Source of the DNA: Candidatus Shapirobacteria bacterium | GTDB taxonomy: Bacteria; Patescibacteriota; Microgenomatia; UBA12405; BS750m-G30 | Length of the DNA: 64,000 nt | Assembly (NCBI GenBank): GCA_043817235.1 | Contig: JBDRHA010000011.1 | Coordinates: 191,769-255,768, forward strand | Direction: 5' to 3' | In this document: one piece after another, positions 1-64,000 of the stretch | How positions within the stretch are numbered: the first letter of the stretch is position 1 | Layout: each line of letters starts with the position of its first letter | Made by a program: the position numbers and the translations under genes | The notes under the pieces: model-generated | Database searches by the model: none | The model's input: the letters and a program-made list of their open reading frames with translations, nothing else | Told to the model about the DNA's origin: nothing

Positions 1-51
1 TTATTGCCGCAAACGTCGCAGGCAAAATCTTCTTTTGTCTTAAAAAAGCCA

Positions 52-975
52 TTATTTTTGTTGAAGATAGCCAAAGATGTCCCGAGCGGCTTGGGCTCCT
101 TGCGAACAAGCCGTAATAATCTGGCGAAAGCCCTTAGAGGCAATAACTAAGTCTCCGGCGGCCCAAACGCCATCAACATTAGTTCTTCCGGCCGAACTAG
201 TTTTTATATACCCATCCTCATCCAGCTCTAATCCCAGCATTTGGCTTAATTTTCGGTTAGGTTCGCCGCCAATTTCAACAAAAAGTCCATCACAAGCAAG
301 TTCTTTTTTACCAGCAAACTCACGATCTAAAATAACTGCTTCTAGTTTATTTTTGCCTTTTAATTGAATAATATTGCTATTATAAATTGCGGATATATTT
401 TTCTTAGCATTAAACAGATTAATCCAAGCCGGCTCCGCCCTTAGCTTTTTCCCCCGATAAATTAAATAAACTTGAGGGCAAATCTCACTAAAATATAAAG
501 CGGCGGTAATCGCTGCATCACTCCCTCCCGCCACAGCAACTGTCTTGCCTTTAAAAAACATCCCATCGCAAGTAAAGCAATAAGATACTCCTTTACCTAA
601 ATATTCTTGCTCGCTAGCTAAATTAAGCTGGCGATGCTCCATGCCGGTAGCCAAAAGAAGAGTTTTTGCCTGATATTCTTTACCTGCTTGAGTATTAATC
701 TTAAAAAAATTCTTATCTTTTTCTATTGCTGCCACAATTCCACTCTTTATTTGCGCGCCAGCTATTTTGGCGTGTTCTTGGAATTTAACTGCCAATTCCC
801 GGCCAGATATCTTAGACCAAGAAGGATAGTTGCATATCTGGTGGGCTTTGCTAAGTGTACCGCCCAAAACCGAGGAAACAATTAAGGTTTTTAATTGGTA
901 ACGAGAGGCATATATGCCTGCGGTTAGGCCCGCCGGGCCTGACCCAACAATCAAAACATCATATGTCGAGCTCAT
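52..975 (-). CDS. trxB: thioredoxin-disulfide reductase (FAD-dependent pyridine nucleotide-disulfide oxidoreductase)
   Basis: N-terminal VGSGPAG FAD-binding motif, redox-active CFTC (CxxC) motif, C-terminal GDLV FAD motif; 307 aa typical length; translationally coupled to downstream thioredoxin. Confidence 0.85.
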   Translation of the reverse strand: MSSTYDVLIVGSGPAGLTAGIYASRYQLKTLIVSSVLGGTLSKAHQICNYPSWSKISGRELAVKFQEHAKIAGAQIKSGIVAAIEKDKNFFKINTQAGKEYQAKTLLLATGMEHRQLNLASEQEYLGKGVSYCFTCDGMFFKGKTVAVAGGSDAAITAALYFSEICPQVYLIYRGKKLRAEPAWINLFNAKKNISAIYNSNIIQLKGKNKLEAVILDREFAGKKELACDGLFVEIGGEPNRKLSQMLGLELDEDGYIKTSSAGRTNVDGVWAAGDLVIASKGFRQIITACSQGAQAARDIFGYLQQK

Positions 976-1301
976 TTTTCTCTTAATAGCAGGGCAATTT
1001 GTTCCAAAAGCCCTTCTTTTGGCTGAATCCCGATTAACTGCTTTTCCACTTTACCATCTTTGAAAATAAAAATTGCCGGAATACTCATAATATTGTATTT
1101 TTGAGCGATCTCGCCTGCCTCGTCCACGTTTACCTTAACTACTTTTACTTTCCCTTCCGTTTCCTTACTAAAGTCTTCTAAAATAGGAGCCATTAACTGG
1201 CAAGGACCGCACCAGGGCGCCCAAAAATCCACCACTACTATTCCTTTTTCTGCCAACACCTCTTTTTCAAAATCACCCTCGCCAACATTTAAAACAGACA
1301 T
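972..1301 (-). CDS. trxA: thioredoxin
   Basis: 109 aa with canonical WAPWCGPC active-site motif. Confidence 0.9.
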   Translation of the reverse strand: MSVLNVGEGDFEKEVLAEKGIVVVDFWAPWCGPCQLMAPILEDFSKETEGKVKVVKVNVDEAGEIAQKYNIMSIPAIFIFKDGKVEKQLIGIQPKEGLLEQIALLLREK

Positions 1302-1371
1302 TAATCCCCCTTTTTTTAAAAACTAATTTCTTAATTTTACTAGATTTAATCGCCCTTGAAAATATCCAAAA

Positions 1372-2574
1372 TTACTCATATCTCAATGCCTCGAGAGGCG
1401 AAAGCCGAGCGGCGCGGCGAGCAGGGATAACGCCAAAAACTATTCCAATCAAAGAAGAGACACCGAAAGCCAAGGTTATCGCCCACCAAGTAACCTGAGC
1501 CGGAAAAAACGGTTTAATGGCCAAAGTCGCCAGCCAGCTTAAAAGTACGCCGATAATTCCTCCAAACAAAGAAACAACTACCGACTCCAGTAAAAACTGC
1601 CAAAGAATATCGGAAAAAGTGGCTCCTAAAGCTTTGCGCAAACCAATTTCTTTAATCCGCTCGGTCACCGAAACAAACATGATATTCATAATCCCTACTC
1701 CGCCCACCAATAAGGAAATTGCCGCAATGCCTGCCAGCCCTAAAGTTAGAGTATTTAAAATATTACCAATAGTAGAAAGCAAATCCGCCTGATCAATCAC
1801 CGAAAAATCCTCTTCTTCATAATTCTTAAGCAAAATTTTTTTAATCTCTTCTTTTAGCTCAGGGATTGACTCTTTGTCTATAGCACTAACCGTAAAAAAA
1901 TTAAAATCTTTATTCCCTGCCAACTTCCAAACTGATATATAGGGCAAATAAATTTGGCTGTCAATGTCATTGCCTAAGCCCCCGCCTTTTTTAATCACAC
2001 TGCCGACCACCTCAAAAGTCTCTTCGTCTATTTTTACTTTTTGCCCTACAGGATTGATTTCTCCAAAAAGTTCTTCTTTCACTTCTCCCCCCAAAACTAC
2101 TACATCCTTGCCTCGAGCTTCCTCAGAATTAGTAAAAAAGCGACCAAAGTCAAATTCCAAACTCATACTTTCAACAATATCAGCCGTACAACCTAAGCCC
2201 TGAGCCAAGAATTCTCCAGAGCGAAAATTAACCAAAGCAGAAAAATTAGCCATAGGCACTACGATTTTAGCTAATTTGGCTCTTTTCAAATCAGCAAAGT
2301 CCTCTAAGTCAAAAGTGGTGGCTGACCCAGGCGAAAAACCACCCCCTTGTCCTTGGAGTTGAGCTTCGGCTACCGGCATAATATAAACCATGTTACTGCC
2401 CAAAGACTCAAACTGTTCATTAACATAGCCTTTTAAGCCATTGCCAATACTGATAAGTAAAATAACACTAGCCACCCCAATAATCATCCCCAACATGGTC
2501 AAAAAAGAGCGTAGCTTATTTCTTTTTAGCTGATCAAAAGCAATTTTTAAAAACCCAAGTTTAGTAATTTTCAT
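1372..2574 (-). CDS. ABC transporter permease, MacB/FtsX-like (N-terminal TM, large periplasmic domain, C-terminal FtsX 3-TM bundle)
   Basis: 400 aa; MacB-like topology and C-terminal FtsX-type hydrophobic segments; lies in an operon with an ABC ATPase and a HlyD-family adaptor. Confidence 0.75.
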   Translation of the reverse strand: MKITKLGFLKIAFDQLKRNKLRSFLTMLGMIIGVASVILLISIGNGLKGYVNEQFESLGSNMVYIMPVAEAQLQGQGGGFSPGSATTFDLEDFADLKRAKLAKIVVPMANFSALVNFRSGEFLAQGLGCTADIVESMSLEFDFGRFFTNSEEARGKDVVVLGGEVKEELFGEINPVGQKVKIDEETFEVVGSVIKKGGGLGNDIDSQIYLPYISVWKLAGNKDFNFFTVSAIDKESIPELKEEIKKILLKNYEEEDFSVIDQADLLSTIGNILNTLTLGLAGIAAISLLVGGVGIMNIMFVSVTERIKEIGLRKALGATFSDILWQFLLESVVVSLFGGIIGVLLSWLATLAIKPFFPAQVTWWAITLAFGVSSLIGIVFGVIPARRAARLSPLEALRYE

Positions 2575-3276
2575 CTAATCTCTTTCTTCCTTTTCAATTT
2601 TCCCATCTTTCAAATAAATTCTTCTTTTTCCCGATCTAGCCAGATTAAGATCGTGGGTTACCAAAACAACTGTTTTCCCTTCTTTTTTATTCAAGTCTAA
2701 CAAGATTTTGATTATCTCTTTGCCGGTCTTAGAATCTAAGTTGCCTGTCGGCTCATCGGCAAAAACTATTTTAGGATCAGCGATTAAAGCTCGGGCAATC
2801 GCTACTCTTTGCTGTTCGCCTCCAGATAATTGATTAGGAAAATGGCTTAACCTCTGGCCTAAGCCCAATTCCGAAAAAATTCTTTTCGCTCTGTTTGTCG
2901 CTTGGTCAAAACCGAGAGAATCGTGATACCAGATCGGGAGAAGAACGTTATCCAAAGCGCTAGTGCGCGAAAGCAAGTTAAAAGACTGGAAAACAAAGCC
3001 GATAGTTTGATTGCGCAGTTTTGCCATCTGCTCATCTGTTAAGCTTCGTGTATCTTTGCCAAGATAAACTACTTTCCCTTTACTCGGCCGATCAAGCAAG
3101 CCCAGTAAATGAAGCAGCGTTGATTTTCCAGATCCCGATGGGCCGACAATAGTAAGCAACTCTCCCTTTTTTATTTCCAGCGAAACTTTATCAAGGGCCC
3201 TAACCACCACGCCATCCATAGAATAAACTTTTTCTGCTTTTTCCAGGCTCAAAAGCGAAGTGTTTTTGCTCATCAA
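2575..3276 (-). CDS. ABC transporter ATP-binding protein (MacB/LolD-type)
   Basis: Walker A GPSGSGKST, ABC signature LSGGEQQRVAIARAL, Walker B IVFADEPTGNLD. Confidence 0.9.
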   Translation of the reverse strand: MMSKNTSLLSLEKAEKVYSMDGVVVRALDKVSLEIKKGELLTIVGPSGSGKSTLLHLLGLLDRPSKGKVVYLGKDTRSLTDEQMAKLRNQTIGFVFQSFNLLSRTSALDNVLLPIWYHDSLGFDQATNRAKRIFSELGLGQRLSHFPNQLSGGEQQRVAIARALIADPKIVFADEPTGNLDSKTGKEIIKILLDLNKKEGKTVVLVTHDLNLARSGKRRIYLKDGKIEKEERD

Positions 3277-3282
3277 AAAATC

Positions 3283-4305
3283 TTAGTCTACTAAAACTGC
3301 TTCTCCTAAATTCAACCCTTCTGTCACCTCTGCATAATCATCCGTAACCAAACCGATTTTTATTTCTCTTTTTTCTTTGTCCCAGTTTTGATTAACCACA
3401 TACACCCAGTCTTCATTTGCTCCCTGAAGGGCCTCTATTGGTATATACAAAACTCCAGACACCGAGGCTAAAAGGATTTGCGCCTCCCCTTCCATTTCCA
3501 GTCTTAAAGCCAAATTGGTATTATCCAGTTCCTCAAAGTCAAGATCTATTTGATAATTGGGACTGCTGCCCGAACTAATTGGAACAAAACTGATTCGGGA
3601 CAATGTAGCTTCAAGCTGTTTTTCGGGATAGGCGTCCAAGATTATTACTGCTTGTTTTCCTTCTGCTAAATCAACTACCTCCTCCTCATCGGCTTGAGCG
3701 GAAAAATAAACTGTACTGGGGTTTACTATTTCAAAATCAGCAGTAGCCGGTGTAATATTCACGCCGGCATAAGGCGCATCTACCACTGTCACGATTCCCT
3801 CAATCGGAGTAACCAACGTGGCATACTTCACGGCTAAATTCGCTAGCTCCACATCTAAAACCGCCTTATTAAGATCATTCTGATTTTTATCCAAAATCCG
3901 CTTTACCTCATCGGAAAGCTCAAACCACTTGTCTACGGCTTGATAATCATCCTCTCCCTGCTCAAAATCATTTCTTTCATTTAAATAATCGTACATTTCT
4001 TTTTCGAAAGTCTTTTGCAGTTCCCGTTTATCCAACGAGGCAAGAGCCTGATACTTTTTTACCCAATCGCCCTCTTTCACTCCCACCCAAGCCAGAAGAC
4101 CGGATGCTTGAAACCGAAGGGTTATTTTTTGGCGCGCATGAACTTCTCCAGACAGAGAAAGTAATTTCTCTAAATCTCCTTTTTTTACTTGAGCAGTTTT
4201 TTGCTGCTCTTTTTCAATAATTTCTTTTCTTTCTCTATTTCCCCAAACCAAACCCGCCACTATTAGTAAAATTAAAAGAAAAACAAACCACTTTTTCCTG
4301 GCCAC
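3283..4305 (-). CDS. efflux transporter periplasmic adaptor subunit (HlyD/MacA family membrane fusion protein)
   Basis: N-terminal TM anchor, coiled-coil rich middle, position upstream of the ABC ATPase/FtsX permease pair. Confidence 0.7.
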   Translation of the reverse strand: MARKKWFVFLLILLIVAGLVWGNRERKEIIEKEQQKTAQVKKGDLEKLLSLSGEVHARQKITLRFQASGLLAWVGVKEGDWVKKYQALASLDKRELQKTFEKEMYDYLNERNDFEQGEDDYQAVDKWFELSDEVKRILDKNQNDLNKAVLDVELANLAVKYATLVTPIEGIVTVVDAPYAGVNITPATADFEIVNPSTVYFSAQADEEEVVDLAEGKQAVIILDAYPEKQLEATLSRISFVPISSGSSPNYQIDLDFEELDNTNLALRLEMEGEAQILLASVSGVLYIPIEALQGANEDWVYVVNQNWDKEKREIKIGLVTDDYAEVTEGLNLGEAVLVD

Positions 4306-4410
4306 AATAAGTTTCTTAATTTTTTTTAAACATTTTCAGAAAATATTATAGCTTATTTTGTTAGCTCTAAACAAACTTTCCCAATGCTCCGCAACTACGT
4401 GATTGAGGGG

Positions 4411-4495
4411 TCTTTGTCATTCCCGACTTGATCGGGAATCTATATAATAATTCCCGATGTTGCAAGGGCAGTCAACTCCCGAGGTTGAAGTTTGC
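4411..4495. repeat. composite intergenic repeat: hairpin GTCATTCCCGACTTGATCGGGAAT followed by 36-nt motif TCCCGATGTTGCAAGGGCAGTCAACTCCCGAGGTTG
   Basis: hairpin is near-identical in structure to 22543-22570; the 36-mer recurs exactly at 37843-37878 and partly at 19055-19085. Confidence 0.7.
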
Positions 4496-4522
4496 CCTGA
4501 CAACAACCCCATTAATCTCTTA

Positions 4523-4837
4523 TTAGCTTCCGAATATGAGCCCGGGATGAGGCAAATTGTCTCTGACGATAATTGTTCCCTGATCTTCCTCTAGATCTTT
4601 AATTGGTTTTGGTTTTTCCCAAGCATGAGATCCTAACTCTTCTGCTGACATCCTCGGCCGTTCTATTAAAAGGTGAGAGTCACTGCCATCATGAGGTGTG
4701 CACCAATTTACTTCTACTCCATCGCCGACCTTTTGGAAGAGGGTAGTATTAGGATGGAGAGAACAACCAATAACTTTTCCCTTAGGATCAAAAATAGCCT
4801 CTCCTCTTAATGATTTTCGTTCTTGTTCAGCTGACAT
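4523..4837 (-). CDS. hypothetical protein (His/Cys-containing, no recognisable domain)
   Basis: 104-aa ORF between two repeat/terminator elements; slightly GC-richer than neighbours. Confidence 0.35.
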   Translation of the reverse strand: MSAEQERKSLRGEAIFDPKGKVIGCSLHPNTTLFQKVGDGVEVNWCTPHDGSDSHLLIERPRMSAEELGSHAWEKPKPIKDLEEDQGTIIVRDNLPHPGLIFGS

Positions 4838-4862
4838 AAACTTTTCACCTTCTTTCTTTAAA

Positions 4863-4901
4863 GAATTTTATTTTAAAACAAAAACTGCCCTCAAGGCAGT
4901 T
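4863..4901 (-). terminator. rho-independent terminator (stem AACTGCC/GGCAGTT, loop, T-tract on minus strand)
   Basis: perfect 7-bp stem followed by TTTGTTTT on the minus strand, 30 nt downstream of the stop of the 4934-5431 gene. Confidence 0.6.
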
Positions 4902-4933
4902 AGGTTATTAATAGCACCAATTAAGCCTCCTTG

Positions 4934-5431
4934 TCAATCCTCACAGGAGAAGCCCAGCTCCTGAGCAATGCTTTTAATATCTTCTCTAACCGAATCTAAA
5001 CGGCAAGCTTTGGCAATCGCTAACCGGGATTTTTCCTCATCTCCTTTTTGGTACCAAAGAAGACCGAGAGCAACCCAAGCGTCCGGATAAGAAAAATCAG
5101 CCACTATCCTTTCTTTCCAAAATCTAATTTCGTTTTCCCGTTTTTGAGAATCCAAAGCTCTTAAACGCCGTTGATAAACTTCAGCTTGATCGGCCAGAAT
5201 CAGATTTTCCTGATAAGTAATAGCCGTGTTTATTGCCTCAAGCTTTTCTTCTGCTTTTTCAAATTGCTTATTTTCTAGATAGCATCCGGCTATTTTTAGA
5301 TCTAAATCTACGTTATTTCCCTTTCCAGACACCCGAGCCAAGAGTCGACAGCCCCCAGAAAAAACTAGGACTAGGACGGAAAAAATAAGAATAAAAAATA
5401 GAAAAATTAACCAGAATCTTTTTTTGGCCAT
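4934..5431 (-). CDS. membrane-anchored TPR-like repeat protein
   Basis: N-terminal hydrophobic helix then helical repeats (AWVALGLLWYQKGDEEKS... pattern); overlaps valS start by 25 nt. Confidence 0.45.
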   Translation of the reverse strand: MAKKRFWLIFLFFILIFSVLVLVFSGGCRLLARVSGKGNNVDLDLKIAGCYLENKQFEKAEEKLEAINTAITYQENLILADQAEVYQRRLRALDSQKRENEIRFWKERIVADFSYPDAWVALGLLWYQKGDEEKSRLAIAKACRLDSVREDIKSIAQELGFSCED

Positions 5432-7662
5432 GAGGCGGTCATTAAATATTCAGATTTAAACAAAGAATTATCTTTTAATTCCTTCCTAAAGTTTTGATAA
5501 ACAGCCTCGGTCACGAAAGGAGCAAAGGGATGAAGAAGTTTTAGACTTGCTGTTAAAACTTTTAGCAAGACAGGCAGAGCTTCAGCTTTTCGCTTCTTGG
5601 CTTTTTCCAGATATAAATCGCAAAACTCGTGCCAGAAAAACTGATAAATCATTTCCAAGGCCTGGCCATAGCGATACTTTTGCAAGTGCTGGTCAACTTC
5701 AACAATTAGATTATTTAGCTTTCTTAAAATCTCTTGATCGTCTTTATTTTTTTTACTTTTCTTCAGTTTCCAGCTTTCTTCTTGGCCGATAAAATGAATA
5801 AACCGAGCCGCATTCCAAATTTTATTGGTAAAATTGCGCATCGCTTCAATCTTTTTATCGGAAAGGGCGATATTGCTGGCCGGCCCTACTCCGTAAATTA
5901 AGGCCATGCGCAAAGCATCGGCGCCGTATTTTTCAATTGCCTGGCTGGGGTTTAAGACATTGCCCTTGCTTTTGCTCATTTTTTGCCCTTGCTCATCAAC
6001 CACCTTTGCGTGAAGATGAATCAGTTTAAACGGAGTTTTTTTAGCCAAATAAAAACCGAAAATCATCATTCTGGCCACCCAGAAAAAAAGAATATCCCAG
6101 AGAGTATCTAAAACACTTGTGGGATAAAAGTAGTTAAAGTCTGCGCTATTCTTTTCGGGATTTTGGACATTAAAACCTAGGGCAGTCAGCGGCCACTGGC
6201 CGGACAAAAACCAGGTATCAAAAGTATCTGTTTCCTGCAACAATTTCTTGCCTTGGCATTTTGAGCAAACTCTGGCTTCTTTTAATTCATATCGGGCCTC
6301 AATCGGGGCGCTTAATGTTTGCAATCCCTTTTTTATTTCCGAATAAGAATATTTATTTTTAAATTCTTGATATTTGCCGCCAATAAGCTCGCCTTTTTTA
6401 TCCAAAAAATTAAGCTGGATTTGAGGATTACAGTCCAAGCAATACCAGGCCGGAATTTGTGGCCCCCAAACAATTTGCCGGGAAATATTCCAATCCCGAA
6501 TATTTTCAAGCCAATCAAGATAAACCCTTTTAAACCGGAACGGAAAAACTCTGGTTTCTCCTTTTTTAATCGCGGCAATTACTCCTTTAACCAAAGGCTT
6601 AGTTTTTACAAACCACTGGGGAGTAGGTAAGGGCTCAATAGTTGATCCACAGCGGTAGCAAACACTCAAAGTATGGTCAATTGCTTCGGTTTTGATTAAC
6701 TTTCCCGCTTTTTGAAGCTTTTCAAGAGTGATTTCTCGAGCTTTTTCTATTTTCAGACCATTTATTCCCGGCAGGGCATTAACTATCTTCCCTTTAAAAT
6801 CCAAGCACGCAACTAAAGGCAAATCATGCTTTTTTCCTATTTCAAAATCAGTTGCGTCATGAGCCGGAGTAATTTTTAAAGCACCGGTGCCAAAATCTTT
6901 ATCCACCAAGTCGTCAGCGACTATGGGTATTTTTTTATCGATCAAAGGAACAATTGCTTCTTTCCCAACGAGTTTTTGATATCTTTTATCTTTAGGATTA
7001 ACTGCCACTGCCACATCAGCAAAAATTGTTTCCGGCCGGGTGGTGGCAATTTTAATTATTCCATAATCAAGACAATAAAGTTCTCCTTTTTCTTCTTGAT
7101 GATCAACTTCTAAATCCGAAAAAGCCGTACCGCAAGAAGGGCAGTAATTAACTACTCTTTGCGCCCGATAAATCAAACCACCTTGATGAAGTTTTCGGAA
7201 AGTGGTCAAAATCTGCTTCACAATTCCCGGCTCCAAGCTATAGTGATAACGAGACCAGTCTAGGGCAAAACCAAGTTCTTTCATCTGGAAAATATTAATT
7301 TTCCGGTTTTTTTCCACAAAATTCCAAATCATTTGGTAAAGGGTTTGGCGGTCATAATCAAATCGGCTTTGTCCCTTTTTCCGAAGCTCTTTTTCAAAAA
7401 CAAACTGGGTTTCAATCCCGGCATGGTCTGACCCGGGCAGCCAAAGAGTAATTTTGCCGCGCATCTTTTGATAGCGAATCATGATATCTTCAATCACAAA
7501 CATCGCGTGGCCCATATGCATCGGGTCATTAGCATTAGGAAGCGGCAGAATGATGGTAAAAGGCTTTTTCTTTTTGTTTATTTTGGGAGTAAACAAACCC
7601 TTTTTCTCCCACTCATCATATATCTTTTGCTCAAATAATTGGGGCTGATATTTTTTGTCCAT
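5407..7662 (-). CDS. valS: valine--tRNA ligase (class I aaRS, compact form lacking C-terminal coiled coil)
   Basis: HMGH (HIGH) and KMSKS motifs; LWLPGSDHAGIETQ motif typical of ValRS; 751 aa. Confidence 0.8.
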   Translation of the reverse strand: MDKKYQPQLFEQKIYDEWEKKGLFTPKINKKKKPFTIILPLPNANDPMHMGHAMFVIEDIMIRYQKMRGKITLWLPGSDHAGIETQFVFEKELRKKGQSRFDYDRQTLYQMIWNFVEKNRKINIFQMKELGFALDWSRYHYSLEPGIVKQILTTFRKLHQGGLIYRAQRVVNYCPSCGTAFSDLEVDHQEEKGELYCLDYGIIKIATTRPETIFADVAVAVNPKDKRYQKLVGKEAIVPLIDKKIPIVADDLVDKDFGTGALKITPAHDATDFEIGKKHDLPLVACLDFKGKIVNALPGINGLKIEKAREITLEKLQKAGKLIKTEAIDHTLSVCYRCGSTIEPLPTPQWFVKTKPLVKGVIAAIKKGETRVFPFRFKRVYLDWLENIRDWNISRQIVWGPQIPAWYCLDCNPQIQLNFLDKKGELIGGKYQEFKNKYSYSEIKKGLQTLSAPIEARYELKEARVCSKCQGKKLLQETDTFDTWFLSGQWPLTALGFNVQNPEKNSADFNYFYPTSVLDTLWDILFFWVARMMIFGFYLAKKTPFKLIHLHAKVVDEQGQKMSKSKGNVLNPSQAIEKYGADALRMALIYGVGPASNIALSDKKIEAMRNFTNKIWNAARFIHFIGQEESWKLKKSKKNKDDQEILRKLNNLIVEVDQHLQKYRYGQALEMIYQFFWHEFCDLYLEKAKKRKAEALPVLLKVLTASLKLLHPFAPFVTEAVYQNFRKELKDNSLFKSEYLMTASWPKKDSG

Positions 7663-7722
7663 AAACTTAGGTATATTTTAACAAACTTTCTTTCAGAACT
7701 AAATTAGGTTATCTTAAAGAAG

Positions 7723-8349
7723 ATGAACAAGGCGGTTCTATTAAAAGAAATTGCTGACAAGATCGGGCACTGCCAGCTTTGCCCGCTTTATAAGCAAGCC
7801 ACTAATCCAGTTCCCGGAGAAGGAAATTCGGAAGCTCAAATTGTTTTTATTGGCGAAGCGCCGGGTTACTGGGAAGACCAAAAAGGCATCCCTTTTTGCG
7901 GCGCGGCTGGAAATTTACTAAACAAACTTCTTTCGGAAATAAATTTAAAGAGAGACGAAGTTTTTATCGGCAATATTTTAAAACACCGGCCGCCTAATAA
8001 CCGCGACCCCCTACCCAATGAGATAAAGGCTTGCACCCCTTATCTTAAAGAACAGCTCCTGATTATTAAACCGAAAATTATTATTACCTTAGGAAGATTT
8101 GCCATGAATTATTTTTTACCCGGCGCCTATATTTCCCACACTCACGGACAACTAAAAAAAATAACTTGGCAAGAGTTAAATCTTTTTCTTTATCCGCTTT
8201 ATCATCCGGCCGCTGCTTTGAGGAATGGCCAGGTGATGAATGAGTTAAGAGCTGATTTCTTAAAAATCCCCCAGATTCTGAAAAATTCAGAAGGGCCACC
8301 TCCCGCCCCCCAACCCGCTTTCCAGCCTAAGCAAGAAAACTTATTTTAA
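7723..8349 (+). CDS. udg: uracil-DNA glycosylase, family 4
   Basis: CQLCPL Fe-S cysteine cluster, GEAPGYWED and FCGAAGNLL motifs characteristic of family 4 UDG. Confidence 0.8.
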   Translation: MNKAVLLKEIADKIGHCQLCPLYKQATNPVPGEGNSEAQIVFIGEAPGYWEDQKGIPFCGAAGNLLNKLLSEINLKRDEVFIGNILKHRPPNNRDPLPNEIKACTPYLKEQLLIIKPKIIITLGRFAMNYFLPGAYISHTHGQLKKITWQELNLFLYPLYHPAAALRNGQVMNELRADFLKIPQILKNSEGPPPAPQPAFQPKQENLF

Positions 8350-8352
8350 GTT

Positions 8353-8913
8353 TTAACTTTTTCGGCTAACGTATTCGCCGGTTTCCGCATTGACCACTAT
8401 TTCTTCACCCTTTTTAATAAAAAGAGGAACTTTAACAACCAAGCCATTATCAAGTGTGGCCGGCTTAGTGGCCGCCGAAACTGTATCGCCTCGAACACCC
8501 TTTTCAGTTTTCTCTACCTTAAAAGCAATTTTTTTCGGTAAGCTTATCCCTACTACCTGGCTTTCCCAAAACAAAAGACCGTAAGTTTCACTTGTCTTTA
8601 AATATTTTTCCTCCTCCTTAATAATTTTTCTTTCCACGCTGATCTGGTCGAAGCTTCCAGGATTCATAAAGACTGCTTGAAAACCATCAAAATATAAAAA
8701 TTGATAGTGCTCATTAGTTACCTCAATTTCTTCCACTTTATCATCTGTAATTAAAGTTTCTTTAATTACTTTGCCGGTTTTTAAATTTTTCAATTTTAAT
8801 CTAGTTACGGCATGGCCACGGCCCGGATTAAAAAATTCTTTAGCCACGATTACCACTGGTTCACCTCGCCAGTTTAAAAAAGAGCCTTTGTTTAAGTTTC
8901 CTGCTTTAGTCAT
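8353..8913 (-). CDS. efp: elongation factor P
   Basis: 186 aa, three-domain EF-P with the KPGKGxA-like loop (NPGRGHA) near the N-terminus. Confidence 0.85.
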   Translation of the reverse strand: MTKAGNLNKGSFLNWRGEPVVIVAKEFFNPGRGHAVTRLKLKNLKTGKVIKETLITDDKVEEIEVTNEHYQFLYFDGFQAVFMNPGSFDQISVERKIIKEEEKYLKTSETYGLLFWESQVVGISLPKKIAFKVEKTEKGVRGDTVSAATKPATLDNGLVVKVPLFIKKGEEIVVNAETGEYVSRKS

Positions 8914-8916
8914 TTT

Positions 8917-9660
8917 TCATTCGCCTATCAGTAACTTCAAGCCATATATTACACCCGCTCCTGCCAAAAACAAAGCCAAAGTTAAAAAAGACCTAGCAAT
9001 ATCTTTTTCCTGGCGAATCTCCGGAAGCAAATCACAAGCCGCGATATAAATAAACCCGCCCGCTGCCAGAGGCATTAAGTACGGGATAAAAGCTTGGCTT
9101 TCTTTGGTAAACAGGTAGCCCACTATGCCTCCAAGAACGACAGTTAAAGCGACCAAAAAATTAGCCAAAAGTGCTTTTTTCTTTTGCCAGCCGGAATAAA
9201 GGAGAACCCCGAAATCACCAATCTCTTGAGGAATTTCATGTAAAGCAACCGCTAAAGAAGTGGCTATCCCCAAATTAAAATCAGCACTAAAAGCAGCAGC
9301 AATAATTAACCCATCTAAAAAGTTATGGATACTGTCCCCAATTAAATTTAAGTAGCCAATATTGCGCGCCAGGCACTTATTATCATGACAATGATGATAA
9401 TGAAATATTTTTTCCAAAATCAAGAAACAAAATAAAGAAAAAAAGGTCAGCAAAAAAACTAAATCAGGATCGAGAAATTCTAAAGCCTCGGGCAAAAGGT
9501 GAAAAAAGGCACCAGCTATCAATGCCCCCGCAGAAAAAGAGACTAAGGACAAAATAATTTTATCCAGCAGCTTTTCTTTTATTGCTAAAGTGAAAACACC
9601 AGCCAAAGCTCCCAAGCTAATTAACAAAGTGGAAATTATTACTAAAGCAAAAGTAGACAT
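8917..9660 (-). CDS. ZIP family metal (zinc) transporter
   Basis: multiple TM helices, His-rich HYHHCHD loop, HNFLDG and HEIPQE metal-binding motifs. Confidence 0.8.
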   Translation of the reverse strand: MSTFALVIISTLLISLGALAGVFTLAIKEKLLDKIILSLVSFSAGALIAGAFFHLLPEALEFLDPDLVFLLTFFSLFCFLILEKIFHYHHCHDNKCLARNIGYLNLIGDSIHNFLDGLIIAAAFSADFNLGIATSLAVALHEIPQEIGDFGVLLYSGWQKKKALLANFLVALTVVLGGIVGYLFTKESQAFIPYLMPLAAGGFIYIAACDLLPEIRQEKDIARSFLTLALFLAGAGVIYGLKLLIGE

Positions 9661-9684
9661 ATTACCTATTTTACCAGAAAAATA

Positions 9685-9933
9685 TTACTTTCTCTTTCTG
9701 ACTTTCCCGATAATGTGCCGCAGGAGTTTAATGTCCACGATAATCTCGCTAATAAATGCAAAAGGCAATGCTACTAAAAAAGCAACTTTAAAAGTGCGCC
9801 AAGTAATGGGATCATCGGTCGCAAAATAGATCGCTAAAATATCTTCAATAATACCCATTGCCAAACCAATTAGAAAAAACTCTAAAAGATGAGAATAAAT
9901 AATTTTTTTTTCGCGACGAGTAAGTAAAGACAT
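9685..9933 (-). CDS. small membrane protein, hypothetical
   Basis: 82 aa, two predicted TM helices. Confidence 0.4.
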   Translation of the reverse strand: MSLLTRREKKIIYSHLLEFFLIGLAMGIIEDILAIYFATDDPITWRTFKVAFLVALPFAFISEIIVDIKLLRHIIGKVRKRK

Positions 9934-9944
9934 CTTTAATTTTT

Positions 9945-10190
9945 ATCATAAAAGAAAGCCTGAAGACTTACAAGCGGAAGAATAAATCCTCCCCTTCGCT
10001 CCAGGCTACTCCTGCATCTATTCCTCCTCAGGGAAACTATGCGCAAGATTTGAAAGTGCAAGATAAGCCTATTTTATCATAGAAAAAGGCCTGAAGATTT
10101 CATAAGTCGAAGGTTTCCCCTCGCTAACTTCAGGCCCCCTGCACCCTCCTGGCAAACTCATCCGCAAGATTCCAACTGGCCTTCATGGGT
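9945..10190. repeat. two imperfect tandem copies (~115 nt each) of a structured intergenic element
   Basis: unit 1 approx 9945-10060 and unit 2 approx 10075-10190 align (tcataaaagaaagcctgaag... / tcatagaaaaaggcctgaag... both ending ...gcgcaagatt / ...ccgcaagatt); each contains an inverted repeat (GGCCTGAAG...CTTCAGGCC in unit 2). Confidence 0.6.
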
Positions 10191-10204
10191 TTCTTCCTTT
10201 AGTT

Positions 10205-10769
10205 TTGATCATCTCAAGCAGCCGCAAAGGCAACTCGAGATATAGAAGAGCGACTCTAGAACAACTCGTAGGACTTTCCGACCAAGAGAGGCGCTCATCT
10301 CTCCTCCTTCTAGGAGATTACTCCCAGTCTGCTCCTGACCCAAAATGCTATTTCCAGGCCAAGAATGAAGTCTCACTTTTAAAAGAACCGCGCGGTGCAT
10401 TTGTTACTTTATATAAAAATAACAATCTAAGAGGCTGTGTTGGCCACTGCAGCCGCCACTCAAGACAATCGTTTTTCACCGGTCAAAATAGCCGAACTAC
10501 CCGAATTAAAGATTGAAATTTCTGTTTTATCGCCTAAAAAGAAAATTTCTGATTGGCGCGAAATTGTCTTAGGTTACGATGGGGTAGTTATTGAAAATCA
10601 AAACCGAAGCGGCACTTTTTTACCCCAGGCAGCCACAGAAGCAAACTGGACTTTAGAAAAATTTTTAATTGAGCTTTGTACCCAAAAAGCCGGCTTGCCA
10701 GCCAATTGTTATTTGGATCCCCAAGCCAATATTTATACTTTCCAAGCTCAGATTTTTAGTGAGCCCTAA
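10205..10769 (+). pseudogene. AMMECR1-domain protein, disrupted (frame change/deletion near 10437-10445)
   Basis: frame 2 encodes RGAFVTLYKNNNLRGCVG (AMMECR1 hallmark) and frame 0 continues LATAAATQDNRFSPV...GYDGVVIENQNRSGTFLPQ (AMMECR1 C-terminal half); the two parts overlap where ~15 aa would be expected between them. Confidence 0.6.
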
Positions 10770-11187
10770 ATCCTCTCCCCCAACTTTTTTTAAAACCAAA
10801 AAGATAATAAGAATCAATATTATTATCTTCGGCCCATTTTTCTAGCTCCTCTTTTCCACTTTGCCAATTTTCCTGCCTTTGCCCTCTTAATTCCTCTCTT
10901 TTTTGCAAAATTAATTCTTTTTGCTCAGCTGTTATTTTTCCTTCAGAAATCGCTTGGCCTAGTCTTTCATTAAATCTGTTTTGCATTTCTTGTTGATGAT
11001 CTTCTCTGACCTCGTCAAAAACCGCTTTCACCTCTTCTTTATCAAGGCTAAACCTTTCCACTAAGCGCCCTATAATGGGTGGATATTTATTATTACTACC
11101 CTGAGCATAAACCACAGCCGTCCGATAAGCAGCCAGAGTGACAATAGCTAAACAAAGGGTGATTGGGATCAGTGTTTTGTTTTTCAT
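10756..11187 (-). CDS. secreted hypothetical protein with signal peptide and LTxxQ-like motif (possible Spy/CpxP-like periplasmic stress protein)
   Basis: probable start at MKNKTLIPITLCLAIVTLAAY signal peptide; ITAEQKELILQKREEL segment; directly downstream of an ECF sigma/anti-sigma pair. Confidence 0.4.
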   Translation of the reverse strand: MKNKTLIPITLCLAIVTLAAYRTAVVYAQGSNNKYPPIIGRLVERFSLDKEEVKAVFDEVREDHQQEMQNRFNERLGQAISEGKITAEQKELILQKREELRGQRQENWQSGKEELEKWAEDNNIDSYYLFGFKKSWGRGFRAH

Positions 11188-11194
11188 ACTAATA

Positions 11195-11617
11195 TTACAA
11201 ACCCCGAGAAGGTTTTCTTTCAAGAATTCTTTCCCGGTAAAAAGGCTGGAGGTGCTTAATACGACAGGCTCTTTCATTAACTCGAAGCAAGTTCAGGAAA
11301 AGACCCAGCAAAAAAATTCCTCCCACCAAAGCTAGAACTAAAAAAAGAAAAGGCTTTTTGTAGGAAAAATCGTATTTTTTAAGTAAAACAAAACCTAAAA
11401 AAATGCTGGCTACCATTACCAAAAATGGCAGCCAAGGAAAATAAAAAGAGCGCATTCTTAAGTGAAAAAACAAAACATTTATGAAAAAAACAGCAAGAAA
11501 AATCGCCAAAATAAAACCAAAGCTTAATATAATAGACTCAAAAATAAAATAGATTCTTGGCCGCATTTTTAAATGCTTGCTTTTTATCTCTTTCATTACT
11601 TTTTTACTTAAGTCCAT
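11195..11617 (-). CDS. membrane protein, putative anti-sigma factor
   Basis: 140 aa, three TM helices, overlaps the stop of the ECF sigma factor gene by 14 nt. Confidence 0.4.
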   Translation of the reverse strand: MDLSKKVMKEIKSKHLKMRPRIYFIFESIILSFGFILAIFLAVFFINVLFFHLRMRSFYFPWLPFLVMVASIFLGFVLLKKYDFSYKKPFLFLVLALVGGIFLLGLFLNLLRVNERACRIKHLQPFYRERILERKPSRGL

Positions 11618-12179
11618 GTTCTTTTCCTCTCTTTTTTTCTACAATTTTTTTAAGCAATTTCTTTCCTCTGCTAATTAAGGTCCCCACTGTTCCTAAGGGT
11701 TTACGCAAAATATCGCCGATCTCTTCGTAAGAATACTCTTCCAAATAAAAAAGGGCCAGAGGCGAGCGATATTTTAGAGGCAGTTTTTTTAACGATGTTT
11801 TGACTAATCTTCTAATTTCTTTTTGCTCAAATTCCGCTTCCACATTAGATTTGCTTTTAAAAATTTCTTCAATCCAGGAATTGTCTTCCAAAGAAACTTC
11901 TCTTTTTTTCTTTTTAACCAGATTCATTGCCTCATTATGGGCAATTCGATAAATCCAGGAGGAAAATTTTCTTTTGACATCAAATCCCTGAAGATTAATA
12001 TAAGCCTTAAGAAAAGCTTCCTGGGCAGCGTCTGCCGCCAAATACTCATCACCTACTAAAAAAGTTAGATAGCGAATTAGCTTCTCTTGATAACGAAGAA
12101 CAATCTCCCGATAAGCATCAGAATCCCCCACCCGAACTATTTTGACTATTTCTTCATCGCTTAATTTATCCAAGCTCAA
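11604..12179 (-). CDS. RNA polymerase sigma factor, ECF (sigma-70 region 2 and region 4)
   Basis: 191 aa; conserved FLKAY..L and region 4 helix-turn-helix (SYEEIGDILRKPLGTVGTLISRGKKLL). Confidence 0.8.
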   Translation of the reverse strand: MSLDKLSDEEIVKIVRVGDSDAYREIVLRYQEKLIRYLTFLVGDEYLAADAAQEAFLKAYINLQGFDVKRKFSSWIYRIAHNEAMNLVKKKKREVSLEDNSWIEEIFKSKSNVEAEFEQKEIRRLVKTSLKKLPLKYRSPLALFYLEEYSYEEIGDILRKPLGTVGTLISRGKKLLKKIVEKKRGKEHGLK

Positions 12180-12562
12180 TGATCGTGTTCCTCTTCTTCT
12201 GCAGCCATTGCGTCCGCCCTCGTAGCATGAATTGTCCCATCCGGATGATTAGGAGGAGAGTAAACAGTATAAAGCTGTAAATTCTCTGTTCCTGTATTAA
12301 TTACATTATGCCCTGAACCAGCCGGAACAATTACAGCATCCCCATCTTTTACCTCATATTCCTGCCCATCAATAATCACTTTCCCCTTGCCGGCTTCAAA
12401 GCGGAAAAACTGGTCAACGTGATCATGAACTTCTGATCCAATATCTTCACCTGCCTTGATACTCATTAAAACTAACTGTGCGTGCTTGCCGGTAAAAAGA
12501 ACCTGGCGAAAATTAGTATTTTCCAAAGTATCTTTCTCAATTTTGGCGTAAAATCCACTCAT
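12176..12562 (-). CDS. cupin domain protein
   Basis: 128 aa; cupin motifs G(x)5HxH (EVHDHVD) and GxxxxxPxGxxH (VIVPAGSGHNV); His/Glu-rich C-terminus. Confidence 0.7.
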   Translation of the reverse strand: MSGFYAKIEKDTLENTNFRQVLFTGKHAQLVLMSIKAGEDIGSEVHDHVDQFFRFEAGKGKVIIDGQEYEVKDGDAVIVPAGSGHNVINTGTENLQLYTVYSPPNHPDGTIHATRADAMAAEEEEHDH

Positions 12563-12598
12563 TATTTTCCTCCTTCTTTCTTTTCAAAATTTAATCTA

Positions 12599-14572
12599 TT
12601 AATATCCTACCACATCACCAAACGAGGGCGAAAGCTCTATCTGAGTAAATATTTCCTCCCGGCTCTGTCGAAACTCGTCCACTTTACTTTCTAGCTCTGC
12701 CTCTAAGCTTTCCACTACTTGGGAATAGAAAGGAGCCATATTATTTAAATTAGCAGGATCTAAAACAAGATCGTAAAGTCGATTTTCCCCGGTAAAATAG
12801 TCATGAATTAATTTCAAATTCCCCCTGATAATCGCTCTTCTTTCTGATCCGTAACCCGTTCCCTCCGAAATAATATCTTTAGCAGGCAACTCTTCTCCTT
12901 TTAAAATCGGCTTTAAACTTTGACCCTGAAGAAATTGCGGTTGCTTTCCACCCGCTAAATCAATAATCGTCGGGTAAAGATCAGCTAAAGAAACATTGCT
13001 TATTGTTCTTTGAGCAGAGATTTGCGGGCCGACAACTACTAAAGGTATTTTGATTGTTTCGGTGTAAAAAGTTTTGCCGTGGCCCAAGCCGCCATGATCC
13101 CAAAATTCTTCACCGTGGTCAGCGGAAATAATTAAAATTGTGTTCTGAGTCAAGCCCAAGTCTTCCATTTTTTGCCAAATTTCTCCAACTGCTGCATCAA
13201 CCAAACTAATATCCCCATCATATAGAGAAACTAAAGCCTGACGATCAATTTCCCGCCAGCGGATACGATCCGGGTTATGAGCTGATGCCTCGCGCAATTC
13301 CGTTTCCCGGCCCGATTCTAAAGCAGAAAGATTCGGACTAAAATCCTCTCCCGGATCATAAGGGGCGTGGGGGTCGATATAATGCAACCAAAGAAAAAAG
13401 CGACTATCCGCATAATTTTCTAAAAAAGGCAGAGCCCAACGATTAATTTCCCAAGCCCGGGTTTCAAACTGTTTTGGCCCAGAAGGACCAGTAAAAAAGG
13501 TATAAAGTTTTTCCAAGCTCCTTTCTGCCCCGGGAATTCGATTAACCAGCAAGGTTAAGGCCATAATTTTAAAATGAAATTGATAGTGATAGGGCATTAG
13601 TTTTTCTAAATTAACAAAGCCGTCAAAACCTTGGGAAAACCCCCGGTCAGCGGCCAGAAGCTCATTAGTTAAAATGGCCTGAGTATTATATCCTAGAGTT
13701 TGCATCCTTTCCGCCAAGGTCTCTACTTGGGAGGTCAGAAAATTACTGTTCTCTATTTGGCCGAAAGAAAGATTGTCAACGCTGATTTTTAGCTCGGTAG
13801 GCAAACGGGAAGAATTGAGAGTTGCCAGCGAGGGCAAGGTCCAAGGCGCGTTGGTAAAAGTATTCTCAAAAACAACTCCCTTTTTTGCAATTAGATCTAA
13901 ATTCGGGGAAATATTGTTTTCGTATCCCATAAAACCTAGGTGGTCGGCTCGCAAAGCGTCAATGGTAAGCAAAACAATATTCGGGCTTCCCAAACCAGCA
14001 GACTGATTAATCCGCGGTTTTTTGGGCAACCCCGGCAAGCCGCTTAAATGATGATTTAGCGCAATAATTAGCAAACTTGAAAAAAGCAAACCAAAAAGAG
14101 AAAAAGAAAAGATCGCCAGAGTTTTTTTTAATTTCCCAAAAATCTTTTTTTTGTTTTGCAGGAAAAGAACGGCTGGATAGATTAATAGTCCAGATATCCC
14201 CCCAAGGCCTAGGCTGACAGAAAACAACAAAAGCTTGACAGGAATTTTGAAAAATACACTTTGAAATCGGCCGAAAAGGAAAACAAAAACCACCAGACCA
14301 AAAGCAAAGCCAAAACTTAAAGAAATAATTATCTCTTCTTTTCGGCTTTTTTCTTTGAAAAAAACTCTTGTTAAAAAACCAAATCCCAACCCCGATAAAC
14401 CAAAAAATAAGACATGAAAAAATAAAATAAAAATTATGGCAATAAGGGAATTTTTAGGGAAAACAGCCAGATCATGAAAAGAAGAGAGCAAGATTGAAAT
14501 AGATTGCTGGCTTGCAAACACTAAGCCCGCCAGGGAAGCGGAAACAAAACCGGTAATTAAAGTTTTCTTCAC
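12599..14572 (-). CDS. sulfatase/LtaS-family membrane protein (N-terminal multi-TM, C-terminal alkaline-phosphatase-superfamily sulfatase domain)
   Basis: about six N-terminal TM helices; NIVLLTIDALRADHLGFMGY sulfatase N-terminal motif; DHGEEFWDHG metal-binding region. Confidence 0.7.
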   Translation of the reverse strand: MKKTLITGFVSASLAGLVFASQQSISILLSSFHDLAVFPKNSLIAIIFILFFHVLFFGLSGLGFGFLTRVFFKEKSRKEEIIISLSFGFAFGLVVFVFLFGRFQSVFFKIPVKLLLFSVSLGLGGISGLLIYPAVLFLQNKKKIFGKLKKTLAIFSFSLFGLLFSSLLIIALNHHLSGLPGLPKKPRINQSAGLGSPNIVLLTIDALRADHLGFMGYENNISPNLDLIAKKGVVFENTFTNAPWTLPSLATLNSSRLPTELKISVDNLSFGQIENSNFLTSQVETLAERMQTLGYNTQAILTNELLAADRGFSQGFDGFVNLEKLMPYHYQFHFKIMALTLLVNRIPGAERSLEKLYTFFTGPSGPKQFETRAWEINRWALPFLENYADSRFFLWLHYIDPHAPYDPGEDFSPNLSALESGRETELREASAHNPDRIRWREIDRQALVSLYDGDISLVDAAVGEIWQKMEDLGLTQNTILIISADHGEEFWDHGGLGHGKTFYTETIKIPLVVVGPQISAQRTISNVSLADLYPTIIDLAGGKQPQFLQGQSLKPILKGEELPAKDIISEGTGYGSERRAIIRGNLKLIHDYFTGENRLYDLVLDPANLNNMAPFYSQVVESLEAELESKVDEFRQSREEIFTQIELSPSFGDVVGY

Positions 14573-15960
14573 TTTTTCCTTAAGCCTATTCTATGCAAAA
14601 TCCAGCCAAAAGTCACTCCAGCAAACAAGCCTACGCCCACCTGCCATCTTAAAATATCCGCCCAAAAACCAGAACTTAAGCTCATTTGATCAAACCAAGC
14701 TGTCCCTGGCCCATCTTGAACCAGCCAAAGATTGACGGACGCGGTTTTTTCCGGAACCTGAAAATCAAGCCGGAATTCCTGCCAATCGGAGGTTTTTAAA
14801 CAGCCCGAAGAAGGAGCGGAAAGGCCAATCTGTCCACCCAACTCATCTAAAAAGATCACTTCGGCCCGCGCTTCTTTTTGGAGATCTTGGCATTTATAAT
14901 AACCGGCCAAAAGATAATTTTTTCCCGGCTTTAAATCCAGATATTGATGGGTAAAAAGCATTCCCTTGCCCGCATATTCTAGCTTCAAGCTTTGCTTGCC
15001 TTGATAAAAAACATTTTTGTCTATTCCAAACTGATAAGCTTCGCCTTCGGTGAGCAAGTCTCCCTTTTGCCAACCGTCGGGGAAGTTGTCTTGATCTTGA
15101 TCTTTCTCAAAACCAGTATTAGTAAAATTGGAATATTGCGGAAGCGGGCTTTCTCCATACTGCCAAATAATTTCTCCTTGGCTATTTACTTCCACTACCC
15201 GCGCTTGAGAAGAAACAGAGATTAAAATATTACCGTTTCCTAAATAATCTGCCTCATAAGGAAAGCTTAAAAAGCCCTTAAATTCTTTTACTGTTTCCCC
15301 TTGGTCGTCAATTTCCACTACTCGCTGATTTTTAGAATCAGTAATCAGATAATTATTATTGCCAAATAAATCTATATCTCGCGGCCAATAAAGGGCAGAA
15401 TCTTTGCTTCCATACTCCCAAACAATTTCTCCTTTTAGATTTACTCTAATGACTTTATTTCTTTCCGAATCGGAAATCAAAGTATCGCCGTTTTCTAGTC
15501 GATCTGCATTATGGGGCCGATTTAAATCAGTATATTGCCAATAAACATTTCCCTGCCGGTCAATCTCGATTACTCGATTATGATTCCGGTCAGTTACCAA
15601 AAAATGGCCGTTTTCTAAAATATCAACGTCATTAGGATAAGAAAGAGAAAAATTAGATTGCCAGACAAGCTCTTTGTCCCTATTCACTTCTATCAAACGG
15701 TTATTGCCGGTATCAGCAATAATCAAATTACCGTTAGACAAAATTTTGGCGCTATGAGCAAAAACCAAGCCATCTTCATAAGTCCAAACAACTCCGCCCT
15801 TTTCATCTACTTCTATTACCTTGCTTCCTTTTTTTTGCCAAGCCCGGCCGCCAGCGTCAGCAATCAGGGTATGGCCATTTCCCAATCTTTCCGCTTCCAT
15901 TGGCCGCTCTAAAGTAATTTCACTAGCCCAAAGCAAACCAAGCAAAAGGGAAATCATCAC
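14569..15960 (-). CDS. beta-propeller repeat protein with C-terminal carbohydrate-binding-like domain and TM anchor
   Basis: repeated ~45-aa blades (G..L..D.....V.E.D..G..VW); C-terminal segment FPDGWQKGD...QGKQSLKLEY resembles a CBM4/9-like beta-sandwich; terminal hydrophobic helix. Confidence 0.4.
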   Translation of the reverse strand: MMISLLLGLLWASEITLERPMEAERLGNGHTLIADAGGRAWQKKGSKVIEVDEKGGVVWTYEDGLVFAHSAKILSNGNLIIADTGNNRLIEVNRDKELVWQSNFSLSYPNDVDILENGHFLVTDRNHNRVIEIDRQGNVYWQYTDLNRPHNADRLENGDTLISDSERNKVIRVNLKGEIVWEYGSKDSALYWPRDIDLFGNNNYLITDSKNQRVVEIDDQGETVKEFKGFLSFPYEADYLGNGNILISVSSQARVVEVNSQGEIIWQYGESPLPQYSNFTNTGFEKDQDQDNFPDGWQKGDLLTEGEAYQFGIDKNVFYQGKQSLKLEYAGKGMLFTHQYLDLKPGKNYLLAGYYKCQDLQKEARAEVIFLDELGGQIGLSAPSSGCLKTSDWQEFRLDFQVPEKTASVNLWLVQDGPGTAWFDQMSLSSGFWADILRWQVGVGLFAGVTFGWILHRIGLRKK

Positions 15961-16193
15961 GCTAATATAGCATAAGCCCTCCTTGATTTGTCAAACCTAA
16001 TAAACTAAAATTGGCCCATGTTTGACCAAAATGATTTCCCTTTTGCTCTTTTTCTTGTGGCCGGCTATATTGATTTGGGCACCACTCAAAACGTTGTTTC
16101 ATCATTAGGACCAGTTATCGCTACTGCTTCTGCTTTTTTCTTGGGTTTTTTTGGCTTTTTTTTCACCCGGATTAAGAAATTCATCAAAAAAAT

Positions 16194-17864
16194 ATGGCCG
16201 TTCAAAAAGTCTTAGTTCTCTGTATTGATGGGCTGGAACCCAAAATAATCAATCGCTTGCTTTCCCAAAACAAACTGCCTAATTTTAAAAAACTAAAATA
16301 CTACTCTTCACTAAGAACTACTATTCCGCCGCAATCGCCGACGGCCTGGGCTTCTTTTATCACTGGTTTATCAGCTCAAGAGCATCAACTGGTTGATTTT
16401 GTCAAAAGAAAACCAAAAAATTACGGACTATATTTGGCTCACTCTCCCCGAGATAAAAATCTACCATTTCAGGGCAAGCCTTTTTGGGAAAAAAAGAAAG
16501 ATATTAAAACTAAAGTTTTATTTTTACCAGATACTTTTCCTGCGCCTCAAAACACCAAAACTCAAATAATTTCCGGCCTAGGAACCCCAGATATTTTAGG
16601 AACCGAAGGCAGTTTCACTCTTTTTAGCCAAAAGAAAAGCGAAGTCGAATTAAATCGCGGTCAAAAAATAATTCTTTCTCAATCCAAAAAAATTAACACT
16701 TTTCTTCCCGGACCGGACTTTCAAATTTTAACCGGAACGAAAAAAAGCAATCTTCCGCTTTTATTAGAAATTAATAAAAATAACTTAAAAATCAAATTAT
16801 CTAATCAGAAAATTATCTTAAAGGAAAAAGAATTTTCCCCTTGGATCAGGCTTTCTTTTCAAAAAGGCTTTAAAAGGGTTTGGGCAATCGCTAAGTTTTA
16901 CTTGGTTTCTTTAAAACCCTTAAAGCTTTATCTTTCGCCCCTGCAAATTGATCCTTTAAAACCGCTTTATCTTATTTCTTCACCTTTTTCTTTTTCTAAA
17001 AATTTAGCATCAAAATATGGATCATTTGCCACCCTAGGCCTTCCCCATGATGCTTGGGCTTATGACCAAAATATTTTTTCCCAAAAAGCCTTTTTATCAC
17101 AAGTTAATGATCTTTTTCTTGAGAGAGAAAAAATCATCTTAGGCGAGCTAAAAGATTTTTCGGCCGATTTATTCGTCGCTTACTTGGGCACAATTGACAC
17201 TATTCAGCATATGTTTTGGGGCAATAGAGAAATTATTAATCATTATTACCAAAAAATAGACGAGCTTCTTGGATAAATACTCAGCCTTCTTCAAAATAAC
17301 GACCGGCTTTTTATCCTCTCTGATCACGGTTTTGGCCCTTTTAATTGGGAATTTAATTTAAATACTTGGCTGAAAAAGAATAGTTTTCTTAGCCTTAAAA
17401 ATAATAAAAAAAGCGGCAGTGAGCTATTAGCAGATATAGACTGGAGTAAAACCCAAGCTTATGCCTTAGGCTTTAATAGTCTTTATTTAAATTTAAAAGG
17501 CAGAGAAGGAAAAGGAATAGTCAGCCCACAAAGCAAAAATGATCTATTAAAAGAGATAAGAAAAAAGCTTTTAGCCCAAAAAAATCCGCAGACTAAGAAA
17601 TTTATCATAAAAAACGTTTATCAAGGACAGGAATCGGATTTAATCATCGGCTATTTTACCGGCACTCGGGCCTCCTGGGCCACGGCGGCCGGTGCAACGC
17701 CAAAGAAGATTTTAGTTAAAAGAAAAGGCCAATGGCAAGGTGATCATCTTTTTGACCAAACCGAAGTTCCCGGAGTCTTGTTTGCTAACTATAATTTAAA
17801 AATCAAAAACCCTCAAATTACCCAAGTAATGAATCTAGCTTTAAAAGAGTTACCAATAGCCTAA
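16194..17864 (+). pseudogene. alkaline phosphatase superfamily protein (type I phosphodiesterase/nucleotide pyrophosphatase-like) interrupted by an in-frame TAA at 17274-17276
   Basis: N-terminus VLVLCIDGLEP...TIPPQSPTAWASFITG (Phosphodiest family); reading continues in the same frame after the stop as ILSLLQNNDRLFILSDHGFGP... to a TAA at 17862-17864. Confidence 0.65.
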
Positions 17865-17962
17865 GTTTTTAAGGCGTTTTTTTACTTCTTCGTCAGAGTC
17901 TTCTTTTTTAAAGCAAGAAGAACAAAATATTTTTTTGATTTTCGCTATTAATTTTTTGAGCA

Positions 17963-18328
17963 TCAGAAAATAAGCATTAAGAGAATGAAAAGAAAGACGA
18001 ACAAAAGCGCCCAAAGGGCTGTATAACCCACCAATCTTAAAGCTTGTTTGGTTTCTTTTTTTTCCCAAAACAAATAAAAGGGAAAGCTAAAAACAATAAG
18101 CCCGCAAATTAAAGCGGAAACCGCAAATAAAAGCAAAACAAAAACCGGGCCAAAATAGCCAGGGGCAGCAAACCAGCTATTTCCTTTCCAAAAGATTATA
18201 CCTACCAAACCACAATAACCCAATAATGCCAAAGCCTGATAAAGGGCGATTTTTCGCAACGGATAATCTTTCTTCCGAAACCAGCGAAACATAAAAAGAT
18301 TATAGCAAAGAAGATACTTGACAAGCAA
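17963..18328 (-). CDS. hypothetical membrane protein
   Basis: 121 aa with 3-4 hydrophobic helices; overlapping alternative-frame ORFs 17850-18068 and 18202-18417 judged less likely. Confidence 0.3.
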   Translation of the reverse strand: MLVKYLLCYNLFMFRWFRKKDYPLRKIALYQALALLGYCGLVGIIFWKGNSWFAAPGYFGPVFVLLLFAVSALICGLIVFSFPFYLFWEKKETKQALRLVGYTALWALLFVFLFILLMLIF

Positions 18329-18401
18329 ATAGCCACAGGCTCGGACTTGCGCCTTAATAATTTTCTGCTAAACTGAAAATAGTTATTAATTTTAAATAAG
18401 C

Positions 18402-18827
18402 ATGAAGAACAACTCAAACAACCCTGGCCTAATTCTAGTTATTAGTTATTTTTTAATTTTTTTAGCCAATAGTTTAGTAATTATTTTAACTAATCTTCTA
18501 TTTCCTAATTTTATTGTTTTGGGCACTGCTTGCCATACTAAACTCTGGGCAATAATTCAAAGCATGGGCGTTTTAGCTTTAATAAATACTCTTGCAATTC
18601 CCTTAATAAGGGAATACGAAAATAAAAGGGGGAAAATGCTTAATTCCCAAGAGTGGATGCTTGCTTATTTTTTGGTTAATTTTGCCGGCCTTTGGATAGT
18701 AGCCCGATTTGCCAAAAATTTTGGCTTAGGCATTAGTTCTTGGGTAGTCGCTTTAGTTTTAGCCATTGTTCTGGATGCAGTCCAGAGCGCGACCATGATT
18801 AAATTAGAAAAATTCAGAACCAAGTAA
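18402..18827 (+). CDS. hypothetical membrane protein
   Basis: 141 aa, four predicted TM helices. Confidence 0.4.
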   Translation: MKNNSNNPGLILVISYFLIFLANSLVIILTNLLFPNFIVLGTACHTKLWAIIQSMGVLALINTLAIPLIREYENKRGKMLNSQEWMLAYFLVNFAGLWIVARFAKNFGLGISSWVVALVLAIVLDAVQSATMIKLEKFRTK

Positions 18828-19050
18828 GTTAGGTCTTTTGGCCAGCCTCTAGAAAACGATTTCCTTGCCTCATTCAATTTATCCTTCATTCTCTCTAAAG
18901 TAAAACTTAGTAAAATTCTATAACCGCAAACAGAAAATAGTCAAAAAAATGTAGAGTTAGATTTACATGCAGTCCGAAAAGAATGATTTATGCAATTTAT
19001 GACAATTTTGCTATGCTGAAAATATGGCTGAGAAAGGACACAAATTAGGG

Positions 19051-19087
19051 AACTTCCCGAGGTTACAAGGATAATCAACTCCCGAGG
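19051..19087. repeat. partial copy of the CCCGAGGTT repeat family (CTTCCCGAGGTTACAAGGATAATCAACTCCCGAGGTTG)
   Basis: shares the 16-mer TCAACTCCCGAGGTTG with 4475-4490 and 37863-37878; lies 10-60 nt upstream of korA. Confidence 0.55.
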
Positions 19088-19097
19088 TTGTTGAGTT

Positions 19098-20831
19098 TTG
19101 AGTAAAATAAGGGTAGATAGAACAATAAATAGTAGTGTAAAATATAAATTCTTAATGGCAAGTAAAGTAATTACTATTAAAATCGCTGGGCCGGCGGGGT
19201 TAGGCATCAAGAGCAGCGGCCTGGCTCTCTCCCATATCTTGCTCGACCAAGGTTATTATGTCGCTGACTACAGTGAATATCCGTCCTTAATTAGAGGCGG
19301 GCATAATACCTATCAATTATCTTATTCTCTCCAAGAAGTAAAAGCGCCTTACTCTAAAATTGATCTTTTATTTTCGTTAAAAATCGGCCATTTTAAACCT
19401 CATCTTAAGGAAATGAAAAAAGAGGGCTTAATTTTCTGTGAAGAAAAAAATGCCAAAGTAAAATTTATTCCCTTAGAAAAATTAGCGGCCAAAGCAGGCA
19501 ATTCTGTTTTTAAAAATACGATTTGTTTAGGCGTAGCCGTTTATCTTTTGGACTTGGACTTTAAAAAGGCCAAAAACACTCTTAAGCAATTTTTCCCAAA
19601 AAAAACTAAAGAGAATTTAAAAGCATTTCAGCTCGGCTTTAATTTCGCCCAAGAAAATTTTCCTGTCCTAAAACAAAAAATAGAAATAGCAAAAATTAAT
19701 AAAAAAGTTAAAAATATTTTTTGCGACGGCAATGAGGCCTTTGGCTGGGGATTTTTACAAGGCGGAGGAAATTTTTACAGTGCCTATCCGATGACCCCCT
19801 CAACTACTACTCTCCATTTTTTGGCGGCTAAAGCTAGAGATTATAAGATCAAAGTCCGCCACGCCGAAGACGAGATCGGGGTGGCAAACATGGCCGCCGG
19901 CGCGGCTTTTGCCGGTGCCCGAGCGGCAGTCGGTACTTCAGGCGGCGGTTTTGCTTTAATGACAGAATCAATTTCTTTTTGCGGGATAACAGAAATCGGC
20001 TTAGTATATTATTTAGTGCAAAGACCCGGGCCAGCTACAGGCATGCCCACTTGGACTTCTCAAGGCGATCTTCTCTTTTATATTTTTTCCGGACATGGAG
20101 AATTTCCTAAAGTAGTACTGGCACCAGGCGATCAAGAAGAAAGTTTTGAAATGGGACATCAGGCCCTAAATTTAGCTGAAAACTTACAAACACCAGTAAT
20201 TGTTGTTTCTGATAAATATTTAGGCGAATCAGCCCAAACAGTTGCTGACTTTGCTAAAAGCAAAATTAAAATAGATCGGGGAAGATTAATAGAAAGGGCA
20301 AGTGATTTGCCTAAAAATTTCGCCCGCTACAACACTAAACACCAGTGCGGCCGCTCGTTTCGAACTATTCCGGGGGTAAAAAATGGCGAGTTTTTAGCTA
20401 ATAGTTATGAGCATGATAAATTTGGTTTTGTTGCCGAAGATGCAAAAACAGCCCAGACAATGGCCAAAAAAAGAATGCGGAAGTTAAAAACTGCTTTAAG
20501 GCTAACGCCCAAACCAGCTCTTTATGGCCCAAAAAACTTCGAAAAGCTAATTATCAGCTGGGGCTCGACCAAGGGGCCAATTTTGGCGGCCCTGGATTTG
20601 CTCCATAACCAAAAAATTGCTTTTTTGCAAATAAAAACTTTGTGGCCCATCCATCCTGAAGTTGAAAATATTATTAAGAAGGCCAAAGAAAAAATTATTA
20701 TTGAAAATAACCAAACCAGCCAGCTGACTACTTTACTTAAAACCCAATTCGATTTCAAACCCGATAAAAAAATATTAAAGTTTGACGGCCGGCCCTTTTT
20801 TCCGGAGGAACTCAATGACCAGCTTGAGTAA
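19098..20831 (+). CDS. korA: 2-oxoacid:ferredoxin oxidoreductase, fused gamma-alpha subunit (pyruvate/2-oxoglutarate family)
   Basis: N-terminal gamma-domain motif IKIAGPAGLGIKSSG...YSEYPSLIRGGHNTY followed by the alpha-subunit domain; the true start may be the MASKV at 19155. Confidence 0.8.
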   Translation: MSKIRVDRTINSSVKYKFLMASKVITIKIAGPAGLGIKSSGLALSHILLDQGYYVADYSEYPSLIRGGHNTYQLSYSLQEVKAPYSKIDLLFSLKIGHFKPHLKEMKKEGLIFCEEKNAKVKFIPLEKLAAKAGNSVFKNTICLGVAVYLLDLDFKKAKNTLKQFFPKKTKENLKAFQLGFNFAQENFPVLKQKIEIAKINKKVKNIFCDGNEAFGWGFLQGGGNFYSAYPMTPSTTTLHFLAAKARDYKIKVRHAEDEIGVANMAAGAAFAGARAAVGTSGGGFALMTESISFCGITEIGLVYYLVQRPGPATGMPTWTSQGDLLFYIFSGHGEFPKVVLAPGDQEESFEMGHQALNLAENLQTPVIVVSDKYLGESAQTVADFAKSKIKIDRGRLIERASDLPKNFARYNTKHQCGRSFRTIPGVKNGEFLANSYEHDKFGFVAEDAKTAQTMAKKRMRKLKTALRLTPKPALYGPKNFEKLIISWGSTKGPILAALDLLHNQKIAFLQIKTLWPIHPEVENIIKKAKEKIIIENNQTSQLTTLLKTQFDFKPDKKILKFDGRPFFPEELNDQLE

Positions 20832-21444
20832 ATACCAAACCGCAATGACTCCCACTTGGTGCCCGGGATGCAGTAATTATCTTTTAATGCAGGGCTTGCA
20901 AAAACATTTTGCAGAGCAGAAAACCCCTTCCGAAAATATTGTCATTTGCTACGACATTGGCTGTGCTGGCAACATGGCTGACTTTATCCATACTTATGGC
21001 GTACATACTTTACATGGCCGAGTAATCCCGGTCGGTTTTGGCATTAAGATCCATAACCCTAAATTAACAGTAGTCTGCGTTGGCGGAGATGGCGGAATTT
21101 ATGGCGAAGGTCTAAATCACTTAATTACTGCTGTCCGTGCCAATATTGACCTAAAGGTTTTTGTCTCAAACAATTTTCTTTATTCTCTCACCACTGGCCA
21201 AGCCTCACCCACCACGCCCAAAAAAGCTCAAACTAAATCAACTCCTTACGGGGTTGACCTTGTTCCTTTAAATGCTTTAAGTTTAATTAAAAAAGCTAAT
21301 CCTCAAGTTTGGGTTAAAAAGACAACCAGCCAAAAACCGCCAGAATTATTTTCCAAAATCCAGGAAGCTTTTTTTCATCGAGGCTTTAGTTTGCTGGAAA
21401 TAGAAACCGAATGCCTAGCTTTTGGCAAGCAACTTAAAAAGTAA
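20815..21444 (+). CDS. korB: 2-oxoacid:ferredoxin oxidoreductase beta subunit (TPP-binding)
   Basis: PTWCPGCSNY N-terminal motif and GDGG TPP-binding motif; start taken at MTSLSKYQ overlapping the korA stop. Confidence 0.8.
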   Translation: MTSLSKYQTAMTPTWCPGCSNYLLMQGLQKHFAEQKTPSENIVICYDIGCAGNMADFIHTYGVHTLHGRVIPVGFGIKIHNPKLTVVCVGGDGGIYGEGLNHLITAVRANIDLKVFVSNNFLYSLTTGQASPTTPKKAQTKSTPYGVDLVPLNALSLIKKANPQVWVKKTTSQKPPELFSKIQEAFFHRGFSLLEIETECLAFGKQLKK

Positions 21445-21446
21445 CC

Positions 21447-22424
21447 TTACTTCTTTTTAATTTTTATTTTCAAAAACCGGATAATTAAAACCAGAGGCAG
21501 CCAGACGACAGCGTAAACGCCGAGCCAAATTCCTAAAGTTCCCAAAGAGCGCAAGGAAGCAATTAAAGATCGAGTTGCTTGCTTGAAAATAGCAGCTGGC
21601 CGCCAGGGTTGAGCCGGGGCATAAGGCAAAGAAAGTTCGTCCGTGGAGAGATAAACGGTCACCTTGGCATTTTGAGCGGTTTTTTCTAGATAATCAGCTC
21701 TTCCTTTCAAATTATCAATTTGCTCTTGAATATAAATTATCTGCCGCTGGACCTCCAAAATATCTGCCACCTCCGTAGCCTGGTTTAAAATCTCCTCAAA
21801 TTTAGCTTTTGTTTTTTCTAGGGTGGCTATTCTCGCTTCAATGTCTATATATTGATCAGTCACATCGTGGCCAGTTAAACTTTCGGAAACCACCCGAACG
21901 CCTAGAGAACGATAACTTTCTAAGGCCTCATTAAGCTTATTTTGGGGGATGCGGACTGTCACGCTCCCGGAATCAACCCCCAAAGGGGAATTAAGCTGGG
22001 AATCAACCAGATAACCACCCAAGCCTTCTGATTTAGCAATAACTGCTTTTTGCTGCTCACGCACATTTTTTACTAGCAAAGAAAGCCAGGAGCTCTGCAC
22101 TATTAAACGGTCTTCTACTTCCGGGGCTGGCGCCGCTTCCGGATATAGCCCCCCACGGCCAATACTCGCTTCTTCCAGAGACTGAGAAAGACCAATTTTA
22201 GATGATTCAAAACCGATTAAGTCAGTATTATATTGAGGCAAAGAAGGCGAACTTTTTTTTAGGAGCAAAGCAAACAAAGCAACAATAAGTGTCAATTGCC
22301 AGTTTTTCTTCAGCCAAAAAGTTATTTTGCCCACCGGGATTAAGATAACAAAAACAAAGTCAGGATGCAAATTGCTAGAGCATGCCGTTGCGGTCCGCCA
22401 GTGGCGGAGTATCGGTCCTGTCAT
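21447..22424 (-). CDS. DUF4349-like protein (membrane-anchored, coiled-coil)
   Basis: N-terminal TM, central coiled coil, C-terminal TM; the N-terminal 30 aa of the ORF overlap a repeat element, so the true start is probably near 22320. Confidence 0.45.
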   Translation of the reverse strand: MTGPILRHWRTATACSSNLHPDFVFVILIPVGKITFWLKKNWQLTLIVALFALLLKKSSPSLPQYNTDLIGFESSKIGLSQSLEEASIGRGGLYPEAAPAPEVEDRLIVQSSWLSLLVKNVREQQKAVIAKSEGLGGYLVDSQLNSPLGVDSGSVTVRIPQNKLNEALESYRSLGVRVVSESLTGHDVTDQYIDIEARIATLEKTKAKFEEILNQATEVADILEVQRQIIYIQEQIDNLKGRADYLEKTAQNAKVTVYLSTDELSLPYAPAQPWRPAAIFKQATRSLIASLRSLGTLGIWLGVYAVVWLPLVLIIRFLKIKIKKK

Positions 22425-22425
22425 C

Positions 22426-22573
22426 CTTTGTCATTGCGAGCCCCCGAAACTTCGGGGGGCGTGGCAATCTTCCCAACGAGATTGCTTCGTCCTCCCGATG
22501 GCTAAAAATAACATCGGGACTCCTCGCAATGACACGGTCTCTGTCATCCCGCACTTGATGCGGGATGACAGAG
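22426..22573. repeat. MITE-like element: ~107-bp unit with terminal inverted repeats TGTCATTGCGAG/CTCGCAATGACA and internal hairpins, followed by a 30-nt hairpin CTGTCATCCCGCACTTGATGCGGGATGACAG
   Basis: inverted termini and three internal stem-loops are readable directly; a truncated copy sits at 35921-35990, a related hairpin at 4411-4441 and a related insertion inside the 23S at 29347-29415. Confidence 0.65.
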
Positions 22574-22614
22574 AAACAGAAGACGAATTACGATATAATA
22601 TAATCAATCAAAAT

Positions 22615-22691
22615 GGGCGGTTAGCTCAGTTGGCTAGAGCGTTTCTTTGACGTAGAAAAGGTCAGAGGTTCAAGTCCTCTACCGCCCACCA
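22615..22691 (+). tRNA. tRNA-Val (anticodon GAC), CCA encoded
   Basis: manual cloverleaf fold: acceptor GGGCGGT/ACCGCCC, D-arm GCTC..GAGC, anticodon stem TTTCT/AGAAA with loop TTGACGT, T-arm AGAGG TTCAAGT CCTCT; 74 nt plus CCA. Confidence 0.85.
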
Positions 22692-22695
22692 AATA

Positions 22696-23187
22696 TTATT
22701 TTTCCAAAACAATTGGCTCGTCAGTAGGCTCTAAGCGCTTGCCGTTAATTATCACCCAGACCACGCCCCCTTTTGATCCAATATCGGAAACCAAAAAAGA
22801 ATGTTCTTTGGTTTCTTCATTACTAAAGGGAAAAACAGAAAACATTTTTTGACTTTCCGAATCTTGGCATTCTAAACTAGCAAAGACTTGGTTGTTTGTT
22901 TTAAAAGTTACCAAATATTGCCCTTTAATTAAGGGCTTGATCTTTAAGCTCATAATCTCTGTTTCGTTAACTGCCTGGGAAAGCCAATTCTTGGGAGTAA
23001 AAACCTGACTGCCGGCGGCTAATAAAGAAAAACCTACTAACAAAAGAATAACTAACTTGCCCTTTTTTTCTTGCCAATCTTTGCCGCTGCCTACACCAAA
23101 AAGTAAAACCATTATAGCAGCGCTTACTAGCGCAAAAAGAAGAAGAAACAAAAAAATCTTAAACCAAAAACTAGATATTATTTCCAT
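22696..23187 (-). CDS. hypothetical signal-anchored protein
   Basis: 163 aa, N-terminal TM helix, no recognisable motif. Confidence 0.35.
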   Translation of the reverse strand: MEIISSFWFKIFLFLLLFALVSAAIMVLLFGVGSGKDWQEKKGKLVILLLVGFSLLAAGSQVFTPKNWLSQAVNETEIMSLKIKPLIKGQYLVTFKTNNQVFASLECQDSESQKMFSVFPFSNEETKEHSFLVSDIGSKGGVVWVIINGKRLEPTDEPIVLEK

Positions 23188-23209
23188 ATTTGAAAAACTT
23201 TATCACTTT

Positions 23210-23995
23210 TTAGCTGCTGGCGCTAGTGTATTTTTTCAAAGACCAAAACCAGAATTTCAAAGAAAAATAGGAAGCAATAATCCCCAAGAAAAAACTTAAT
23301 AAAATTATTTCTGGCCTTAATAATCCCAAAAGCACTTTAGCGGGAACGGTAATAAGAACAATCACTGGCACAATGAAAGTTAAGGCAACCCGTGCCCCCC
23401 GAGAGTAAATATCGGTTGGAAATCGAGCCATACTGGTCAAATCTCGATAAATCCAAACCAGGTGATCTACCTCCGTGGTTAAAATACCCATACTGCAAAC
23501 AAATAAATGAAAGGCAAAGCCAAGTAAAATGCTATTAAAAAGTAAAACGATAAACAAGACAAAAGCCAGCGTGGAAACTACCAGCTGATGACTAAAAATA
23601 TACCAAAAAGAAAATATCAGTAAAGGAATCAGAGTAATTAAATCTAAAATATCGGTCCAGCCAAAGAGAGGGCGGAAAAAAGAAGGTAGGGGTTTTAATA
23701 AATCCAAATCATAATTGCCAGAAATAATAAGCGGCCGAAAAATATAAACCCCTCTAAATAAAAACTGAATCACTATATCCACGATATTAAAAACCAGAAA
23801 GAAGAATATTACTTCTTCCCGAGAATATCCAGCAAGTGAGCCGACTCCGGATAAAACAGAATAAAGAAAAACAAAAAAGAAAATAAACCTTATTATTTTC
23901 CCAATTAAAAAAAGCAAACCTCCTTTAGAAGTTAAAAGCTGAGACTGAGCGGCAATTCCTGCCATTTTCAGCCAAATTCTAATTATTCTTCTCAT
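23210..23995 (-). CDS. ABC-2 family transporter permease (six TM)
   Basis: 261 aa polytopic protein; paired with a paralogous permease; no adjacent ATPase. Confidence 0.5.
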   Translation of the reverse strand: MRRIIRIWLKMAGIAAQSQLLTSKGGLLFLIGKIIRFIFFFVFLYSVLSGVGSLAGYSREEVIFFFLVFNIVDIVIQFLFRGVYIFRPLIISGNYDLDLLKPLPSFFRPLFGWTDILDLITLIPLLIFSFWYIFSHQLVVSTLAFVLFIVLLFNSILLGFAFHLFVCSMGILTTEVDHLVWIYRDLTSMARFPTDIYSRGARVALTFIVPVIVLITVPAKVLLGLLRPEIILLSFFLGIIASYFSLKFWFWSLKKYTSASS

Positions 23996-24020
23996 TCCTG
24001 TTTAAAAAACTATTTACTTT

Positions 24021-24821
24021 TTAATTTCCATAAGCAGCAAATCTTTTCATGCCTCGCCCCCAAATTCTCTTTCTTAAAAATAAAGCAGCCAGCAACCAAA
24101 AGAATAAAATTCCTATAATTTGAAATGTTTCCGTGCCAACTACTCCCTGATTCCAAATCTTTAGAGGATAATAAATTAAATAAGGAAAAGGAGTAAAAGA
24201 AATTACTTTAGTGAGAGTATTCGGCAAAACATCCAAAGGAAAAAATACTCCGGACATAAACTCCAAAAAGATAATTCCAAAAAGCCAGCGAGTCGCCCAA
24301 ACATCCTCGGTCCAAAAAGCAAAACAGGCAACCAGGTTACCGATCAGAAAATAAAGCAAAGCAGACAGACAAATAACTAAAGTAAAAACAAAATAAACAG
24401 CTAATTGCCCAGGAAAATATAAATTTAAACCTAATATTTTAACCACTAAAAATATTTCCAAAAATACGAAGAAAACATCCAAAAGCTTTGTTCCCAAATC
24501 TCGAGAAAAAAAGTAGCGAAAAATACTAATTGGTTTAACTAACCACTGGCTTAAATTGCCCTGAATAATTGACCCTGGCAAGTCATTAAAACTCCGCGAA
24601 CCCAAGACTATTCCTCGCAAAAAAGCAACTCCAATGACATAAGCAAACATTTGGGATTGGGTATAACCAAATAAGGCTTCTTTGCTCGCATAAATAGCTT
24701 GCCAGAAAAAAACCAAGGTTAAAAAAAAGACAAAACTGCGAAAACGCCAAAGAAGAAAATTTAAGCGGTAAACAAAGTAGTCTTCTAAAGTCAGTTTAAA
24801 GACCAACCAATATTTTCTCAT
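24021..24821 (-). CDS. ABC-2 family transporter permease (paralog)
   Basis: 266 aa polytopic protein with similar topology to 23210-23995. Confidence 0.5.
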   Translation of the reverse strand: MRKYWLVFKLTLEDYFVYRLNFLLWRFRSFVFFLTLVFFWQAIYASKEALFGYTQSQMFAYVIGVAFLRGIVLGSRSFNDLPGSIIQGNLSQWLVKPISIFRYFFSRDLGTKLLDVFFVFLEIFLVVKILGLNLYFPGQLAVYFVFTLVICLSALLYFLIGNLVACFAFWTEDVWATRWLFGIIFLEFMSGVFFPLDVLPNTLTKVISFTPFPYLIYYPLKIWNQGVVGTETFQIIGILFFWLLAALFLRKRIWGRGMKRFAAYGN

Positions 24822-24848
24822 CCTTATCCATAGTATAATCTATTTTAA

Positions 24849-25595
24849 ATGAAATTAGCGCAAAGTTGGCTTAAAAAACTAGAAGATCAGCTTTTTCCTA
24901 AAGAAGAAAAAAAATATTTTCAAATCCATCAGGCTAGATATTTATTCATTCTCCAACAATTAATCAATTACTTTCCGAGCCAAAAACTCAAGATTTTAGA
25001 TGTCGGGTGTTTTCCATATCATATAGCTAAAATACTGGAAGACCTTGGTCATGAAGTCTGGGGCATTTGCTCCCCTCACGAACCACTGGAGAAAAAAAAT
25101 GTCAAGATTCTTAATATTGAAAAAGAAAAATTCCCCTTTCGGAAAAATTTTTTTGACCTCGTGCTTTTTAACGAAATTATTGAGCATCTTTCTTGCTCAC
25201 CAATTCCTGCTTTAAAAGAAAGTCTACGGGTAACCAAGAAAGGCGGCCTATTTTTCCTTACTACTCCCAACGTCGCTGATTTATTTAACCGCCTGGCCTT
25301 GCTTTCGGGTAAAAACATAATGTATTCCCTTGACTATTTCCGGGAAAATAATGGAGAAGGGAGCAATATTTATCACCGCCATAATCGCGAGTATACACCC
25401 GGAGAAATAACAAAACTTCTAGCAGAAACTAATTGGAGAATAATTAAAAAAAAGTTTTTTATCAGCTATCATCCCTTTAGAAAAGGAAAAAAAGAGCAAT
25501 CAGTAATTTTAAAAGGAGCCAAAATAGCTAACTACTTAATTAGCTTGACCTTTCCTCACTTAAGAGATTCATTTTTTATCTGTGCGCGAAAATAG
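24849..25595 (+). CDS. class I SAM-dependent methyltransferase
   Basis: motif I ILDVGCFPYHIAKIL, acidic motif II, motif III LVLFNEIIEHL. Confidence 0.75.
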   Translation: MKLAQSWLKKLEDQLFPKEEKKYFQIHQARYLFILQQLINYFPSQKLKILDVGCFPYHIAKILEDLGHEVWGICSPHEPLEKKNVKILNIEKEKFPFRKNFFDLVLFNEIIEHLSCSPIPALKESLRVTKKGGLFFLTTPNVADLFNRLALLSGKNIMYSLDYFRENNGEGSNIYHRHNREYTPGEITKLLAETNWRIIKKKFFISYHPFRKGKKEQSVILKGAKIANYLISLTFPHLRDSFFICARK

Positions 25596-25609
25596 ACAAA
25601 AGACTAGTC

Positions 25610-26725
25610 TTATTTATAACCAATTGGCTTCCCTGTTGGCGCCAATTCCAAACTCAATCTTCTTCGCGGTTTATCAACATGCTCAATAAAGCATTTAACT
25701 TTTTGGCCCACATCCAGCTTAGCATTAGGAGGAATTTTGCTAATATGGATTAGCCCCTCAATTCCTGGTTCCAAATTAACTAAAGCGCCAAAGTTAGTAT
25801 TTTCTACTATTGTTCCTGTTATTGCTGTTTCCGGCTGATATTTCTTTTCAATGTCAGCCCAGGGATCTTTCTCCAGTCTTTTGATAGAAAACTGCAGTTT
25901 TTCTCCTGCTTTATTTAGCAAGACAACCTTAGCCTTATCGCCTATTTTATAGAGTTGTCTTAAATTTGCTATTTTTTCCCAAGATACCTCAGAAATATGA
26001 ACTAGGCCCTCCAGCTCCAGGTCTTCTTTATCTACTGGCACAGCAATAAATAAGCCAAAAGGTTCTACCCGAACAATTTTAGCCTCAAATTTCTTTCCCT
26101 CTTTTAAATCGCCTACTAATTTCTTCTCTTTGGCAACTACTTTAGGCTCAGAAACCATTCTTTCTGAAAACACTAAGCGATTTTTGGCTTGATCTACTTC
26201 TAAAACCCTTGCTTCTATCTGCTGGCCAATCAGATTTTCTGGATTTCCCTCATATTTTTTCCCAATTTGCGACCCGGGAATAAAGCCAAAAAGGCCAAAA
26301 GGAGCAGAAACCACTACCCCGCCGCGATTAATTTCCTTACCCCTTACTCTAATATCCTTCTTTTCTTTTAAAGCATTTTCAAAAAACTCCCACGACTGCT
26401 CAAAAGCGGCCTTTCTTAAGGAAAGTAAAGTTTGGCCCCGCTCATTTTCCAAAACCCGGATTTGAGCTCTAACCTCATCTCCAACTTTTAACTGAGAAAC
26501 AAAATCCTTTACTAAGCCTAATTCCTTGCCGGTAATAATGCCCTCAGTTTTCCCGCCAATGTCTAGAAACAGGGTCTTGGGTTTCATTTCCACTACCGTG
26601 CCGGTCACAAATTCACCTCGGGAAAAAGTTTTTAGTGGCGTTGAGGATAAAGTCAACAGCTCCTCCATAGATTTAGGAGCTAACTTGCTTTTTTTATTTT
26701 TCTTTTGTTTTTTGATAACTGGCAT
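25610..26725 (-). CDS. rpsA: 30S ribosomal protein S1 (four S1 RNA-binding domains, short form)
   Basis: repeated S1-domain pattern (G..V.G.V......G.FV.L..G..GL.H.S); 371 aa. Confidence 0.75.
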   Translation of the reverse strand: MPVIKKQKKNKKSKLAPKSMEELLTLSSTPLKTFSRGEFVTGTVVEMKPKTLFLDIGGKTEGIITGKELGLVKDFVSQLKVGDEVRAQIRVLENERGQTLLSLRKAAFEQSWEFFENALKEKKDIRVRGKEINRGGVVVSAPFGLFGFIPGSQIGKKYEGNPENLIGQQIEARVLEVDQAKNRLVFSERMVSEPKVVAKEKKLVGDLKEGKKFEAKIVRVEPFGLFIAVPVDKEDLELEGLVHISEVSWEKIANLRQLYKIGDKAKVVLLNKAGEKLQFSIKRLEKDPWADIEKKYQPETAITGTIVENTNFGALVNLEPGIEGLIHISKIPPNAKLDVGQKVKCFIEHVDKPRRRLSLELAPTGKPIGYK

Positions 26726-27015
26726 AATTCATATTTCTCCTTTCAATATATTATTGACCAAAAAATCAGATTGCTGAGTGTTTAAAGAAAAATCTTGTTC
26801 GGTTTTTAGGTACAGCTTGGCTAAAACCATTGCTGGTCTTACACCGGCTGCCCATACCCAGTAGTCTCCTGGGAACCTAATAATGATTCCTTATCTTGGG
26901 GTGGGCTTCCCGCTTCAGATGCTTTCAGCGGTTATCCTTTGGAAACATAGCTACCCGGCAATGCTCTTGACAGAACAACCGGTACACCAGAGGTTTCCCC
27001 AACTAGGTCCTCTCG

Positions 27016-27772
27016 TCAACGATCCTCCCATTGCTGGGAGGGTTAGACTATATCTTCATCCCCCGAATACTCGGGGGAGCTTGCCTTATTATGGAGGCTT
27101 TAATTTGCTTTATTTATTAAAGATAAAACACATCCTCCATCTCGTCCCGCAGCTGCGGGACTCAGTCGTTAAAGGGGTATAAGACCTCTTTTGAGAAACT
27201 CCTTGCGAACGTATTCGCAATTATATTTCTTTTTGACAGTTGCATAATTTATCGAAGACAATCTATCTGAAAGTTGACAAACTTCCAGAAATTTCTTCGG
27301 CTTTGGTTTTTTTTGCATAATTGAAATTGCCCTAAGCATTATTTCAACCTGCTTTCTCTTAAAAATGATATAAGGGGTCAACTCTTTAAGGGTTGACCCA
27401 ACAGCTTTGTAGCCTTCAATTCTCAGCTCGGTAATATGATCTTTTCTTCTAGAAAGATAACCAATTCCCAGTTTCTTTCTGATCCAAATAAGACCTTTTT
27501 CGTGCCGGGTATCTTGATAAAAACATATTACGGTTTTTACCCGAAAGCCAAAGCTTACCACCTTACGTGGCTTTAACTGAAGCATAATACTTCCGTCGCC
27601 ATATAAAAAACCAGCAATATATGCTTTTTCTTTTCCTGTCATTGTCAAAAAGTCTTTAACCTTCCCTTGGTATTACCCTCTAAGTCACAAGGACCAACGA
27701 GTTTAATTTTAAAGGGCTTCACCAATTTTAGCAAGTGTGACCTTGGCAATTACTTACCAAGGCAGCATTTAT
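27016..27772 (-). mobile_element. self-splicing (group I-like) intron in 23S rRNA carrying a homing endonuclease ORF
   Basis: exon sequence ...CTACAGT | ACGAGAGGACC... is contiguous in E. coli (AGU/ACGAGAGGACC, approx position 2656/2657) but separated here by ~757 nt; boundaries approximate. Confidence 0.75.
27169..27648 (-). CDS. LAGLIDADG family homing endonuclease (intron-encoded)
   Basis: 159 aa; classic LAGLIDADG motif YIAGFLYGDGSI near the N-terminus; lies entirely within the 23S interruption. Confidence 0.85.
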   Translation of the reverse strand: MTMTGKEKAYIAGFLYGDGSIMLQLKPRKVVSFGFRVKTVICFYQDTRHEKGLIWIRKKLGIGYLSRRKDHITELRIEGYKAVGSTLKELTPYIIFKRKQVEIMLRAISIMQKKPKPKKFLEVCQLSDRLSSINYATVKKKYNCEYVRKEFLKRGLIPL

Positions 27773-30760
27773 CTACTGTAGTCAGCTCCCCTCAAGAATC
27801 AGCGGTTACTGCGGATAGAGACCGAGCTGTCTTACGACGCTCTGAACCCAACTAATGCGGCGCTTTAATGGGCGAACAGACCAACCCTTGGCCACTTCTT
27901 CATGGCCAGGATGCGCCAAGTCGACATCGAGGTGCCGAACCGGGCCGTCTATGTGGACTATCGGGCCCGACCAGCCTGTTATCCCCGGGGTAATTTTTAT
28001 CCGTTAAGCCCCATGTTTAACCATCCAAGCATGGGGGATCACTAAGACCTGCTTTCGCATCTCCTCGCCTTGACGGCGGGTGGTATCACCTTAAACTTTT
28101 CCAGTTCAAATGAGTGAAAAAATAAAAGGATTAACCAGCTCGACTTGTAAGTCTCGCAGTTAGGCTAGCTTTTGGCTTTGTCCTTACGGCTCGGTTTCCA
28201 TCCGAGCTAAGCTAACCTTTGTACGCTCGCGTTACCTTTTAGCAAGCGGCTGCCCCAGCCAAACTGACCACCAAACACTGTTCCCGTCCGAGTGTGCATC
28301 GGACTCAGGTAAGACGTAAACTTGATAAAGGGTGGTATTCCACTGGTGGTCCGACGTAAAGTCGGACCTCCCACCTATTCTCGACAGTTACCAAATTCTT
28401 GTCAATGTTAAGTTTCAGTAAAACTCCACGGGGTCTTTTTGTCCTGCAGTAACTAACCGGCATCTTCACCGGTATTTCAATTTCGCCGGATAAAGGGTCG
28501 AGACAGTTGCTCGGTCGTGAAGCCTTTCATACTGGTCTGAACTTACCAGACAATGGACTTCGCTACCTTTGGATCCTTAGAGTTAGGACCGTCGTTCACC
28601 GGGGCTTCGGTTTGAGGCAGTCCAAGTAAACTTGGATACCCCGCTCCTTGACCTTCCGGCACCGGACAGGCTTCAGCCCCTATACTTCCCCTTACGGGTT
28701 TGCAGAGACCTGTGTTTTTGCTAAACAGTCGCCGAGCAATCTTTCGCTGCGTCCCGCCCAAAGGCGGGAAAGGCATCTCCCTAAGTTACGCCTAGCTTTT
28801 TTGCCGAGTTCCTTGACCCTCCTTCTTCCGATCGTTTTAGTTTACTCAACTTGTCCACCTGTGTCGGTTTTCGGTACGAATATTATTTTTTCTCCCAACG
28901 AAGCTTTTCTTGGTATCTGAACCCAGCGGGATTTCCCAAAACAAGTTTGGGATTCCGGCAAGTCTCACTTAAAACGAAATGGCGGATTTGCCTACCACTT
29001 CTGGCTCAACTAACCGATGCGGCAATTTCACTCACCACACCCCACCTCTCCTGATACGTCCCTCCCTTGGTTATAACGAAAAAATAACAGGGCTGGAATA
29101 TTAACCAGCTGTCCATCCACTACTCCCGACGTAACGTCGGGACTTATGTTAGGATCGCCTAACCCTCAGACGACAAACGTTGCTGAGGAAACCTTGGACA
29201 TTCAACGGTCCAGTTTCTCACTGGACTTACGCTACTCATGCCGGCATTCTCGCTCCCGCCAACTCCACTCCGATTCACATCGGAACTTCACTGTAAGCGG
29301 GACGCTCCCCTACCAACCTCGCCTCCTGGGCAAGAAAATCCTAATTTCTAACCCTTTGTCATCCTGAGCATAGCCGAAGGATCTTTTACTCCCAAAGATT
29401 CCTCGACTTCGCTCGGAATGACAAGGCACAATATTATTTAGAATTTCCCTGTCCAAGAGACAAGATTCTCCGTTGTCGGTGGCCTGCTTTAGCCTCGGTA
29501 AATTTTCGGCGCAGCCTATCCATATCGACCAGTGAGCTGTTACGCTTTCTTTAAAGGGTGGCTGCCTCTAAGCCAACCTCCTGGCTGTCTAGGATCGACT
29601 ACCTCCTTCCCCACTTAGCAAGACACTTAGAGACCTTAAACGGGAGTCTGGGTTGTTTCCCTTTCGCCCAACCAGCTTAGCCCGGCTGGACTGACTGCCT
29701 GATTAATTTACCTGGTATTCGGAGTTTGGTTGAACACCGGAGATTGCTCCCCAGATGCTCATCCAGTCGCTCTACCCCCAAGCAAAACAATATCAGGCGC
29801 TATACCAATATATATTTCGGGGAGAACCAGCTATTTCCGAGTTCGATAAGCATATTACCTCTAACCACAGGTCATCCAAAGAGTTTGCAGCCTCAACTGG
29901 TGCGGGCCTCCGGTCGACTTTCATCGACCTTCACCCTGCCCATGGTTAGCTCACTCGGTTTCGGGTATTCCGCCAGCCGCTAAACGCCTTATTCAGACTC
30001 GGTTTCCCTACGCCTTCCCCCGCAACTGCGAGGTTAAACTTGCGACTAAGACGAAAACTCGCCGGCTCATTCTTCAATAGGCACGACATCAGTCCGACGT
30101 AACGTCGGACCTCTGTCTGTTTGTTAGCAAATAGTTTCAGGTTCTATTTCACTCCCCTCCCGGGGTTCTTTTCACCTTTCCCTCACGGTAATATACGCTA
30201 TCGGTCAGCAAGAGTATTTAGCCTTTCCGGATGGCCCCGGAAGATTCCCACGAAGTTTTGCGTGTTCCGTGGTACTCAGGTGCTCTGGCTCAAACTTAAT
30301 CAAATTTCACCTACAGGGCTTTCACCTTCTTTGGCAAGCCATTTCCAGGCTTTTTGGCTATTTTTTCAGCTCAAGACTATCAGAGTCCTACAACCCCCCG
30401 ACGTTACGTCGGGGTTTGGGCTACTCCCTTTTCGCTCACCGCTACTAAGGGAATTATGGTTATTTTCTTTTCCTCTGGGTACTAAGATGTTTCAGTTCCC
30501 CAGGTTATCCCCCCGCAAATGCGGGGTTTCCGAAATTAACTTCGGAAGGGTTGCCCCATTCGGAAACCGCCGGATCATAGGTTGCAGACACCTACCCGAC
30601 GAGTATCGCCGTCTGCCGCGTCCTTCTTCGACTCTTACCGCCAAGGCATCCACTATTTGCCTTACTACAAGATTTTTTCTTTAATATCAACAATCTGATT
30701 CTTTAGTCAATTACTTTCTAATAAGTTGTCAAGGTGCAGCCTGCCTCACCGGCAGGTGGG

Positions 30761-30835
30761 TGGACCGAAAGGGGTTTGAACCCTTGACCTCCCGGATGCA
30801 AACCGGGTGCTCTAATCCAGCTGAGCTATCGGCCC
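30761..30835 (-). tRNA. tRNA-Ala (anticodon TGC), no encoded CCA
   Basis: manual fold: acceptor GGGCCGA/TCGGTCC with the diagnostic G3:U70 pair, anticodon stem CCCGG/CCGGG with loop TTTGCAT, T-loop TTCAAAC; sits ~60 nt upstream of the 23S 5' end. Confidence 0.85.
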
Positions 30836-31075
30836 GCATTCTAAAACATTAAAAAACCGGGGGGTTAACCCGGCTTCTAATTTCCTAAAATAAAGTCTCT
30901 CTTACATAACCAACATTCTTTTTTTCAAAAAGTTAGTTTGCTTTCTCATTAAGTTGAATTTATTGGCTTTTTATTAGAACCGGGCTCTCGCCCAATTTCC
31001 TTTTTTAAAAAGGATAGCCAATTATATCTAGCTTAAGTTAAATTGTCAAATAGTCTATTTATGCTAGAATGAGGC

Positions 31076-31834
31076 ATGGAATTAAAAGAGATCTTGGCCC
31101 AAAAAACCCTTTTTGCCTTTAATCTGGACGACTTCACCATTTTTAAAGGCATTATCCGTGCCTTAGAGGAAAAAAAATCTCCCGCTATTATCCAATTATC
31201 GGCGGGCGAAGCCAGTTTTTGGGGACTAGAAAATTTTATTCGCTTGGCTAAACCTCTAAAGGATAAAAAAATATTTTTAAACATTGACCACGGCAAAAAT
31301 CTTGAGTTGCTTAAAAAAGCGATTGATTTGGGCTTTGACATGGTTCATTTTGACGGCTCGGCTCTTTCTTGGGAAGAAAATATTAATCTTACAGCCAAAG
31401 CAAGCAAACTTGCTCATTCTCAGGGAGTAATCGCCGAAGGAGAGCCAGAAAGCCAAAATACTAATCCCGCTAAAGTTGCTGAGTTTGTCCGAAAAACCAA
31501 AGTTGACTTGGTCGCTGTTTTCTGCGGCAATAAGCACGGCTTTAACTTGCAAAAGCCGGAAAATCTTAATTTTGAACGATTAAGAGAAATAAAAAAGGCT
31601 GCAAAGCCTGCTCTGCTTGCCCTGCATGGCGGCTCAGGAGTACCCGAAGATCAGATTAAAAAAGCAATTAAAGAAAAACTGATTGCCAAAATTAATATTA
31701 ACAGCGTTTTAAGAGATGCCTATTTTAAAACCCTGAAAAAACAGCTTTCTTGCTATAAGGGAAACAAGGCTTATGATCTTCTTGGGCTGGTAAGCCAGGC
31801 AGTTTCCGAAAAAGCAAACAGTCTGTTAGCATGA
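31076..31834 (+). CDS. fba: class II fructose-bisphosphate aldolase family protein (short form)
   Basis: metal-binding motifs NIDHG, VHFDGS, LHGGSG; TGA stop overlaps the ATG of the downstream pfkB. Confidence 0.75.
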   Translation: MELKEILAQKTLFAFNLDDFTIFKGIIRALEEKKSPAIIQLSAGEASFWGLENFIRLAKPLKDKKIFLNIDHGKNLELLKKAIDLGFDMVHFDGSALSWEENINLTAKASKLAHSQGVIAEGEPESQNTNPAKVAEFVRKTKVDLVAVFCGNKHGFNLQKPENLNFERLREIKKAAKPALLALHGGSGVPEDQIKKAIKEKLIAKININSVLRDAYFKTLKKQLSCYKGNKAYDLLGLVSQAVSEKANSLLA

Positions 31835-32769
31835 ATAATAATTTTGATATTATCGTCTTTGGCTCAGCCACTGTTGATTTTTTTTTAACAAGCAAGTGGT
31901 TTGATCAAAATTTTCACTTGGAAAGCGATGCTAAAATAGATGTTGAGCAAAAACTAGTTTCCGGCGGCGGTGGAGGAACAAATGTAGCCGCAGGCTTATC
32001 TCGTCTGGGTCTAAAAACAGCTTTGGTAGCCCGACTGGGCCAAGATCAGTTTTCTTCCCTAATCTTAGATGAGCTGAAAAAAGAAGGGGTATGCCATCGA
32101 CTAACCAGTGTCTTATCTGGAGAAAAAACTGATTCTTCAATTATTCTGGTTAATCAAAAAGGGAAAAAAGTAATTCTTGTCTCTCGCGGCTTCACTCGTC
32201 TGGAAGCTGAAAATATAAATTGGGAACAGCTAGATGCTTCCTGGTTTCATCTTTCCTCTTTGGAAGGCAATTTAAAGCTTGCCTCTGCCCTGATTAGCTA
32301 CGCCAAGACTAACAATGTCAAAGTTTCCTGGAACCCCGGCTCAAGAGAGCTTCTCCAGAAAGAAAAACTAGCCTCGCTTTTAACCAAAATCCAAATTCTG
32401 ATCTTAAATCAAAAGGAAATAGAAGATTATCTGGATCTAAAAATAACTAATTCTAAATTTTGGCCAGAAGTTTATAAAATAGACTCTCCTTTGATTGCTA
32501 TCACTCAAAATCAAAAAGGCTGTTTTCTAGTCTTTACGAAAGAAAACAGAAAAATTCATCTTGCCGCTGTAAAAACAAAAAATATTGAAGCTACAGGCGC
32601 CGGTGATGCTTTTTGCTCGGGAATAGTGGCAGGCTTATATCATCAAGCGCCTCCCCGGAAAGCAGCTCTTTGGGGACTGGCCAATGGTGCCTCGGTAGTT
32701 TCTTATTTTGGCGCAAAAACCGGCCTGCTTACCAAGAAGGGAATAAAAAAATGGTTGAAAAAACTTTAG
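31831..32769 (+). CDS. PfkB-family carbohydrate kinase (ribokinase-like; possibly a phosphofructokinase given the adjacent aldolase)
   Basis: N-terminal GG-dipeptide region GGGGTNVAAGLSRLG and C-terminal ATP-binding motif ATGAGDAFCSGIVAGL. Confidence 0.75.
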   Translation: MNNNFDIIVFGSATVDFFLTSKWFDQNFHLESDAKIDVEQKLVSGGGGGTNVAAGLSRLGLKTALVARLGQDQFSSLILDELKKEGVCHRLTSVLSGEKTDSSIILVNQKGKKVILVSRGFTRLEAENINWEQLDASWFHLSSLEGNLKLASALISYAKTNNVKVSWNPGSRELLQKEKLASLLTKIQILILNQKEIEDYLDLKITNSKFWPEVYKIDSPLIAITQNQKGCFLVFTKENRKIHLAAVKTKNIEATGAGDAFCSGIVAGLYHQAPPRKAALWGLANGASVVSYFGAKTGLLTKKGIKKWLKKL

Positions 32770-33740
32770 CCTTTGCCAAAGAAAAACTTAATGGCAATAA
32801 AAAAATAGACAAAACAAAAAAGAAAAAAGAAGATCCGGTTAAGGAAAGAAAAATCATTAGCCTGGTTCTTACTGCTTCTATTTTCCTAAGCGTCTTTTTT
32901 TATTTAACCGCTCATTGGCCCAATCTTCGTCTTGATCTTAGTCTTCCTTCTTTGCCTCGGTCATTGCCCAGAATCATCGCCCCTTCTGCTCCTCTTGAGA
33001 GTAAAATAGACAACATTGTTCTTGGCCGCCTTGGTGAACAGAAAAATAACTGGGCTGTTTGGATAGAAGACTTAAATAGCGGATTTATCTGGTCTTACCA
33101 AGAAAAGGAAATTTTCCCCTCAGATTCTTTGGCAAAACTAGGGGCCGCTGCTACTCTTTACCAGCAGGCAGAAGCAGGGGAAATTAGCTTAAGCAGCAAA
33201 GTGATTTTAACCCAAGAAGACTTTCAGGGCGGAAGTGGTAATTTGAAAGATAGCCCCGTCGGAAGCGAAATCAGTTTAAATGCAGCTGCCATGCTTTGTC
33301 TTTCCCAGTCGGATAATACTTCTTTCAATCTTATAACAAGGTTCTTGAGCGAACAGCTAATTTCCCGCAATATATTTTCCCAAGGAATGATCAACACCTC
33401 CTTGGAAAACAAAACTACCACTGCCGCCGACCTGGCTTTATTTTTTCAAAAGCTTTATCGCAATCAACTGCTTTCTCCTGAATTCAAAGAGGAAATGCTA
33501 AATAATCTAGCAGAAGGCGCTTTTGCTGACTATCTTCCCAAAAACTTGCCTCAGGGAATTAAAACTGCTCATCAAGTAAGCGAGGGCCTTAATAGTTTAT
33601 CTGATGCAGGCATTGTTTTTGTTCCCCAAAAACCAATTCTCCTGATTTTTCTGGCCAAAAATATCCCGCCTGATCAGGCTAAAGTAATCATCGCCGACTT
33701 AAGCAAAGACGTTTATTGGTTTTTAGTTGCACCAAGGTGA
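32751..33740 (+). CDS. class A beta-lactamase-like serine hydrolase with N-terminal TM anchor
   Basis: SxxK (SLAK), SDN and KTA(G) motifs in the correct order and spacing; start taken at MVEKT because the longer ORF overlaps pfkB. Confidence 0.55.
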   Translation: MVEKTLAFAKEKLNGNKKIDKTKKKKEDPVKERKIISLVLTASIFLSVFFYLTAHWPNLRLDLSLPSLPRSLPRIIAPSAPLESKIDNIVLGRLGEQKNNWAVWIEDLNSGFIWSYQEKEIFPSDSLAKLGAAATLYQQAEAGEISLSSKVILTQEDFQGGSGNLKDSPVGSEISLNAAAMLCLSQSDNTSFNLITRFLSEQLISRNIFSQGMINTSLENKTTTAADLALFFQKLYRNQLLSPEFKEEMLNNLAEGAFADYLPKNLPQGIKTAHQVSEGLNSLSDAGIVFVPQKPILLIFLAKNIPPDQAKVIIADLSKDVYWFLVAPR

Positions 33741-35857
33741 TCTTTTTCAGCTAAAAACCAGGAAGGTGAACACTGATTTTTAGGCGCAGTATTTTCTAGA
33801 AAGTATTCTTGGCCAGTTTGTGGACAACCCTCACAAGGCAAGGTTCCGGTAGACCTGCAAATTACTGTTTCAGCCACGTTGCCGGGCTTTTTCCATCCGG
33901 TTTCAGGGTAGGATTCTAACATTAGATCGGTTATTTTCCGCCAGATAGGAGTAGCGCCGGTAATGCCCGAAGCAATTCGGCTCATGGGCCTATTATCATT
34001 ATTGCCCACCCAAACGGCTACCAAAAACTCTGGCGTATAGCCAATAGCCCAATTATCCCGTAGATTATTACTCGTACCGGTTTTAACTGCTACTTTGTGA
34101 TAAGAAATATTAAGCAAAGAGTGGAGACCAAAGCCCTGCGCTCGAGCAGAGCTGTCGGAAAGAATATCATTAAGCAAAAAAGCCACCCCCGGATCTAAAA
34201 CTTCTTTTGCCGACGGCTTTACATCCAAAAAGGGATTTAAATCCACCTTTTCCCCCAAATTAGCCAGCACCGCATAGGCCTGAGCCAAATCAATCATTTT
34301 TATTTCCCCCCCGCCCAAGGTTAAAGAAAGACCAAAGCGGGAGCGCTCCTGCCAAGTAGTAATTCCCATAAGCTCGCCTTGGCTAATCATCCGGTCCACC
34401 CCAAGAGCGGAAAGAACTTTTACCGCCGGCACATTAAAGGACGAAGCTAAAGCCGTACGCAAAGAAACATTGCCATGAAAACGGCCATCATAATTTTGGG
34501 GAGAATAAGGATCTTGATAAGGTTTTTGAAAAGTAATCGGCGTATCGGGAATAATTGTGGCCGGAGTAAATCCATTTTGCAAAGCCAGGGAATAGGTAAT
34601 TATTTTAATAGCCGATCCGGGAGGACGAGGCCTTAAAGTCACATTCACATTGCCATCATGATCAAAATCATAGTAGTCTTTACTCCCGACCATCGCCAAA
34701 ATTTCTCCGGTTTTTGGCTTAATTATCAAAGCCGCTCCATTGCTTACCCCCAAAGGCGCGGCCTTAACAAGCTCCTCCTGAATAATTTTTTCCACTTTTT
34801 TTTGCAAGTTCAGGTCCAAGCTAGTCTTAACTTCTAATCCTCCCTCTTCTACAATCTGCTCGCCCCATTTTTGGGCCAGGAGATCTTTAACATAAAACAC
34901 GAAATGAGGTGCCTCAATAGAATTATTCTGCATATTAAAGCGAAGGGGCTCCTGCGCAGCTCTTTGTTCCTCCTGTTCTGTTAAATAACCGCTTTTTGCC
35001 ATTAGAGACAACACCTGCTTTTGTCTCTCTTTGGCCAAGTCCGGATAAGCAGAAAAAGGAGAAAAGCGGGTAGGCCCGGCTGGCAAACCAGCAAGCAGTG
35101 AAGCTTCAGCCAAATTTACTTCCCGAACCGACTTACCGAAATATTTTTGGGCCGCCTCCTCAATGCCATAAGCCATGCCGCCATAAGGAATCTCGTTAAA
35201 GTACATCTGCAAAATTTCTTCTTTGGAAAAGCGCATTTCCACCAAAACACTTAAAATCACTTCTTTAATTTTCCGCTCCCAGGTCTTTTGCGAACCCAAA
35301 AGAGCATTCTTAACCAACTGCTGAGTAATGGTTGATCCGCCAATTGGCTCTTTATCAGGATTAGTTAAATTATGCTTGATCGCTCTTAAAATCCCTCGCC
35401 AAGAAAGACCTTTGTGCTGCCAATACTCCCGATCTTCAACAGCAATTGTCGCCTCGATCGCTCTCTTTGGTATTTCTTCTAAAGGGATTAAAGTCCGATC
35501 CTGTTCACGGTAAATTTTGTAAAGAAGATTGCCGTTTCGGTCGTAAATCTTAGTAGTTAAAGCTAGAGGACGATTAATTAATTTTTCCGGAGAAGGCAAG
35601 TCTTTTAAAATCGCTAAATAAAAACCATAAAATCCTGTCACCAGAAAAGTAAAAAAGGTAGCCAAGAAAAGCCAGCGAAACCTAAACCTAAAAAGATTAA
35701 TTTTTTTGATCAACAAGATAAGATTAGTAAATTTCTGGAAGGATAAAGATAAAAAATTTTGAACGAAATTAAAAAGCGCAGCTAAAGATAAATAAAAAGG
35801 TCTGCCTAAATAGTAAAAAAATTTAAACAAAAATAGAAAATATTTTGAAAAAAGCAT
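33713..35857 (-). CDS. penicillin-binding protein 1A (bifunctional GT51 glycosyltransferase/transpeptidase)
   Basis: GT51 motifs EDREYWQHKG and GGSTITQQLVKN; transpeptidase SxxK/SxN/KTG region; N-terminal TM. Confidence 0.85.
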   Translation of the reverse strand: MLFSKYFLFLFKFFYYLGRPFYLSLAALFNFVQNFLSLSFQKFTNLILLIKKINLFRFRFRWLFLATFFTFLVTGFYGFYLAILKDLPSPEKLINRPLALTTKIYDRNGNLLYKIYREQDRTLIPLEEIPKRAIEATIAVEDREYWQHKGLSWRGILRAIKHNLTNPDKEPIGGSTITQQLVKNALLGSQKTWERKIKEVILSVLVEMRFSKEEILQMYFNEIPYGGMAYGIEEAAQKYFGKSVREVNLAEASLLAGLPAGPTRFSPFSAYPDLAKERQKQVLSLMAKSGYLTEQEEQRAAQEPLRFNMQNNSIEAPHFVFYVKDLLAQKWGEQIVEEGGLEVKTSLDLNLQKKVEKIIQEELVKAAPLGVSNGAALIIKPKTGEILAMVGSKDYYDFDHDGNVNVTLRPRPPGSAIKIITYSLALQNGFTPATIIPDTPITFQKPYQDPYSPQNYDGRFHGNVSLRTALASSFNVPAVKVLSALGVDRMISQGELMGITTWQERSRFGLSLTLGGGEIKMIDLAQAYAVLANLGEKVDLNPFLDVKPSAKEVLDPGVAFLLNDILSDSSARAQGFGLHSLLNISYHKVAVKTGTSNNLRDNWAIGYTPEFLVAVWVGNNDNRPMSRIASGITGATPIWRKITDLMLESYPETGWKKPGNVAETVICRSTGTLPCEGCPQTGQEYFLENTAPKNQCSPSWFLAEKDHLGATKNQ

Positions 35858-35920
35858 CGCGGCTATAAAAGAGCTTCTTTCTCATTATAGCCTTCGCCAA
35901 AAAAAAATAATATAGGGAAT

Positions 35921-35990
35921 TTGTGTCGTTTGTCATTGAGAAATTTTTTGTCATTGCGACCCCGCAGCGGCGGGGGAAGCAATCCCGATG
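35921..35990. repeat. truncated copy of the TTTGTCATTGCGA element (TTTGTCATTGAGA + TTTGTCATTGCGACCCCGCAGCGGCGGGGGAAGCAATCCCGATGG)
   Basis: shares left terminus, GC hairpin, GCAATC and CCCGATGG blocks with 22426-22500. Confidence 0.55.
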
Positions 35991-36132
35991 GAACATAGAT
36001 CAATTGCTTTAGTTAAGCTCAAAATATCTTGAGGATTAGCATGAATAATTGCAAAAGGAATTAGTTGACTGACGCGACGTAACTAAAGAAAAATTATCAG
36101 GAATATAAAGGGCTAATCTTTCAGGCGCTTCT

Positions 36133-36522
36133 TTAATAATTTTGCGCCCGTGGATATTGTTGATCGCGATAGGTTCCACGACAGAGCTTAAACCAGATTG
36201 GGCAATACCGAAAATTAACTTTGGTTTCTTTTTTTGTATCAAAGCACATGCCCTCAGATACATGACCCATCATTTTTTTTGACTCAAGATTAATTACAAA
36301 TAGCGCCTGTTTGCCTTCTACCTCTCGCGGATTATCTCTTTCCTTTTTCATACCCACAATAATATTTCTTTTATGGTCGCCAAAATCAACAACTAGCTTG
36401 ACCAATTTATCCGACTCGGGAATATCTTCAACTTTTTCAATGGTACCAACTCGAATATCAACCTTATCTAGAACCTCGTAACCTATGACTGATTTTATTG
36501 GCGCTGGAGTTACTTTACCCAT
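36133..36522 (-). CDS. tRNA-binding domain protein (CsaA/Trbp111/EMAP-like OB fold)
   Basis: IRVGTIEKVEDIPESDKLVKLVVDFGD...IIVGMKK matches the MetRS C-terminal-like tRNA-binding domain; the C-terminal ~25 aa run into a repeat and may not be real. Confidence 0.6.
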   Translation of the reverse strand: MGKVTPAPIKSVIGYEVLDKVDIRVGTIEKVEDIPESDKLVKLVVDFGDHKRNIIVGMKKERDNPREVEGKQALFVINLESKKMMGHVSEGMCFDTKKETKVNFRYCPIWFKLCRGTYRDQQYPRAQNY

Positions 36523-36706
36523 ATTTTAATTTTAGCAAGTAGAAAGAGGTATTTCTGGTTCTGGTTTGGTATTTTTTGGCTGGGAAACAGAACTTTGATG
36601 AGCCGGGCTAGAAAATGACTCATCTGTTTGCATATTATTTTCAATATAGCATATTTTCAACAAAAAATATCCTGAAAATAATTCTTCATAAAACTTAGCA
36701 TCAGTT

Positions 36707-37057
36707 TTATGCGCCTTTCTTATTCTTGCTTTTTCGATAAAGTAGATACAGCAAAGCCGACAGGAAATAATAATATCCTAAAACAAGAAAGAGGACTAGG
36801 GCTATAGTCACCGGACGAGCTGATCCCAAATTAATAATTAATCCCAGTGGTGGGAAAAAAACAAAACCAATTAGAGAAATAATTAGGAAAAACAATAATA
36901 AAAAGGCATTAACCACTCCCGGCAAATGTGAATCGCCACTCATTCCCATAAGCCCAAGAATCAGCCAGGCATAAAATAAAAGAAGAACGCCGATAATTGT
37001 TAAAATGAAAAAAACAATCTTTTGCTTGGTCGGCCTGAAAATCTCTTTCAGGTTCAT
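36707..37057 (-). CDS. hypothetical membrane protein
   Basis: 116 aa, three TM helices. Confidence 0.35.
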   Translation of the reverse strand: MNLKEIFRPTKQKIVFFILTIIGVLLLFYAWLILGLMGMSGDSHLPGVVNAFLLLFFLIISLIGFVFFPPLGLIINLGSARPVTIALVLFLVLGYYYFLSALLYLLYRKSKNKKGA

Positions 37058-37776
37058 TTTTTAATTCTTTTAACCTCATTTATTAAAAGCCAGGGAAAAA
37101 GGAGAACTAAAAAATTAAAGATTGTGGATATCATAAAAAATGAAATTGACGAAATTAAAAAAAGATCGTTCGAGCCTCTTTCATAACCAGAATTAATCAA
37201 AGATTCATAAACAAACTCATAAGGCCGGAAATATACTTTTATAATTAGATCTGGCGGCTGTTCTTTGCTTATCCCGTAAAACCAGATAAGCAAGCTCACA
37301 ACAAAAAGAAAAGCTAAACCAAAAATTAATAATAATTGTTTGAAGGTTATCTTTTTTGACTTTAGTTGTCTTTTCGCCCAATAAAGTTCAAAGAAAATAA
37401 ATAATAAAATTAAAAAATAATAGAAGCGATAAAAGAGAATCTTAAGATAAAAGATAGTTATTCTCGCAATCTGTTTAGCGCTAACTAGCCGGCAACCGGC
37501 CCAACCTCCTATTTCCATCTCTAGCAAACTTTGCTGGCTACCATCCGAGCAAGAACAGCTCAGGGGATCAATGACTATTGAATCAAGAAACAAAACTTTA
37601 AAAGATACTTCTTGTAAACTTCTATCATTTAACTGGCCTCCTGTTTTTAAGCAAGACCAGATTGCTTCCTTGCTAACTTCTTGCCTATATATACTTAGAG
37701 CTTCTGCTCTAGTTAACAAGACGAAAAATATTAAAGCAGATAAAAGGAGACCGGAGCAAAGTCTTATTATCTTCAT
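37054..37776 (-). CDS. hypothetical membrane protein
   Basis: 240 aa; N-terminal signal/TM, Cys-containing extracytoplasmic segment, several C-terminal TM helices. Confidence 0.35.
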   Translation of the reverse strand: MKIIRLCSGLLLSALIFFVLLTRAEALSIYRQEVSKEAIWSCLKTGGQLNDRSLQEVSFKVLFLDSIVIDPLSCSCSDGSQQSLLEMEIGGWAGCRLVSAKQIARITIFYLKILFYRFYYFLILLFIFFELYWAKRQLKSKKITFKQLLLIFGLAFLFVVSLLIWFYGISKEQPPDLIIKVYFRPYEFVYESLINSGYERGSNDLFLISSISFFMISTIFNFLVLLFPWLLINEVKRIKK

Positions 37777-37842
37777 CAGATCAGAAATTTAAAATAATTA
37801 TAACAAAAATAATTAAAAATGTACCCAGGGCAACTTATTCAT

Positions 37843-37878
37843 CCCGATGTTGCAAGGGCAGTCAACTCCCGAGGTTGC
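37843..37878. repeat. exact 36-nt copy of TCCCGATGTTGCAAGGGCAGTCAACTCCCGAGGTTG
   Basis: identical to 4455-4490; intergenic, upstream of the 37054-37776 operon. Confidence 0.75.
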
Positions 37879-37886
37879 TAGCTATA

Positions 37887-40121
37887 TTATTCCCCAACTC
37901 CTGGCGCAAGGAAAGGCTCGCGGTTGCCAGAAACGTAAATATTGGTCGTCGGCCAGGGCTGATCTTGGTTTTCAATATTGGCCGGGCAATCAAAGCAAAA
38001 AATCGTGCCCAAAGGATCACGCACAGCCGAATGGTCCTGCCATTCTAAATTCTCCTTTTCCTCTCCGGGCTGAACCGGCTGGCTGGTATCTTTATCTACG
38101 AGCACCGGCTGGCGCAATGCAACGCTGTGGCCCGGCTCTGTGCCTTTAATAAAATATTCATAGCGAGCTGAACAACCTTCTTCGGGAAGTAGAAATCCCG
38201 TTTGGTTGCAAACTGTTTTGCCCACCACTGTATCTGGGCGAGCCGGCAATCTGGGAGCTTGGTTTTTTAGAACCTCGCTGATAACCGTATTCCAAATAGG
38301 AGAAGCACCAGTAACGCCCGAGGCCACAGCACTCATAGCGGAATTATCGTTGTTCCCTACCCAAACAGTTACGACATAGTCCGGAGTATAGCCTACCGTC
38401 CAATTATCCCGCTTATCATTAGTGGTCCCCGTTTTCACCGCTACTTCCGGATGATCTTCCACTGCTAAAAGAGAGCGAGAACCGAAAGCAGCAGAACGCG
38501 CCCCATTGTCGCTTAAAATATCAGAAATCAAATAAGCTACCTCCGGAGGTAAAACTCTTTTCCCCTGAACAAACTTCTTTTCTTCCAATATCTGACCAGC
38601 CCTGTCCTTAATTTCTAAAATAGAAACCAGATCCTGGCGAATACCGAGGTTAGCCAAAGTACCGAAAGCCGTGGCCATTTCCGTCATTTTCACCTCTCCA
38701 CCGCCTAAAGTAAGCGATAATCCATAATTATCCGGGGCAGAGAAACTTTCAATGCCCATAGCCGAAGCGGTAGCAATGAAACTTTCCAAGCCATTGATAG
38801 CCAGCATCTTTACCGCCGGCACATTAAAAGAATTGCCTAAAGCATAGCGTAATTGAACTACCCCGTGGAAAAGACCATCATAGTTGCGCGGGCAATAAGG
38901 TTTTTGGCCGGGAACTAAAAAACAGGTAGGAACGTCATTAAAAATAGTGGCTGGCGTTACTCTTCCGGTAACCAAACCAGTTGCGTAATTAATGGGCTTA
39001 ATGGCCGATCCCGGCTGGCGCAAAGCGGTAGTCACATTAAATTTTCCATCAATATCCGAAGCAAAATAATCCTTGCTTCCCACCATAGCCAAAACCTCGC
39101 CGCTTTTAGGCTCAGTTACCAAAGCTGCTCCGTTGGAAACATTTTGCCTGCTGAGTTTGGCGACCTCCGAAGCCACTGTTGCTTGGCTAAAATCCTGAAG
39201 ATCCAGATCTAAAGTCGTTCTTACCCGCAAACCTCCCTGGTCCACTACGGCTTGGCCATACTTTTCTACTAATTGCTCTTTAACATAAAAAACAAAATGA
39301 GGCGCCTCAATTTTTATTGCCGGTGAGGCGAAATTTAAATCTTCATCCTTGGCTTCTTGAGCCTCTTCTTTGTTGATATAGCCGCTTTCCGCCATTTGGT
39401 CTAAAACCAGGTGCTGGCGACTTTTGGCCACATCCGGATGAATAAAAGGAGAATAGCGCGTCGGCGAAGCAGGCAACCCGGCTAGCATCGCGGCTTGGGC
39501 CAAGCTTAAATCGGCCACGCTCTTGTCAAAGTAAGTGTTAGCTGCTGCCTGAGCCCCCCAGGATGTCCCCCCGTACGGGGTTTGATTGAAATACATTTCT
39601 AAAATCTGATCTTTGGTGTAAATTACTTCTGCCGCTAAGGTTAAAACTGCTTCCTTTATTTTCCTCTCCCAAGTGCGCTCGGGAGTTAGTAAAGCATTTT
39701 TCACCAACTGCTGGGTAATGGTTGAGCCGCCCTGAAGCTTTTTTCTGAAAATTATATTATAAACAGCTCGGGAAATACCCCTAAGGTCAAAGCCAAAATG
39801 CCGGTAAAAATTCCGATCTTCAATTGCCAAAGTTGCCCAAACTAGAGATTCGGGCACCTCATCAAGTTTAACCGGCACCCGATTTTTTTCGCTATAAATC
39901 TCATAAAGCAGTTTGCCATTGCGATCATAAATTAAAGTAGAGGCCGGGTAAGGAAAAGTGCTAAGTTTTTTGGGCGAAGGCAAAGAAACAATACTAAAGC
40001 CAATAACAACCAGCACGAAAACAAGAAATCCAAAAAATACTATCTTTTTAATTTTTCTGGGAATTTTTTTTCCCCACTTTTTAAAAAAGAAAGACTGCTT
40101 TTTCTTTTCTCGCGGACTCAT
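37887..40121 (-). CDS. penicillin-binding protein 1A, second paralog
   Basis: GT51 motifs EDRNFYRHFG and GGSTITQQLVKN; transpeptidase domain; ~45% identity by eye to 33713-35857 in conserved blocks. Confidence 0.85.
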   Translation of the reverse strand: MSPREKKKQSFFFKKWGKKIPRKIKKIVFFGFLVFVLVVIGFSIVSLPSPKKLSTFPYPASTLIYDRNGKLLYEIYSEKNRVPVKLDEVPESLVWATLAIEDRNFYRHFGFDLRGISRAVYNIIFRKKLQGGSTITQQLVKNALLTPERTWERKIKEAVLTLAAEVIYTKDQILEMYFNQTPYGGTSWGAQAAANTYFDKSVADLSLAQAAMLAGLPASPTRYSPFIHPDVAKSRQHLVLDQMAESGYINKEEAQEAKDEDLNFASPAIKIEAPHFVFYVKEQLVEKYGQAVVDQGGLRVRTTLDLDLQDFSQATVASEVAKLSRQNVSNGAALVTEPKSGEVLAMVGSKDYFASDIDGKFNVTTALRQPGSAIKPINYATGLVTGRVTPATIFNDVPTCFLVPGQKPYCPRNYDGLFHGVVQLRYALGNSFNVPAVKMLAINGLESFIATASAMGIESFSAPDNYGLSLTLGGGEVKMTEMATAFGTLANLGIRQDLVSILEIKDRAGQILEEKKFVQGKRVLPPEVAYLISDILSDNGARSAAFGSRSLLAVEDHPEVAVKTGTTNDKRDNWTVGYTPDYVVTVWVGNNDNSAMSAVASGVTGASPIWNTVISEVLKNQAPRLPARPDTVVGKTVCNQTGFLLPEEGCSARYEYFIKGTEPGHSVALRQPVLVDKDTSQPVQPGEEKENLEWQDHSAVRDPLGTIFCFDCPANIENQDQPWPTTNIYVSGNREPFLAPGVGE

Positions 40122-40135
40122 CCTGGTATTATACC

Positions 40136-41977
40136 TTAAGACTGATTTGAAGAAGCGGCCTCTTGTTCCTTTTTTCTTTCTAAAAGCTCTCGGGGGTCGG
40201 AAGTAATCAGTTTATGCTCCTGGGGCGAAGCAATTACTTTAATAGCCACATGATTTTGGCCGGCAAAGAAAATTCCCTCCCCTATATTTGCCGCCAGTAA
40301 ATACTGCCTTTCTCCCTGAGAAAGGTAAAAAAGATCTCCTACTTGGTCAATAGCTGCCGCATGTTGTTTTAGTAAAATTTGAATAGATGAATTCTTAACA
40401 ATTGCCCCGCCATATTTGGAATTAATAAAGTCGTCCACGTCTTGAGTAATCGTGGTTAAGCCTAAATAATACTTTCGCGCCCTTTTGGCAATACCGTAAA
40501 GAAAAAGAGCTGAGTCCGGATAGCGCATCAAATACCAAGCCTCATCAATTACTAAAACTCTTTTTTTCATCTCTCGCCGGATTTTATTCCAAATAAAATC
40601 CAAAATGATATGCATGGCAATCGGCCGCAAGGCTTCTTCTAGGTCTCTAGTGCCAAAAACGACCAGTTTGTTTTGAATGCTAATATTTGTTTGGGTATTA
40701 AAAAGGCCGGCAAAAGCACCCTTAATAAATTTTTCTAGTCTTGCGGCCAAGGAAGCGGCCAAGTCTTCCTCCATGCCAATAAGTACTTTATAAAGATCTT
40801 CAATTAAGGGCATCTCTTTGTCTTTCTGAGTATCCGGATCCAAAGTTATCCCTTGGTTTTTATATGTAGCTACTAAAGCGCGATCCAAAATTGCTTCTTC
40901 TTGAGGAGACATTTTGCCCATGATAATCCTAAAGAGAGCGTATAAAGAAAGAATTTTCCGTGTCAGCTCATTTTCTCCTTCTTGGGTTTGCACTAGCTCC
41001 AAATCAAAAGGATTAATTTTGGCCTGAGAACTAAAGCCAAAGGTAATATATTGGCCGCCGAGCGCCTGACATAGGGTCTCATACTCATTTTCCGGGTCAA
41101 TAACCATCACCTCTGTATCAAACATCAAAGAGCGCAAAGTTTCTAGTTTAACCAAATAGCTTTTGCCAGCACCGGATTTAGCAAAAATTATACTATTAAA
41201 ATTCTCCATAGAAAAACGGTCAAAAACCACCAAAGAACCATTATGCTGATTTAAACCGAAAAGCACTCCTTTATCATCTGAAAGCTCGGAAGAAACAAAG
41301 GGGAAAGTAGTAGACAAAGTTGAGGTAGGCATATTGCGAGTGACATTGAGCTCGTCTTTACACAAAGGCAAAATAGTTTTAAAGCCCTCCTCCATTTCCA
41401 AAATTGCGGCTTTAGGGATAATCATTAAAGCTCCCAGGGAAGCTTGAAGCTCTTTGCTCATTCGCTCCAGCTGGGCCAAAGAATCAGCCGAAACAGTGAT
41501 ATAGAGCCCAAATTGGAAAAACTTTTCTACCCCCTTGGCCAGCTTTTCCTGAATAGCTAAAGCGTCTTCTAATTTTGCCTGAGTAGTCGGGTCAACTACT
41601 TTTCCCCGTTGAATGTCGGTGGAAATTTCCGCCTCCATCCGGGCAATGGTTTTGCGCATCTCGTCTAGGACTCCCCGGCCCTCTACCGGATAAATATACA
41701 TCGCAATATCCAGCTCCTGGTCAAAATTAACCAAGGGCGAGAGCCAATTAGGCGAAACATAACGAGGGTAATTAACTACATAAAAAGTGCGATAATATCG
41801 GCTATTAATCCGCAAAGTAGTCCAATCTACTTCAACAGCCGAAGGAGCAATAACATCTTTAATGCTCACCAGTCCCGGGGACATCGGTGTAGCTTCCGCT
41901 TGCTTTTCGGGTGCTTCCTTTTGCTGGCTGATTTTTTTTATTTGCTCGCTAGCCTTTTTCCAAAAATCAAGCTTCAT
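40136..41977 (-). CDS. VirB4/TraC-family type IV secretion ATPase (AAA-like, DUF87)
   Basis: Walker A FAKSGAGKS, Walker B VLVIDEAW; N-terminal region YYRTFYVVNYPRYV resembles the CagE/TrbE/VirB4 N-domain; 613 aa. Confidence 0.7.
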   Translation of the reverse strand: MKLDFWKKASEQIKKISQQKEAPEKQAEATPMSPGLVSIKDVIAPSAVEVDWTTLRINSRYYRTFYVVNYPRYVSPNWLSPLVNFDQELDIAMYIYPVEGRGVLDEMRKTIARMEAEISTDIQRGKVVDPTTQAKLEDALAIQEKLAKGVEKFFQFGLYITVSADSLAQLERMSKELQASLGALMIIPKAAILEMEEGFKTILPLCKDELNVTRNMPTSTLSTTFPFVSSELSDDKGVLFGLNQHNGSLVVFDRFSMENFNSIIFAKSGAGKSYLVKLETLRSLMFDTEVMVIDPENEYETLCQALGGQYITFGFSSQAKINPFDLELVQTQEGENELTRKILSLYALFRIIMGKMSPQEEAILDRALVATYKNQGITLDPDTQKDKEMPLIEDLYKVLIGMEEDLAASLAARLEKFIKGAFAGLFNTQTNISIQNKLVVFGTRDLEEALRPIAMHIILDFIWNKIRREMKKRVLVIDEAWYLMRYPDSALFLYGIAKRARKYYLGLTTITQDVDDFINSKYGGAIVKNSSIQILLKQHAAAIDQVGDLFYLSQGERQYLLAANIGEGIFFAGQNHVAIKVIASPQEHKLITSDPRELLERKKEQEAASSNQS

Positions 41978-42716
41978 TTTCCTCCTTTTCCTCTCCTTCT
42001 TTTTTCTTTTTATCTCTCATTAAAACTAGAGGAACTTCGCCTTCCTTTAAGGGGAGCTCCGAGGTATTAATTTTTTCCTGATTATAAATACTGTAGAAAA
42101 AACCTACTAACTGAGCAGTAGTCAACTGTCGAGCGCGCAGCCCCAAGCTTCCTAAAGCCCGAACAACATGCTCTTTTTTGGGCTCCAAATTTGCTTTGGC
42201 TCGTTCAATAATCGCTCTTTTTTCCAAAGGCAAAGCCTGCACTTCTTCCTTGGGCTTAAAAAAAGAAAAAAGAGGAATACTGTTTTTGGCCGCGGCCAGC
42301 CCCAGCTCCAGACTGGAAAAAGGAACAGCAACATAAAAAGACTTGGTCAAAACATTATTTTTCTCTACCATCTGAGAAACAAACTGGCGGTAATGGGCAA
42401 TTTGTTTTCTCGCTAAAGAATCGGTCTTTTTTTGCTCCCAAGAAAGGAGATAATCAAGGTAAGAACTAACATCTTTAAGTGCCGAGTGAATGAAAATTTG
42501 CAAAGGAAAAGACAAGGAATTGAGCAAGGAAGCATAAGCATAAATCATTGCCTCCTGCTCTCGCTCAGAAAGGAGGTCAAAATTAACAGAGGACACTTCA
42601 AAAACATAAGCACAAGAGCCATCTTTAAGAATGACCATATTTTGAGCAATATCCTCAATCGGCAAATATTCTTGGGTAGTTCCTTTAAGAGCTTTTTTCT
42701 TTAAATCCATGGGCAA
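41967..42716 (-). CDS. T4SS-associated protein resembling a VirB4 N-terminal domain (possible split VirB4 or accessory subunit)
   Basis: segment MVILKDGSCAYVFEVSSVNFDLLSEREQEAMIYAYASLLNSL matches the CagE/TrbE/VirB4 N-domain pattern; overlaps the ATPase start by 11 nt. Confidence 0.4.
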   Translation of the reverse strand: MPMDLKKKALKGTTQEYLPIEDIAQNMVILKDGSCAYVFEVSSVNFDLLSEREQEAMIYAYASLLNSLSFPLQIFIHSALKDVSSYLDYLLSWEQKKTDSLARKQIAHYRQFVSQMVEKNNVLTKSFYVAVPFSSLELGLAAAKNSIPLFSFFKPKEEVQALPLEKRAIIERAKANLEPKKEHVVRALGSLGLRARQLTTAQLVGFFYSIYNQEKINTSELPLKEGEVPLVLMRDKKKKEGEEKEENEA

Positions 42717-42725
42717 GTTTTATTT

Positions 42726-43580
42726 TTATGCCAACGCCGTCTTTTTCGCTTGAATCTGTAATGGGGGAATAATTTTCCCTTTGGTCTCAATTTTAATTAT
42801 AGCAAAAGAAAAAGGCTCTTTTTCCACCAAAACTAAATATTGACCATTTGGCAAGGGGGTAGCTGTTTGAAACTGTCCTAAAGAATTAGAGCGCATTGCT
42901 CTAATTGGATTGCCCTCTAAGTCTTGAATCTCCACAATTGCTCCCTCCAAAGTCCTGCCTTCCAGATCCATTATCAAACCATTAATTATATTGGGAACCG
43001 TGGGAGTAGCCGGAAGAGATATTTTTAAATACTCCGGAGAGCTGGACTCCAGTTTTTGCTTTGGTGTATTTTTCCTAATCATTTGAATGATTTCGTCCGA
43101 AGAAGGGCTCCCCTCTTTTTCTGAAGGTGGCAAAATTGTTTCTTGTTTTTCTTTTTCCTGAACGACTGGGGCGGGCGGAATAACCCTTTTTTCCGGTACT
43201 TTTGGCGTCTTAGCCGGATTTTCTACCGGAGTAGAAAGAACCTGGCTAAAAACCGGCACAGGGGTCGGCTTGTAAAAAGAATATTTGGGGAAAAAGGGCT
43301 TTTTCCAAATAAATACAGTGGGAGAATAAGCCGCCCGAAAAAAAGAAACCAGCCAGTATTCCAAGGGCCTGTCGTTAAAAGGCAGAAAGGCTGTCCCTAT
43401 CCCCAACAAAAGAATAGCCAAGCTCAAAGGAAAACGCAAAACAGAAGTCAGGCCAGAATGAAAAAGCAAATAGGCAAAGACAACCCCCGCTGCTAGTTTT
43501 AAAAATTGGTTTAAAGTCATGCTTCCTACTAAACGAAATTCGTAAGAGGATATTTCTTGTGGTATTGGGTACTGGTTCAT
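42726..43580 (-). CDS. VirB3-like membrane protein with Pro/Thr-rich linker and C-terminal carboxypeptidase-regulatory-like beta-sandwich domain
   Basis: two N-terminal TM helices immediately upstream of VirB4 (position typical of VirB3/PrgI); C-terminal LEGAIVEIQDLEGNPI...GQYLVLVEK resembles a CarbopepD_reg fold. Confidence 0.45.
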   Translation of the reverse strand: MNQYPIPQEISSYEFRLVGSMTLNQFLKLAAGVVFAYLLFHSGLTSVLRFPLSLAILLLGIGTAFLPFNDRPLEYWLVSFFRAAYSPTVFIWKKPFFPKYSFYKPTPVPVFSQVLSTPVENPAKTPKVPEKRVIPPAPVVQEKEKQETILPPSEKEGSPSSDEIIQMIRKNTPKQKLESSSPEYLKISLPATPTVPNIINGLIMDLEGRTLEGAIVEIQDLEGNPIRAMRSNSLGQFQTATPLPNGQYLVLVEKEPFSFAIIKIETKGKIIPPLQIQAKKTALA

Positions 43581-43645
43581 CTTTAAACTAATACTACAGC
43601 AAGCTCAAAGCTGATTCAATAATAATCTAGTGTTAAAATACAAGT

Positions 43646-44546
43646 ATGAGTAATTCCTTGCTGATTATTGATGCTCATGCGGTTCTGCATCGGGCCTTTC
43701 ATGCCCTGCCTCCTCTAACAAATAAACAAAGAGAGCCTGTGGGGGCAGTTTTTGGTTTTTTTTCGGTTTTACTTTCCACCTTAAAAAAAATTAAGCCCCG
43801 AAAGCTGGCTATTTGCTTTGACTCTCCCGGGCCAACTTTCCGCCACAAGCTTTTTATCGGCTACCAATCTAAAAGACCGATCACCGAAGACCGCCTGGTC
43901 AGCCAAATCAAAAAAACAAGAAAGTTAGTGGCTGAATCTGGTCTGGCCTATTTTATCAAAAGCGGCTTTGAAGCAGACGACCTTGTCGCTTCTTTGGCTA
44001 AAAAAAACCAAGCCTCAAAAATTTATATCCTAACTGGCGACAAAGATCTAATGCAATTAGTAGATAAAAAAGTTAACTTGCTGCTTATGGGCCGGCAGAT
44101 GAATAAACTTACGAAAGTTAATTCCCAGGAGGTAAAAAAAAATATTAGGAATCAAGCCTTCGCAGGTAGTTGATTTTAAAGCCTTAAGCGGTGATCCTTC
44201 AGATAACTATCCGGGAGTTTATGGAGTTGGCCCAAAAACTGCTTCCAGCTTGTTGGAAAAATTTCAAAATTTTGACAATGTTTATCAAAACCTAAACAAA
44301 CTACCGGATGCTCTTAAAATGAAACTAAAAAAAGGCAAAGAAGCGGGCGAGCTTTCTTATAGGTTAGCTAAAATTGATAATCAAACGCCAATCAAACTAA
44401 AAGGCAAGCAATTAGCTTGGAAAAATGCTAAAATAAAAGAGTTAAAAGAGGTTTTGGCAAAGGAAAGCTTTCCCTCTTTAGTCAAAAGAATAGAAAAAGA
44501 CTTTGGCTTAATAAAGAAAGAAAACTGCCAGCAGAAACTACTGTGA
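43646..44546 (+). pseudogene. 5'-3' exonuclease (Pol I N-terminal/FEN-like), +1 frameshift next to an A9 tract near 44128-44142
   Basis: frame A encodes LLIIDAHAVLHRAFHAL...DDLVASLAKK...ILTGDKDLMQLV; after GTAAAAAAAAATATTAGG the H3TH continuation IKPSQVVDFKALSGDPSDNYPGVYGVGPKTA... is in another frame; removing one A restores a ~300-aa protein. Confidence 0.7.
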
Positions 44547-45451
44547 AACAAAAATCAATTAGGGATGCTTTTGGCCAAGAACTGCTCAAGGTTGCCGCTA
44601 AATATTCTAATATCGTGGTTGTCAGCGCTAATCTTGCCGCGTCGCTTCGCGTCAAAGAATTTGCCAGACTCTATCCGGAGCGTTTTTTTGAGGTTGGGGT
44701 AGCCGAACAAAATGCCACTTCGGTAGCCGCCGGGTTGTCTTTGGGCGGAAAAATTCCCTTTTTAGTATCTTTTGCCTGTTTTTCGCCCTATTTAACCTTC
44801 GGCCAGATCAGGCAAAGTATCTGCTTAAACAAGACTAACGTTAAAATTATTGGCTCGCACGCCGGTTTATCTACCGGGCCGGATGGAGCCGTTCATCAAG
44901 CCCTGGAAGATATTGCTTTAATGAGAGCGCTTCCTAAAATGAAAGTTTTTAGTCCTTTAGACTTTAATGAAACCAAAAAAATAGTCCGAAGCTTAGCCAA
45001 AATTGATGGCCCTTGCTACTTGCGCCTAAGCCGGCCACCAACATCCGTTTATCCCTCTCATCCTTTTAAAACAGGCGAAGCACAAATATTAAAAAGAGGG
45101 TCAAAGATGAGCTTGGTCGGCCATGGGCCGCTATTGGCCGAAACCATTAATTACTTCAAAAGAGAGCTGGCTGGCGTGGAAATTATTAATTGCCCCACCC
45201 TAAAACCCTTAGATAAAAACAGAATCGCCCATTCGGCCGGAAAAACTAAAAAGATAATTACTTTGGAAGATCACCAAATTATTGGCGGCCTGGGAAGCGC
45301 GGTAGCGGAAATAATCGCCGAAAATAAAATCAATGCTCGGCTAATTCGTATTGGCATGCCGGATAAATTCGGCCAGTCCGCCCGCGACTATAAAGAACTT
45401 TGGGAAAAATATTACTGGCAACCACTAAAACAGGCCCTGGACCAAGACTAA
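44543..45451 (+). CDS. transketolase C-terminal subunit (pyrimidine-binding and C-terminal domains of a split transketolase)
   Basis: GVAEQNATSVAAGLSLGG and GSHAGLSTGPDGAVHQALEDIALMRALP motifs; N-terminal TPP-binding subunit not adjacent. Confidence 0.7.
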   Translation: MKQKSIRDAFGQELLKVAAKYSNIVVVSANLAASLRVKEFARLYPERFFEVGVAEQNATSVAAGLSLGGKIPFLVSFACFSPYLTFGQIRQSICLNKTNVKIIGSHAGLSTGPDGAVHQALEDIALMRALPKMKVFSPLDFNETKKIVRSLAKIDGPCYLRLSRPPTSVYPSHPFKTGEAQILKRGSKMSLVGHGPLLAETINYFKRELAGVEIINCPTLKPLDKNRIAHSAGKTKKIITLEDHQIIGGLGSAVAEIIAENKINARLIRIGMPDKFGQSARDYKELWEKYYWQPLKQALDQD

Positions 45452-45463
45452 AAAAAAGGAACA

Positions 45464-46699
45464 TCACTCCTCGCTGGCAATTTTGCCTAACTGGATATAG
45501 CCCCATGTTCTTCGCGGATGATCTTTATTGAATTTCTTTACCCAAGCTAAAAAATCATGACTGTCGCCATAAACCAATACCCTAAGATTGCCTTCAGCTT
45601 CCGAATCAGTGACTCGTCTGATTGCTTCAATTTCCCGTCGCTCAAATACATAATTTCTTTTATTTTTATTAAAAGCAGACACAGTCTCATTAAATTGCCT
45701 AATTAAATCTTTGTTTGCGGGATCGGAAGCTAAATTTCTTTTTGCGTCTAACATATCCTGAAGCAGTTTTACCGCTTGCTCGTTTAGTTCTGTTGACTCT
45801 GCAGGCTTGACATTAATTTTACCATCCATGTGTAGCCTAGTTGTTGCCAATAATGAAGAACGCACATCCTGAAAGCCGTACCGAGATAAATATTGACCAA
45901 TATTTTTTAAGGCTTCTCCTATATAATTCCTAACATGTATTATAGGCTCAACAATTTGTTCATTAGCTCCTGATATTTTATTCAAAGGAGGAATTTCTAA
46001 ATCTGGATTATTATTTATAAAATTTTCGGCCCGAGCAAGATAGTCTTCGAATGCATAGTAAACAGCCCCCCTCAAATAACTATATGGTTCCTCTGCCAGG
46101 CCTGTAATGTCTTTGGAGACTGCAGCTGAGGAAAACAGTTGCAGCTCAATTCTTTTTAAATATTCTAACCGATGATATATAGAAGCAATATCCAAATTTT
46201 CTGTTTCCAAGACCTGCTTAAGCTCCCTTAATAAATCTAAATCAGTAATCGAACTATCAGATACGCCTTCGGAAAAGACTGTTTTTATTCCTTTATTTCT
46301 GATAATTTCTGCAATTATATTTTCAATAATATTTTGGGAGCTCATGAATTCTGCATTGCCACTTTTATGCACATCTTGAATAAATGGATTATAATGTGTT
46401 TGGCCAATAACCAAGATATAATCACTGCCCCCATTCGGATTATGTTCAAAATTTTCTATATTAAAGCCGCTTTTTTGTAGTTCTTTTTCATCTAAGCCGG
46501 TAATCTCGCTAAATGATCTTGTGTTTACAGCTTCAGCTGTGGAGGCACCCACAGGTCTAGCCAGCTGAGGAATTAGAGCTAAAACAGCAAAATCTCTTGC
46601 TATATGAAGAAACTGCCTTCTAGATATTTTTGGCAATTCCCGAGAGGCTCCATTTGCAGTATTAGCTGAAGAAGTGCTTTCGTTACCAATCTCAGACAT
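45464..46699 (-). CDS. secreted hypothetical protein with twin-arginine (Tat) signal peptide
   Basis: ISRRQFLHIARDFAVLALIP matches the S/T-R-R-x-F-L Tat consensus followed by a hydrophobic h-region; 411 aa; no recognisable catalytic motif. Confidence 0.45.
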   Translation of the reverse strand: MSEIGNESTSSANTANGASRELPKISRRQFLHIARDFAVLALIPQLARPVGASTAEAVNTRSFSEITGLDEKELQKSGFNIENFEHNPNGGSDYILVIGQTHYNPFIQDVHKSGNAEFMSSQNIIENIIAEIIRNKGIKTVFSEGVSDSSITDLDLLRELKQVLETENLDIASIYHRLEYLKRIELQLFSSAAVSKDITGLAEEPYSYLRGAVYYAFEDYLARAENFINNNPDLEIPPLNKISGANEQIVEPIIHVRNYIGEALKNIGQYLSRYGFQDVRSSLLATTRLHMDGKINVKPAESTELNEQAVKLLQDMLDAKRNLASDPANKDLIRQFNETVSAFNKNKRNYVFERREIEAIRRVTDSEAEGNLRVLVYGDSHDFLAWVKKFNKDHPRRTWGYIQLGKIASEE

Positions 46700-46738
46700 A
46701 GCTTAATTATGAAGCAAGTTTTTAAAAATTGTCAAATA

Positions 46739-47161
46739 TCAGGCAGAAATAATTTTTTTTGGCTCCAGTCTTTTTATTTTCAGCTTATCAAAATCCTTGT
46801 CATAAGAAACAATTGTCCATTTTCCCGTTTGGATTTCTTTAATCGAAGCAAGTAGAGCATCAATGTATTTAACCTTCTTGCTCTCAAATAACTGCAAAGC
46901 CAATAAATGATCATACTTATCCATAATATTTAAACCCTTCAGGTTCAATATTCCCCTTACCGACAAAGCTACTTTTCTCGGAGCAAATTCATAGTATGAA
47001 GAAAGCGCCCAAGCAATTTCCGCTAAAACCAAACTGGCAGTTATGGCTTTAATCTTGCCCGCTTTTACCTTTTGCAAAAACCGCAGGCAATCATTAAACA
47101 CAGCTTCATTCTCTTTTATTAAAACTCTAAGAAATATATTAGTGTCAATAAAATATTTCAT
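46739..47161 (-). CDS. vapC: PIN-domain toxin VapC
   Basis: start taken at MKYFIDTNIFL (conserved Asp of PIN domain); ~140 aa; immediately downstream of an AbrB/SpoVT-type antitoxin gene. Confidence 0.7.
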   Translation of the reverse strand: MKYFIDTNIFLRVLIKENEAVFNDCLRFLQKVKAGKIKAITASLVLAEIAWALSSYYEFAPRKVALSVRGILNLKGLNIMDKYDHLLALQLFESKKVKYIDALLASIKEIQTGKWTIVSYDKDFDKLKIKRLEPKKIISA

Positions 47162-47162
47162 A

Positions 47163-47405
47163 TTAAAAGCGCTTATAAATTTTCTCCATCTTGGAGCGTG
47201 CTTCAAGAACCCCTTTTTTCTTGGAAGATTTAAGCGAGCCAGCTAAGTCTAAAATATCAATTTTCTTTTTAATTCTAATCAATTTTTTCTTTCTATCTAC
47301 CAGCTCCAATAGAAAACTGCCCGGTTCCTTAAGATCCAACAAATCCCTTATTTCCTTGGGTAAAGTCATTTGCCACTTTTTGGTAATCGTAGTACTTTGC
47401 AACAT
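47163..47405 (-). CDS. vapB: AbrB/MazE/SpoVT-family antitoxin VapB
   Basis: 80 aa; swapped-hairpin motif TKKWQMTLPKEIRDLLDL. Confidence 0.65.
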   Translation of the reverse strand: MLQSTTITKKWQMTLPKEIRDLLDLKEPGSFLLELVDRKKKLIRIKKKIDILDLAGSLKSSKKKGVLEARSKMEKIYKRF

Positions 47406-47602
47406 AGTAAGTCATTCTACTAGCGTATTACGGACTTGTCAAGTATTAACTCCCCCGATAAGTTTTTTTTGGTAGAATTTGGAATTAGAATGATTAATTC
47501 GAGTAAACTTTATGATTTATATTTGAAGCTATATAAAAAACACAGTAATCCAGAGAAGTATTGGCCTCAAGTGGTGCTCAAAGAGTAATCTATCTCTCTT
47601 TT

Positions 47603-47628
47603 GTTTTAATGTTTTAAAACATTAAAAC
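47603..47628. repeat. perfect 26-bp palindrome GTTTTAATGTTTTAAAACATTAAAAC
   Basis: self-complementary; 20 nt downstream of the aldehyde dehydrogenase stop and ~200 nt upstream of vapB. Confidence 0.6.
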
Positions 47629-47646
47629 AATACGATGGACGCGCCT

Positions 47647-49026
47647 TTATTTCTCAAAAGCGACAACTTTTATCTTGCAAAGATCACGAAGACCATATTT
47701 TCCATGTTCTCGGCCAATACCCGATAATTTGTTTCCGCCGAAAGGATTACAAGGAAGAAGATAACTAACGGAATTAATATTTACCATGCCGGTATTAATC
47801 GCTTTCGCTACTCTTTCCGCTCTTCTTTTATCTTTGGTAAAAATATATCCCCCTAAGCCATATTGGGTGTCATTTGCTAAATCAATGGCCTCTTTTTCAG
47901 TTTTAAAAGGAACAATTGGCAAAACTGGCCCAAAAACTTCTTCTTGCCAAACTTTCATCTTTTTATTTACTCTTGTTAATAAGGTAGGTAGATAATAAGC
48001 GCCTTTTAATCCTTTTGGCTTATTGCCTCCAGTTATTACTTCTGCCCCTTTATTCAAGGCGTCTTTAACTTGCTCTTCCAGCGTTTTTAATTGCTTTCGA
48101 GAGACTAAAGGACCGATTTCGGTAGCGGGATTCTGTGGGTCACTGACTTTTTTGTCTTCCAGCATTTTCTTCAAGGCTTTAACTACTTGATCAAACTTAC
48201 TTTGGTGAGCAATTAATCTTTTTAAGCCGTCACATATCTGCCCGCAATTGCCAAATCGATTAATCCAGACTGACTCTACTACTTTATCAATATCGGCATC
48301 AGCAAAAACTATTCCAGGAGCAGAACCGCCCAATTCTAAAATTACTTTTATAAATTTTTTGGAGGCTACTTGATAAAGATATTGCCCAACTTTGGCACTC
48401 CCGGTAAAGCAAATTAAATCTATGCCCTGATGAACCAAAAAGTTACCAACTTCACCGTCGCCATAAATTTCTGAAAATACCCCCTTGGGTAGTTTGCACG
48501 ATCTAATTATATTTTCGTAAAGTTTTCCAGAAAGGGGACATTCTTCAGAATGTTTAAATATAACAGTATTGCCAGCTATTAAATTAGGGATAACTCCCCA
48601 GATGAAATTACAAAAAGGAAAATTCCAGGGAACAATAACTCCCGCTACTCCTATTGGCTCAAAAAAAACCTTATGGACCGCTCTTTTATCTTCAAAAGTT
48701 ACTTCGGGAGCAAGATATTTTTCGGCGTTATCCAAATACCACTTAAAGTAATCCAGACCCGCGTTTATATCAATAACTTCCCTATCTTGGAACATCATCC
48801 CTATTTCTCTGGTAGCCAATTCTCCAATCTCCGCTTTCTTTTTAGAAAAGGCAACATAGATTCGCTTAAGAAATCTTATCCTCTCTTTTACACCTAAGCT
48901 TTTCCAATTATTATGTGCTTTTTCCGCTTGGTCAACCTTTTGCTTTATTTCTCTCTTTGAAGATATTTCTATTTCCCCAACAATCTCGTAATTCCTCCCG
49001 GGGTTAGCGGAAACTAATTTAGCCAT
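47647..49026 (-). CDS. NAD(P)-dependent aldehyde dehydrogenase
   Basis: 459 aa; ALDH catalytic region ELGGSAPGIVF (Glu active site) and FGNCGQICDGLKR (catalytic Cys). Confidence 0.8.
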   Translation of the reverse strand: MAKLVSANPGRNYEIVGEIEISSKREIKQKVDQAEKAHNNWKSLGVKERIRFLKRIYVAFSKKKAEIGELATREIGMMFQDREVIDINAGLDYFKWYLDNAEKYLAPEVTFEDKRAVHKVFFEPIGVAGVIVPWNFPFCNFIWGVIPNLIAGNTVIFKHSEECPLSGKLYENIIRSCKLPKGVFSEIYGDGEVGNFLVHQGIDLICFTGSAKVGQYLYQVASKKFIKVILELGGSAPGIVFADADIDKVVESVWINRFGNCGQICDGLKRLIAHQSKFDQVVKALKKMLEDKKVSDPQNPATEIGPLVSRKQLKTLEEQVKDALNKGAEVITGGNKPKGLKGAYYLPTLLTRVNKKMKVWQEEVFGPVLPIVPFKTEKEAIDLANDTQYGLGGYIFTKDKRRAERVAKAINTGMVNINSVSYLLPCNPFGGNKLSGIGREHGKYGLRDLCKIKVVAFEK

Positions 49027-49053
49027 TAGATTATTTTATCATGGCAAAAAAAG

Positions 49054-49127
49054 TGGACGCGCCAGGACTCGAACCTGGGACCTCTTGCTCATAAGGCAAG
49101 CGCTCTCACCGACTGAGCTACGCGTCC
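49054..49127 (-). tRNA. tRNA with anticodon TAT (UAU; tRNA-Ile reading AUA), no encoded CCA
   Basis: manual fold: acceptor GGACGCG/CGCGTCC, D-arm GCTC..GAGC, anticodon stem CTTGC/GCAAG with loop CTTATGA, T-arm CCAGG TTCGAGT CCTGG; 74 nt. Confidence 0.7.
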
Positions 49128-49177
49128 AAATAACGAATTAGCTTCGTGTAATCCTTCGGATTATATCAAATTTTAGC

Positions 49178-49206
49178 TTGACGAATAGATATTTTTAGGT
49201 TATCAT
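49178..49206 (+). promoter_or_regulatory. candidate sigma-70 promoter for 16S rRNA: -35 TTGACG (49178-49183), 17-nt spacer, -10 TATCAT (49201-49206)
   Basis: consensus-like hexamers with optimal spacing ~110 nt upstream of the 16S 5' end; a second weaker TTGACA at 49242. Confidence 0.45.
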
Positions 49207-49314
49207 AAAGATACTTCGGTTAGCAGTTACTAGAAAGCACCTTGACAATTTATAGGCATTAATTTTTTGAGCACAGATTATCTGCAGCAGGAAGTCAAAT
49301 TTGTAATTAGTTTT

Positions 49315-50782
<1,468 letters not shown>

Positions 50783-50895
50783 AAAGGATTTTCCCCGCAG
50801 TTGCGGGGCAGACTTCTCTGCTGCAGGTAATTTGTGAATTTCAAAAATTAAAAATAAAATGCCCAAAAAAAAAACGGGTTGGTCAGTTTTACTCC

Positions 50896-51591
50896 TTGGA
50901 TCCCGAAAATATTCCCCAGCACATTGCAATAATTATGGACGGCAACCGCCGCTGGGCGAGAAAAAAAGGATTAACCCCCACGCAAGGCCATCGGGCTGGC
51001 GCCAAAAACTTAGTCGATTTAGTTGACCATTGCGAAAAACTCGGCGTCAAACTTCTAACGGTCTATGCTTTATCTACGGAAAATTGGAAAAAGAGAGCCA
51101 AACAAGAGGTCCGAGGCATTTTTGGCTTGCTGATTAAAATTGCCGAAGAAAAAAAAGAAGATTACCAAAAAAGAGGAATTAGATTTTTTGTTTTAGGCAA
51201 TTTCCAGGCTTTTCCCTTAAAAGTCAAACGGGCCATTAGCGAAATTCTTAATATTGTTAAAAAACACGAACGATTAAAGTTTAACGTTGCCCTAAATTAC
51301 GGCGGGCGGGACGAAATAGTCCGGGCGGTTAAAAATATTGTTAAAGACGGGGTACGGCCGAATAAAATAAACGAAAAATTAATTGCCAAATACCTATATA
51401 CTAACGGCCAGCCAGACCCGGATTTGGTAATCAGAACCGGCGGGGAAATAAGAATTTCTAATTTCCTGCTTTGGCAGCTTTCTTACTCCGAGCTTTATTT
51501 TACTAATGCTTTATGGCCGGATTTTGGGCCAAAAAGACTGGAAGAAGCGATTAAAGAATACCAAGAAAGAAGCCGGAGATTTGGTCAGTAG
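50896..51591 (+). CDS. uppS: undecaprenyl-diphosphate synthase (cis-prenyltransferase)
   Basis: HIAIIMDGNRRWA and RTGGEIRISNFLLWQLSYSELYF motifs; 231 aa. Confidence 0.9.
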   Translation: MDPENIPQHIAIIMDGNRRWARKKGLTPTQGHRAGAKNLVDLVDHCEKLGVKLLTVYALSTENWKKRAKQEVRGIFGLLIKIAEEKKEDYQKRGIRFFVLGNFQAFPLKVKRAISEILNIVKKHERLKFNVALNYGGRDEIVRAVKNIVKDGVRPNKINEKLIAKYLYTNGQPDPDLVIRTGGEIRISNFLLWQLSYSELYFTNALWPDFGPKRLEEAIKEYQERSRRFGQ

Positions 51592-51599
51592 GTTTTTCT

Positions 51600-51902
51600 T
51601 TAGCCGGTAAGAATACTAATCCCAAAAATCACTTCGATAGCCCGGATAATAAACCAAGATAAAAATACTACTACAAAGCCCACAATTCCCATCATTACTC
51701 TGCTCCGGCCGCTGGCTACTTTCTCCGGGTTGCCCCCGGAAACCATCATTTCAAACCCGCCAAAAATAATCATTACTAACATAATTATTCCCGCCAGAGG
51801 AATGATATATTTCCACAATTCGGTAAAAACACCCGCAATATCAGTAAATTTAGCAGATACTGTAGAGCTTGGAATATCAAAATTAGCGGCATGAACTTTC
51901 AT
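51600..51902 (-). CDS. VirB2/TrbC-like two-helix pilin-family protein (paralog 1)
   Basis: 100 aa; hydrophobic helix - loop SGGNPEKVASGRSR - hydrophobic helix ending IRAIEVIFG; same architecture as seven other ORFs in the window. Confidence 0.55.
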   Translation of the reverse strand: MKVHAANFDIPSSTVSAKFTDIAGVFTELWKYIIPLAGIIMLVMIIFGGFEMMVSGGNPEKVASGRSRVMMGIVGFVVVFLSWFIIRAIEVIFGISILTG

Positions 51903-51911
51903 GTTATTAAT

Positions 51912-52670
51912 TTAATAATTTAATCCCGGCAAGCTTAATAAATCTACTCCAATGAATCTTAACAGAAAAAGAGAAAAAATCATAAAAAGCAGGCCGGAAA
52001 TTGCGCTTGTTACATAAGCTTGGCCTTGTTTTACTTTCTCCGGGTTGCCGCCGGAGGTAATAATCTGAAAAGCGCCAAAAATCATCAAAAGCAAAGCAAT
52101 TCCGCCGGCAATCCCCATGAAATTCCCAAAAAACCAATTAACAAACTCACTGGTATTATTAATCGGAATACACCCCAAAGCAGTATCAATACCGGTCTCA
52201 CCATTACAAAACCCAGGAAAAAAAACCGAAGTTCCTGGCGTTGGGGTAGGGGCAATAGTGAACATGCTTGAAATTTCGCAGGTATGGTCGTGAGTATCAC
52301 AAACCAGACCAGAAGAACATGTTCCACCTGGGCAGCAATTGTCGCCTACCGACATACCGCAAGCTGGCGTTGGGGATCCGTAATGACAGCCCACGCAAGT
52401 TGTAGGGGTTGGCGCAGGAGTTGAGACAGAAGTTGGCGATGGAGTTGGAGTTATTACTAAGGGAGGAGTAGGTGTATTAGCCGGAGGTTGACAATAGTGT
52501 TCGAAACAAGTAAATGCTGGCGCACCGCAACAAGGCACATTACCATCTCCACAATCATGATAATTATCTATACAATCTGCAGCGAAAGATTTCAGGGGAG
52601 AAATAGAAGCTACAAATAAAAAAAGCGCAAAGAAAAATATCTTTCTAATCACAATTTTTAAATTACTCAC
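51912..52670 (-). CDS. pilin-family protein with N-terminal signal peptide, two Cys-rich modules and Pro/Thr linker fused to a C-terminal two-helix pilin domain (paralog 2)
   Basis: signal peptide; CIDNYHDCGDGNVPCCGAPAFTC... and CVGCHYGSPTPACGMSVGDNCCPGGTC... modules separated by TPTPP repeats; C-terminal GAFQIITSGGNPEKVKQGQAYV...LLRFIGV pilin-like domain. Confidence 0.55.
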   Translation of the reverse strand: MSNLKIVIRKIFFFALFLFVASISPLKSFAADCIDNYHDCGDGNVPCCGAPAFTCFEHYCQPPANTPTPPLVITPTPSPTSVSTPAPTPTTCVGCHYGSPTPACGMSVGDNCCPGGTCSSGLVCDTHDHTCEISSMFTIAPTPTPGTSVFFPGFCNGETGIDTALGCIPINNTSEFVNWFFGNFMGIAGGIALLLMIFGAFQIITSGGNPEKVKQGQAYVTSAISGLLFMIFSLFLLRFIGVDLLSLPGLNY

Positions 52671-53547
52671 TCTTTTTAGATTTTTCTTTTAAGTATTTAA
52701 CTATTAATTGGGCAATGTCTAAATTGGCACGCTTTTCCATCACATAAAATTCCGGGGCTTGGTTCACTTCAATTACTACCGGCTTGTTATTTCTTTTATC
52801 CATCACCAAGTCAACACCGGCAATTTCCACACCCAAAATTTTAGCTGCCTTTTCGGCTTCGGCAGCCACATCCTCAGGGATTTTTTCTAAAATTTGGGAG
52901 CTGCCCGCCGAGCGATTCAAAATCAATTGTTTTTCTTTAGCCTGGCGTTTAAAACCGGTAATAACTTTATAACCGACTAAAAACAAGCGATAATCGCCAT
53001 CATTGGGAATATAATCTTGAATTAAAAAGTTAATACTTGTCCGACCTTGCAAAACTCTATTTAACGCTAAATCGTCCTCGATTAAAAAGGTTCCTTGGCC
53101 ATGCCGGCCGGCCGTAGATTTTATAACCACCGGCTTCGGCTCAGCTTCCACCACTTTTTTAAGATCTTCCCGGTCAGAAACAAAACTGCTTTTCGGATAA
53201 CTCACTCCAGCCCGCAGCAACATTATTGCCTCCGAAGATTTTCTTTTTCGAAAAGCGCCGCCTAATTTGTTCAAATAGTCATCAACTATCGGAATTTTAT
53301 GCTCTTTGGCATATTCCAAAAGCAAAGGCAAGTGCTCATTTTTATCTCCCACTGAGCGAAAATAAAATAAAGAAAAATCCTTTAAAGGCTGGTCTTGAAA
53401 ATAGATCTCCCATTCTTTTTGGATTCCCTCAATTTTAAGAGCTGAATAATGAATAGGAACAAGATCAATTTCTTCTTTTTTAGCCGCCTTAACTAACTTC
53501 TCACCGGAATCAGTCCAGGCCGTATAAAAAAAGGCAATTTTTTTCAT
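52663..53547 (-). CDS. RimK-family ATP-grasp ligase (alpha-L-glutamate ligase-like)
   Basis: 294 aa; ATP-grasp core VVIKSTAGRHGQGTFLI...DYRLFLVG...GVDLVMDKRNNKPVVIEVNQAPEF. Confidence 0.7.
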   Translation of the reverse strand: MKKIAFFYTAWTDSGEKLVKAAKKEEIDLVPIHYSALKIEGIQKEWEIYFQDQPLKDFSLFYFRSVGDKNEHLPLLLEYAKEHKIPIVDDYLNKLGGAFRKRKSSEAIMLLRAGVSYPKSSFVSDREDLKKVVEAEPKPVVIKSTAGRHGQGTFLIEDDLALNRVLQGRTSINFLIQDYIPNDGDYRLFLVGYKVITGFKRQAKEKQLILNRSAGSSQILEKIPEDVAAEAEKAAKILGVEIAGVDLVMDKRNNKPVVIEVNQAPEFYVMEKRANLDIAQLIVKYLKEKSKKSE

Positions 53548-53585
53548 TTGTTGATTATTATTTATTTCATTCTAACACAAAGCCT

Positions 53586-54914
53586 TTAAACTGCAGGGCC
53601 GGTAGTCACCGGCTCCGGCTTGACCAAAAATCCACCCAGATCCCGCCGGCCAATAAGCATTGGCGTATTTAGATGCGAGCGCTTGGTTACATTGGCTGCG
53701 GTTTTAATTTTCCGTCCCTTTAAGTAAAAGGTCAAAGCAATCACCGGCCGCTCGTGTTTGCGAGCTAAAGCCGAGCGATAGTGCCGATAAAAAAGAATAT
53801 TATCCGGATCAAGCAAGCCCAATCCCTTAGCAAAATCCTCGTCAATTGAAGAGCGTAGAGCGCCAGTATCAATTTTGGCCAAAAGCTCGTGACGCTTGCC
53901 CTTTTTCCCTTTAATTTTAACGGTTTCCAAAACTTCTACAACTTTAATCCCCTCTTCCGCCTTTACTTTATCCACAAAGCTTTCGCCAAATAGAGTTTGG
54001 GCAATTTTTACCGCATGATCGACATTCCTGACCTTCAAGCCTTCGGCTTTTTCCAAACGAATGCGCAATCCTGCCCGATTACTTATTTGAATCGATAACC
54101 CCGGCCGAGCATTAAGCTCCACCACCATTGGCCCTTTATCTTTATCCAAAAAAATATCCGCCCCAAAGTAACTCAACCCTTCTATAGCAAAAGAGCATTC
54201 TATGCTCGTTTGCAAAATTCTTTTCCACTCAGGAATTTTAATGCCATTAACTTTTATCCACTTTTTTCTTTTTAAATCAAAGATTTTCGTTATTATTTGC
54301 TGTTTTCCCTGCACACCATAAGTAGTAATGCCGGTGGCTAAATCAATACCTAAACCAATCGCCCCCTGCTCCAAGTTAGCCTTGCCGCGTGATTCCTCGG
54401 TAGGGATGCGCATCATGGCCATCACCGGAATTTTATTGTAAACTACTACCCGAATGTCCGGGGTGCCGGTTTTGGTAAAGCGCAAAAACTTGGGATGAAT
54501 TTTTACTCGCTCTTCCACTAACACTCGATCAGGAAAACCACCTAAGCTATACCGGCCTTCTAAAATATCTAAACAATGATAATGCAAATCAGAGATGCCC
54601 ACTTTTGTGCCATCCGCCAAAAACCATTCTCCGGCAAACTTGCCTTTTTTCTTGACTACCCACACCCCCTGCCCACCCGAACCGGAAGTTGGCTTAACAA
54701 CAAAGCTTGTGTCTGCCTCCTGCCAAGAAAAGCCGCTTACCTGGCGCGGATTTTTAAAAAGAGCAATTAGTTTGGGAACCGGAATACCGGCTCTGGCAAG
54801 CACTTTTTTGGTCCAGGCTTTAGAATTAGCAATTGACCGGCCGCGCGAAGAATTTTTGCGCAGATAAGTCATGGAGCGAATATTTTTAGTAAGAACTTCG
54901 TTTTTAGAAGCCAC
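53586..54914 (-). CDS. ATP-grasp ligase fused to a C-terminal retropepsin-like (DUF785-type, D-T-G-A) protease domain
   Basis: N-terminal ATP-grasp FVVKPTSGSGGQGVWVV...DIRVVVYN...GPMVVELNARPG; C-terminal LLAKIDTGALRSSID aspartic-protease-like motif. Confidence 0.6.
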   Translation of the reverse strand: MASKNEVLTKNIRSMTYLRKNSSRGRSIANSKAWTKKVLARAGIPVPKLIALFKNPRQVSGFSWQEADTSFVVKPTSGSGGQGVWVVKKKGKFAGEWFLADGTKVGISDLHYHCLDILEGRYSLGGFPDRVLVEERVKIHPKFLRFTKTGTPDIRVVVYNKIPVMAMMRIPTEESRGKANLEQGAIGLGIDLATGITTYGVQGKQQIITKIFDLKRKKWIKVNGIKIPEWKRILQTSIECSFAIEGLSYFGADIFLDKDKGPMVVELNARPGLSIQISNRAGLRIRLEKAEGLKVRNVDHAVKIAQTLFGESFVDKVKAEEGIKVVEVLETVKIKGKKGKRHELLAKIDTGALRSSIDEDFAKGLGLLDPDNILFYRHYRSALARKHERPVIALTFYLKGRKIKTAANVTKRSHLNTPMLIGRRDLGGFLVKPEPVTTGPAV

Positions 54915-54919
54915 GCTTT

Positions 54920-55807
54920 TTACCTTTCTAAAACCGCCTTAAATCGTTTGTGCTCCAGCAAACGCCAGCCCGTGTATTTGCCAATAAGCAAATTCAAAAC
55001 CAAAACAGCCAAAAAAGAAAGTTCCGGATTAAGTAAAACCAGCTCTTGAAGTTTTTCCCAAGCCATTAAAGAAGCACCTAAAATGGAAATTACTAAGGTG
55101 CCAATAGTTAAGCTCATCGCGCTTCTTTTAGATTTTCCCAGCTGAACGCGGGTAAATTCTTCGGAAAGCAAAATAAGAAAGAGGATCGGGAAAATAGAAA
55201 TTTGAGTTAAATCAAGAAGGCTCAAAGAAGGAGAAACTGCCAAAAAGCCAAAAGTAATTAAAGAAATAATCATTAAAGTAATCGCTCTTCTTGGCCAGTA
55301 AAAGATTTTTACTTTTTTCAAGCTCCGGCCGGCCAAAACCGTAGAAATTAAAATTACCGCAAAAAGAAAAAGGCCGCCGACAATTCCGGTGGCCAAAAAA
55401 GTAATGGCAATCATCGCCGGCATAAAAATGCCAAAACCAGGAACGCCAATGCCGTACTGAACTGCACCCACCAGAGCCCCTACCAAAGGAAGAAGTAAAA
55501 TCAAAATAATAGTGTTAGCCGGCACACCGCGGCTAACGGCAAAACGAACACTGTATTTTAAAAAGTTATCTAAAGAAAGCGGCCCTAGATTTTGCTCGTC
55601 TAAAAGCGCTTCCAGCTTGCCTTTGGTTTTTATATTCTTAGGCTCAGTAATATTTTCTTTAACAGCTACTGTAGTAGGTATTGCCGAAGCAGTTGATTCC
55701 TGTCCTTGGGGCTCAAGACTAGGGTTAGGAACAATAGTGACCGCGCCAGCCGGCAAAGCGAAAAGAAAAAACAAAGCAAGAAATAGCACTAGTTTTTTAG
55801 TAAGCAT
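54920..55807 (-). CDS. 7TM-type membrane protein with N-terminal signal peptide and extracellular domain (7TM-receptor partner of ATP-grasp systems)
   Basis: signal peptide, ~90-aa extracytoplasmic region, then about seven hydrophobic helices; first gene of the three-gene operon with the two ATP-grasp enzymes. Confidence 0.5.
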   Translation of the reverse strand: MLTKKLVLFLALFFLFALPAGAVTIVPNPSLEPQGQESTASAIPTTVAVKENITEPKNIKTKGKLEALLDEQNLGPLSLDNFLKYSVRFAVSRGVPANTIILILLLPLVGALVGAVQYGIGVPGFGIFMPAMIAITFLATGIVGGLFLFAVILISTVLAGRSLKKVKIFYWPRRAITLMIISLITFGFLAVSPSLSLLDLTQISIFPILFLILLSEEFTRVQLGKSKRSAMSLTIGTLVISILGASLMAWEKLQELVLLNPELSFLAVLVLNLLIGKYTGWRLLEHKRFKAVLER

Positions 55808-55891
55808 GGGCTTATTTTATCAGGAAACAGGCAAAAAAACAGTAATTTGAAGATTTTTCGACAAAAATATTCCTTGGGCATTAGCATAAGC

Positions 55892-55922
55892 TTAGCAAAT
55901 TCCAACCACTTATGCTATAATT
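55892..55922 (+). promoter_or_regulatory. candidate promoter -35 TTAGCA (55892-55897) / -10 TATAAT (55917-55922) giving a leaderless or near-leaderless mRNA for the 55931 ORF
   Basis: perfect -10 hexamer 8 nt upstream of the ATG; no Shine-Dalgarno sequence. Confidence 0.4.
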
Positions 55923-55930
55923 TTGGCTAA

Positions 55931-57859
55931 ATGACAAGCGAAAGAGACGGCCTTCCCCCAGACGAAATTCTTTCTCGGTATGCCGATGAAGAGGACAGAG
56001 GAGGGAAAAAGGGTAAAGAGCATTTCAGAACTTCTATTGGAACCCACGTCGAAGGAGCAATTGATCACTTTAATCGGATGACCACGGAAGAACTGGCGTC
56101 CAATGAAGAAATACTTTCTGCGTTTAGAGAAACTGTATTCGACGCGATTGCTTTTTACGAGGGTCTTCCCGGAACAAGCGGGTATAATTTTGATCGTCCA
56201 GCTCTAGATGCTGAAGCCCGAAGAAAGTTATCAGGAGAAGAGCGGAAACAAATTGAGCAACAAATCAGAAGGTCAAGACTACAAACAATGCTTTTTGAAC
56301 GCTTGTTTCTTTCCCGCGAAGGATCCCGCGAAAGACCTTATTCCTATGTCTCGGCAAAAATAGAAGAAGCAACTTTTGAAAGACGCTGGCGAATAGATCA
56401 AGAAAGAAAAATACGAGCCCGAGAAAAAGATAGGGGGCCGATCAGCAGAGAGCAACAAAAGGCAGAGGAAAATTTAGAAACAGAGCTTTTTGCTCTTTAT
56501 CTTCATCATGAGGCGCGAACACTAATAGACGAGGCTTTTAAGCAAAGACAATTTTATGCTGAAGATTCTGGCTCTACTAAAGAGGCTTTAAGCCGAGGAA
56601 AAACTATTGATTGGCGAATTCCTATTTATCCCGATCGAGTCGATTGGGCCGCTGCCTTCACTGAAATTGTCGCCAGCAAATTCGGCGATAAGGTCGATAA
56701 AACATTGCGAAAAATAGTTGATATTGGCGAACGCGGGCTTAAGAAAAATGGAGAAACCTTAATTGAGCACCCATACGCTGAAGGAATTGTTAAAACCGAG
56801 CACTTTACTGAATTTATCAAACAAATTTATGAGGCGGCTGATCAAGATATGGGCGCTGCCTGGTTAAGTTGGCGTTTAGCTTTGCTCTGGGAAATACCCA
56901 GTAAGTATGGAGTAGCTATTAAGAAAAAGCCGCTAACGCTTCCAGACGGGAGAGAGATAGAGGGATATATTCCGGTAGTCGGCGACGCTCCTTTGACCGC
57001 AGATTGGTATTCCAGTACAGCATTCTTGGATTTTGAACGATTTATTGAAGGCGGCTGGTATATTGATCCCAAGGACGAAGCCGGCAAAAAAAAACTTGAG
57101 GCTTCTCTTCAGGATCCGGCTAAACTAAGAGAGCTCCTTACAGCTCATCGCCACTTGGTAGAAATGTTTTACAACAAGATTGGCCTGCCTCTAAACCTAG
57201 GCAGAATCGGCTCCATTGCACCGGCCACCTACTTAGAGAGCGCCAAAGGGAAATTCGCCAAGAAGGACGGTAATGGCAATATTATTAGAAACCAAAATGG
57301 AGAACCGGTACTTGAAGATAAGCCCACCAGTTTTTGGCAAAAATGGAGAGAAGGGGTGCCATTAAAAGATCTGCCTTGGTGGGAAACGGAGCAAGTGGCT
57401 ACAGGAACCGAAGAAGCTACGCCTACCGGCTCCTTTCAGTTTTGGGCTTTTGTCAACCGTATCCGCGCTCTCTCGATTGCTGATCTGGTCACCAACATGC
57501 CCGGTCCTCAAGATTTAGTAGATTTTAAAACTTGGAAAAGTCTAGCGAGAAACTGGTCAAAATTAAAACTTGACCAAGACGCAAGGAAATGGCTAATTCT
57601 TTCCTGGATTTACCCCTACGTCGGCTTAATAAATAACTATGGAACTAAAGAAGCGGAAAGAGATCTTGGAGCTAGAGTCTTAAATATGGGAGAGCAAATG
57701 GGAGATTATCCCTTAACAAACGCAAAGCCCGGCATGCCAACCATAGACTCCGCTCTAGCAAACGCTTTCAGGGCTAAATTTATTACCAAAGAAGATATTG
57801 ACTGGATAAAAAAGACTATCTCGAAAAAACCAACCGAGATAGTTTCCCTCAGAGATTAA
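55931..57859 (+). CDS. large hypothetical cytoplasmic protein, Arg/Glu-rich, no recognisable domain
   Basis: 642 aa, no signal peptide or TM; higher GC and Arg content than surrounding Lys-rich genes; only plus-strand gene in a 13-kb minus-strand block. Confidence 0.5.
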   Translation: MTSERDGLPPDEILSRYADEEDRGGKKGKEHFRTSIGTHVEGAIDHFNRMTTEELASNEEILSAFRETVFDAIAFYEGLPGTSGYNFDRPALDAEARRKLSGEERKQIEQQIRRSRLQTMLFERLFLSREGSRERPYSYVSAKIEEATFERRWRIDQERKIRAREKDRGPISREQQKAEENLETELFALYLHHEARTLIDEAFKQRQFYAEDSGSTKEALSRGKTIDWRIPIYPDRVDWAAAFTEIVASKFGDKVDKTLRKIVDIGERGLKKNGETLIEHPYAEGIVKTEHFTEFIKQIYEAADQDMGAAWLSWRLALLWEIPSKYGVAIKKKPLTLPDGREIEGYIPVVGDAPLTADWYSSTAFLDFERFIEGGWYIDPKDEAGKKKLEASLQDPAKLRELLTAHRHLVEMFYNKIGLPLNLGRIGSIAPATYLESAKGKFAKKDGNGNIIRNQNGEPVLEDKPTSFWQKWREGVPLKDLPWWETEQVATGTEEATPTGSFQFWAFVNRIRALSIADLVTNMPGPQDLVDFKTWKSLARNWSKLKLDQDARKWLILSWIYPYVGLINNYGTKEAERDLGARVLNMGEQMGDYPLTNAKPGMPTIDSALANAFRAKFITKEDIDWIKKTISKKPTEIVSLRD

Positions 57860-57867
57860 GGGCTTGA

Positions 57868-59520
57868 CTAAACACCAAGCTTTTTTCTCATCCCGCCAAC
57901 AAAACCAGTCATTGTCTCTTTTACTGCAGTCCTTCTGGCACCAGCGCCAGCACCGACAACTCCTGCTGCTCTAGGATACTTGGCAACAAGTTTATTGAAG
58001 AATGCATCTTGAGCTCCTTGGCTTTCGGCATAGGAAGCTGCTGCACTCATTGCTGTTCCCCCCATGATCTTTACCGGAGCAAAAGCCGCGCCGATCATGC
58101 CGCCAATGCCAGAGTCCTTAATTCCAAATGCTCCTCGAACAATGTCGGGCACATTAGGAAGAATCAAAAGAAACCCAATTCCAATAATTGACTTCACAAA
58201 AGCCCCCGCAACCGCTCCGCTAATTGCGCCAAAAATCGGAAGATCCGGCGGACCCATCAAGGGCGGGTACCACATAGCTCCACCTTGCACAACACTAAAA
58301 CTAATCGCTGAACCAATAATAATGACCAGGATAACAGCCGGGAAAACTAAGATATTGGCGGCCAAGTTTTTGAGCCAAGAACCAAAGCCTCCTGGTGATC
58401 CGGGAATGACCCCAACAGCAATTAAAACCGGCGAAAAAATTATCGATAAAACAATGTTAATGTAGGTTTTTATTAAAGCAATTAAAAGCTTGAAGAAAAG
58501 AAAAATAGCAATAAGAATCCAGGCCAAAGCAAAGAGCAAGCCGCCGAGACCCGCGGTAGCAAGACTTGGAAAAATAGTAGCTCCAATTATGGCACCCAAT
58601 AGAGAGAAGAAAGGGAAACCACCTATCAAAGCGCCAAATACCGCTACAAAACCTCCTTGTGTTGCCATCCAATTAGCCGCTGTCTGATTCACAAGGTAAG
58701 GACTCATTATCCCGCCTCCGGCAGAAGACCTTAGAATAGCAATGCTTAAAGCAATAACCACGTACATTAAATCAATCATAAATCCGGCAATCGCGTAAGA
58801 GAAGGTAATAAGGACCAAAACTCCTATCAGTCGAGGCAAAGCGTTTTCTACCGTTAAAACAGTCTGAGGAGAAATCTTGACTCGAAACATAATCATTAAG
58901 CCCACTATTAGCATCGCCACAGCGAAAATAGAATAAGCCACATTACGAAATGCTTGCCAGATAGGCAAAATTGGTTCCAATCCCGCAAAACCAATCCCAT
59001 TGGCCGCGTAAGCAGGAGCGGCTCCTAAACGATGCAAAAGATTATAAGCATAATATACTCCGGAAGCAGGAGGATTTTGATACATAGAGGCGATCAGCTT
59101 TGTGGTGACCCCCATCGCTCCGCCGGAAAAATACCAATCACCAGGAGGCATTAATAGCGCGCCAGGAGGTAAAGAAGAGGGGTTGCTTGCGTTGTTGGGA
59201 TCATAGGTCTCCTCTGCTGTGCCAAGCACGGCGGTAATCAAGGCCTTAGCAGCTAACAGCATTAATCCTTCGCTTTCAAATTCCTCCCCTCCATCTACCA
59301 TTCGGCCCACTAACCAATGGGCCAAACTCGGAACTGGATCCCTTAGAAAACCAGTAAACTTTGTGAATTCCTCCTTAATGCCTAAAACCTCTCCTTGGCT
59401 GGCCTGAGTTGAAGAAGAGGGTAAACTCGAAACTGCATCTGCTTTCCTCGTTAAGCCAAAAAATAAAAAACCCAGGCTTAAAAAGAGCAAAGCTATAAAC
59501 AGAAGTATTTTTTTTCTCAT
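57868..59520 (-). CDS. VirB6/TrbL-like polytopic membrane protein
   Basis: 550 aa; signal peptide, ~200-aa periplasmic domain, then at least six Gly/Ala-rich TM helices; located between the pilin-like gene arrays. Confidence 0.4.
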   Translation of the reverse strand: MRKKILLFIALLFLSLGFLFFGLTRKADAVSSLPSSSTQASQGEVLGIKEEFTKFTGFLRDPVPSLAHWLVGRMVDGGEEFESEGLMLLAAKALITAVLGTAEETYDPNNASNPSSLPPGALLMPPGDWYFSGGAMGVTTKLIASMYQNPPASGVYYAYNLLHRLGAAPAYAANGIGFAGLEPILPIWQAFRNVAYSIFAVAMLIVGLMIMFRVKISPQTVLTVENALPRLIGVLVLITFSYAIAGFMIDLMYVVIALSIAILRSSAGGGIMSPYLVNQTAANWMATQGGFVAVFGALIGGFPFFSLLGAIIGATIFPSLATAGLGGLLFALAWILIAIFLFFKLLIALIKTYINIVLSIIFSPVLIAVGVIPGSPGGFGSWLKNLAANILVFPAVILVIIIGSAISFSVVQGGAMWYPPLMGPPDLPIFGAISGAVAGAFVKSIIGIGFLLILPNVPDIVRGAFGIKDSGIGGMIGAAFAPVKIMGGTAMSAAASYAESQGAQDAFFNKLVAKYPRAAGVVGAGAGARRTAVKETMTGFVGGMRKKLGV

Positions 59521-59558
59521 TCCTTTATATTAAAAACTAAATTCCATTCAAAATCAAG

Positions 59559-61745
59559 TTACCACCCGGGCGGGGTGAGAATATCAAACATATAATTATA
59601 AGTATCGTCTTCTCCTTTAGTTCCATAATTTGTGCCTTTCTTTCTGCCTGGCTGATCAGAATACTCAATTTCTATTTCCGCCGCCTCATATTCATGAGCC
59701 TCGCCTGGCAGTGTAAAAGGCATAGATACCGGCTGGCGGTAAATAATTTCCGCTGATTTTGTCCAGGGCGTATGGATAATTGGAATAATAACATAAGTAT
59801 TGCTTTCGAAAATGGGCTTTAAGATATTATTAATAAGCTGCGTTACCCAATCTCCCCAATCTAAAATGATCCTTAAAGCTCCTCCAACAGAAACCGGTTG
59901 TTTATCCATTATCCCTCCCAAATCATAAGCGCCTATCTCGCAAGTTGGCGGATCAGGCATAGGAATATCCTGAGCTCCAGTAAAAGAACAATTGGTCTCT
60001 CCCGCTACAACAGTACAATTACTGCCAATAGCCGGGTGGCCTGACGGGTACTGCACTTGATCATCAGAACCATAGTTATAATTAACTACTTCTAGATTAA
60101 ACGAGCAGTTTTCTCCTAAAGGGCAATTGAAAGTATGCGAATAAACATTAGGCGCCGCACCCGGGCCAGGAACCGCATTAATGCCTAAAAACTCACCATT
60201 CATACTCACCCACATATGGCCATTTCTTACGTTACCGTTAACACTAACCGTGCAGGTAACACTGGATCCTGAACGAGAACAACTGGATGAAGAGTCAAGA
60301 ATAAAATTAAATTCGCCGGAATTTCCCGGAGCCAGCAAAACATATCCTTCCTGTTTTTCTTTTTGACTGAAGCTGCTTTTCTGGAAAAGTCCTGCGCTAG
60401 CACTTAAAGGATGGGCAATGTTCATTCCTGGTAAGGAAAAATAATCGCCTACCTGATAATTAGCCGTAGCCATCTGCTGGTAATAAGCAGGAGCTTCAAA
60501 CCAAAGCATTTCATCACCCAGCTTTCGAGGCCATTCTTTTTCATCCTTTTTACAATAATAAAATTCCACAAAGCCTTTGCTTTTTTCTATTTTCGTCTTA
60601 TTTTCTTCCTCCGGCAAAATTATTTTTTTTAAAGCTTCATCCGAAGAACTGCCAACCGGTTTAATATTGGCTACTTCGAAATATTCCAACATTAATTCTT
60701 TCACTGTTTCTTTAAGATCCCCTTCACTTCCGCTAATTTCAAAGGCCTCACCCAAAGTCTTGCCATAATCGTCGCCCAAGCCCAAGCCTCCCGGACCGGA
60801 GAGGCCGATTAAGGAAAAGTCGCCGTATTCCGCTACCTGCCAGTTGCCATTGGCATCCTTGTACATAAAATACTGTTTGCCGGTTTGATCATCCATAAAC
60901 AAGAAAGTAATCGCATCCGCCGGTATTCCCGCTGCTTCCAGCTTTGTCGCAAATTCCCGAGCACTATTAAGGCGCGACTGAATATCTACTCCCGGGTTTA
61001 AGCCAGCCTCAGGAATAATAAAAGTTTTTCCGGCCAAATTAACTCCCAAGCTTTCTAGACTGGACCGGAAATTATTAAATTGATTAACAAAATCAGCGAC
61101 GGCCGCATCCATATTTCCGCCGCTGTAATCAGCGTAAAAACTGCCGGCCCAAACCGGAATCTGGTTTAAGCAATCACCAGAGCAATAAGATTGAACTTGG
61201 CGCAAAAACTCCACATACTGATACATCGATCCGCCAAAGGGGTTTCCACCCGTAGGATTACTGGTATTAAAATTAGTAGTGCCAACAGGCACGCTGATTC
61301 CGTTCGCCGGGTTTAAAGCCATTTCCAAAATCCGAGCATATTCTTGAGGATTGCCGCCAAAATAATTATATTCTGTAAAAAGACTGATTGTTCCCGTGTT
61401 TATTTGGGAAAGCTGGGGCAGCCAGTAGCTTTGAAACTCTGAAGCCGAAGTCGTGTGCCAATCTTCCGGCTGCCAAATTATTTCTACATTATATTCAGCG
61501 GCCGCTCTTTCAATATTTTCAATTAAGCCCGGAAAGGCTCTAAGCTCCGAGGAAACTAATCGAACCGTAGCCGATCCATTTTGCAAACGCTCAAAGGCCG
61601 CCGTGTTAAAAGTGCCATTAGGACTGTAAAAATTGTTGACAATATTATAGCCAAAGTCATTGACGCTATCTGCTAAAGCCAAAGAAGGAAAAGCAAGGGG
61701 TAAAAAAGATGCCACAATAAAAACCAAAACCCAGAGTTTTCTCAT
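59559..61745 (-). CDS. secreted Cys-rich hypothetical protein (N-terminal half possibly glycoside-hydrolase-like TIM barrel)
   Basis: 728 aa; clear signal peptide MRKLWVLVFIVASFLPLAFPSLALA; many Cys in the C-terminal half (CSRSGSSVTC, CPLGENC, CTVVAGETNC). Confidence 0.45.
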   Translation of the reverse strand: MRKLWVLVFIVASFLPLAFPSLALADSVNDFGYNIVNNFYSPNGTFNTAAFERLQNGSATVRLVSSELRAFPGLIENIERAAAEYNVEIIWQPEDWHTTSASEFQSYWLPQLSQINTGTISLFTEYNYFGGNPQEYARILEMALNPANGISVPVGTTNFNTSNPTGGNPFGGSMYQYVEFLRQVQSYCSGDCLNQIPVWAGSFYADYSGGNMDAAVADFVNQFNNFRSSLESLGVNLAGKTFIIPEAGLNPGVDIQSRLNSAREFATKLEAAGIPADAITFLFMDDQTGKQYFMYKDANGNWQVAEYGDFSLIGLSGPGGLGLGDDYGKTLGEAFEISGSEGDLKETVKELMLEYFEVANIKPVGSSSDEALKKIILPEEENKTKIEKSKGFVEFYYCKKDEKEWPRKLGDEMLWFEAPAYYQQMATANYQVGDYFSLPGMNIAHPLSASAGLFQKSSFSQKEKQEGYVLLAPGNSGEFNFILDSSSSCSRSGSSVTCTVSVNGNVRNGHMWVSMNGEFLGINAVPGPGAAPNVYSHTFNCPLGENCSFNLEVVNYNYGSDDQVQYPSGHPAIGSNCTVVAGETNCSFTGAQDIPMPDPPTCEIGAYDLGGIMDKQPVSVGGALRIILDWGDWVTQLINNILKPIFESNTYVIIPIIHTPWTKSAEIIYRQPVSMPFTLPGEAHEYEAAEIEIEYSDQPGRKKGTNYGTKGEDDTYNYMFDILTPPGW

Positions 61746-61763
61746 GCGCTAATTTTAGGGTAT

Positions 61764-62114
61764 TTATTGAGGGATGGCAAATTCAGTGACCTCAACGCCA
61801 GTAAAATTCTTAATAAATACTAAAATAAACCAGGCAAGAATCGCTAACACTAGGCCAAAAATAGCCATAGTAAACGTTCCTCTGGCCTTTTGCGCTCCTT
61901 CTTGGCTGCCGCCGGAAGTCAAAAGCTGAAATCCGCCAACAATAATCATTACTCCGACAGCCAAGCCCAGCAGACGCAACGCAACTCCCAAGATATTTTC
62001 GACCATCCCTTCAATATGCGCAAAAGTTGCCACATCCGCTTGAGCCCAGACCGAAGAAGCGCCAAAAGCCAGGTAAGCCACTAAGCATAATAGCCAAGCT
62101 TTAGTTTTTTTCAT
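61764..62114 (-). CDS. VirB2/TrbC-like pilin-family protein (paralog 3)
   Basis: signal peptide plus two hydrophobic helices flanking the loop TSGGSQEGAQKARG. Confidence 0.55.
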   Translation of the reverse strand: MKKTKAWLLCLVAYLAFGASSVWAQADVATFAHIEGMVENILGVALRLLGLAVGVMIIVGGFQLLTSGGSQEGAQKARGTFTMAIFGLVLAILAWFILVFIKNFTGVEVTEFAIPQ

Positions 62115-62153
62115 CTTGCCAATAATTGGAACTAAATTCCCTAATCTAATCGC

Positions 62154-62507
62154 TTAGAAGACTGTTGGGAACGTCAAAGTCTCCAAAAGATCAATTCCAA
62201 AGACCGCTTGAATTAATCTTAAGATAGCCCAAGCGCTAAATACTACAACCAAGCCAACTAAGGCATTTTGTACTTGGCCCTGAGCTGTCTTGACTTTGGT
62301 CTCATCACCCTCGGACATGATCCACTTAATTCCGCCTAAAACCAGCATTACAAAAAATATTAGACCGGCGCCAATCAGCAGAAAATTAATTACGCCTTTA
62401 ACTAAATTAGAAACGTTTACCTGATCAAGTTTGTCAAATTGGTTAGGCGCATTTAAATCAATAGTCTTGTCGTCAGGAGCAGCCAAAACTTGATTTACTA
62501 AAGACAT
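62154..62507 (-). CDS. VirB2/TrbC-like pilin-family protein (paralog 4)
   Basis: two-helix architecture, loop MSEGDETKVKTAQGQVQNAL. Confidence 0.55.
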   Translation of the reverse strand: MSLVNQVLAAPDDKTIDLNAPNQFDKLDQVNVSNLVKGVINFLLIGAGLIFFVMLVLGGIKWIMSEGDETKVKTAQGQVQNALVGLVVVFSAWAILRLIQAVFGIDLLETLTFPTVF

Positions 62508-62592
62508 TTTATTCTTTCACCTCCTCTCGATTTATAATTTATTTACTTTTTAATAATAACGAGATAATTCTTGCTTTGCAATTAGCAATTTA

Positions 62593-62943
62593 TTAAATAA
62601 GCGGAATTAGCGGAATACCTAAGCCTTGCAACTGGCTAATCCCAAAAATAAAGCCAATCAGCTTAATTAAAGCATAAACGGAAAAAATAATCACTAAGCC
62701 AATTAAGGCGTTTTGGACTTTATCGCGAGCCGCTTTTACTTTAGTCTCGTCCCCTTCAGAGCCAATCCAGGAAATTCCGGCTAGTAAAAACTGGATAAAA
62801 AAGAAAATAATCGCCACCGTTAAAAAAATGCCAATAACCCCGCTAATAATTTTATTTTGAAAAAGATCAGCAGCTGCCGTATGATCCGGCGTTCTTAAAG
62901 GGTTAGCATCCGGAATTAAAGGATTTTCAAGTCTGCCAGCCAT
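62593..62943 (-). CDS. VirB2/TrbC-like pilin-family protein (paralog 5)
   Basis: loop GSEGDETKVKAARDKVQNAL; ~70% identical to paralog 4 in the C-terminal half. Confidence 0.55.
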   Translation of the reverse strand: MAGRLENPLIPDANPLRTPDHTAAADLFQNKIISGVIGIFLTVAIIFFFIQFLLAGISWIGSEGDETKVKAARDKVQNALIGLVIIFSVYALIKLIGFIFGISQLQGLGIPLIPLI

Positions 62944-62945
62944 GT

Positions 62946-63311
62946 TTAAAAATCAAAAAACGTAGTAATAATATTAAGATCAAGCAAATCAATTCCGCCC
63001 AGCAAATAGCCAAGCAAGCCGACAAAAGCCATAGCCAAGAAAATAATCGTAATCCCTAAAACACTTTGCCAAAGCGTTTGCTGGGCGGCCTGCACTTTTT
63101 GAGCATCTCCGCCAGCCGTCATCCAGCCAAAGCCAGCCAAAACAATCCTGATCACAAAATAGACTACGGCCGCTAAGGTAATAAAGCCAATTACTCCGGA
63201 AAGGACTGTGGCTGTTCTACCCACCGGATTATTGGTAGGCTGGCCAATATCACCCGCCCCCCGGAAGGGAGTGAAAAACACTTCATCAACTGTCGCCAAA
63301 AGCTTATTCAT
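62946..63311 (-). CDS. VirB2/TrbC-like pilin-family protein (paralog 6)
   Basis: loop TAGGDAQKVQAAQQTLWQSVLG. Confidence 0.55.
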   Translation of the reverse strand: MNKLLATVDEVFFTPFRGAGDIGQPTNNPVGRTATVLSGVIGFITLAAVVYFVIRIVLAGFGWMTAGGDAQKVQAAQQTLWQSVLGITIIFLAMAFVGLLGYLLGGIDLLDLNIITTFFDF

Positions 63312-63313
63312 TT

Positions 63314-63700
63314 TTATTGTGGTCTATAAAGTCTAGGAACCAGTAAAAAGCTAGTGTCCTTGAAAATAATTTGGCCGATCAAGCCAGCCAAAATAAAAGA
63401 AGAGGCAACAATGACTAGACCTAATAAACTTTGCCAGATTTTGGCCCATGCCGCCTCAATTTGATCAGAATTGCCACCGGCACTAATAAAGCCAAAGCCG
63501 GCAAATATTAGGTTAAACAAAGTAAAAATTCCCGCGCCGAAAATAAGCAGTTTAATAGCAATGCCAATAAAATTAAATAAACCAGCTGGTGTGCCCGTAT
63601 CTCCTCCAGATAAAGGTGCGATTGCCGCCGGCGGCTCAATATTGCCAATAGTTGCCGCAAAAAAAAGATTTCTATATTTTTCCAGTTTCAACCTTTTCAT
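63314..63700 (-). CDS. VirB2/TrbC-like pilin-family protein (paralog 7)
   Basis: loop SAGGNSDQIEAAWAKIWQSLLG. Confidence 0.5.
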   Translation of the reverse strand: MKRLKLEKYRNLFFAATIGNIEPPAAIAPLSGGDTGTPAGLFNFIGIAIKLLIFGAGIFTLFNLIFAGFGFISAGGNSDQIEAAWAKIWQSLLGLVIVASSFILAGLIGQIIFKDTSFLLVPRLYRPQ

Positions 63701-63704
63701 TCTT

Positions 63705-64000
63705 TTAAAGCCCGGAGTTAATAATACTTGCTCCGGTAATTACCTCTATCGCTCTTACTATAAAATAACTTAAAATTATTAAAATAAAGCCTAAAAGTGC
63801 CGCCCCAATTGCTTTCCCCCCTTGCTGAACTTTGCCACTGTCTCCACTGCCAGCTCCTACAATCATACCCCAGCCCCCAATAATAATCAAAATCAAGAAA
63901 ATTAAGGCGGCAACAGCATAAGCATTAGCAATAAGAGTGGAAACTAAGTGGCCAGGATCGGTAAACTTTACCTTGTAAAAAGTGCCAATATTAAAAGCCC
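63705..64000 (-). CDS. VirB2/TrbC-like pilin-family protein (paralog 8), 5' end beyond window
   Basis: the reading frame stays open upstream of the listed TTG start to the window edge (..DPGHLVSTLIANAYAVAALIFLILIIIGGWGMIVGAGSGDSGKVQQGGKAIGAALLGFILIILSYFIVRAIEVITG). Confidence 0.5.
   Translation of the reverse strand, partial: AFNIGTFYKVKFTDPGHLVSTLIANAYAVAALIFLILIIIGGWGMIVGAGSGDSGKVQQGGKAIGAALLGFILIILSYFIVRAIEVITGASIINSGL

Follow-up and report, generated by a model that had tools for sequence, protein, structure and literature searches.

Inverted members of a dispersed GTCAT hairpin family at the tip of a helix-45 insertion in a CPR 23S rRNA gene

Introduction

The 23S rRNA gene of the window (the whole 64-kb stretch of DNA analysed here) contains a hairpin insertion whose ends resemble short repeats found between other genes of the same stretch. 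A sequence-only reading of the locus had offered two explanations: either a miniature mobile element settled in a tolerant expansion site within the 23S, or an rRNA expansion segment gave rise to the repeats between genes. We asked which of these explains the hairpin. Where rRNA intervening sequences (IVSs) come from has been unclear ever since they were discovered. In the present one, the apical 69 nt consist of two inverted units of a repeat that can be met, base for base, in other places in nature. To our knowledge, the idea that IVSs are remnants of transposition has so far had no example with a nameable donor element.

Results

The insertion lies at helix 45 and folds as a single hairpin

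The 23S gene is on the reverse strand and is interrupted by a group I intron (Table 1). A first Rfam call placed its 3' end at 27773; this was rejected, as the gene runs on to 26799 past the intron. No intron was found at the insertion studied here, where a gathering-threshold Rfam scan of 29150-29650 returned the LSU rRNA match alone. Relatives and taxonomy were obtained through the aldolase adjoining the rRNA operon. The nearest relative in the searched collections has 65% aldolase amino-acid identity and about 9-11% 23S divergence; at aldolase homologues of about 50% identity (P0012, P0019) the 23S is no longer adjacent. For the S1 ORF, an exact-protein look-up gave no match, and a protein search of genome contigs returned distant bacteria only, through low-complexity peptide patterns.

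Table 1 Features of the 23S rRNA gene, its helix-45 insertion and the GTCAT repeats in the window
Feature	Position	Strand	Remarks
23S rRNA gene	26799..30671	(-)	Rfam LSU_rRNA_bacteria, 2160 bits
23S exon 1	27774-30671	(-)	
23S group I intron	about 27006-27773	(-)	768 nt; insertion at LSU model positions ~2683/2693, from a re-scan of the 3' part
23S exon 2	26799-27005	(-)	reaches LSU model position 2912
Helix 45 with IVS	29315..29468	(-)	154 nt, 23S positions 1204-1357
Outer IVS stem, 5' arm	29438..29468	(-)	pairs with 29315-29351
Outer IVS stem, 3' arm	29315..29351	(-)	pairs with 29438-29468
Apical core	29356..29424	(.)	69 nt, two inverted GTCAT-hairpin units tail to tail (REPIN-like doublet)
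Sense unit GTCATTCCGAGCGAAGTCGAGGAATC	29397..29422	(-)	26 nt, rRNA-sense strand
Antisense unit GTCATCCTGAGCATAGCCGAAGGATC	29358..29383	(+)	26 nt
Intergenic copy GTCATTCCCGACTTGATCGGGAATC	4416..4440	(+)	
Intergenic tail-to-tail doublet	22430..22533	(.)	units 22430-22469 (+) and 22533-22480 (-), longer than those of the core
Perfect palindromic copy GTCATCCCGCACTTGATGCGGGATGAC	22543..22569	(.)	
Intergenic copy GTCATTGCGACCCCGCAGCGGCGGGGGAAGCAATC	35950..35984	(+)	
Truncated head TTTGTCATTGAG	19 nt upstream of the 35950..35984 copy		

Helix 45 measures 154 nt here and 21 nt in three related genomes, leaving about 133 extra nucleotides where about 120 had been proposed. All of them replace the apical loop of the helix, between LSU model positions 1218 and 1219 in the Rfam alignment. 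The earlier placement within the 23S was right but slightly off at about 1110-1160 in E. coli numbering, as we take helix 45 to be at about 1164-1185. The sequence-only reading had called both of its explanations unusual; an insertion at this place is in itself not unusual, because helix 45 is the textbook location of bacterial 23S IVSs. The IVS of the window has no ORF.

Its hairpin, running from TTGTCATCCTGAGC to GCTCGGAATGACAA on the forward strand in the core, proved real and folds far beyond chance. The whole of helix 45 is predicted to form one hairpin of about 62 bp, with complementary termini and a duplex of more than 20 bp that is continuous with the helix (minimum free energy of the 154-nt span -75.2 kcal/mol). 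A 176-nt stretch with the whole extension reached -78.3 kcal/mol (z = -7.7), and none of 200 shuffles folded as well as either this stretch or the core.

The outer stem is shared with relatives and the core is not

The two parts of the hairpin differ in their strand asymmetry. The outer stem has about 29 bp, many of them G·U pairs, and is stable on the rRNA strand only; the whole helix folds at -76.0 kcal/mol in the sense direction versus -47.4 in antisense (13 versus 4 G·U pairs). The core is nearly strand-symmetric, with an RNA fold of -36.3 kcal/mol in sense (z = -7.25) versus -31.7 in antisense.

We compared helix 45 with that of five related 23S lineages, the 23S divergence being 4-11%. 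In two of them (L037 and L041) helix 45 is 172-174 nt long, extended by about 150 nt; their tips are AT-rich and unrelated, and the GTCAT core is absent; the other three (L064, L065 and L066) have a plain helix of 21 nt. Presence is thus sporadic, and the inserted sequences are unrelated, among close relatives. The outer stem follows one design in the window, L037 and L041: about 15 bp, a bulge, then AAAUUC:GGAUUU. Compensatory changes separate the stems of these three lineages, and the predicted pairing comes to about 62 bp in each of them despite the differing sequences. The 23S tree is (window,(L041,(L037,(L065,(L064,L066))))), and the IVS is therefore ancestral and was lost in one subclade. 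The outer layer is most likely an old IVS stem at the RNA level that the clade inherited from its common ancestor.

The 69-nt core was missing from 5/5 of these lineages. The sequence-only reading had recommended such a comparison, to see whether the insertion is lineage-specific. The empty apical loop from just before the insertion was not observed, because the searched collections contain no closer relative. The insertion is nested, with an older RNA-type IVS stem outside and the apical 69 nt alone derived from a repeat.

Both arms of the core belong to the GTCAT family

The core consists of two arms of 31 nt, 77% complementary, with 7 nt between them, and each arm contains one unit of a hairpin family of the form GTC + ATYCY...RGRAT + C (head sequence GTCATYCYGAGCNNNGYSRARGRATC). 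The sense unit GTCATTCCGAGCGAAGTCGAGGAATC is identical at 26/26 positions to units on the viral contigs L070 (two copies), L081, L089, L090 and L102. The antisense unit GTCATCCTGAGCATAGCCGAAGGATC departs from the family search pattern at position 13 only, where 50/53 viral copies have G. It matches an intergenic unit of a relative (L036, 9834-9809) at 22/26 positions, and its region is 91.9% identical over 36 nt to the Phocaeicola plasmid OY725998.1. A supposed presence/absence polymorphism of a unit between L036 and L037 was rejected, as it came down to one SNP.

Inverted termini are present in any long hairpin, and the likeness of the core to the intergenic copies of the window is limited to about 8-13 nt per end, with no second copy of the core found there by blastn-short. 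These points would suit convergence or coincidence, with the hairpin having arisen on the spot as an rRNA expansion, or else with the rRNA segment as the ancestor of the intergenic repeats. This reading is largely refuted, and we give it hardly any weight. One arm matches unrelated viral contigs at 26/26 positions and the other lies one position off the family pattern, the same doublet architecture occurs on a Bacteroidota plasmid, and all related 23S genes are without the core. In addition, each arm has a stem of its own that covaries internally (ATTCC/GGAAT in one, ATCCT/AGGAT in the other), which fits two independent family members and not a hairpin that evolved in place.

The core-in-23S arrangement occurs once, in one metagenome-assembled genome. 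A metagenome-wide scan for GTCAT...ATGAC 20-50 nt upstream of the conserved GGTAGRGGAGCG brought up no further 23S so arranged: 14 of its 15 matches were non-rRNA, and the remaining one (L056) is a helix-45 IVS of CATTGA repeats, a different family. We weighed the possibility that metagenome assembly or binning misjoined a repeat-containing fragment to the 23S gene. Short-read metagenome assemblies are prone to errors in rRNA genes as well as in palindromic repeats, and the arrangement is seen on one contig only, as the sole independent contig (L045, from Logan) spans the first 207 nt of the 23S. We nevertheless consider such an artefact very unlikely: the core sits exactly at the apex between complementary outer-stem arms and continues the helix in register, unlike a random misjoin, and the flanking 23S is lineage-specific and collinear on both sides.

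The GTCAT family within and beyond the window

The sequence-only reading had likened the ends of the core to intergenic elements, and this likeness is real. GTCATYSB heads with a 5-bp closing stem occur nine times in the window versus 0.56 expected, with a maximum of four in 300 dinucleotide shuffles. Eight of the nine are clear, and the unit at 47411 looks like chance. The terminus search it had suggested, run in the window, gave three matches to TTGTCATYNNGAG versus 0.05 expected, which is above chance frequency. Besides the 23S core, units are present at three intergenic sites of the window (around 4416, 22430-22569 and 35950). The doublet in the second of these has the same arrangement as the IVS core and a DNA fold of -35.2 kcal/mol (z = -8.7); an Rfam search of it at a permissive E-value gave noise matches only. 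Target-site duplications, whose presence had also been put up for checking, are not visible around the IVS core, this doublet or the plasmid doublet.

Outside the window, the family was found in intergenic DNA of a relative, on one Bacteroidota plasmid and in 41 viral-contig stretches. The 53 viral copies covary at positions 6:23 and 8:21. Tail-to-tail doublets are formed by 9 of 46 distinct viral units (about 20%) and are also present on the Phocaeicola plasmid, which was the single match of the core in a blastn search of plasmids; blastn against phage genome records gave no match. These copies document a cross-phylum, conserved subfamily of predicted NTS/SRM-like hairpins, with the consensus GTCATYCYGAGCGNAGYCGARGRATC, in CPR bacteria, a Bacteroidota plasmid and phage contigs. 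The subfamily was not found in the searched literature, where string searches with the unit sequences led to the Ssn paper alone, through its NTS sequence.

Discussion

Probable entry of a repeat doublet into an older intervening sequence

Our preferred interpretation, to which we assign a probability of about 0.65, is a helix-45 IVS with two layers, an ancestral outer stem and an inserted 69-nt REPIN-like GTCAT doublet, the hairpin probably being excised by RNase III. The doublet would have entered the apical loop of a pre-existing IVS at the DNA level, either through an insertion that depends on a hairpin or on ssDNA or through recombination between copies, the mechanism and direction being our proposal. 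In the transcript, it would merely lengthen the IVS to a duplex of about 62 bp. We propose that it has been kept because the tip of helix 45 faces the solvent and is under no functional constraint. Of the two explanations offered for the locus, colonisation of a tolerant 23S site by a miniature mobile-type repeat stands in substance, in that relatives lack the core and its arms are family members. The doublet may have arrived by recombination, and actual mobility by transposition is a candidate alternative. Descent of the intergenic repeats from an rRNA expansion segment is unsupported, because the GTCAT family is far more widespread than the rRNA insertion.

RNase III probably removes the whole hairpin, by analogy with other IVSs at this site. 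It would cut the duplex of about 62 bp during 50S maturation and divide the 23S rRNA into one part of about 1.2 kb and another of about 1.5 kb. The insertion could have the same origin and the extended helix 45 still be retained in the mature ribosome as an expansion segment, with the doublet a passive or structural element on the 50S surface. The hairpin prolongs a surface helix coaxially, without a break and with great stability, its length could be under selection given the conserved pairing in the three IVS-bearing lineages, and many CPR rRNA insertions are unchecked against transcripts (PMC9297842). An RNase III gene was also not seen in the window: a search of the 64-kb window and all compared loci for a signature motif, which is a weak test, found none. 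We consider retention unlikely all the same. Where helix-45 IVSs have been tested (Salmonella, Leptospira, Coxiella and others; reviewed in PMC4990558), RNase III takes them out, and the enzyme has an ideal substrate in a duplex of this length. The extension was moreover wholly lost in three sister lineages and is therefore dispensable.

The two-layered IVS would be a rare instance in which a dispersed DNA repeat can be followed into an rRNA gene. With a recognisable donor repeat and an older, shared outer stem, the origin of an IVS becomes testable. In practice, GTCAT units produce spurious ORFs and may mislead calls of rRNA gene boundaries in CPR genomes. A more far-reaching proposal, which we regard as tentative and rather doubtful, is that GTCAT doublets are currently mobile via ssDNA, through an Ssn-type or unknown nuclease or a transposase, and invade the hairpin loops of highly transcribed rDNA as a general route of IVS birth and renewal. 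If true, this would be the first IVS whose donor repeat family is still recognisable, and direct support for the 1990 hypothesis that IVSs are transposition remnants (Burgin 1990, as discussed in PMC4990558).

Comparison with known systems

Helix-45 IVSs have complementary borders, RNase III cuts them out, and the proposal that they stem from transposition is an old one (PMC4990558). The IVS described here resembles those of Salmonella, Yersinia, Leptospira, Campylobacter and Coxiella in having an insertion in the apical loop of helix 45 (PMC4990558, PMC2801512), with complementary termini, a long stem, sporadic presence among close relatives, unrelated sequences at one site and an expected RNase III-type duplex substrate. 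It differs from them in its CPR host, the lack of an ORF, the nested structure and a tip recognisable as two inverted units of a dispersed DNA repeat family. No other IVS tip traceable to such a family was found in the searched literature.

Processing of a transcribed repeat hairpin has a mechanistic precedent in the nemis (Correia) elements of Neisseria, in which RNase III cleaves the transcribed hairpins (De Gregorio 2003, as cited in PMC4524435). These are likewise miniature hairpin repeats, but they belong to another sequence family, have TA target duplications and are unreported in rRNA. Rickettsia palindromic elements (RPEs) show that a palindromic repeat can be tolerated in an essential gene, there as here because a surface or non-critical region is hit. 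One of the 526 RPEs in R. bellii lies inside a tmRNA gene (PMC1458961), a precedent for a structural RNA gene. Compared by description, RPEs are 100-150 bp long and lineage-specific, whereas the present insertion lies in rRNA helix 45, within an existing IVS.

REP sequences and REPINs, which are inverted pairs of REP units, are moved by RAYT (Y1) transposases. The units share with REP sequences a short imperfect palindrome and a conserved, oriented head, present singly or as an inverted doublet. As in REPINs, the doublet forms a longer hairpin with a short spacer and without target-site duplication, which we found in the IVS core, at 22430-22533, on the Phocaeicola plasmid and among the viral units. 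The head differs, being GTCAT in every copy and not the GTAG of REP. REPINs are extragenic by definition, whereas this doublet lies within an rRNA gene.

The units also resemble the Neisseria NTS/dRS3 repeats and Ssn-related motifs (SRM), ssDNA targets that GIY-YIG Ssn nucleases bind and cleave (Chenal et al. 2025, PMC11893778). Genomes with such motifs would encode a cd10448 GIY-YIG Ssn nuclease whose gene typically has the motif at its flanks. NTS is CGTCATTCCCGCGMAVGCGGGAATCYRG, and NTS/SRM hairpins start with CGTCATTCCC (PMC11893778). The published SRM pattern HGTCWYN(0-2)YYVSBRHN(0-5)WNVSBRGN(0-2)RNCYNB has no match on either strand of the window, and the inner stem and loop are GAGCGNAGYCGA here versus CGCGMAVGCG in SRM. 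No transposase was detected in the 64-kb window, and regex and phmmer searches with consensus queries, which are weak tests, found no GIY-YIG/Ssn ORF there, nor any at the related or viral loci. As the substrate of Ssn is ssDNA, not RNA, this comparison would be relevant to the spread of the element rather than to rRNA processing. The 8 clear window units and the 53 viral copies have the GTCAT head, the ATTCC/GGAAT-type stem and the trailing C. The window units share with NTS/SRM an oriented (C/T)GTCAT head, a hairpin stem ATTCC...GGAAT and a trailing C, and both families are multi-copy, mainly intergenic, spread across phyla and present in symbiont-like bacteria with small genomes.

A nested insertion in helix 45 of the 23S rRNA

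A bacterial 23S rRNA gene (Rfam LSU, 2160 bits) lies on the minus strand of the window. An Rfam re-scan of 29150-29650 placed extra nucleotides between LSU model positions 1218 and 1219, in the apical loop of helix 45, with the flanking rRNA aligned at posterior probabilities near 1. The hairpin that a sequence-only reading had claimed here, TTGTCATCCTGAGC...GCTCGGAATGACAA, is present and occupies 29356-29424; its arms, 31 nt each, show 77% complementarity and are separated by 7 nt. Folded as RNA, this 69-nt core reaches -36.3 kcal/mol (z = -7.25), and the 176-nt stretch including the whole helix-45 extension forms a single continuous hairpin of -78.3 kcal/mol (z = -7.7); in both cases, none of 200 shuffles was as good.

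The insertion is nested, with an older intervening sequence (IVS) outside and a repeat-derived core specific to this lineage within. From the base upward, the extended helices of the window and two related loci (L037 and L041) consist of about 15 bp, a one-nucleotide bulge, and a stem containing AAAUUC:GGAUUU, and several pairs of this shared outer stem show compensatory changes between lineages. The whole helix 45 of the window folds at -76.0 kcal/mol with 13 G·U pairs on the rRNA strand and at -47.4 kcal/mol with 4 on the complementary strand. The core is nearly strand-symmetric (-31.7 kcal/mol as the complement). The outer stem, being G·U-dependent and strand-asymmetric, thus behaves as if it had been shaped as RNA; the core, folding almost equally on both strands, behaves as a DNA palindrome. 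An assembly error is an unlikely source of the core, since it extends the outer helix in register.

Features of the 23S rRNA gene, the repeat units and other RNA genes in the window
Feature	Position	Strand	Remarks
Helix 45	29468 down to 29315	minus	rRNA strand; 154 nt; 23S positions 1204-1357
rRNA-sense unit GTCATTCCGAGCGAAGTCGAGGAATC	29422-29397	minus	core arm
Antisense unit GTCATCCTGAGCATAGCCGAAGGATC	29358-29383	plus	core arm
Further units	4416, 22430, 22533 (minus strand), 22543/22569, 35950		same head and closing stem; all intergenic
Truncated head TGTCATCC	22420-22427		
Truncated head TTTGTCATTGAGAAA	35931-35945		
Small 23S insertion	~28059-28134	minus	76 nt; LSU model position ~2387
Group I intron of 23S	27006-27773	minus	768 nt; LSU model positions ~2683/2693
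ORF in intron	27169-27648	minus	159 aa
23S 3' exon	26799-27005	minus	beyond group I intron
tRNA-Ile	49053-49127	minus	anticodon TAT (ARAGORN)
16S	49315-50780	plus	

Helix 45 in related genomes

The aldolase encoded beside the rRNA operon matches a protein from a 'Candidatus Shapirobacteria bacterium' MAG at 100% identity, and its next best homologues reach only 60-65%. Relatives keep the gene order S1 - 23S - tRNA-Ala - aldolase, so their 23S genes could be retrieved. Helix 45 is plain and 21 nt long in loci L064, L065, and L066 (GAATTAAAATTTATTTTGATT and a close variant). Helix 45 of L036/L037 and L041-L043 is extended by about 150 nt (helix 172-174 nt) with AT-rich sequence unrelated to that of the window. 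The GTCAT core is absent from helix 45 in all of these loci, and by the proposed alignment with relatives it is lineage-specific.

Neighbour-joining on gap-free 23S columns gave the tree (window,(L041,(L037,(L065,(L064,L066))))), with 4-11% divergence inside the group. The extension-bearing lineages are thus paraphyletic, and on the simplest reading of these sequences the helix-45 IVS would be ancestral and cleanly lost in the L064-L066 subclade. Helix-45 IVSs in general are defined by occurring sporadically, with unrelated sequences at the one site, as in the window and its relatives. Complementary sequences flank them, and in Salmonella, Leptospira, Coxiella, and others RNase III removes them (PMC4990558, PMC2801512). 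Insertions in rRNA are frequent in CPR bacteria (PMC9297842).

Several other rRNA insertions were seen. The 23S of L037 (minus strand) has two more, of ~150-170 nt, at ~8905-9078 and ~8452-8620, which correspond in the window's 23S to ~260-275 and ~560-583; the latter site may be helix 25. The former contains an AT-rich TTTTCAATGATCAATTTTCAAT motif, as does the L041 helix-45 IVS, and AT-rich hairpin repeats may be shared among rRNA insertion sites. L064 carries a ~850-nt 23S insertion (~192-1043) despite lacking a helix-45 IVS; it lies ~155 nt upstream of the site that holds the intron in the window and probably represents a different intron. A metagenome contig (L056, 857-966; JGI Ga0315282_10066021) has another repeat-like, unrelated IVS at helix 45, in which tandem and inverted CATTGA/GTCATTGA motifs form a long hairpin.

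The intron and the rRNA operon

Because of the 768-nt intron (Rfam Intron_gpI at 27024-27133, 36.4 bits), the first Rfam assignment set the 23S 3' end ~1 kb too early. The intron ORF matches Pfam LAGLIDADG_1 (E = 4e-6; 28.1 bits, cut-off 23.1) and, by this match, probably encodes a homing endonuclease. The small 76-nt insertion is AT-rich, shows only modest folding (z = -1.7), and has no relation to the GTCAT family. The S1 gene starts ~70 nt downstream of the 3' exon. Neither the region after the 23S nor the rest of the window yielded a 5S rRNA gene, and the 16S is unlinked from the 23S, ~19 kb off on the opposite strand. The TAT-anticodon tRNA-Ile is of a kind uncommon in bacteria, where AUA is usually decoded by a lysidine-modified CAU anticodon.

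The core belongs to a dispersed repeat family

Both arms of the core are 26-nt units built as GTC + ATYCY...RGRAT + C. The likeness of the hairpin termini to intergenic elements, noticed in the sequence-only reading, held up: the window has nine GTCATYSB heads with a 5-bp closing stem against 0.56 expected (maximum 4 in 300 dinucleotide shuffles). The units at 22430-22533 are paired tail to tail exactly as in the IVS core (-35.2 kcal/mol as DNA). The two IVS arms have different, internally complementary stems (ATTCC/GGAAT versus ATCCT/AGGAT), as expected of two independent family members and not of a hairpin evolving in place. The truncated heads lie directly upstream of complete units, which suggests decayed copies or nested insertions.

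Outside the window, L036 has three units directly upstream of its rRNA operon, of which GTCATCCTGAGTGTAAGCGAAGGATC is 22/26 identical to the window's antisense unit. This cluster (9809-9910; also in L037 and L038) occupies the gap separating the tRNA-Ala/23S operon from the divergent aldolase gene, where the rRNA promoter is presumed to lie. A Phocaeicola plasmid (OY725998.1) carries a tail-to-tail doublet, GTCATTCTGAGCTTTGCGAAGAATC...GATCCTTCGCTGTGCTCAGGATGAC. Scanning IMG/VR with GTCATYCYGAGCNNNGYSRARGRATC revealed 53 units in 41 stretches, where roughly <1 match is expected by chance (a rough estimate). Six of the 53 are identical to the rRNA-sense unit (26/26); the antisense unit differs from the search pattern at position 13 only. 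Covariation at positions 6:23 and 8:21 across the 53 units supports the unit hairpin, and 9 of the 46 distinct viral units are accompanied by an inverted copy no more than 130 nt away.

In GC-rich phage contigs, the unit GTCATYCYGAGCGNAGYCGARGRATC is common between genes, and units are often co-oriented a few kb apart (four copies in 4.9 kb in L090). They give spurious peptides such as VIPSEAEES.

Taken together, the window and outside copies exclude both a chance resemblance of the core to the family and descent of the intergenic repeats from this rRNA segment. The second alternative of the sequence-only reading thus falls, and its first, a repeat colonising a tolerant site, stands; the site, however, is the classic one for IVSs, and the insertion sits within an older IVS.

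Proposed origin and processing

We propose that a doublet entered the apical loop of the older IVS as DNA and would have been tolerated because the helix-45 tip is unconstrained. Target-site duplications, suggested earlier as a check, are not present at the core; their absence is compatible with recombination or with insertion of a hairpin or ssDNA type and proves neither. No second 23S with this arrangement was found in a metagenome-wide scan, so the event looks rare. A similar case is a tmRNA gene with a Rickettsia palindromic element inside (PMC1458961).

By analogy with other IVSs, RNase III probably cuts out the predicted ~62-bp duplex, which would leave the 23S rRNA in two pieces; transcribed nemis hairpins are cleaved by RNase III, as cited in PMC4524435. 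The hairpin could instead be kept in the rRNA as an expansion segment: each of the three extended helix-45 forms has 62 predicted base pairs, which hints at a length constraint. The locus offers a traceable example for the long-standing hypothesis that IVSs originate by transposition.

Comparison with known hairpin repeats

The locus also points to a GTCAT-hairpin subfamily that is conserved across phyla and was not found in the searched literature; no Rfam family covers it. The sole literature match for the unit sequences was Chenal et al. 2025 (PMC11893778), describing the Neisseria NTS (CGTCATTCCCGCGMAVGCGGGAATCYRG), which includes the dRS3 repeat, and a broader class of 'Ssn-related motifs' (SRM). 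These hairpin repeats are bound and cut as single-stranded DNA, not RNA, by small GIY-YIG Ssn nucleases, and the authors point to a resemblance with IS elements and REP/RAYT systems (PMC11893778). The published degenerate SRM pattern had 0 matches in the window, and approximate queries, a weak test, detected no GIY-YIG gene in the window or any fetched locus. In common with NTS/SRM, the window units have an oriented GTCAT head, an ATTCC/GGAAT stem, and a trailing C; their inner part differs. Hence only the label '-like' is used: the family is NTS/SRM-like and REPIN-like in architecture, and we do not claim membership.

Follow-up and report, generated by a model that had tools for sequence, protein, structure and literature searches.

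The three genes at this locus very probably encode the cytoplasmic-membrane energising sub-assembly of a Patescibacteria-type type IV secretion system (T4SS), which probably serves contact or exchange with a host, and not conjugation. The 64-kb stretch analysed (the window) is part of the chromosome of a Candidatus Shapirobacteria MAG (Patescibacteria, Microgenomatia). The ORF list agrees with the three minus-strand genes of the preliminary description, and their reading as a VirB3-like protein, a VirB4 N-domain-like protein and a VirB4 ATPase is borne out by NCBIfam, Pfam and PDB profiles, by homologues and by a structure model. Since each of the three genes has many conserved homologues, the module is far beyond chance.

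Table 1. Features of the T4SS locus and linked genes (window positions).
Feature	Position	Strand	Basis
Class A PBP	37887..40121	-	Pfam Transgly + Transpeptidase
VirB4 ATPase without first N-terminal subdomain, 613 aa	40136..41977	-	NCBIfam, Pfam, PDB matches
Walker B VLVIDE, residues 474-479	40541..40558	-	regex on translation
Walker A AKSGAGKS, residues 266-273	41159..41182	-	regex on translation
TrsD / 'TraC-like' protein, 249 aa, detached N-terminal ~200 residues of VirB4	41967..42716	-	VirB4 and TrsD profiles
Shine-Dalgarno AAGGAGG for ATPase, in 3' end of TrsD-like gene	41981..41987	-	sequence reading
PrgI/VirB3-like membrane anchor with C-terminal extension, 284 aa	42726..43580	-	Pfam, homologues, context
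Transthyretin-like / CarboxypepD_reg beta-sandwich, residues 186-284	42729..43025	-	AlphaFold2, Foldseek
Disordered Pro/Lys/Glu-rich linker, residues ~91-185	43026..43310	-	AlphaFold2, alignment
PrgI domain: conserved N-terminus, TM hairpin (residues 23-40, 46-65), helix 73-85	43311..43580	-	AlphaFold2, hydropathy
Two VirB2-like T4SS pilin genes, 100 aa and 252 aa	51600..52670	-	Pfam T4SS_pilin, E 7e-12 and 6e-5
550-aa polytopic membrane protein, VirB6 candidate	57868..59520	-	context + hydrophobicity
728-aa secreted protein, directly downstream of pilin array	59559..61745	-	hydrophobicity, L001 homology
Five complete VirB2-like pilin genes and a sixth cut by window end	61764..63998	-	Pfam, tblastn

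The 613-aa protein is a VirB4 ATPase missing the first ~200 residues of canonical VirB4. It scored 376.9 bits against the NCBIfam equivalog conju_CD1110 (cut-off 325), covering positions 181-734 of the 752 in that profile, and it also matched Pfam P-loop_TraG (E 1.7e-29), AAA_10 and DUF87. The match to the HerA-type DUF87 reached just 32 bits, which speaks for a VirB4 over an FtsK/HerA ATPase. Residues 230-592 matched the VirB4 C-terminal domain of PDB 4AG5 (E 4.9e-52); among solved structures, this Thermoanaerobacter domain (PDB 4AG5/4AG6) is the nearest to the ATPase domain. Covering the C-terminal domain only, it is silent on the split N-domain. Identity was 71% with the homologue at the related locus L001 and 55% with that at L003.

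The 284-aa protein is laid out like VirB3/PrgI, its conserved N-terminus being followed by a TM hairpin and then by a third helix. Its Pfam matches to PrgI (residues 5-87; 25.4 bits, GA 27, E 2e-5) and to CarboxypepD_reg (residues 199-257; 23.9 bits, GA 32.3, E 5e-5) both fall just below the cut-offs, and the two calls are backed by homologues, the AlphaFold2 model and Foldseek. Homologues numbered 103, with lengths of 196-400 aa and in nearly every case 267-400 aa; the 68 that were aligned have the PrgI-linker-sandwich architecture in common, and a homologue with 65% identity carries the NCBI name 'PrgI family protein'. The gene is present in a single copy in the window; its counterparts in L001, L003, L007 and L008 immediately precede TraC-like and VirB4 genes. 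In the AlphaFold2 model, pLDDT was 89-97 for residues 21-80 of the PrgI domain, 53-75 for the linker and 90-97 for the sandwich, which has eight strands. Linker sequences are unconserved among the homologues (77 to 207 aa; P 11%, K 11%, E 9%). The sandwich carries the conserved motif NII.G.V.D..G...EGAIVEIQD..GNP.RA.RTN.LGQFQTATPLPNG, and its Foldseek matches in the PDB were CnaB2, transthyretin-like domains of carboxypeptidase D/N/M and HIU hydrolase (E about 1e-5, prob 1.00). This C-terminal beta-sandwich on a long flexible tether is a Microgenomatia-specific addition to PrgI.

The sandwich had been described earlier as extracellular. The two TM segments and the CarboxypepD_reg-like C-terminus of that description hold, but the location is not supported. 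Only two hydrophobic segments were found in a hydropathy scan, K+R counts over the 68 homologues (N-terminal segment 2.65, loop 0.79, after TM2 4.29) follow the positive-inside pattern, and both termini are cytoplasmic in the VirB3 family (PMC12857230). A cytoplasmic sandwich is therefore more likely.

The module is not the self-contained compact core that it was initially taken for, as the window also contains pilin arrays and a VirB6 candidate (51.6-52.7 kb and 57.9-64 kb). The nearer pair of pilins was linked by tblastn to pilin arrays beside VirB4 in L001 and L003; the 100-aa pilin also matches the NCBIfam Mbov_0395 pilin-like family (E 1e-6), and the 252-aa pilin has a Cys/Pro/Thr-rich N-terminal extension. 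All five complete pilins of the farther array match Pfam T4SS_pilin/TrbC (E 3e-9 to 1e-3), and tblastn of the L001 pilins on the window included a match at 63714-63998. The 728-aa protein has one N-terminal hydrophobic segment, no match in Pfam or NCBIfam, and 46% identity to a 744-aa gene product encoded after the pilin array in L001. The 550-aa protein has about 8-10 hydrophobic segments and is homologous (E 3e-27) to the product of a 568-aa gene of L003 that has the pilin array on one side and PrgI-TrsD-VirB4 on the other. The L003 protein has in turn a weak link to a 779-aa polytopic protein of a Pontibacillus module (E 7e-4, from a search of a very small database). Pfam, NCBIfam and PDB searches gave no family or PDB match for the 550-aa protein, so that we infer its candidacy as VirB6 from genomic context and hydrophobicity. 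On the other side, the PBP gene begins 14 nt past the VirB4 stop codon with no convincing terminator in between, and is possibly co-transcribed with VirB4; the closest relative, L007, likewise has a PBP after VirB4, and L001, L003 and L008 do not.

The functional part of this explanation, though not its anatomy, has an alternative: the machine might mainly take up host DNA, RNA or other macromolecules in the manner of Ced or ComB, and not export. Patescibacteria lack nucleotide synthesis, no coupling protein is nearby, a review speculates on uptake via the pilus, and a 2026 preprint ties VirB4 to host RNA acquisition; all of these would suit an importer, as would a weak NCBIfam match of the ATPase to the archaeal DNA importer CedB (E 1.4e-10). 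However, the CedB score of 40 bits against a cut-off of 700 reflects merely shared VirB4 ancestry. In Southlakia epibionticum, the account in PMC12857230 has T4SS genes, including TrsD and PrgI homologues and the pilin array, as essential for epibiotic growth. Deletion of comEC in this organism ends competence with viability unaffected, and DNA uptake by natural transformation therefore does not explain the essentiality of the T4SS. Import as the main task is rather unlikely.

The TrsD-like protein (249 aa from a TTG; 247 aa from the likely start, ATG 42710) can be aligned with VirB4 N-termini both through sequence profiles and through its fold, as first proposed. In four VirB4 profiles its match fell in the N-terminal ~120 positions; it also matched TrsD/TraD, with a TrsD NCBIfam score of 35 bits that is far below the family cut-off of 200. 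On three full-length VirB4 profiles it occupies positions 2-122, 8-117 and 99-232, and the ATPase positions 181-734, 238-723 and 283-893. Likewise, residues 19-202 of an 831-aa Bacillus mycoides VirB4 align with the TrsD profile and about 243-826 with the ATPase. In P0254, a natural fusion of 787 aa, positions 1-213 correspond to TrsD residues 3-229 and positions 213-774 to VirB4 residues 43-605. Because the ATPase is short of ~200 residues and the 249-aa protein is homologous to exactly that piece, VirB4 is encoded here as two polypeptides.

The 249-aa protein could otherwise be a duplicated, accessory or regulatory copy of the N-domain that acts on a complete VirB4. The ATPase does retain part of the N-domain, with a weak Pfam CagE_TrbE_VirB match at residues 58-204, and the long low-complexity tails of the TrsD-like protein in other lineages suggest extra roles. 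Nevertheless, the coordinates are colinear and non-overlapping in all three models and in the real VirB4, the ATPase has only a disordered stretch of ~45 residues where canonical VirB4 has ~200 folded ones, and P0254 joins both pieces end to end, which makes duplication improbable. The choice between split and duplication posed by the preliminary description is settled by these coordinates, the fusion and the conserved homologues: the two ORFs represent a split gene, and neither duplication nor a frameshift accounts for them. The split had been called unusual; it is the norm in this lineage. There are 929 stand-alone TrsD-like homologues (217-293 aa among the 120 matches listed), and 3184 cluster representatives match at E <= 1e-3. 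TrsD adjoining VirB4 is the commonest T4SS feature in Patescibacteria and TrsD the most abundant T4SS component in the survey of the group (PMC12102498); pGO1-type systems and a Bacillota megaplasmid share the arrangement.

Instead of a housekeeping system, the genes might be the core of a conjugative or integrative element, or a remnant of one. The closest characterised families of the ATPase are indeed conjugation ATPases (CD1110, the Mycoplasma ICE Mbov_0397 family and TraC), and 3514 of the 5000 best-scoring matching plasmid records are typed conjugative. Against this, the locus is flanked by 23S and 16S rRNA genes amid housekeeping genes, its GC content is that of its surroundings, and the 5'-3' exonuclease and transketolase flanks are a synteny common to it and its relatives. 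Pfam scans of ~45 ORFs gave no relaxase, T4CP, integrase or recombinase in the window, and in the survey relaxases were found in 103 of 3035 genomes, only 15 relaxase genes being close to virB4 (PMC12102498). A mobile element is accordingly very improbable, and the module is a chromosomal, relaxase-less, non-conjugative T4SS, in line with the secretion or appendage system proposed at the outset.

The TrsD-like and ATPase genes are in different frames and share 11 nt (41967-41977) within A/G-rich sequence; AAGGAGG stands 3 nt from the ATPase ATG (41977). The junction between the PrgI and TrsD-like genes is a 9-15 nt spacer with neither overlap nor obvious Shine-Dalgarno. Translational coupling, claimed earlier for all three genes, is therefore plausible for the TrsD-like/ATPase junction only. 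The same gene order, with overlaps of 4-14 nt, is seen in L001, L003, L007, L008 and the Pontibacillus megaplasmid. Although the overlap and a neighbouring gene of the same MAG with an apparent homopolymer frameshift might point to one full-length virB4 broken by assembly or sequencing error or by recent pseudogenisation, such a frameshift is effectively refuted by the conservation of the split in every related locus examined and in the Bacillota megaplasmid, together with the stand-alone homologues, the strong AAGGAGG, and junction tails that are disordered in both proteins and absent from P0254. Programmed frameshifting is opposed by overlaps of 4, 11, 11 and 14 nt, which give differing frame offsets.

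Patescibacteria-type T4SS are known from Southlakia epibionticum ML1 (Wang et al. 2023, as related in PMC12102498 and PMC12857230) and from the survey of Quinonero-Coronel et al. 2025 (PMC12102498), where the VirB4 clade is nested in MPF-FATA, TrsD, PrgI and VirB2 arrays are present and relaxases are lacking. The present locus resembles them in being chromosomal and relaxase-less, in its MPF-FATA-affine VirB4 with an adjacent TrsD homologue, and in its PrgI/VirB3 homologue, arrays of divergent VirB2-like pilins and surrounding housekeeping genes. It differs in the PBP after VirB4 and in the ~190-residue PrgI extension ending in a transthyretin-like domain, of which the Patescibacteria T4SS paper makes no mention. 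Of the VirB3 homologues of Microgenomatia, the survey placed only 22.6% near VirB4 (PMC12102498), whereas PrgI is directly upstream here and in four related loci. Unlike L003 and L008, this locus is not beside dnaA/dnaN.

The TrsC-TrsD-TrsE genes of pGO1/pSK41-type MPF-FATA systems similarly have a TrsD family protein, remotely homologous to the VirB4 N-terminus, beside a shortened VirB4. We take pIP501 TraC-TraD-TraE to be their counterpart. Unlike the present locus, pGO1/pSK41-type systems serve plasmid conjugation with relaxase and T4CP and are without VirB2 pilins (PMC12102498). Colinear parts are found in the Bacillota Pontibacillus sp. ALD_SL1 megaplasmid (NZ_CP062975.1, 351-361 kb of a 0.9 Mb replicon): two pilin-like genes, the 779-aa polytopic protein, a 116-aa PrgI-like protein, a 274-aa TrsD-like protein (hhalign prob 99.8) and a 621-aa CD1110-family VirB4 that is 36% identical to the ATPase here, the TrsD-VirB4 overlap again being 11 nt. 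In contrast to this locus, its PrgI homologue is short and without the sandwich, and a large peptidoglycan endopeptidase follows VirB4. The TrsD-like model matches the TrwK fold in the R388 TrwM/VirB3-TrwK/VirB4 inner-membrane complex (PDB 7O41, 7O43, 8RTB), and the PrgI N-domain has the two-TM-plus-helix layout described for VirB3; R388 is, however, diderm MPF-T, with VirB4 a single ~820-aa chain, a short VirB3 and sequence identity of 10-16% only.

From the R388 structure and T4SS biology, the PrgI hairpin would anchor the TrsD-like piece at the membrane, and this piece would dock on what remains of the VirB4 N-domain, which would restore an ordinary VirB3-VirB4 protomer. Fuelled by ATP, the VirB4 oligomer may then put the channel together, pull out the VirB2-like pilins, whose genes are 8-22 kb away, and polymerise them, with the 550-aa protein as a putative VirB6-like platform. 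The whole would be a chromosomal, relaxase-less derivative of monoderm MPF-FATA conjugation machinery, proposed to build a VirB2-like pilus. Such a system, described in 2023-2025, is carried by nearly all ultrasmall Patescibacteria; in the literature searched, only the PrgI-sandwich fusion, which is conserved in Microgenomatia, appears to lack a description. By analogy with Southlakia epibionticum, which belongs to another class (Saccharimonadia), the system probably mediates contact or exchange with the host cell, not conjugation.

The three genes that the preliminary description had placed on the minus strand, for a PrgI/VirB3-like protein, a TrsD/TraC-like protein and a VirB4 ATPase, were recovered in the ORF listing at exactly the coordinates it gave. 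The TrsD-like and ATPase genes overlap by 11 nt. At the PrgI-TrsD junction a spacer of 9-15 nt is present and the ribosome-binding site is not clear. The start of a class A PBP gene lies 14 nt past the ATPase stop codon. An operon boundary was not definable, promoter and terminator counts between 36.5 and 44 kb being close to the shuffled expectation. HMM searches of all six-frame ORFs detected no second copy of the PrgI N-terminal part, the beta-sandwich or TrsD in the window. The order PrgI, TraC-like, VirB4, with overlaps of 4-14 nt, is also found in four other Patescibacterial loci (L001, L003, L007 and L008).

Features of the T4SS locus and its surroundings (coordinates within the window)
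Feature	Position	Strand	Remark
PrgI/VirB3-like gene	42726-43580	-	284 aa
TrsD/TraC-like gene	41967-42716	-	249 aa from TTG, 247 aa from ATG at 42710
AAGGAGG motif	41981-41987		ahead of ATPase ATG
VirB4 ATPase gene	40136-41977	-	613 aa
Two VirB2-like pilin genes	51600-52670		Pfam T4SS_pilin
Long pilin paralogue	51912-52670	-	252 aa
Pilin array	61764-63998		five complete genes and one cut by window end; Pfam T4SS_pilin
Secreted protein	59559-61745		728 aa; next after pilin array
Polytopic membrane protein	57868-59520		550 aa; VirB6 candidate by context
Genes between the two pilin loci	52663-55807	-
ORF, no Pfam match	45464-46699	-	411 aa
ORF, no Pfam match	55931-57859	+	642 aa
Class A PBP	33713-35857	-
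Class A PBP	37887-40121	-
5'-3' exonuclease gene	43646-44546	+	two ORFs; break at A9 run 44133-44141
23S rRNA gene	27773-30671	-
16S rRNA gene	49315-50780	+
tRNA-Ile (anticodon UAU)	49053-49127	-

The 613-aa ATPase passed the NCBIfam equivalog model NF045971, conju_CD1110 (376.9 bits, cut-off 325), titled VirB4-like conjugal transfer ATPase, CD1110 family, and scored 103 bits with Pfam P-loop_TraG (cut-off 25.8). AAA_10 and the Mycoplasma ICE VirB4, TraC and TIGR00929 models were matched too. Walker A (AKSGAGKS, residues 266-273) and Walker B (VLVIDE, residues 474-479) are intact, and residues 230-592 align with the solved VirB4 C-terminal domain, PDB 4AG5 (E 4.9e-52). The HerA-type DUF87 match reached only 32 bits and the Pfam scan gave no FtsK_SpoIIIE match. 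Judged by profile scores, the ATPase thus groups with VirB4 rather than with HerA or FtsK, as had been proposed. Identity to Patescibacterial homologues is 55-71%, and to proteins of non-Patescibacterial plasmids 36-39% at best (<= 38.6%), on large Actinomycetota and Bacillota replicons. These identities are indirect evidence that the ATPase belongs within the monophyletic Patescibacteria VirB4 clade. In the closest Shapirobacteria relative (L007, GCA_016783425.1) the VirB4 gene at 2550-6497 encodes 1315 aa, the extra length coming from an intein that includes a LAGLIDADG homing endonuclease, as seen from precomputed Pfam Intein_splicing and LAGLIDADG_3 matches; VirB4 of the window is without intein.

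The ATPase polypeptide does not contain a complete N-terminal domain. It begins at position 181 of 752 in the CD1110 profile and 238 of 792 in TIGR00929, and the 249-aa ORF upstream supplies the part absent from it. The ORF and the ATPase occupy positions 2-122 and 181-734 of the CD1110 profile, 8-117 and 238-723 of TIGR00929, and 99-232 and 283-893 of the Mycoplasma VirB4 model. Complementary, colinear and non-overlapping parts of a full-length VirB4 are thus covered by the two proteins. When a profile of 62 TrsD-like homologues was aligned to the 831-aa VirB4 of a Bacillus mycoides plasmid, it matched residues 19-202 (hhalign prob 96.6, E 7e-10), and the ATPase matched about residues 243-826 of the same protein. 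The resemblance of the 249-aa ORF to the VirB4 N-terminus, noted in the preliminary description, is borne out by both comparisons; the description had called the split unusual, and here it is the norm. Stand-alone TrsD-like homologues numbered 929, with lengths of 217-293 aa among the 120 matches listed, and the stand-alone form is the rule for this protein. A whole-library search with the TrsD-like profile returned 3184 cluster representatives at E <= 1e-3, and exactly one natural fusion was present among the best 150 of them. In alignments of this 787-aa protein (P0254), the TrsD-like part takes up residues 1-213 and the ATPase part 213-774, and the disordered tails found at the junction on both window proteins are missing.

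The 249-aa protein probably belongs to TrsD of the literature, which corresponds to the TraC-like family of Pfam (PF26593). This family was precomputed on a 100% identical protein (P0001) and on all 120 homologues among the matches listed. A Pfam scan without the PF26593 model gave a sub-threshold TraC_F_IV match, and the score with NCBIfam NF041427 (TrsD/TraD) was 35.2 bits, the cut-off being 200. In the TrsD-like protein, homology to the VirB4 N-terminus and a gene adjoining virB4 were both found, together with a fold match to TrwK. The colinear non-overlapping profile coordinates, a rare natural fusion and the TrwK fold match identify TrsD and the short VirB4, at the level of sequence and predicted fold, as a genuine and conserved gene fission of VirB4. 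Duplication of the VirB4 N-domain is rejected in view of the complementary profile coordinates. Programmed frameshifting is rejected in view of overlap frame offsets that differ among relatives. An assembly frameshift or pseudogene fits no better, since the same offsets argue against it and the split is conserved. Among the best 150 TrsD/TraC-like representatives (P0225-P0373; e.g. P0311, P0309, P0235), 102 are at least 300 aa long. Low-complexity C-terminal tails rich in Pro, Gln, Thr, Ser and Ala, the longest of about 500 residues, were seen in all 40 inspected representatives except the fusion P0254; the tail of the window protein is only ~35 residues of Lys/Glu type.

The 284-aa protein scored just under the gathering threshold of Pfam PrgI (PF12666; 25.4 bits, GA 27) and under that of CarboxypepD_reg (PF13620; 23.9 bits, GA 32.3). 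Many of its 103 homologues (196-400 aa, nearly all 267-400) pass these models, two are named PrgI family protein by NCBI, and the architecture is common to the 68 that were aligned. The PrgI/VirB3 layout, a 2-TM hairpin followed by a helix and encoded beside virB4, was found in a protein that is not small because of its C-terminal extension. In the AlphaFold2 model (mean pLDDT 80.7) helices at residues 23-40, 46-65 and 73-85 are followed by a disordered stretch (~86-180) and a confident eight-strand sandwich (~186-280). Foldseek matched the sandwich to CnaB2, a transglutaminase-family fragment, the transthyretin-like domains of carboxypeptidases D, N and M, and HIU hydrolase, the top hits with prob 1.00. 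Extracellular as well as cytoplasmic proteins have this fold, which therefore does not reveal the location. The preliminary description had placed the sandwich outside the cell. Only two hydrophobic segments are present, mean K+R counts in the 68 homologues are 2.65 ahead of TM1, 4.29 behind TM2 and 0.79 in the loop of 6 residues between them, and both termini of the VirB3 family are described as cytoplasmic (PMC12857230). From these features the sandwich is probably cytoplasmic. The sandwich alone, used as homology query, returned one 91-aa fragment which does not indicate the cellular side. The Bacillota counterpart of the PrgI-like protein has just 116 aa, which marks the extension as an addition specific to the lineage. 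It is not mentioned in the main text of the survey of Quinonero-Coronel et al. 2025 (PMC12102498), and a full-text literature search found no papers on a fusion of PrgI with a carboxypeptidase-regulatory domain; this one lineage-specific feature is apparently undescribed.

The module had been described as compact, and it is not self-contained, as VirB2-like pilin genes lie at two other places in the window. Homologues of the proteins encoded next to VirB4 in related loci are present elsewhere in the window. In L001 and L003, homologues of the 728-aa and 550-aa proteins adjoin pilin arrays and PrgI-TrsD-VirB4. The 550-aa protein gave no match in PDB, Pfam or NCBIfam. The long pilin paralogue has a signal-peptide-like start and a Cys-rich, Pro/Thr-rich extension of ~170 residues ahead of the pilin domain; other pilins of the window have 100-128 aa. 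Between the two pilin loci is a cluster of three genes. One product is a RimK-like ATP-grasp protein, another combines ATPgrasp_ST with a Zn_protease domain, and the third is a 7TM_transglut membrane protein. The 411-aa and 642-aa ORFs gave at best one far-sub-threshold match in NCBIfam; the former has a twin-arginine-like N-terminus (RRQFL), and the gene for the latter abuts that of the VirB6 candidate.

About 45 ORFs of the window were scanned with Pfam, and neither a relaxase nor a type IV coupling protein, an integrase or another mobility gene was found, nor were replication genes seen in linkage with the T4SS. The ATPase module lies between the 23S and 16S rRNA genes, the GC content is uniform, and housekeeping neighbours include a tRNA synthetase, EF-P, S1, aldolase, PBPs, transketolase and UppS. 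The 249-aa and 284-aa proteins show 100% identity to proteins from an NCBI Candidatus Shapirobacteria MAG, where they lie on a contig of 336 kb. The window is chromosomal DNA of a Microgenomatia Patescibacterium. The earlier view of a chromosomal, non-conjugative secretion or appendage system is supported by this rRNA and housekeeping setting and by the mobility genes not being found; an ICE remnant is rejected, since the housekeeping flanks are syntenic and mobility genes were not found in the window.

The two rRNA genes are not linked; they lie on opposite strands with about 18.6 kb between them. A tRNA-Ile gene lies immediately upstream of the 16S rRNA gene and divergent from it. In most bacteria AUA is read by a lysidine-modified CAU tRNA, and a tRNA-Ile with a UAU anticodon, as here, is therefore uncommon. 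The two class A PBP paralogues are 2 kb apart, with about 48-50% identity to each other's L001 orthologues. A PBP directly after virB4 is common to the window and L007, and other relatives have a peptidoglycan hydrolase there (Amidase_3 in L003, an endopeptidase in Pontibacillus). The exonuclease gene is split between two ORFs that differ in frame; the intact 307-aa L001 homologue aligns to both pieces, and the break reflects a homopolymer error of the assembly or else a true frameshift.

An MPF-FATA-like VirB4 with adjacent TrsD, PrgI, VirB2-like pilin arrays, no relaxase found and a chromosomal location are the features of the Patescibacteria-type T4SS described by Quinonero-Coronel et al. 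2025 (PMC12102498), of which the locus is an instance. According to this survey, 2417 of 3035 Patescibacterial genomes have a VirB4, the clade of which is nested in MPF-FATA, PrgI-type VirB3 occurs with VirB2-like pilin arrays that are especially abundant in Microgenomatia, and relaxases are almost absent (PMC12102498). The main inference of the preliminary description is hence correct, for a system already published; the locus is a real feature and one more case of it. The survey placed only 22.6% of Microgenomatia VirB3 homologues near virB4 (PMC12102498), whereas in each of the five Microgenomatia-type loci compared here (the window and four relatives) PrgI immediately precedes TrsD-VirB4. 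In view of the weak PrgI scores of long fusion proteins, this suggests that such proteins were under-detected in the survey.

The megaplasmid of Pontibacillus sp. ALD_SL1 (NZ_CP062975.1, 351-361 kb) carries a module colinear with the Patescibacterial parts. It comprises two pilin-like genes and genes for a 779-aa polytopic, a 116-aa PrgI-like, a 274-aa TrsD-like (hhalign prob 99.8) and a 621-aa VirB4 protein, with a TrsD-VirB4 overlap of 11 nt as in the window and a large peptidoglycan hydrolase after VirB4. On this megaplasmid and the Bacillus mycoides plasmid, pilin-like genes homologous to the VirB2-like pilins of the window adjoin VirB3-(TrsD)-VirB4 and are annotated as Mbov_0395 family pilin-like or 'pilin'. 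Such genes beside VirB4 sit uneasily with the statement that MPF-FATA systems are without VirB2 (PMC12102498). At least some MPF-FATA-type relatives, as the Pontibacillus module indicates, do have the split together with pilin-like genes, which agrees better with the whole set having been inherited than with pilins being co-opted later.

In the system, PrgI would anchor the TrsD-like piece at the membrane, where this piece would complete the VirB4 N-domain. The VirB4 oligomer could then power assembly of the channel and of a pilus from VirB2-like pilins, for which the polytopic protein would be the platform, and the system may serve host interaction rather than conjugation. Passages of PMC12102498 and PMC12857230 on Southlakia epibionticum give TrsD, PrgI, VirB6 and pilin genes as essential for epibiotic growth, and the FEMS review speculates that the T4SS builds a pilus as conduit to the host (PMC12857230). 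We consider it possible, though rather unlikely, that Microgenomatia VirB3/PrgI gained a conserved cytoplasmic transthyretin-like domain, on a tether of 77-207 residues beside the split VirB4, which acts as a substrate or partner receptor replacing the coupling protein or as a regulator of TrsD-VirB4 assembly. If true, the sandwich would be a T4SS component without counterpart in any described T4SS, and this new part would help to account for the under-detection of VirB3 beside virB4 in Microgenomatia.

Patescibacterial T4SS are of current interest and may build a pilus in a monoderm. The locus adds little to them, VirB4, TrsD, PrgI, pilins and the absence of relaxase having been published. 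Explicit evidence for TrsD and the short VirB4 as the fission of one VirB4 is a modest addition, and the predicted cytoplasmic site of the conserved PrgI-beta-sandwich fusion in Microgenomatia is unexpected and open to test. The Bacillota megaplasmid, with the same colinear parts including pilin-like genes, bears on the origin of the Patescibacterial system and its pilins.

Follow-up and report, generated by a model that had tools for sequence, protein, structure and literature searches.

An ordered set of putative VirB2-like pilin genes linked to a type IV secretion system and an Rlo-like operon in Candidatus Shapirobacteria

Two runs of small paralogous genes flank a group of secretion-related genes in a Candidatus Shapirobacteria MAG (Microgenomatia, CPR/Patescibacteria), and they raise the question of whether such genes provide a stock of interchangeable pilins or the fixed parts of one structure. 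We analyzed the whole 64,000-nucleotide stretch of DNA containing them (the window), for which a first-pass annotation, made from the sequence alone, had proposed a surface appendage with a diversified pilin repertoire, plausibly used for host attachment by a small-genome episymbiont. The organism is indeed a CPR bacterium.

The eight pilin-like genes

The paralogues comprise a six-gene array, p1 to p6, and a separate pair, E1 and E2, all on the minus strand.

63705..64000, minus strand: putative pilin class p1, first of the six; PF18895 E 1.9e-4 (96-aa open frame); best match to position 1 in 33/33 loci.
63314..63700, minus strand: putative pilin class p2; PF18895 E 1.1e-3; best match to position 2 in 33/33 loci; conserved C-terminal tail.
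62946..63311, minus strand: putative pilin class p3; PF18895 E 6.9e-4, PF04956 (TrbC) E 1e-3; best match to position 3 in 28/33 loci.
62593..62943, minus strand: putative pilin class p4; PF18895 E 1.8e-4; best match to position 4 in 17/33 loci and to position 5 in 12/33.
62154..62507, minus strand: putative pilin class p5; PF18895 36.6 bits; best match to position 5 in 31/33 loci.
61764..62114, minus strand: putative pilin class p6; PF18895 37.3 bits; best match to position 6 in 32/33 loci.
51912..52670, minus strand: putative pilin class E1; PF18895 E 5.7e-5; AlphaFold2 hairpin; 39 homologues.
51600..51902, minus strand: putative pilin class E2, partner of E1; PF18895 45.7 bits.

The p1 frame runs open into the end of the window, so that its 5' end is missing. 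All eight ORFs align with one another, and a profile built from them recovered exactly these eight among the 623 six-frame ORFs of the window (next best E = 0.58), with no ninth copy. The same profile found 84,034 relatives among 1.84 billion representatives and no pilin among the PDB sequences. PF18895 (T4SS_pilin; gathering score, 26.6 bits) was the best Pfam family for all eight (E 7e-12 to 1e-3); E2, p6, and p5 scored above the gathering score and the remaining five below it (19.4-23.5 bits, E 5.7e-5 to 1.1e-3). The expected match to a pilin family held for PF18895 and failed for PF04956, the TrbC/VirB2 family proper: its cut-off of 27.9 bits was reached by none of the eight, with 19.7 bits for p3, 10.3 bits for E2, and no score for the other six. 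Sequence homology to VirB2 proper is, in this respect, weak.

The common architecture described by the first-pass annotation was found in every member, namely, two hydrophobic segments around a conserved GG[DN]xxK loop (SGGNPEKV and SEGDETKV, each in two proteins, SGGSQEGA, AGGDAQKV, AGGNSDQI, and AGSGDSGKV) and then a Gly-containing tail. The loop is positively charged. A classical signal-peptide-like hydrophobic segment at the N terminus, which had been suggested as an alternative to an N-terminal extension, occurs only in E1 and p6 (in p6 at residues 6-24, with a signal peptide ending in ...VWA before QAD), while the other proteins have hydrophilic leaders; among orthologues, the leaders are short, conserved, and end in ...KP[IV][YF]A or ...LLA. 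The anticipated helical hairpin appeared in the AlphaFold2 model of the one paralogue modelled, E1, as helices 173-205 and 210-244 joined by a 4-residue loop (pLDDT 85-91). Its top match among 350,542 PDB chains was 8dfu, the conjugation pilus of Aeropyrum pernix (prob 0.87), at a nonsignificant E of 0.39. A hairpin of 70 residues is too small for any significant structural match.

E1 differs from its paralogues in carrying a large head. The two Cys-rich modules and Pro/Thr linkers noted earlier are present, with 16 Cys in total: a signal peptide is followed by module 1 (residues 33-60, C-x6-C-x6-CC-x6-C-x4-C), a Pro/Thr linker, module 2 (residues 92-131, 8 Cys), a second linker, and a C155-x11-C167 loop with TAxGCIP, immediately before helix 1. 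In the 39 homologues, 153 to 436 aa long, the Cys loop and the hairpin are conserved, and the heads vary in length and cannot be aligned; one locus (L086) has three E1 copies, each with a different head. A hypervariable Cys-rich head on a conserved hairpin fits surface display, and nothing places E1 at a tip, as the proposed "tip adhesin" would require.

Profile matches and synteny (see below) confirm, at the sequence level, the assignment of the eight ORFs as genuine VirB2-like T4SS pilin-family genes (PF18895) of a Candidatus Shapirobacteria (CPR) chromosome.

One ordered set of eight classes

Array positions were matched in two independent sets of loci, one from genomes (33 arrays) and one from metagenomes (35 arrays). 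Position-to-position best hits for p1 to p6 were 1120/1122, 1120/1122, 906/1122, 626/1122, 1063/1122, and 1110/1122 in the genome set; in the metagenome set, they were 1168/1168 at five positions and 1101/1168 at p4. The core identity between p4 and p5 is 54%, and p5 is the most conserved class (mean orthologue identity, 62%).

Class HMMs recovered E1-E2-p1..p6 in order and contiguous in four loci (L025, L027, L059, and L085), and an E2 follows E1 in L013, L083, L084, L085, and L087. E1 and E2 stand directly 5' of p1 in other genomes, while in the window they lie at the end of the Rlo-like operon. What had been taken for two arrays bracketing an island is, judging from this gene order, one canonical eight-class set split by rearrangement. 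We can describe the paralogues as eight ancient orthologue classes, conserved in sequence and gene order across Microgenomatia, and the set as fixed, with no freely diversifying repertoire.

The secretion system and the neighboring operon

The neighbors are as the first-pass annotation had listed them, including a polytopic 550-aa protein, a 728-aa signal-peptide protein with 10 Cys, a 7TM/ATP-grasp operon, and a VirB3/VirB4 module nearby.

57868..59520, minus strand: predicted VirB6 homologue, 550-aa polytopic membrane protein, from Foldseek.
59559..61745, minus strand: 728-aa secreted protein with 10 Cys and a signal-peptide-like N terminus; fast-evolving.
55931..57859, plus strand: 642-aa protein without signal peptide, convergent with virB6.
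42726..43580, minus strand: PrgI/VirB3-like protein, its C-terminal domain CarboxypepD_reg-like; PF12666 E 2.1e-5, 25.4 bits (gathering score, 27).
41967..42716, minus strand: TrsD-like protein, resembling the N-terminal part of VirB4; NCBIfam TrsD E 1.1e-8, 35.2 bits (cut-off, 200).
40136..41977, minus strand: VirB4 ATPase of the monoderm (CD1110/CTn2) type; conju_CD1110 376.9 bits against a cut-off of 325; PF19044 E 1.7e-29.
54920..55807, minus strand: RloB-like 7TM protein; PF14402 (7TM_transglut) E 5e-26, 92 bits against 25.
53586..54914, minus strand: RloC-like ATP-grasp ligase with a retropepsin-like (RloA/RimB-like) domain; PF14397 E 2e-59, PF05618 E 2.4e-8, TIGR02291 E 4e-74.
52663..53547, minus strand: RimK-family alpha-L-glutamate-ligase-like ATP-grasp protein; PF08443 E 4.5e-26, TIGR00768 E 6.7e-35.

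The genes p1-p6 (64000 to 61764) are closely packed and share one orientation, in a single gene string, with those for the secreted protein and the VirB6 homologue. The latter had no Pfam family at E <= 0.01 and no PDB sequence match, and its sequence family, found only in CPR-type contigs, is without a Pfam model (no Pfam domain in any of 120 listed homologues). The top six Foldseek matches were all R388 TrwI, and we take the protein, on its modelled fold, to be the VirB6-like component that had been proposed. Where a VirB6-homologue locus extends 6 kb or more upstream, pilins precede the gene in 54/58 cases, six being the modal number (32/58). Between p6 and virB6, at distances of 18 and 38 nt, respectively, is the gene for the 728-aa protein; the protein has no match in Pfam, NCBIfam, or PDB sequences and only 9 homologues among 5.8 billion sequences, and the same slot holds a large unannotated gene in L001, L002, and L085. 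The 642-aa protein likewise has no match in Pfam, NCBIfam, or PDB, with homologues in the same convergent position in eight loci (L001, L003, L005, L006, L009, L010, L083, and L087).

The PrgI/VirB3-TrsD-VirB4 module (40136-43580) lies 8-10 kb from the arrays, within the window; genes for both VirB4 and VirB6 of the same system accompany the pilin genes. The conju_CD1110 score places VirB4 in the monoderm clade, and this ATPase also matches CedB weakly (E 1.4e-10). The PrgI-like and TrsD-like genes stand in the expected order next to virB4; in L002, virB4 is preceded by the same two-domain PrgI/VirB3-like protein, carrying PF12666, and the TrsD-like homologue carries PF26593 (TraC-like). In L002 and in about 20 genome loci, the T4SS components lie side by side, and synteny of the pilins with VirB6 and VirB4 is kept in >100 loci. 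Neither the neighbors nor 20 large ORFs scanned in the rest of the window included a VirD4 coupling protein, a relaxase, or any of VirB8-11, in keeping with the usual lack of relaxase and coupling-protein genes in monoderm-type T4SS clusters of Patescibacteria. The T4SS is chromosomal and of the monoderm type.

The 7TM/ATP-grasp operon is, by its profile matches, an Rlo-like (RloB/RloC/retropepsin/RimK) system; these matches led us to reject it as an attachment module. The RloB-like protein matches only the 7TM part of NCBIfam RloB, profile positions 297-507 of 508 (54.9 bits; cut-off, 900), and lacks the transglutaminase-like domain of a full RloB. The RloC-like fusion scores 249 bits with TIGR02291 (cut-off, 314), 34.4 bits with PF05618 (27), and E 1.1e-5 with RloA2; its retropepsin-like domain, fused to ATP-grasp without a signal peptide, unlike RloA, has a D-T-G-A motif that is invariant in 16 orthologues. 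The RimK-family gene shares its last 8 nt with the start of E1, and in the informative metagenomic loci the operon is divergent and adjoins the six-pilin array in 52/57.

Possible assembly and relation to known systems

We consider it likely that the eight ORFs are the complete PF18895 VirB2-like set of a monoderm-type T4SS, with fixed classes that assemble into a heteromeric pilus or stalk. By analogy with VirB2 and the positive-inside rule, removal of the short leader would leave a membrane-inserted hairpin, its two termini on the outer side and its loop cytoplasmic; extraction of the pilins and their assembly into a heteromeric tube could then fall to the VirB4 ATPase and a VirB6 platform. 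Conserved loops would line the interior of the tube, and its outer face would present the variable termini and E1's hypervariable Cys-rich head, which could bind the host cell. From the same analogy, we infer a pilus or other extracellular appendage, possibly with a role in host attachment. Such a pilus has not been observed in any Patescibacterium, and reviews rate it as a possibility (PMC12857230); VirB2 is absent from the T4SSs of other monoderms (PMC12102498).

A less probable arrangement, to which we give perhaps a minor share of credence, is a membrane-embedded ring or short stalk, in which the hairpins belong with VirB6 to a translocation channel with no long extracellular filament, and host contact is left to other proteins, for example, type IV pili, the 728-aa secreted protein, or an E1 head carried on a short stub. 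Polypeptides in which 2-17 hairpins are fused occur in arrays of this kind, and those with 6 to 17 in tandem (P0169, L167) resemble covalently linked units of a ring or layer; fusions of this kind are awkward for a pilus polymerized one subunit at a time. Eight stoichiometrically fixed classes would also suit a defined complex, and VirB2 of Agrobacterium is required for substrate transfer independently of pilus formation. Pili are, in addition, dispensable for monoderm T4SSs (PMC12102498), and the absence of an observed T4SS pilus in CPR points the same way. Against it stand the relation to true pilins, seen in the weak PF04956 matches here and in 2/6 pilins of Southlakia epibionticum that also match this family, and the conjugative pilus subunit as the best structural match; a surface-exposed polymer would also account more easily for termini that vary and face outward and for a head on display.

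It seems to us very improbable that the paralogues are major pilins able to replace one another and kept as a diverse stock, whether for antigenic variation or for adaptation to different host strains. This model was proposed for the VirB2 arrays of Bartonella and Anaplasma, a precedent in intracellular pathogens, and suggested for Patescibacteria by the 2025 paper (PMC12102498), and it can appeal to the low core identity between paralogues of the window (16-54%) and to the hypervariable, in one locus triplicated, E1 head. However, array positions are orthologous across genomes in both independent sets, and 35/35 uncut arrays of the metagenome set have exactly six genes. Orthologues (47-62%) are more conserved than the neighboring VirB6 (41%) and than paralogues within an array (32%). 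Diversifying selection had been expected in the loop, which turned out to be the most conserved part, and the helices are conserved too; of the eight classes, E1 alone is variable, in its head. Recognizable DNA similarity among the paralogues is confined to a 56-nt loop-coding stretch, so there has been no recent duplication, and there is no similarity that would permit gene conversion. In S. epibionticum, where the T4SS is essential for epibiotic growth, each of the six pilin genes (SEML1_0014-0019) gave a growth defect or was essential by Tn-seq (PMC10633639, Table S1). For p1-p6, the variable-repertoire reading is largely refuted.

There is next to no chance that these are unrelated two-TM proteins (holins, bacteriocin-immunity proteins, or others) mimicking pilins, given that the weak subthreshold matches to Phage_holin_3_6, MscL, and RseC_MucC and the generally low complexity of two-TM hairpins are set against PF18895 as the best family in 8/8 (three above cut-off), VirB6/VirB4 synteny, and no nearby phage or bacteriocin genes among the window ORFs scanned; profile matches and synteny led us to reject such a mimic.

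Returning to the heteromeric set, its closest relatives are the published Patescibacterial VirB2-like arrays (Wang et al. 2023, PMC10633639; Quinonero-Coronel et al. 2025, PMC12102498), which also consist of divergent tandem PF18895 paralogues near VirB6, PrgI, TrsD, and VirB4, on the chromosome and with no relaxase nearby. The 441 arrays of 2-11 genes have a mean identity of 25% and a maximum of 54% (PMC12102498), matching the window, and the S. epibionticum array has the six genes of the core array. In that work, the arrays are taken to be variable, with adaptation to host strains as a suggested role, whereas classes here are orthologous and in fixed order; it also reports VirB6 as scarce in Microgenomatia, where the window has a homologue by fold.

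VirB2/TrbC/TraA pilins (PF04956; T-pilus, F-pilus, and R388 TrwL) share with the window the leader, the two-helix hairpin with a basic loop, the association with VirB4 and VirB6, and presumably membrane extraction and assembly on a VirB6 platform. Unlike them, the window pilins do not reach the PF04956 cut-off and belong to a monoderm host, and a single major pilin is replaced by eight classes with no VirB5 homologue. Solved VirB2-type pili contain phospholipid. The archaeal Ced/Ted conjugation-like pili, source of the nonsignificant 8dfu match, likewise have a VirB4-family ATPase and no relaxase; Ced-specific components were not found in the window, and Ced pili are not known to contain more than one pilin. 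For CPR T4SSs, DNA import has been discussed as a role (PMC11665869). Bartonella and Anaplasma, likewise associated with hosts, also carry VirB2-like genes in tandem, and their arrays are regarded as variable and antigenic (PMC12102498), whereas the window classes are ancient and orthologous, and a relative needs each gene for normal growth.

The operon resembles Pseudomonas rloABC/rimABK in its RloB-type 7TM protein, RloC-type ATP-grasp (TIGR02291), DTG retropepsin-like protease, and RimK-family ligase (PMC12239564). In rloABC, the 7TM protein is fused to an inactive transglutaminase domain, absent here, and the protease is secreted, whereas here it is fused to a cytoplasmic ATP-grasp; the window type also has one or two extra RimK paralogues, scores that are all below the curated equivalog cut-offs, and a tie to T4SS pilin genes. 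RloB has been described as 96% proteobacterial (PMC12239564).

The array work (PMC10633639, PMC12102498) makes no mention of the E1/E2 pair, of its Cys-rich head, or of a linkage to an Rlo-like operon. New with respect to the literature searched are the fixed, order-conserved eight-class set, the recognition of the split arrays as one set, and the persistent Rlo-like linkage; in such a set, every class would have its own, nonredundant place in the structure.

Eight pilin genes and their fold

All eight small minus-strand ORFs singled out by the first-pass annotation are present, the last one open to the window end. They are listed here together with the other genes discussed below.

63705..64000 (-), p1, first pilin gene of the six-gene array p1-p6, 5' end cut
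61764..62114 (-), p6, last pilin gene of the same array
59559..61745 (-), gene of 728 aa
57868..59520 (-), virB6, 550 aa
55931..57859 (+), gene of 642 aa
54920..55807 (-), 7TM protein gene of the Rlo-like operon
53586..54914 (-), ATP-grasp/retropepsin gene of the operon
52663..53547 (-), RimK gene of the operon
51912-52670 (-), E1, 252-aa pilin class with a Cys-rich head
51600-51902 (-), E2, short partner of E1
49315-50780 (+), 16S gene
49053-49127 (-), tRNA-Ile, anticodon UAU
46739-47405 (-), PIN-domain toxin and MazE-type antitoxin pair
45464-46699 (-), 411-aa protein
40136-43580, VirB4, TrsD-like and PrgI/VirB3-like genes
37887-40121 (-), class A penicillin-binding protein (transglycosylase and transpeptidase)
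33713-35857 (-), another class A penicillin-binding protein, same domains
27773-30671 (-), 23S gene

The assignment of the eight to a pilin family was correct, as the best Pfam family for every one of them is PF18895 (T4SS_pilin; E values from 7e-12 to 1e-3), with the gathering score passed by three. Direct membership of PF04956 (TrbC/VirB2), the other family that had been named, falls below the cut-off. A profile of the eight retrieved exactly those eight among the 623 six-frame ORFs of the window (next match, E 0.58), and holin or immunity-protein readings are ruled out by the profile matches and synteny. Each protein has two hydrophobic segments with a conserved loop between them, which in most follows the consensus [SA]-[GE]-G-[DNS]-x-x-[KQ]-[VI], and a short Gly-containing tail at the end. 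Core identity among the paralogues is 16-54%. In a DNA repeat search a 56-nt loop-coding stretch was the sole part shared by the genes, which are thus old paralogues; the same search gave no sign of gene conversion or of a recent duplication.

The predicted helical hairpin was recovered in an AlphaFold2 model of E1 built with 23 homologues, where it is confident (residues 173-205 and 210-244, pLDDT 85-91). The N-terminal part of the model contains a signal helix and poorly defined Cys-rich modules with small beta hairpins, and there is a beta hairpin at the C155-C167 loop. The top Foldseek match among 350,542 PDB chains was 8dfu, the conjugation pilus subunit of Aeropyrum pernix (prob 0.87; 81 columns, about the whole 84-residue target), at a nonsignificant E value of 0.39. 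A 70-residue hairpin is too short for any significant structural match to be expected, and we take this model-based match as suggestive. The profile of the eight found no pilin among PDB sequences, the best match being a viral glycoprotein TM segment (E 0.36).

Pilin arrays of this kind have been published, and that of the window is a member of them. The T4SS of Southlakia epibionticum, which is essential, includes several predicted pilins (Wang et al. 2023, PMC10633639), and VirB2-like pilins were described in 1,948 Patescibacterial assemblies, with 441 arrays of 2-11 genes, chiefly in Microgenomatia and Saccharimonadia (Quinonero-Coronel et al. 2025, PMC12102498). Identity in these arrays averages 25% and reaches at most 54%, and the authors suggested that array variability might aid adaptation to host strains (PMC12102498).

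A fixed set of pilin classes

A VirB6-like alignment scan, with one genome per species, gave 80 loci, the named ones mostly from Microgenomates lineages. Pilin genes lie upstream on the same strand in 54 of the 58 VirB6-type loci with at least 6 kb upstream, six being the commonest number (32 of the 58), and where the sequence extends 9 kb or more downstream (44 loci), 22 have the PrgI-TrsD-VirB4 module there. Positional orthology was tested in a genome set of 33 clean six-gene arrays plus the window. Best matches fell on a gene's own position in 1120/1122 cases at both positions 1 and 2, 906/1122 at position 3, 626/1122 at position 4 (the remainder mostly to position 5), 1063/1122 at position 5 and 1110/1122 at position 6. 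An independent metagenome set (35 arrays, found by starting from another gene) gave 1168/1168 at five positions and 1101/1168 at position 4. Orthologues are 47-62% identical, versus 41% for the neighbouring VirB6 and 32% for paralogues within an array, and conservation inside each pilin class peaks at the loop and helix ends and is lowest in the N-terminal region and tail. We can thus regard p1-p6 as a fixed, ancient set of six distinct proteins. The position-to-position orthology in both array sets does not bear out the diversified repertoire proposed initially, nor is selection for loop diversity apparent, as the loop is among the most conserved columns. A fixed set of distinct pilins agrees with Tn-seq of S. 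epibionticum, in which each of six pilin genes (SEML1_0014-0019) is individually growth-defect or essential (PMC10633639).

The 85 nt before p5 (62508-62592) are the sole long intergenic gap in the array, and hold a strong Shine-Dalgarno sequence, GGAGGTGA, upstream of p5 and a promoter-like match. Nomination of p5 as the major pilin by the strength of its ribosome-binding site was dropped because the signal is not conserved (13/77 other loci). Promoter and terminator scans were at chance level (21 found versus 22.0 expected and 18 versus 19.6, respectively).

Class HMMs find E1, then its short partner E2, immediately before p1-p6 in four loci (L025, L027, L059 and L085), where all eight genes thus stand in tandem. 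In a second group, which includes several loci with the titles Pacebacteria, Paceibacterota or Woesebacteria, E1-E2 alone accompany VirB6. The order in the window (VirB6, the convergent 642-aa gene, 7TM, ATP-grasp, RimK, E1, E2, uppS) recurs in its closest relatives, L013, L083 and L087. The first-pass annotation had described two arrays bracketing an island; both gene groups exist, but the contiguous order elsewhere and the clade-specific order here indicate one eight-class set, split by rearrangement in one clade. We could not find a precedent for this eight-class grammar with positional orthology in the literature searched.

The Cys loop (C-x10-14-...TAxGC[IV]P) is invariant in all 39 E1 homologues, which also have the hairpin and the tail IGVD[IL]L.[IL]PG in common, while their heads are unalignable and vary widely in length (total protein length, 153-436 aa). 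Reading E1 as a tip protein is unsupported. One related locus (L086:6951-16189) carries three E1 copies with different heads, and its pilin array has several inserted toxin-antitoxin-like genes (YafQ-, BrnT-, CopG- and AbiEii-like).

Secretion genes and proposed assembly of the pilins

The system-level reading as a T4SS was right, with a VirB4 that scores 376.9 bits for the monoderm CD1110 family (cut-off, 325) next to TrsD-like and PrgI/VirB3-like genes. The other large ORFs of the window are housekeeping genes; a coupling protein, a relaxase and VirB8-11 were not found among them. The penicillin-binding protein gene at 37887-40121 follows virB4 after 14 nt, in the same orientation, and may therefore be cotranscribed with the T4SS ATPase module. 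Between this module and the 16S gene lies the toxin-antitoxin pair. The 411-aa protein has a twin-arginine-like motif (SRRQFL, then a hydrophobic stretch), no family assignment and a weak match to a sialic-acid-binding adhesin N-domain (E 7e-4). The 16S gene, adjoined by the tRNA-Ile gene, and the 23S gene are about 18.6 kb apart on opposite strands; such unlinked genes fit a CPR genome, and no 5S gene was found in the window. Among third-party-annotated MAG contigs with the CPR-type locus (L004-L081), many bear the title "uncultured Gammaproteobacteria" or "Pseudomonadales" and a single one the title "Woesearchaeota"; these taxonomy labels are probably placeholders or wrong.

Neither the 728-aa nor the 642-aa protein has a match in Pfam, NCBIfam or PDB sequences. 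The 642-aa gene, which codes for no signal peptide, is convergent with virB6 and ends 8 nt from its stop; homologues at the same position in at least 8 related loci make it a conserved partner of the VirB6 gene. The slot between p6 and virB6 holds a large gene in the related loci examined (L001, L002 and L085). The 728-aa protein encoded there in the window has just 9 detectable homologues, pointing to fast evolution, and is with the E1 head the most variable secreted component of the locus. We could not find a precedent in the literature searched for the structural VirB6 assignment in Microgenomatia, which closes a gap reported for this group.

That a monoderm T4SS might build a pilus was called intriguing in a 2025 review (PMC12857230). 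Family, hairpin, T4SS context and fixed classes are shown here; how the pilins are processed and assembled is inferred. Judging from the basic loop, they would be oriented N-out/C-out, a topology in agreement with the classical signal peptides of E1 and p6. The short conserved leaders of orthologues would be removed, and VirB4 and VirB6 would extract the pilins and assemble a heteromeric tube, in which the conserved loops would face inward and the variable termini and the head of E1 outward. These leaders (e.g., MNLIKP[IV][YF]A or M..LLA), unusually short for signal peptides, stand just before the conserved mature N terminus in p1, p3, p4, p5, p6 and E2 (loci L087-L166 and L001-L082), and within a class the leader is replaced in some orthologues by a full-length Sec signal peptide.

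The main rival to a tube is a ring or stalk embedded in the membrane, with no long filament. Poly-pilins, single polypeptides in which 2-17 hairpins are fused, occur in ordinary arrays and lend this rival some support. These proteins (P0169-P0318) are the best matches of the pilin profile among 1.84 billion representatives, and include P0169 (552 aa, 6 hairpins), located inside an ordinary array of single pilin genes (L167:1777-3435), and P0178 (1775 aa, 17 hairpins). Repeats within one poly-pilin are more alike than p1-p6 are.

An Rlo-like operon linked to the pilins

The operon codes for three proteins. The 7TM protein resembles RloB but lacks the transglutaminase-like domain; the ATP-grasp protein is RloC-like (TIGR02291, E 4e-74) and carries a fused retropepsin domain whose DTGA motif is invariant; the third is a RimK-family ligase, whose gene overlaps E1 by 8 nt. 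Across the loci, the operon has one or two RimK-like ligases. In Pseudomonas aeruginosa, rloABC affects hypo-osmotic tolerance, biofilm formation and cell shape; RloB has been described as 96% proteobacterial, and the biochemistry of rloABC as unknown (PMC12239564).

A metagenome scan from the ATP-grasp gene gave 80 loci, 57 of them informative, and in 52 of these the six-pilin array is divergently adjacent to the 7TM gene (40-160 bp apart in the genome set). Among the others, L087 is window-like, L093 (truncated after ATP-grasp) looks so, L089 (apparently the L003 contig, with which it shares a length of 22,945 bp) has the operon about 9 kb from virB6, and two have too short an upstream sequence to show more. 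Two alternative arrangements are seen: the operon is codirectional with E1-E2, with the 8-nt overlap, in the window, L013, L083 and L087, and in L001 and L003/L089 it is inverted, at a distance of about 8-9 kb from virB6. The linkage persists over three gene arrangements and in lineages with VirB6 only ~41% identical, and this gene context is strong evidence for a functional link between operon and T4SS pilins; no paper joining the two was found in the literature searched.

That the operon is a dedicated maturation or modification system for the pilins, or the structure that they build, is a tentative and rather doubtful reading. Its activity may be protease-plus-ligase processing of pilin termini (ATP-dependent peptide ligation, cyclisation or amino-acid tailing) or, alternatively, modification of their cytoplasmic loop. 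Tails of the pilin classes are hydrophobic, with an x-[IW]-P-[STG]-[LF] motif; the acidic C terminus of a RimK-type target was sought in each class and found in none, and tails do not differ between Rlo-linked and unlinked arrays.

The T4SS is among the few machines shown to be essential to the epibiotic life of a cultivated Patescibacterium, and its cargo and the role of its many pilin-like proteins are openly called unknown (PMC11665869). If the pilins form eight orthologous, non-interchangeable classes, the question moves from a host-range repertoire to a defined heteromeric structure, testable by proteomics, cryo-ET and complex prediction. The linkage offers a concrete hypothesis for CPR pilins and the Rlo system of Pseudomonas and Vibrio at once. 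Were maturation by the operon true, together with the fixed eight-class set, CPR bacteria would possess a T4SS appendage that is heteromeric, matured by enzymes and without a counterpart among characterised pili.
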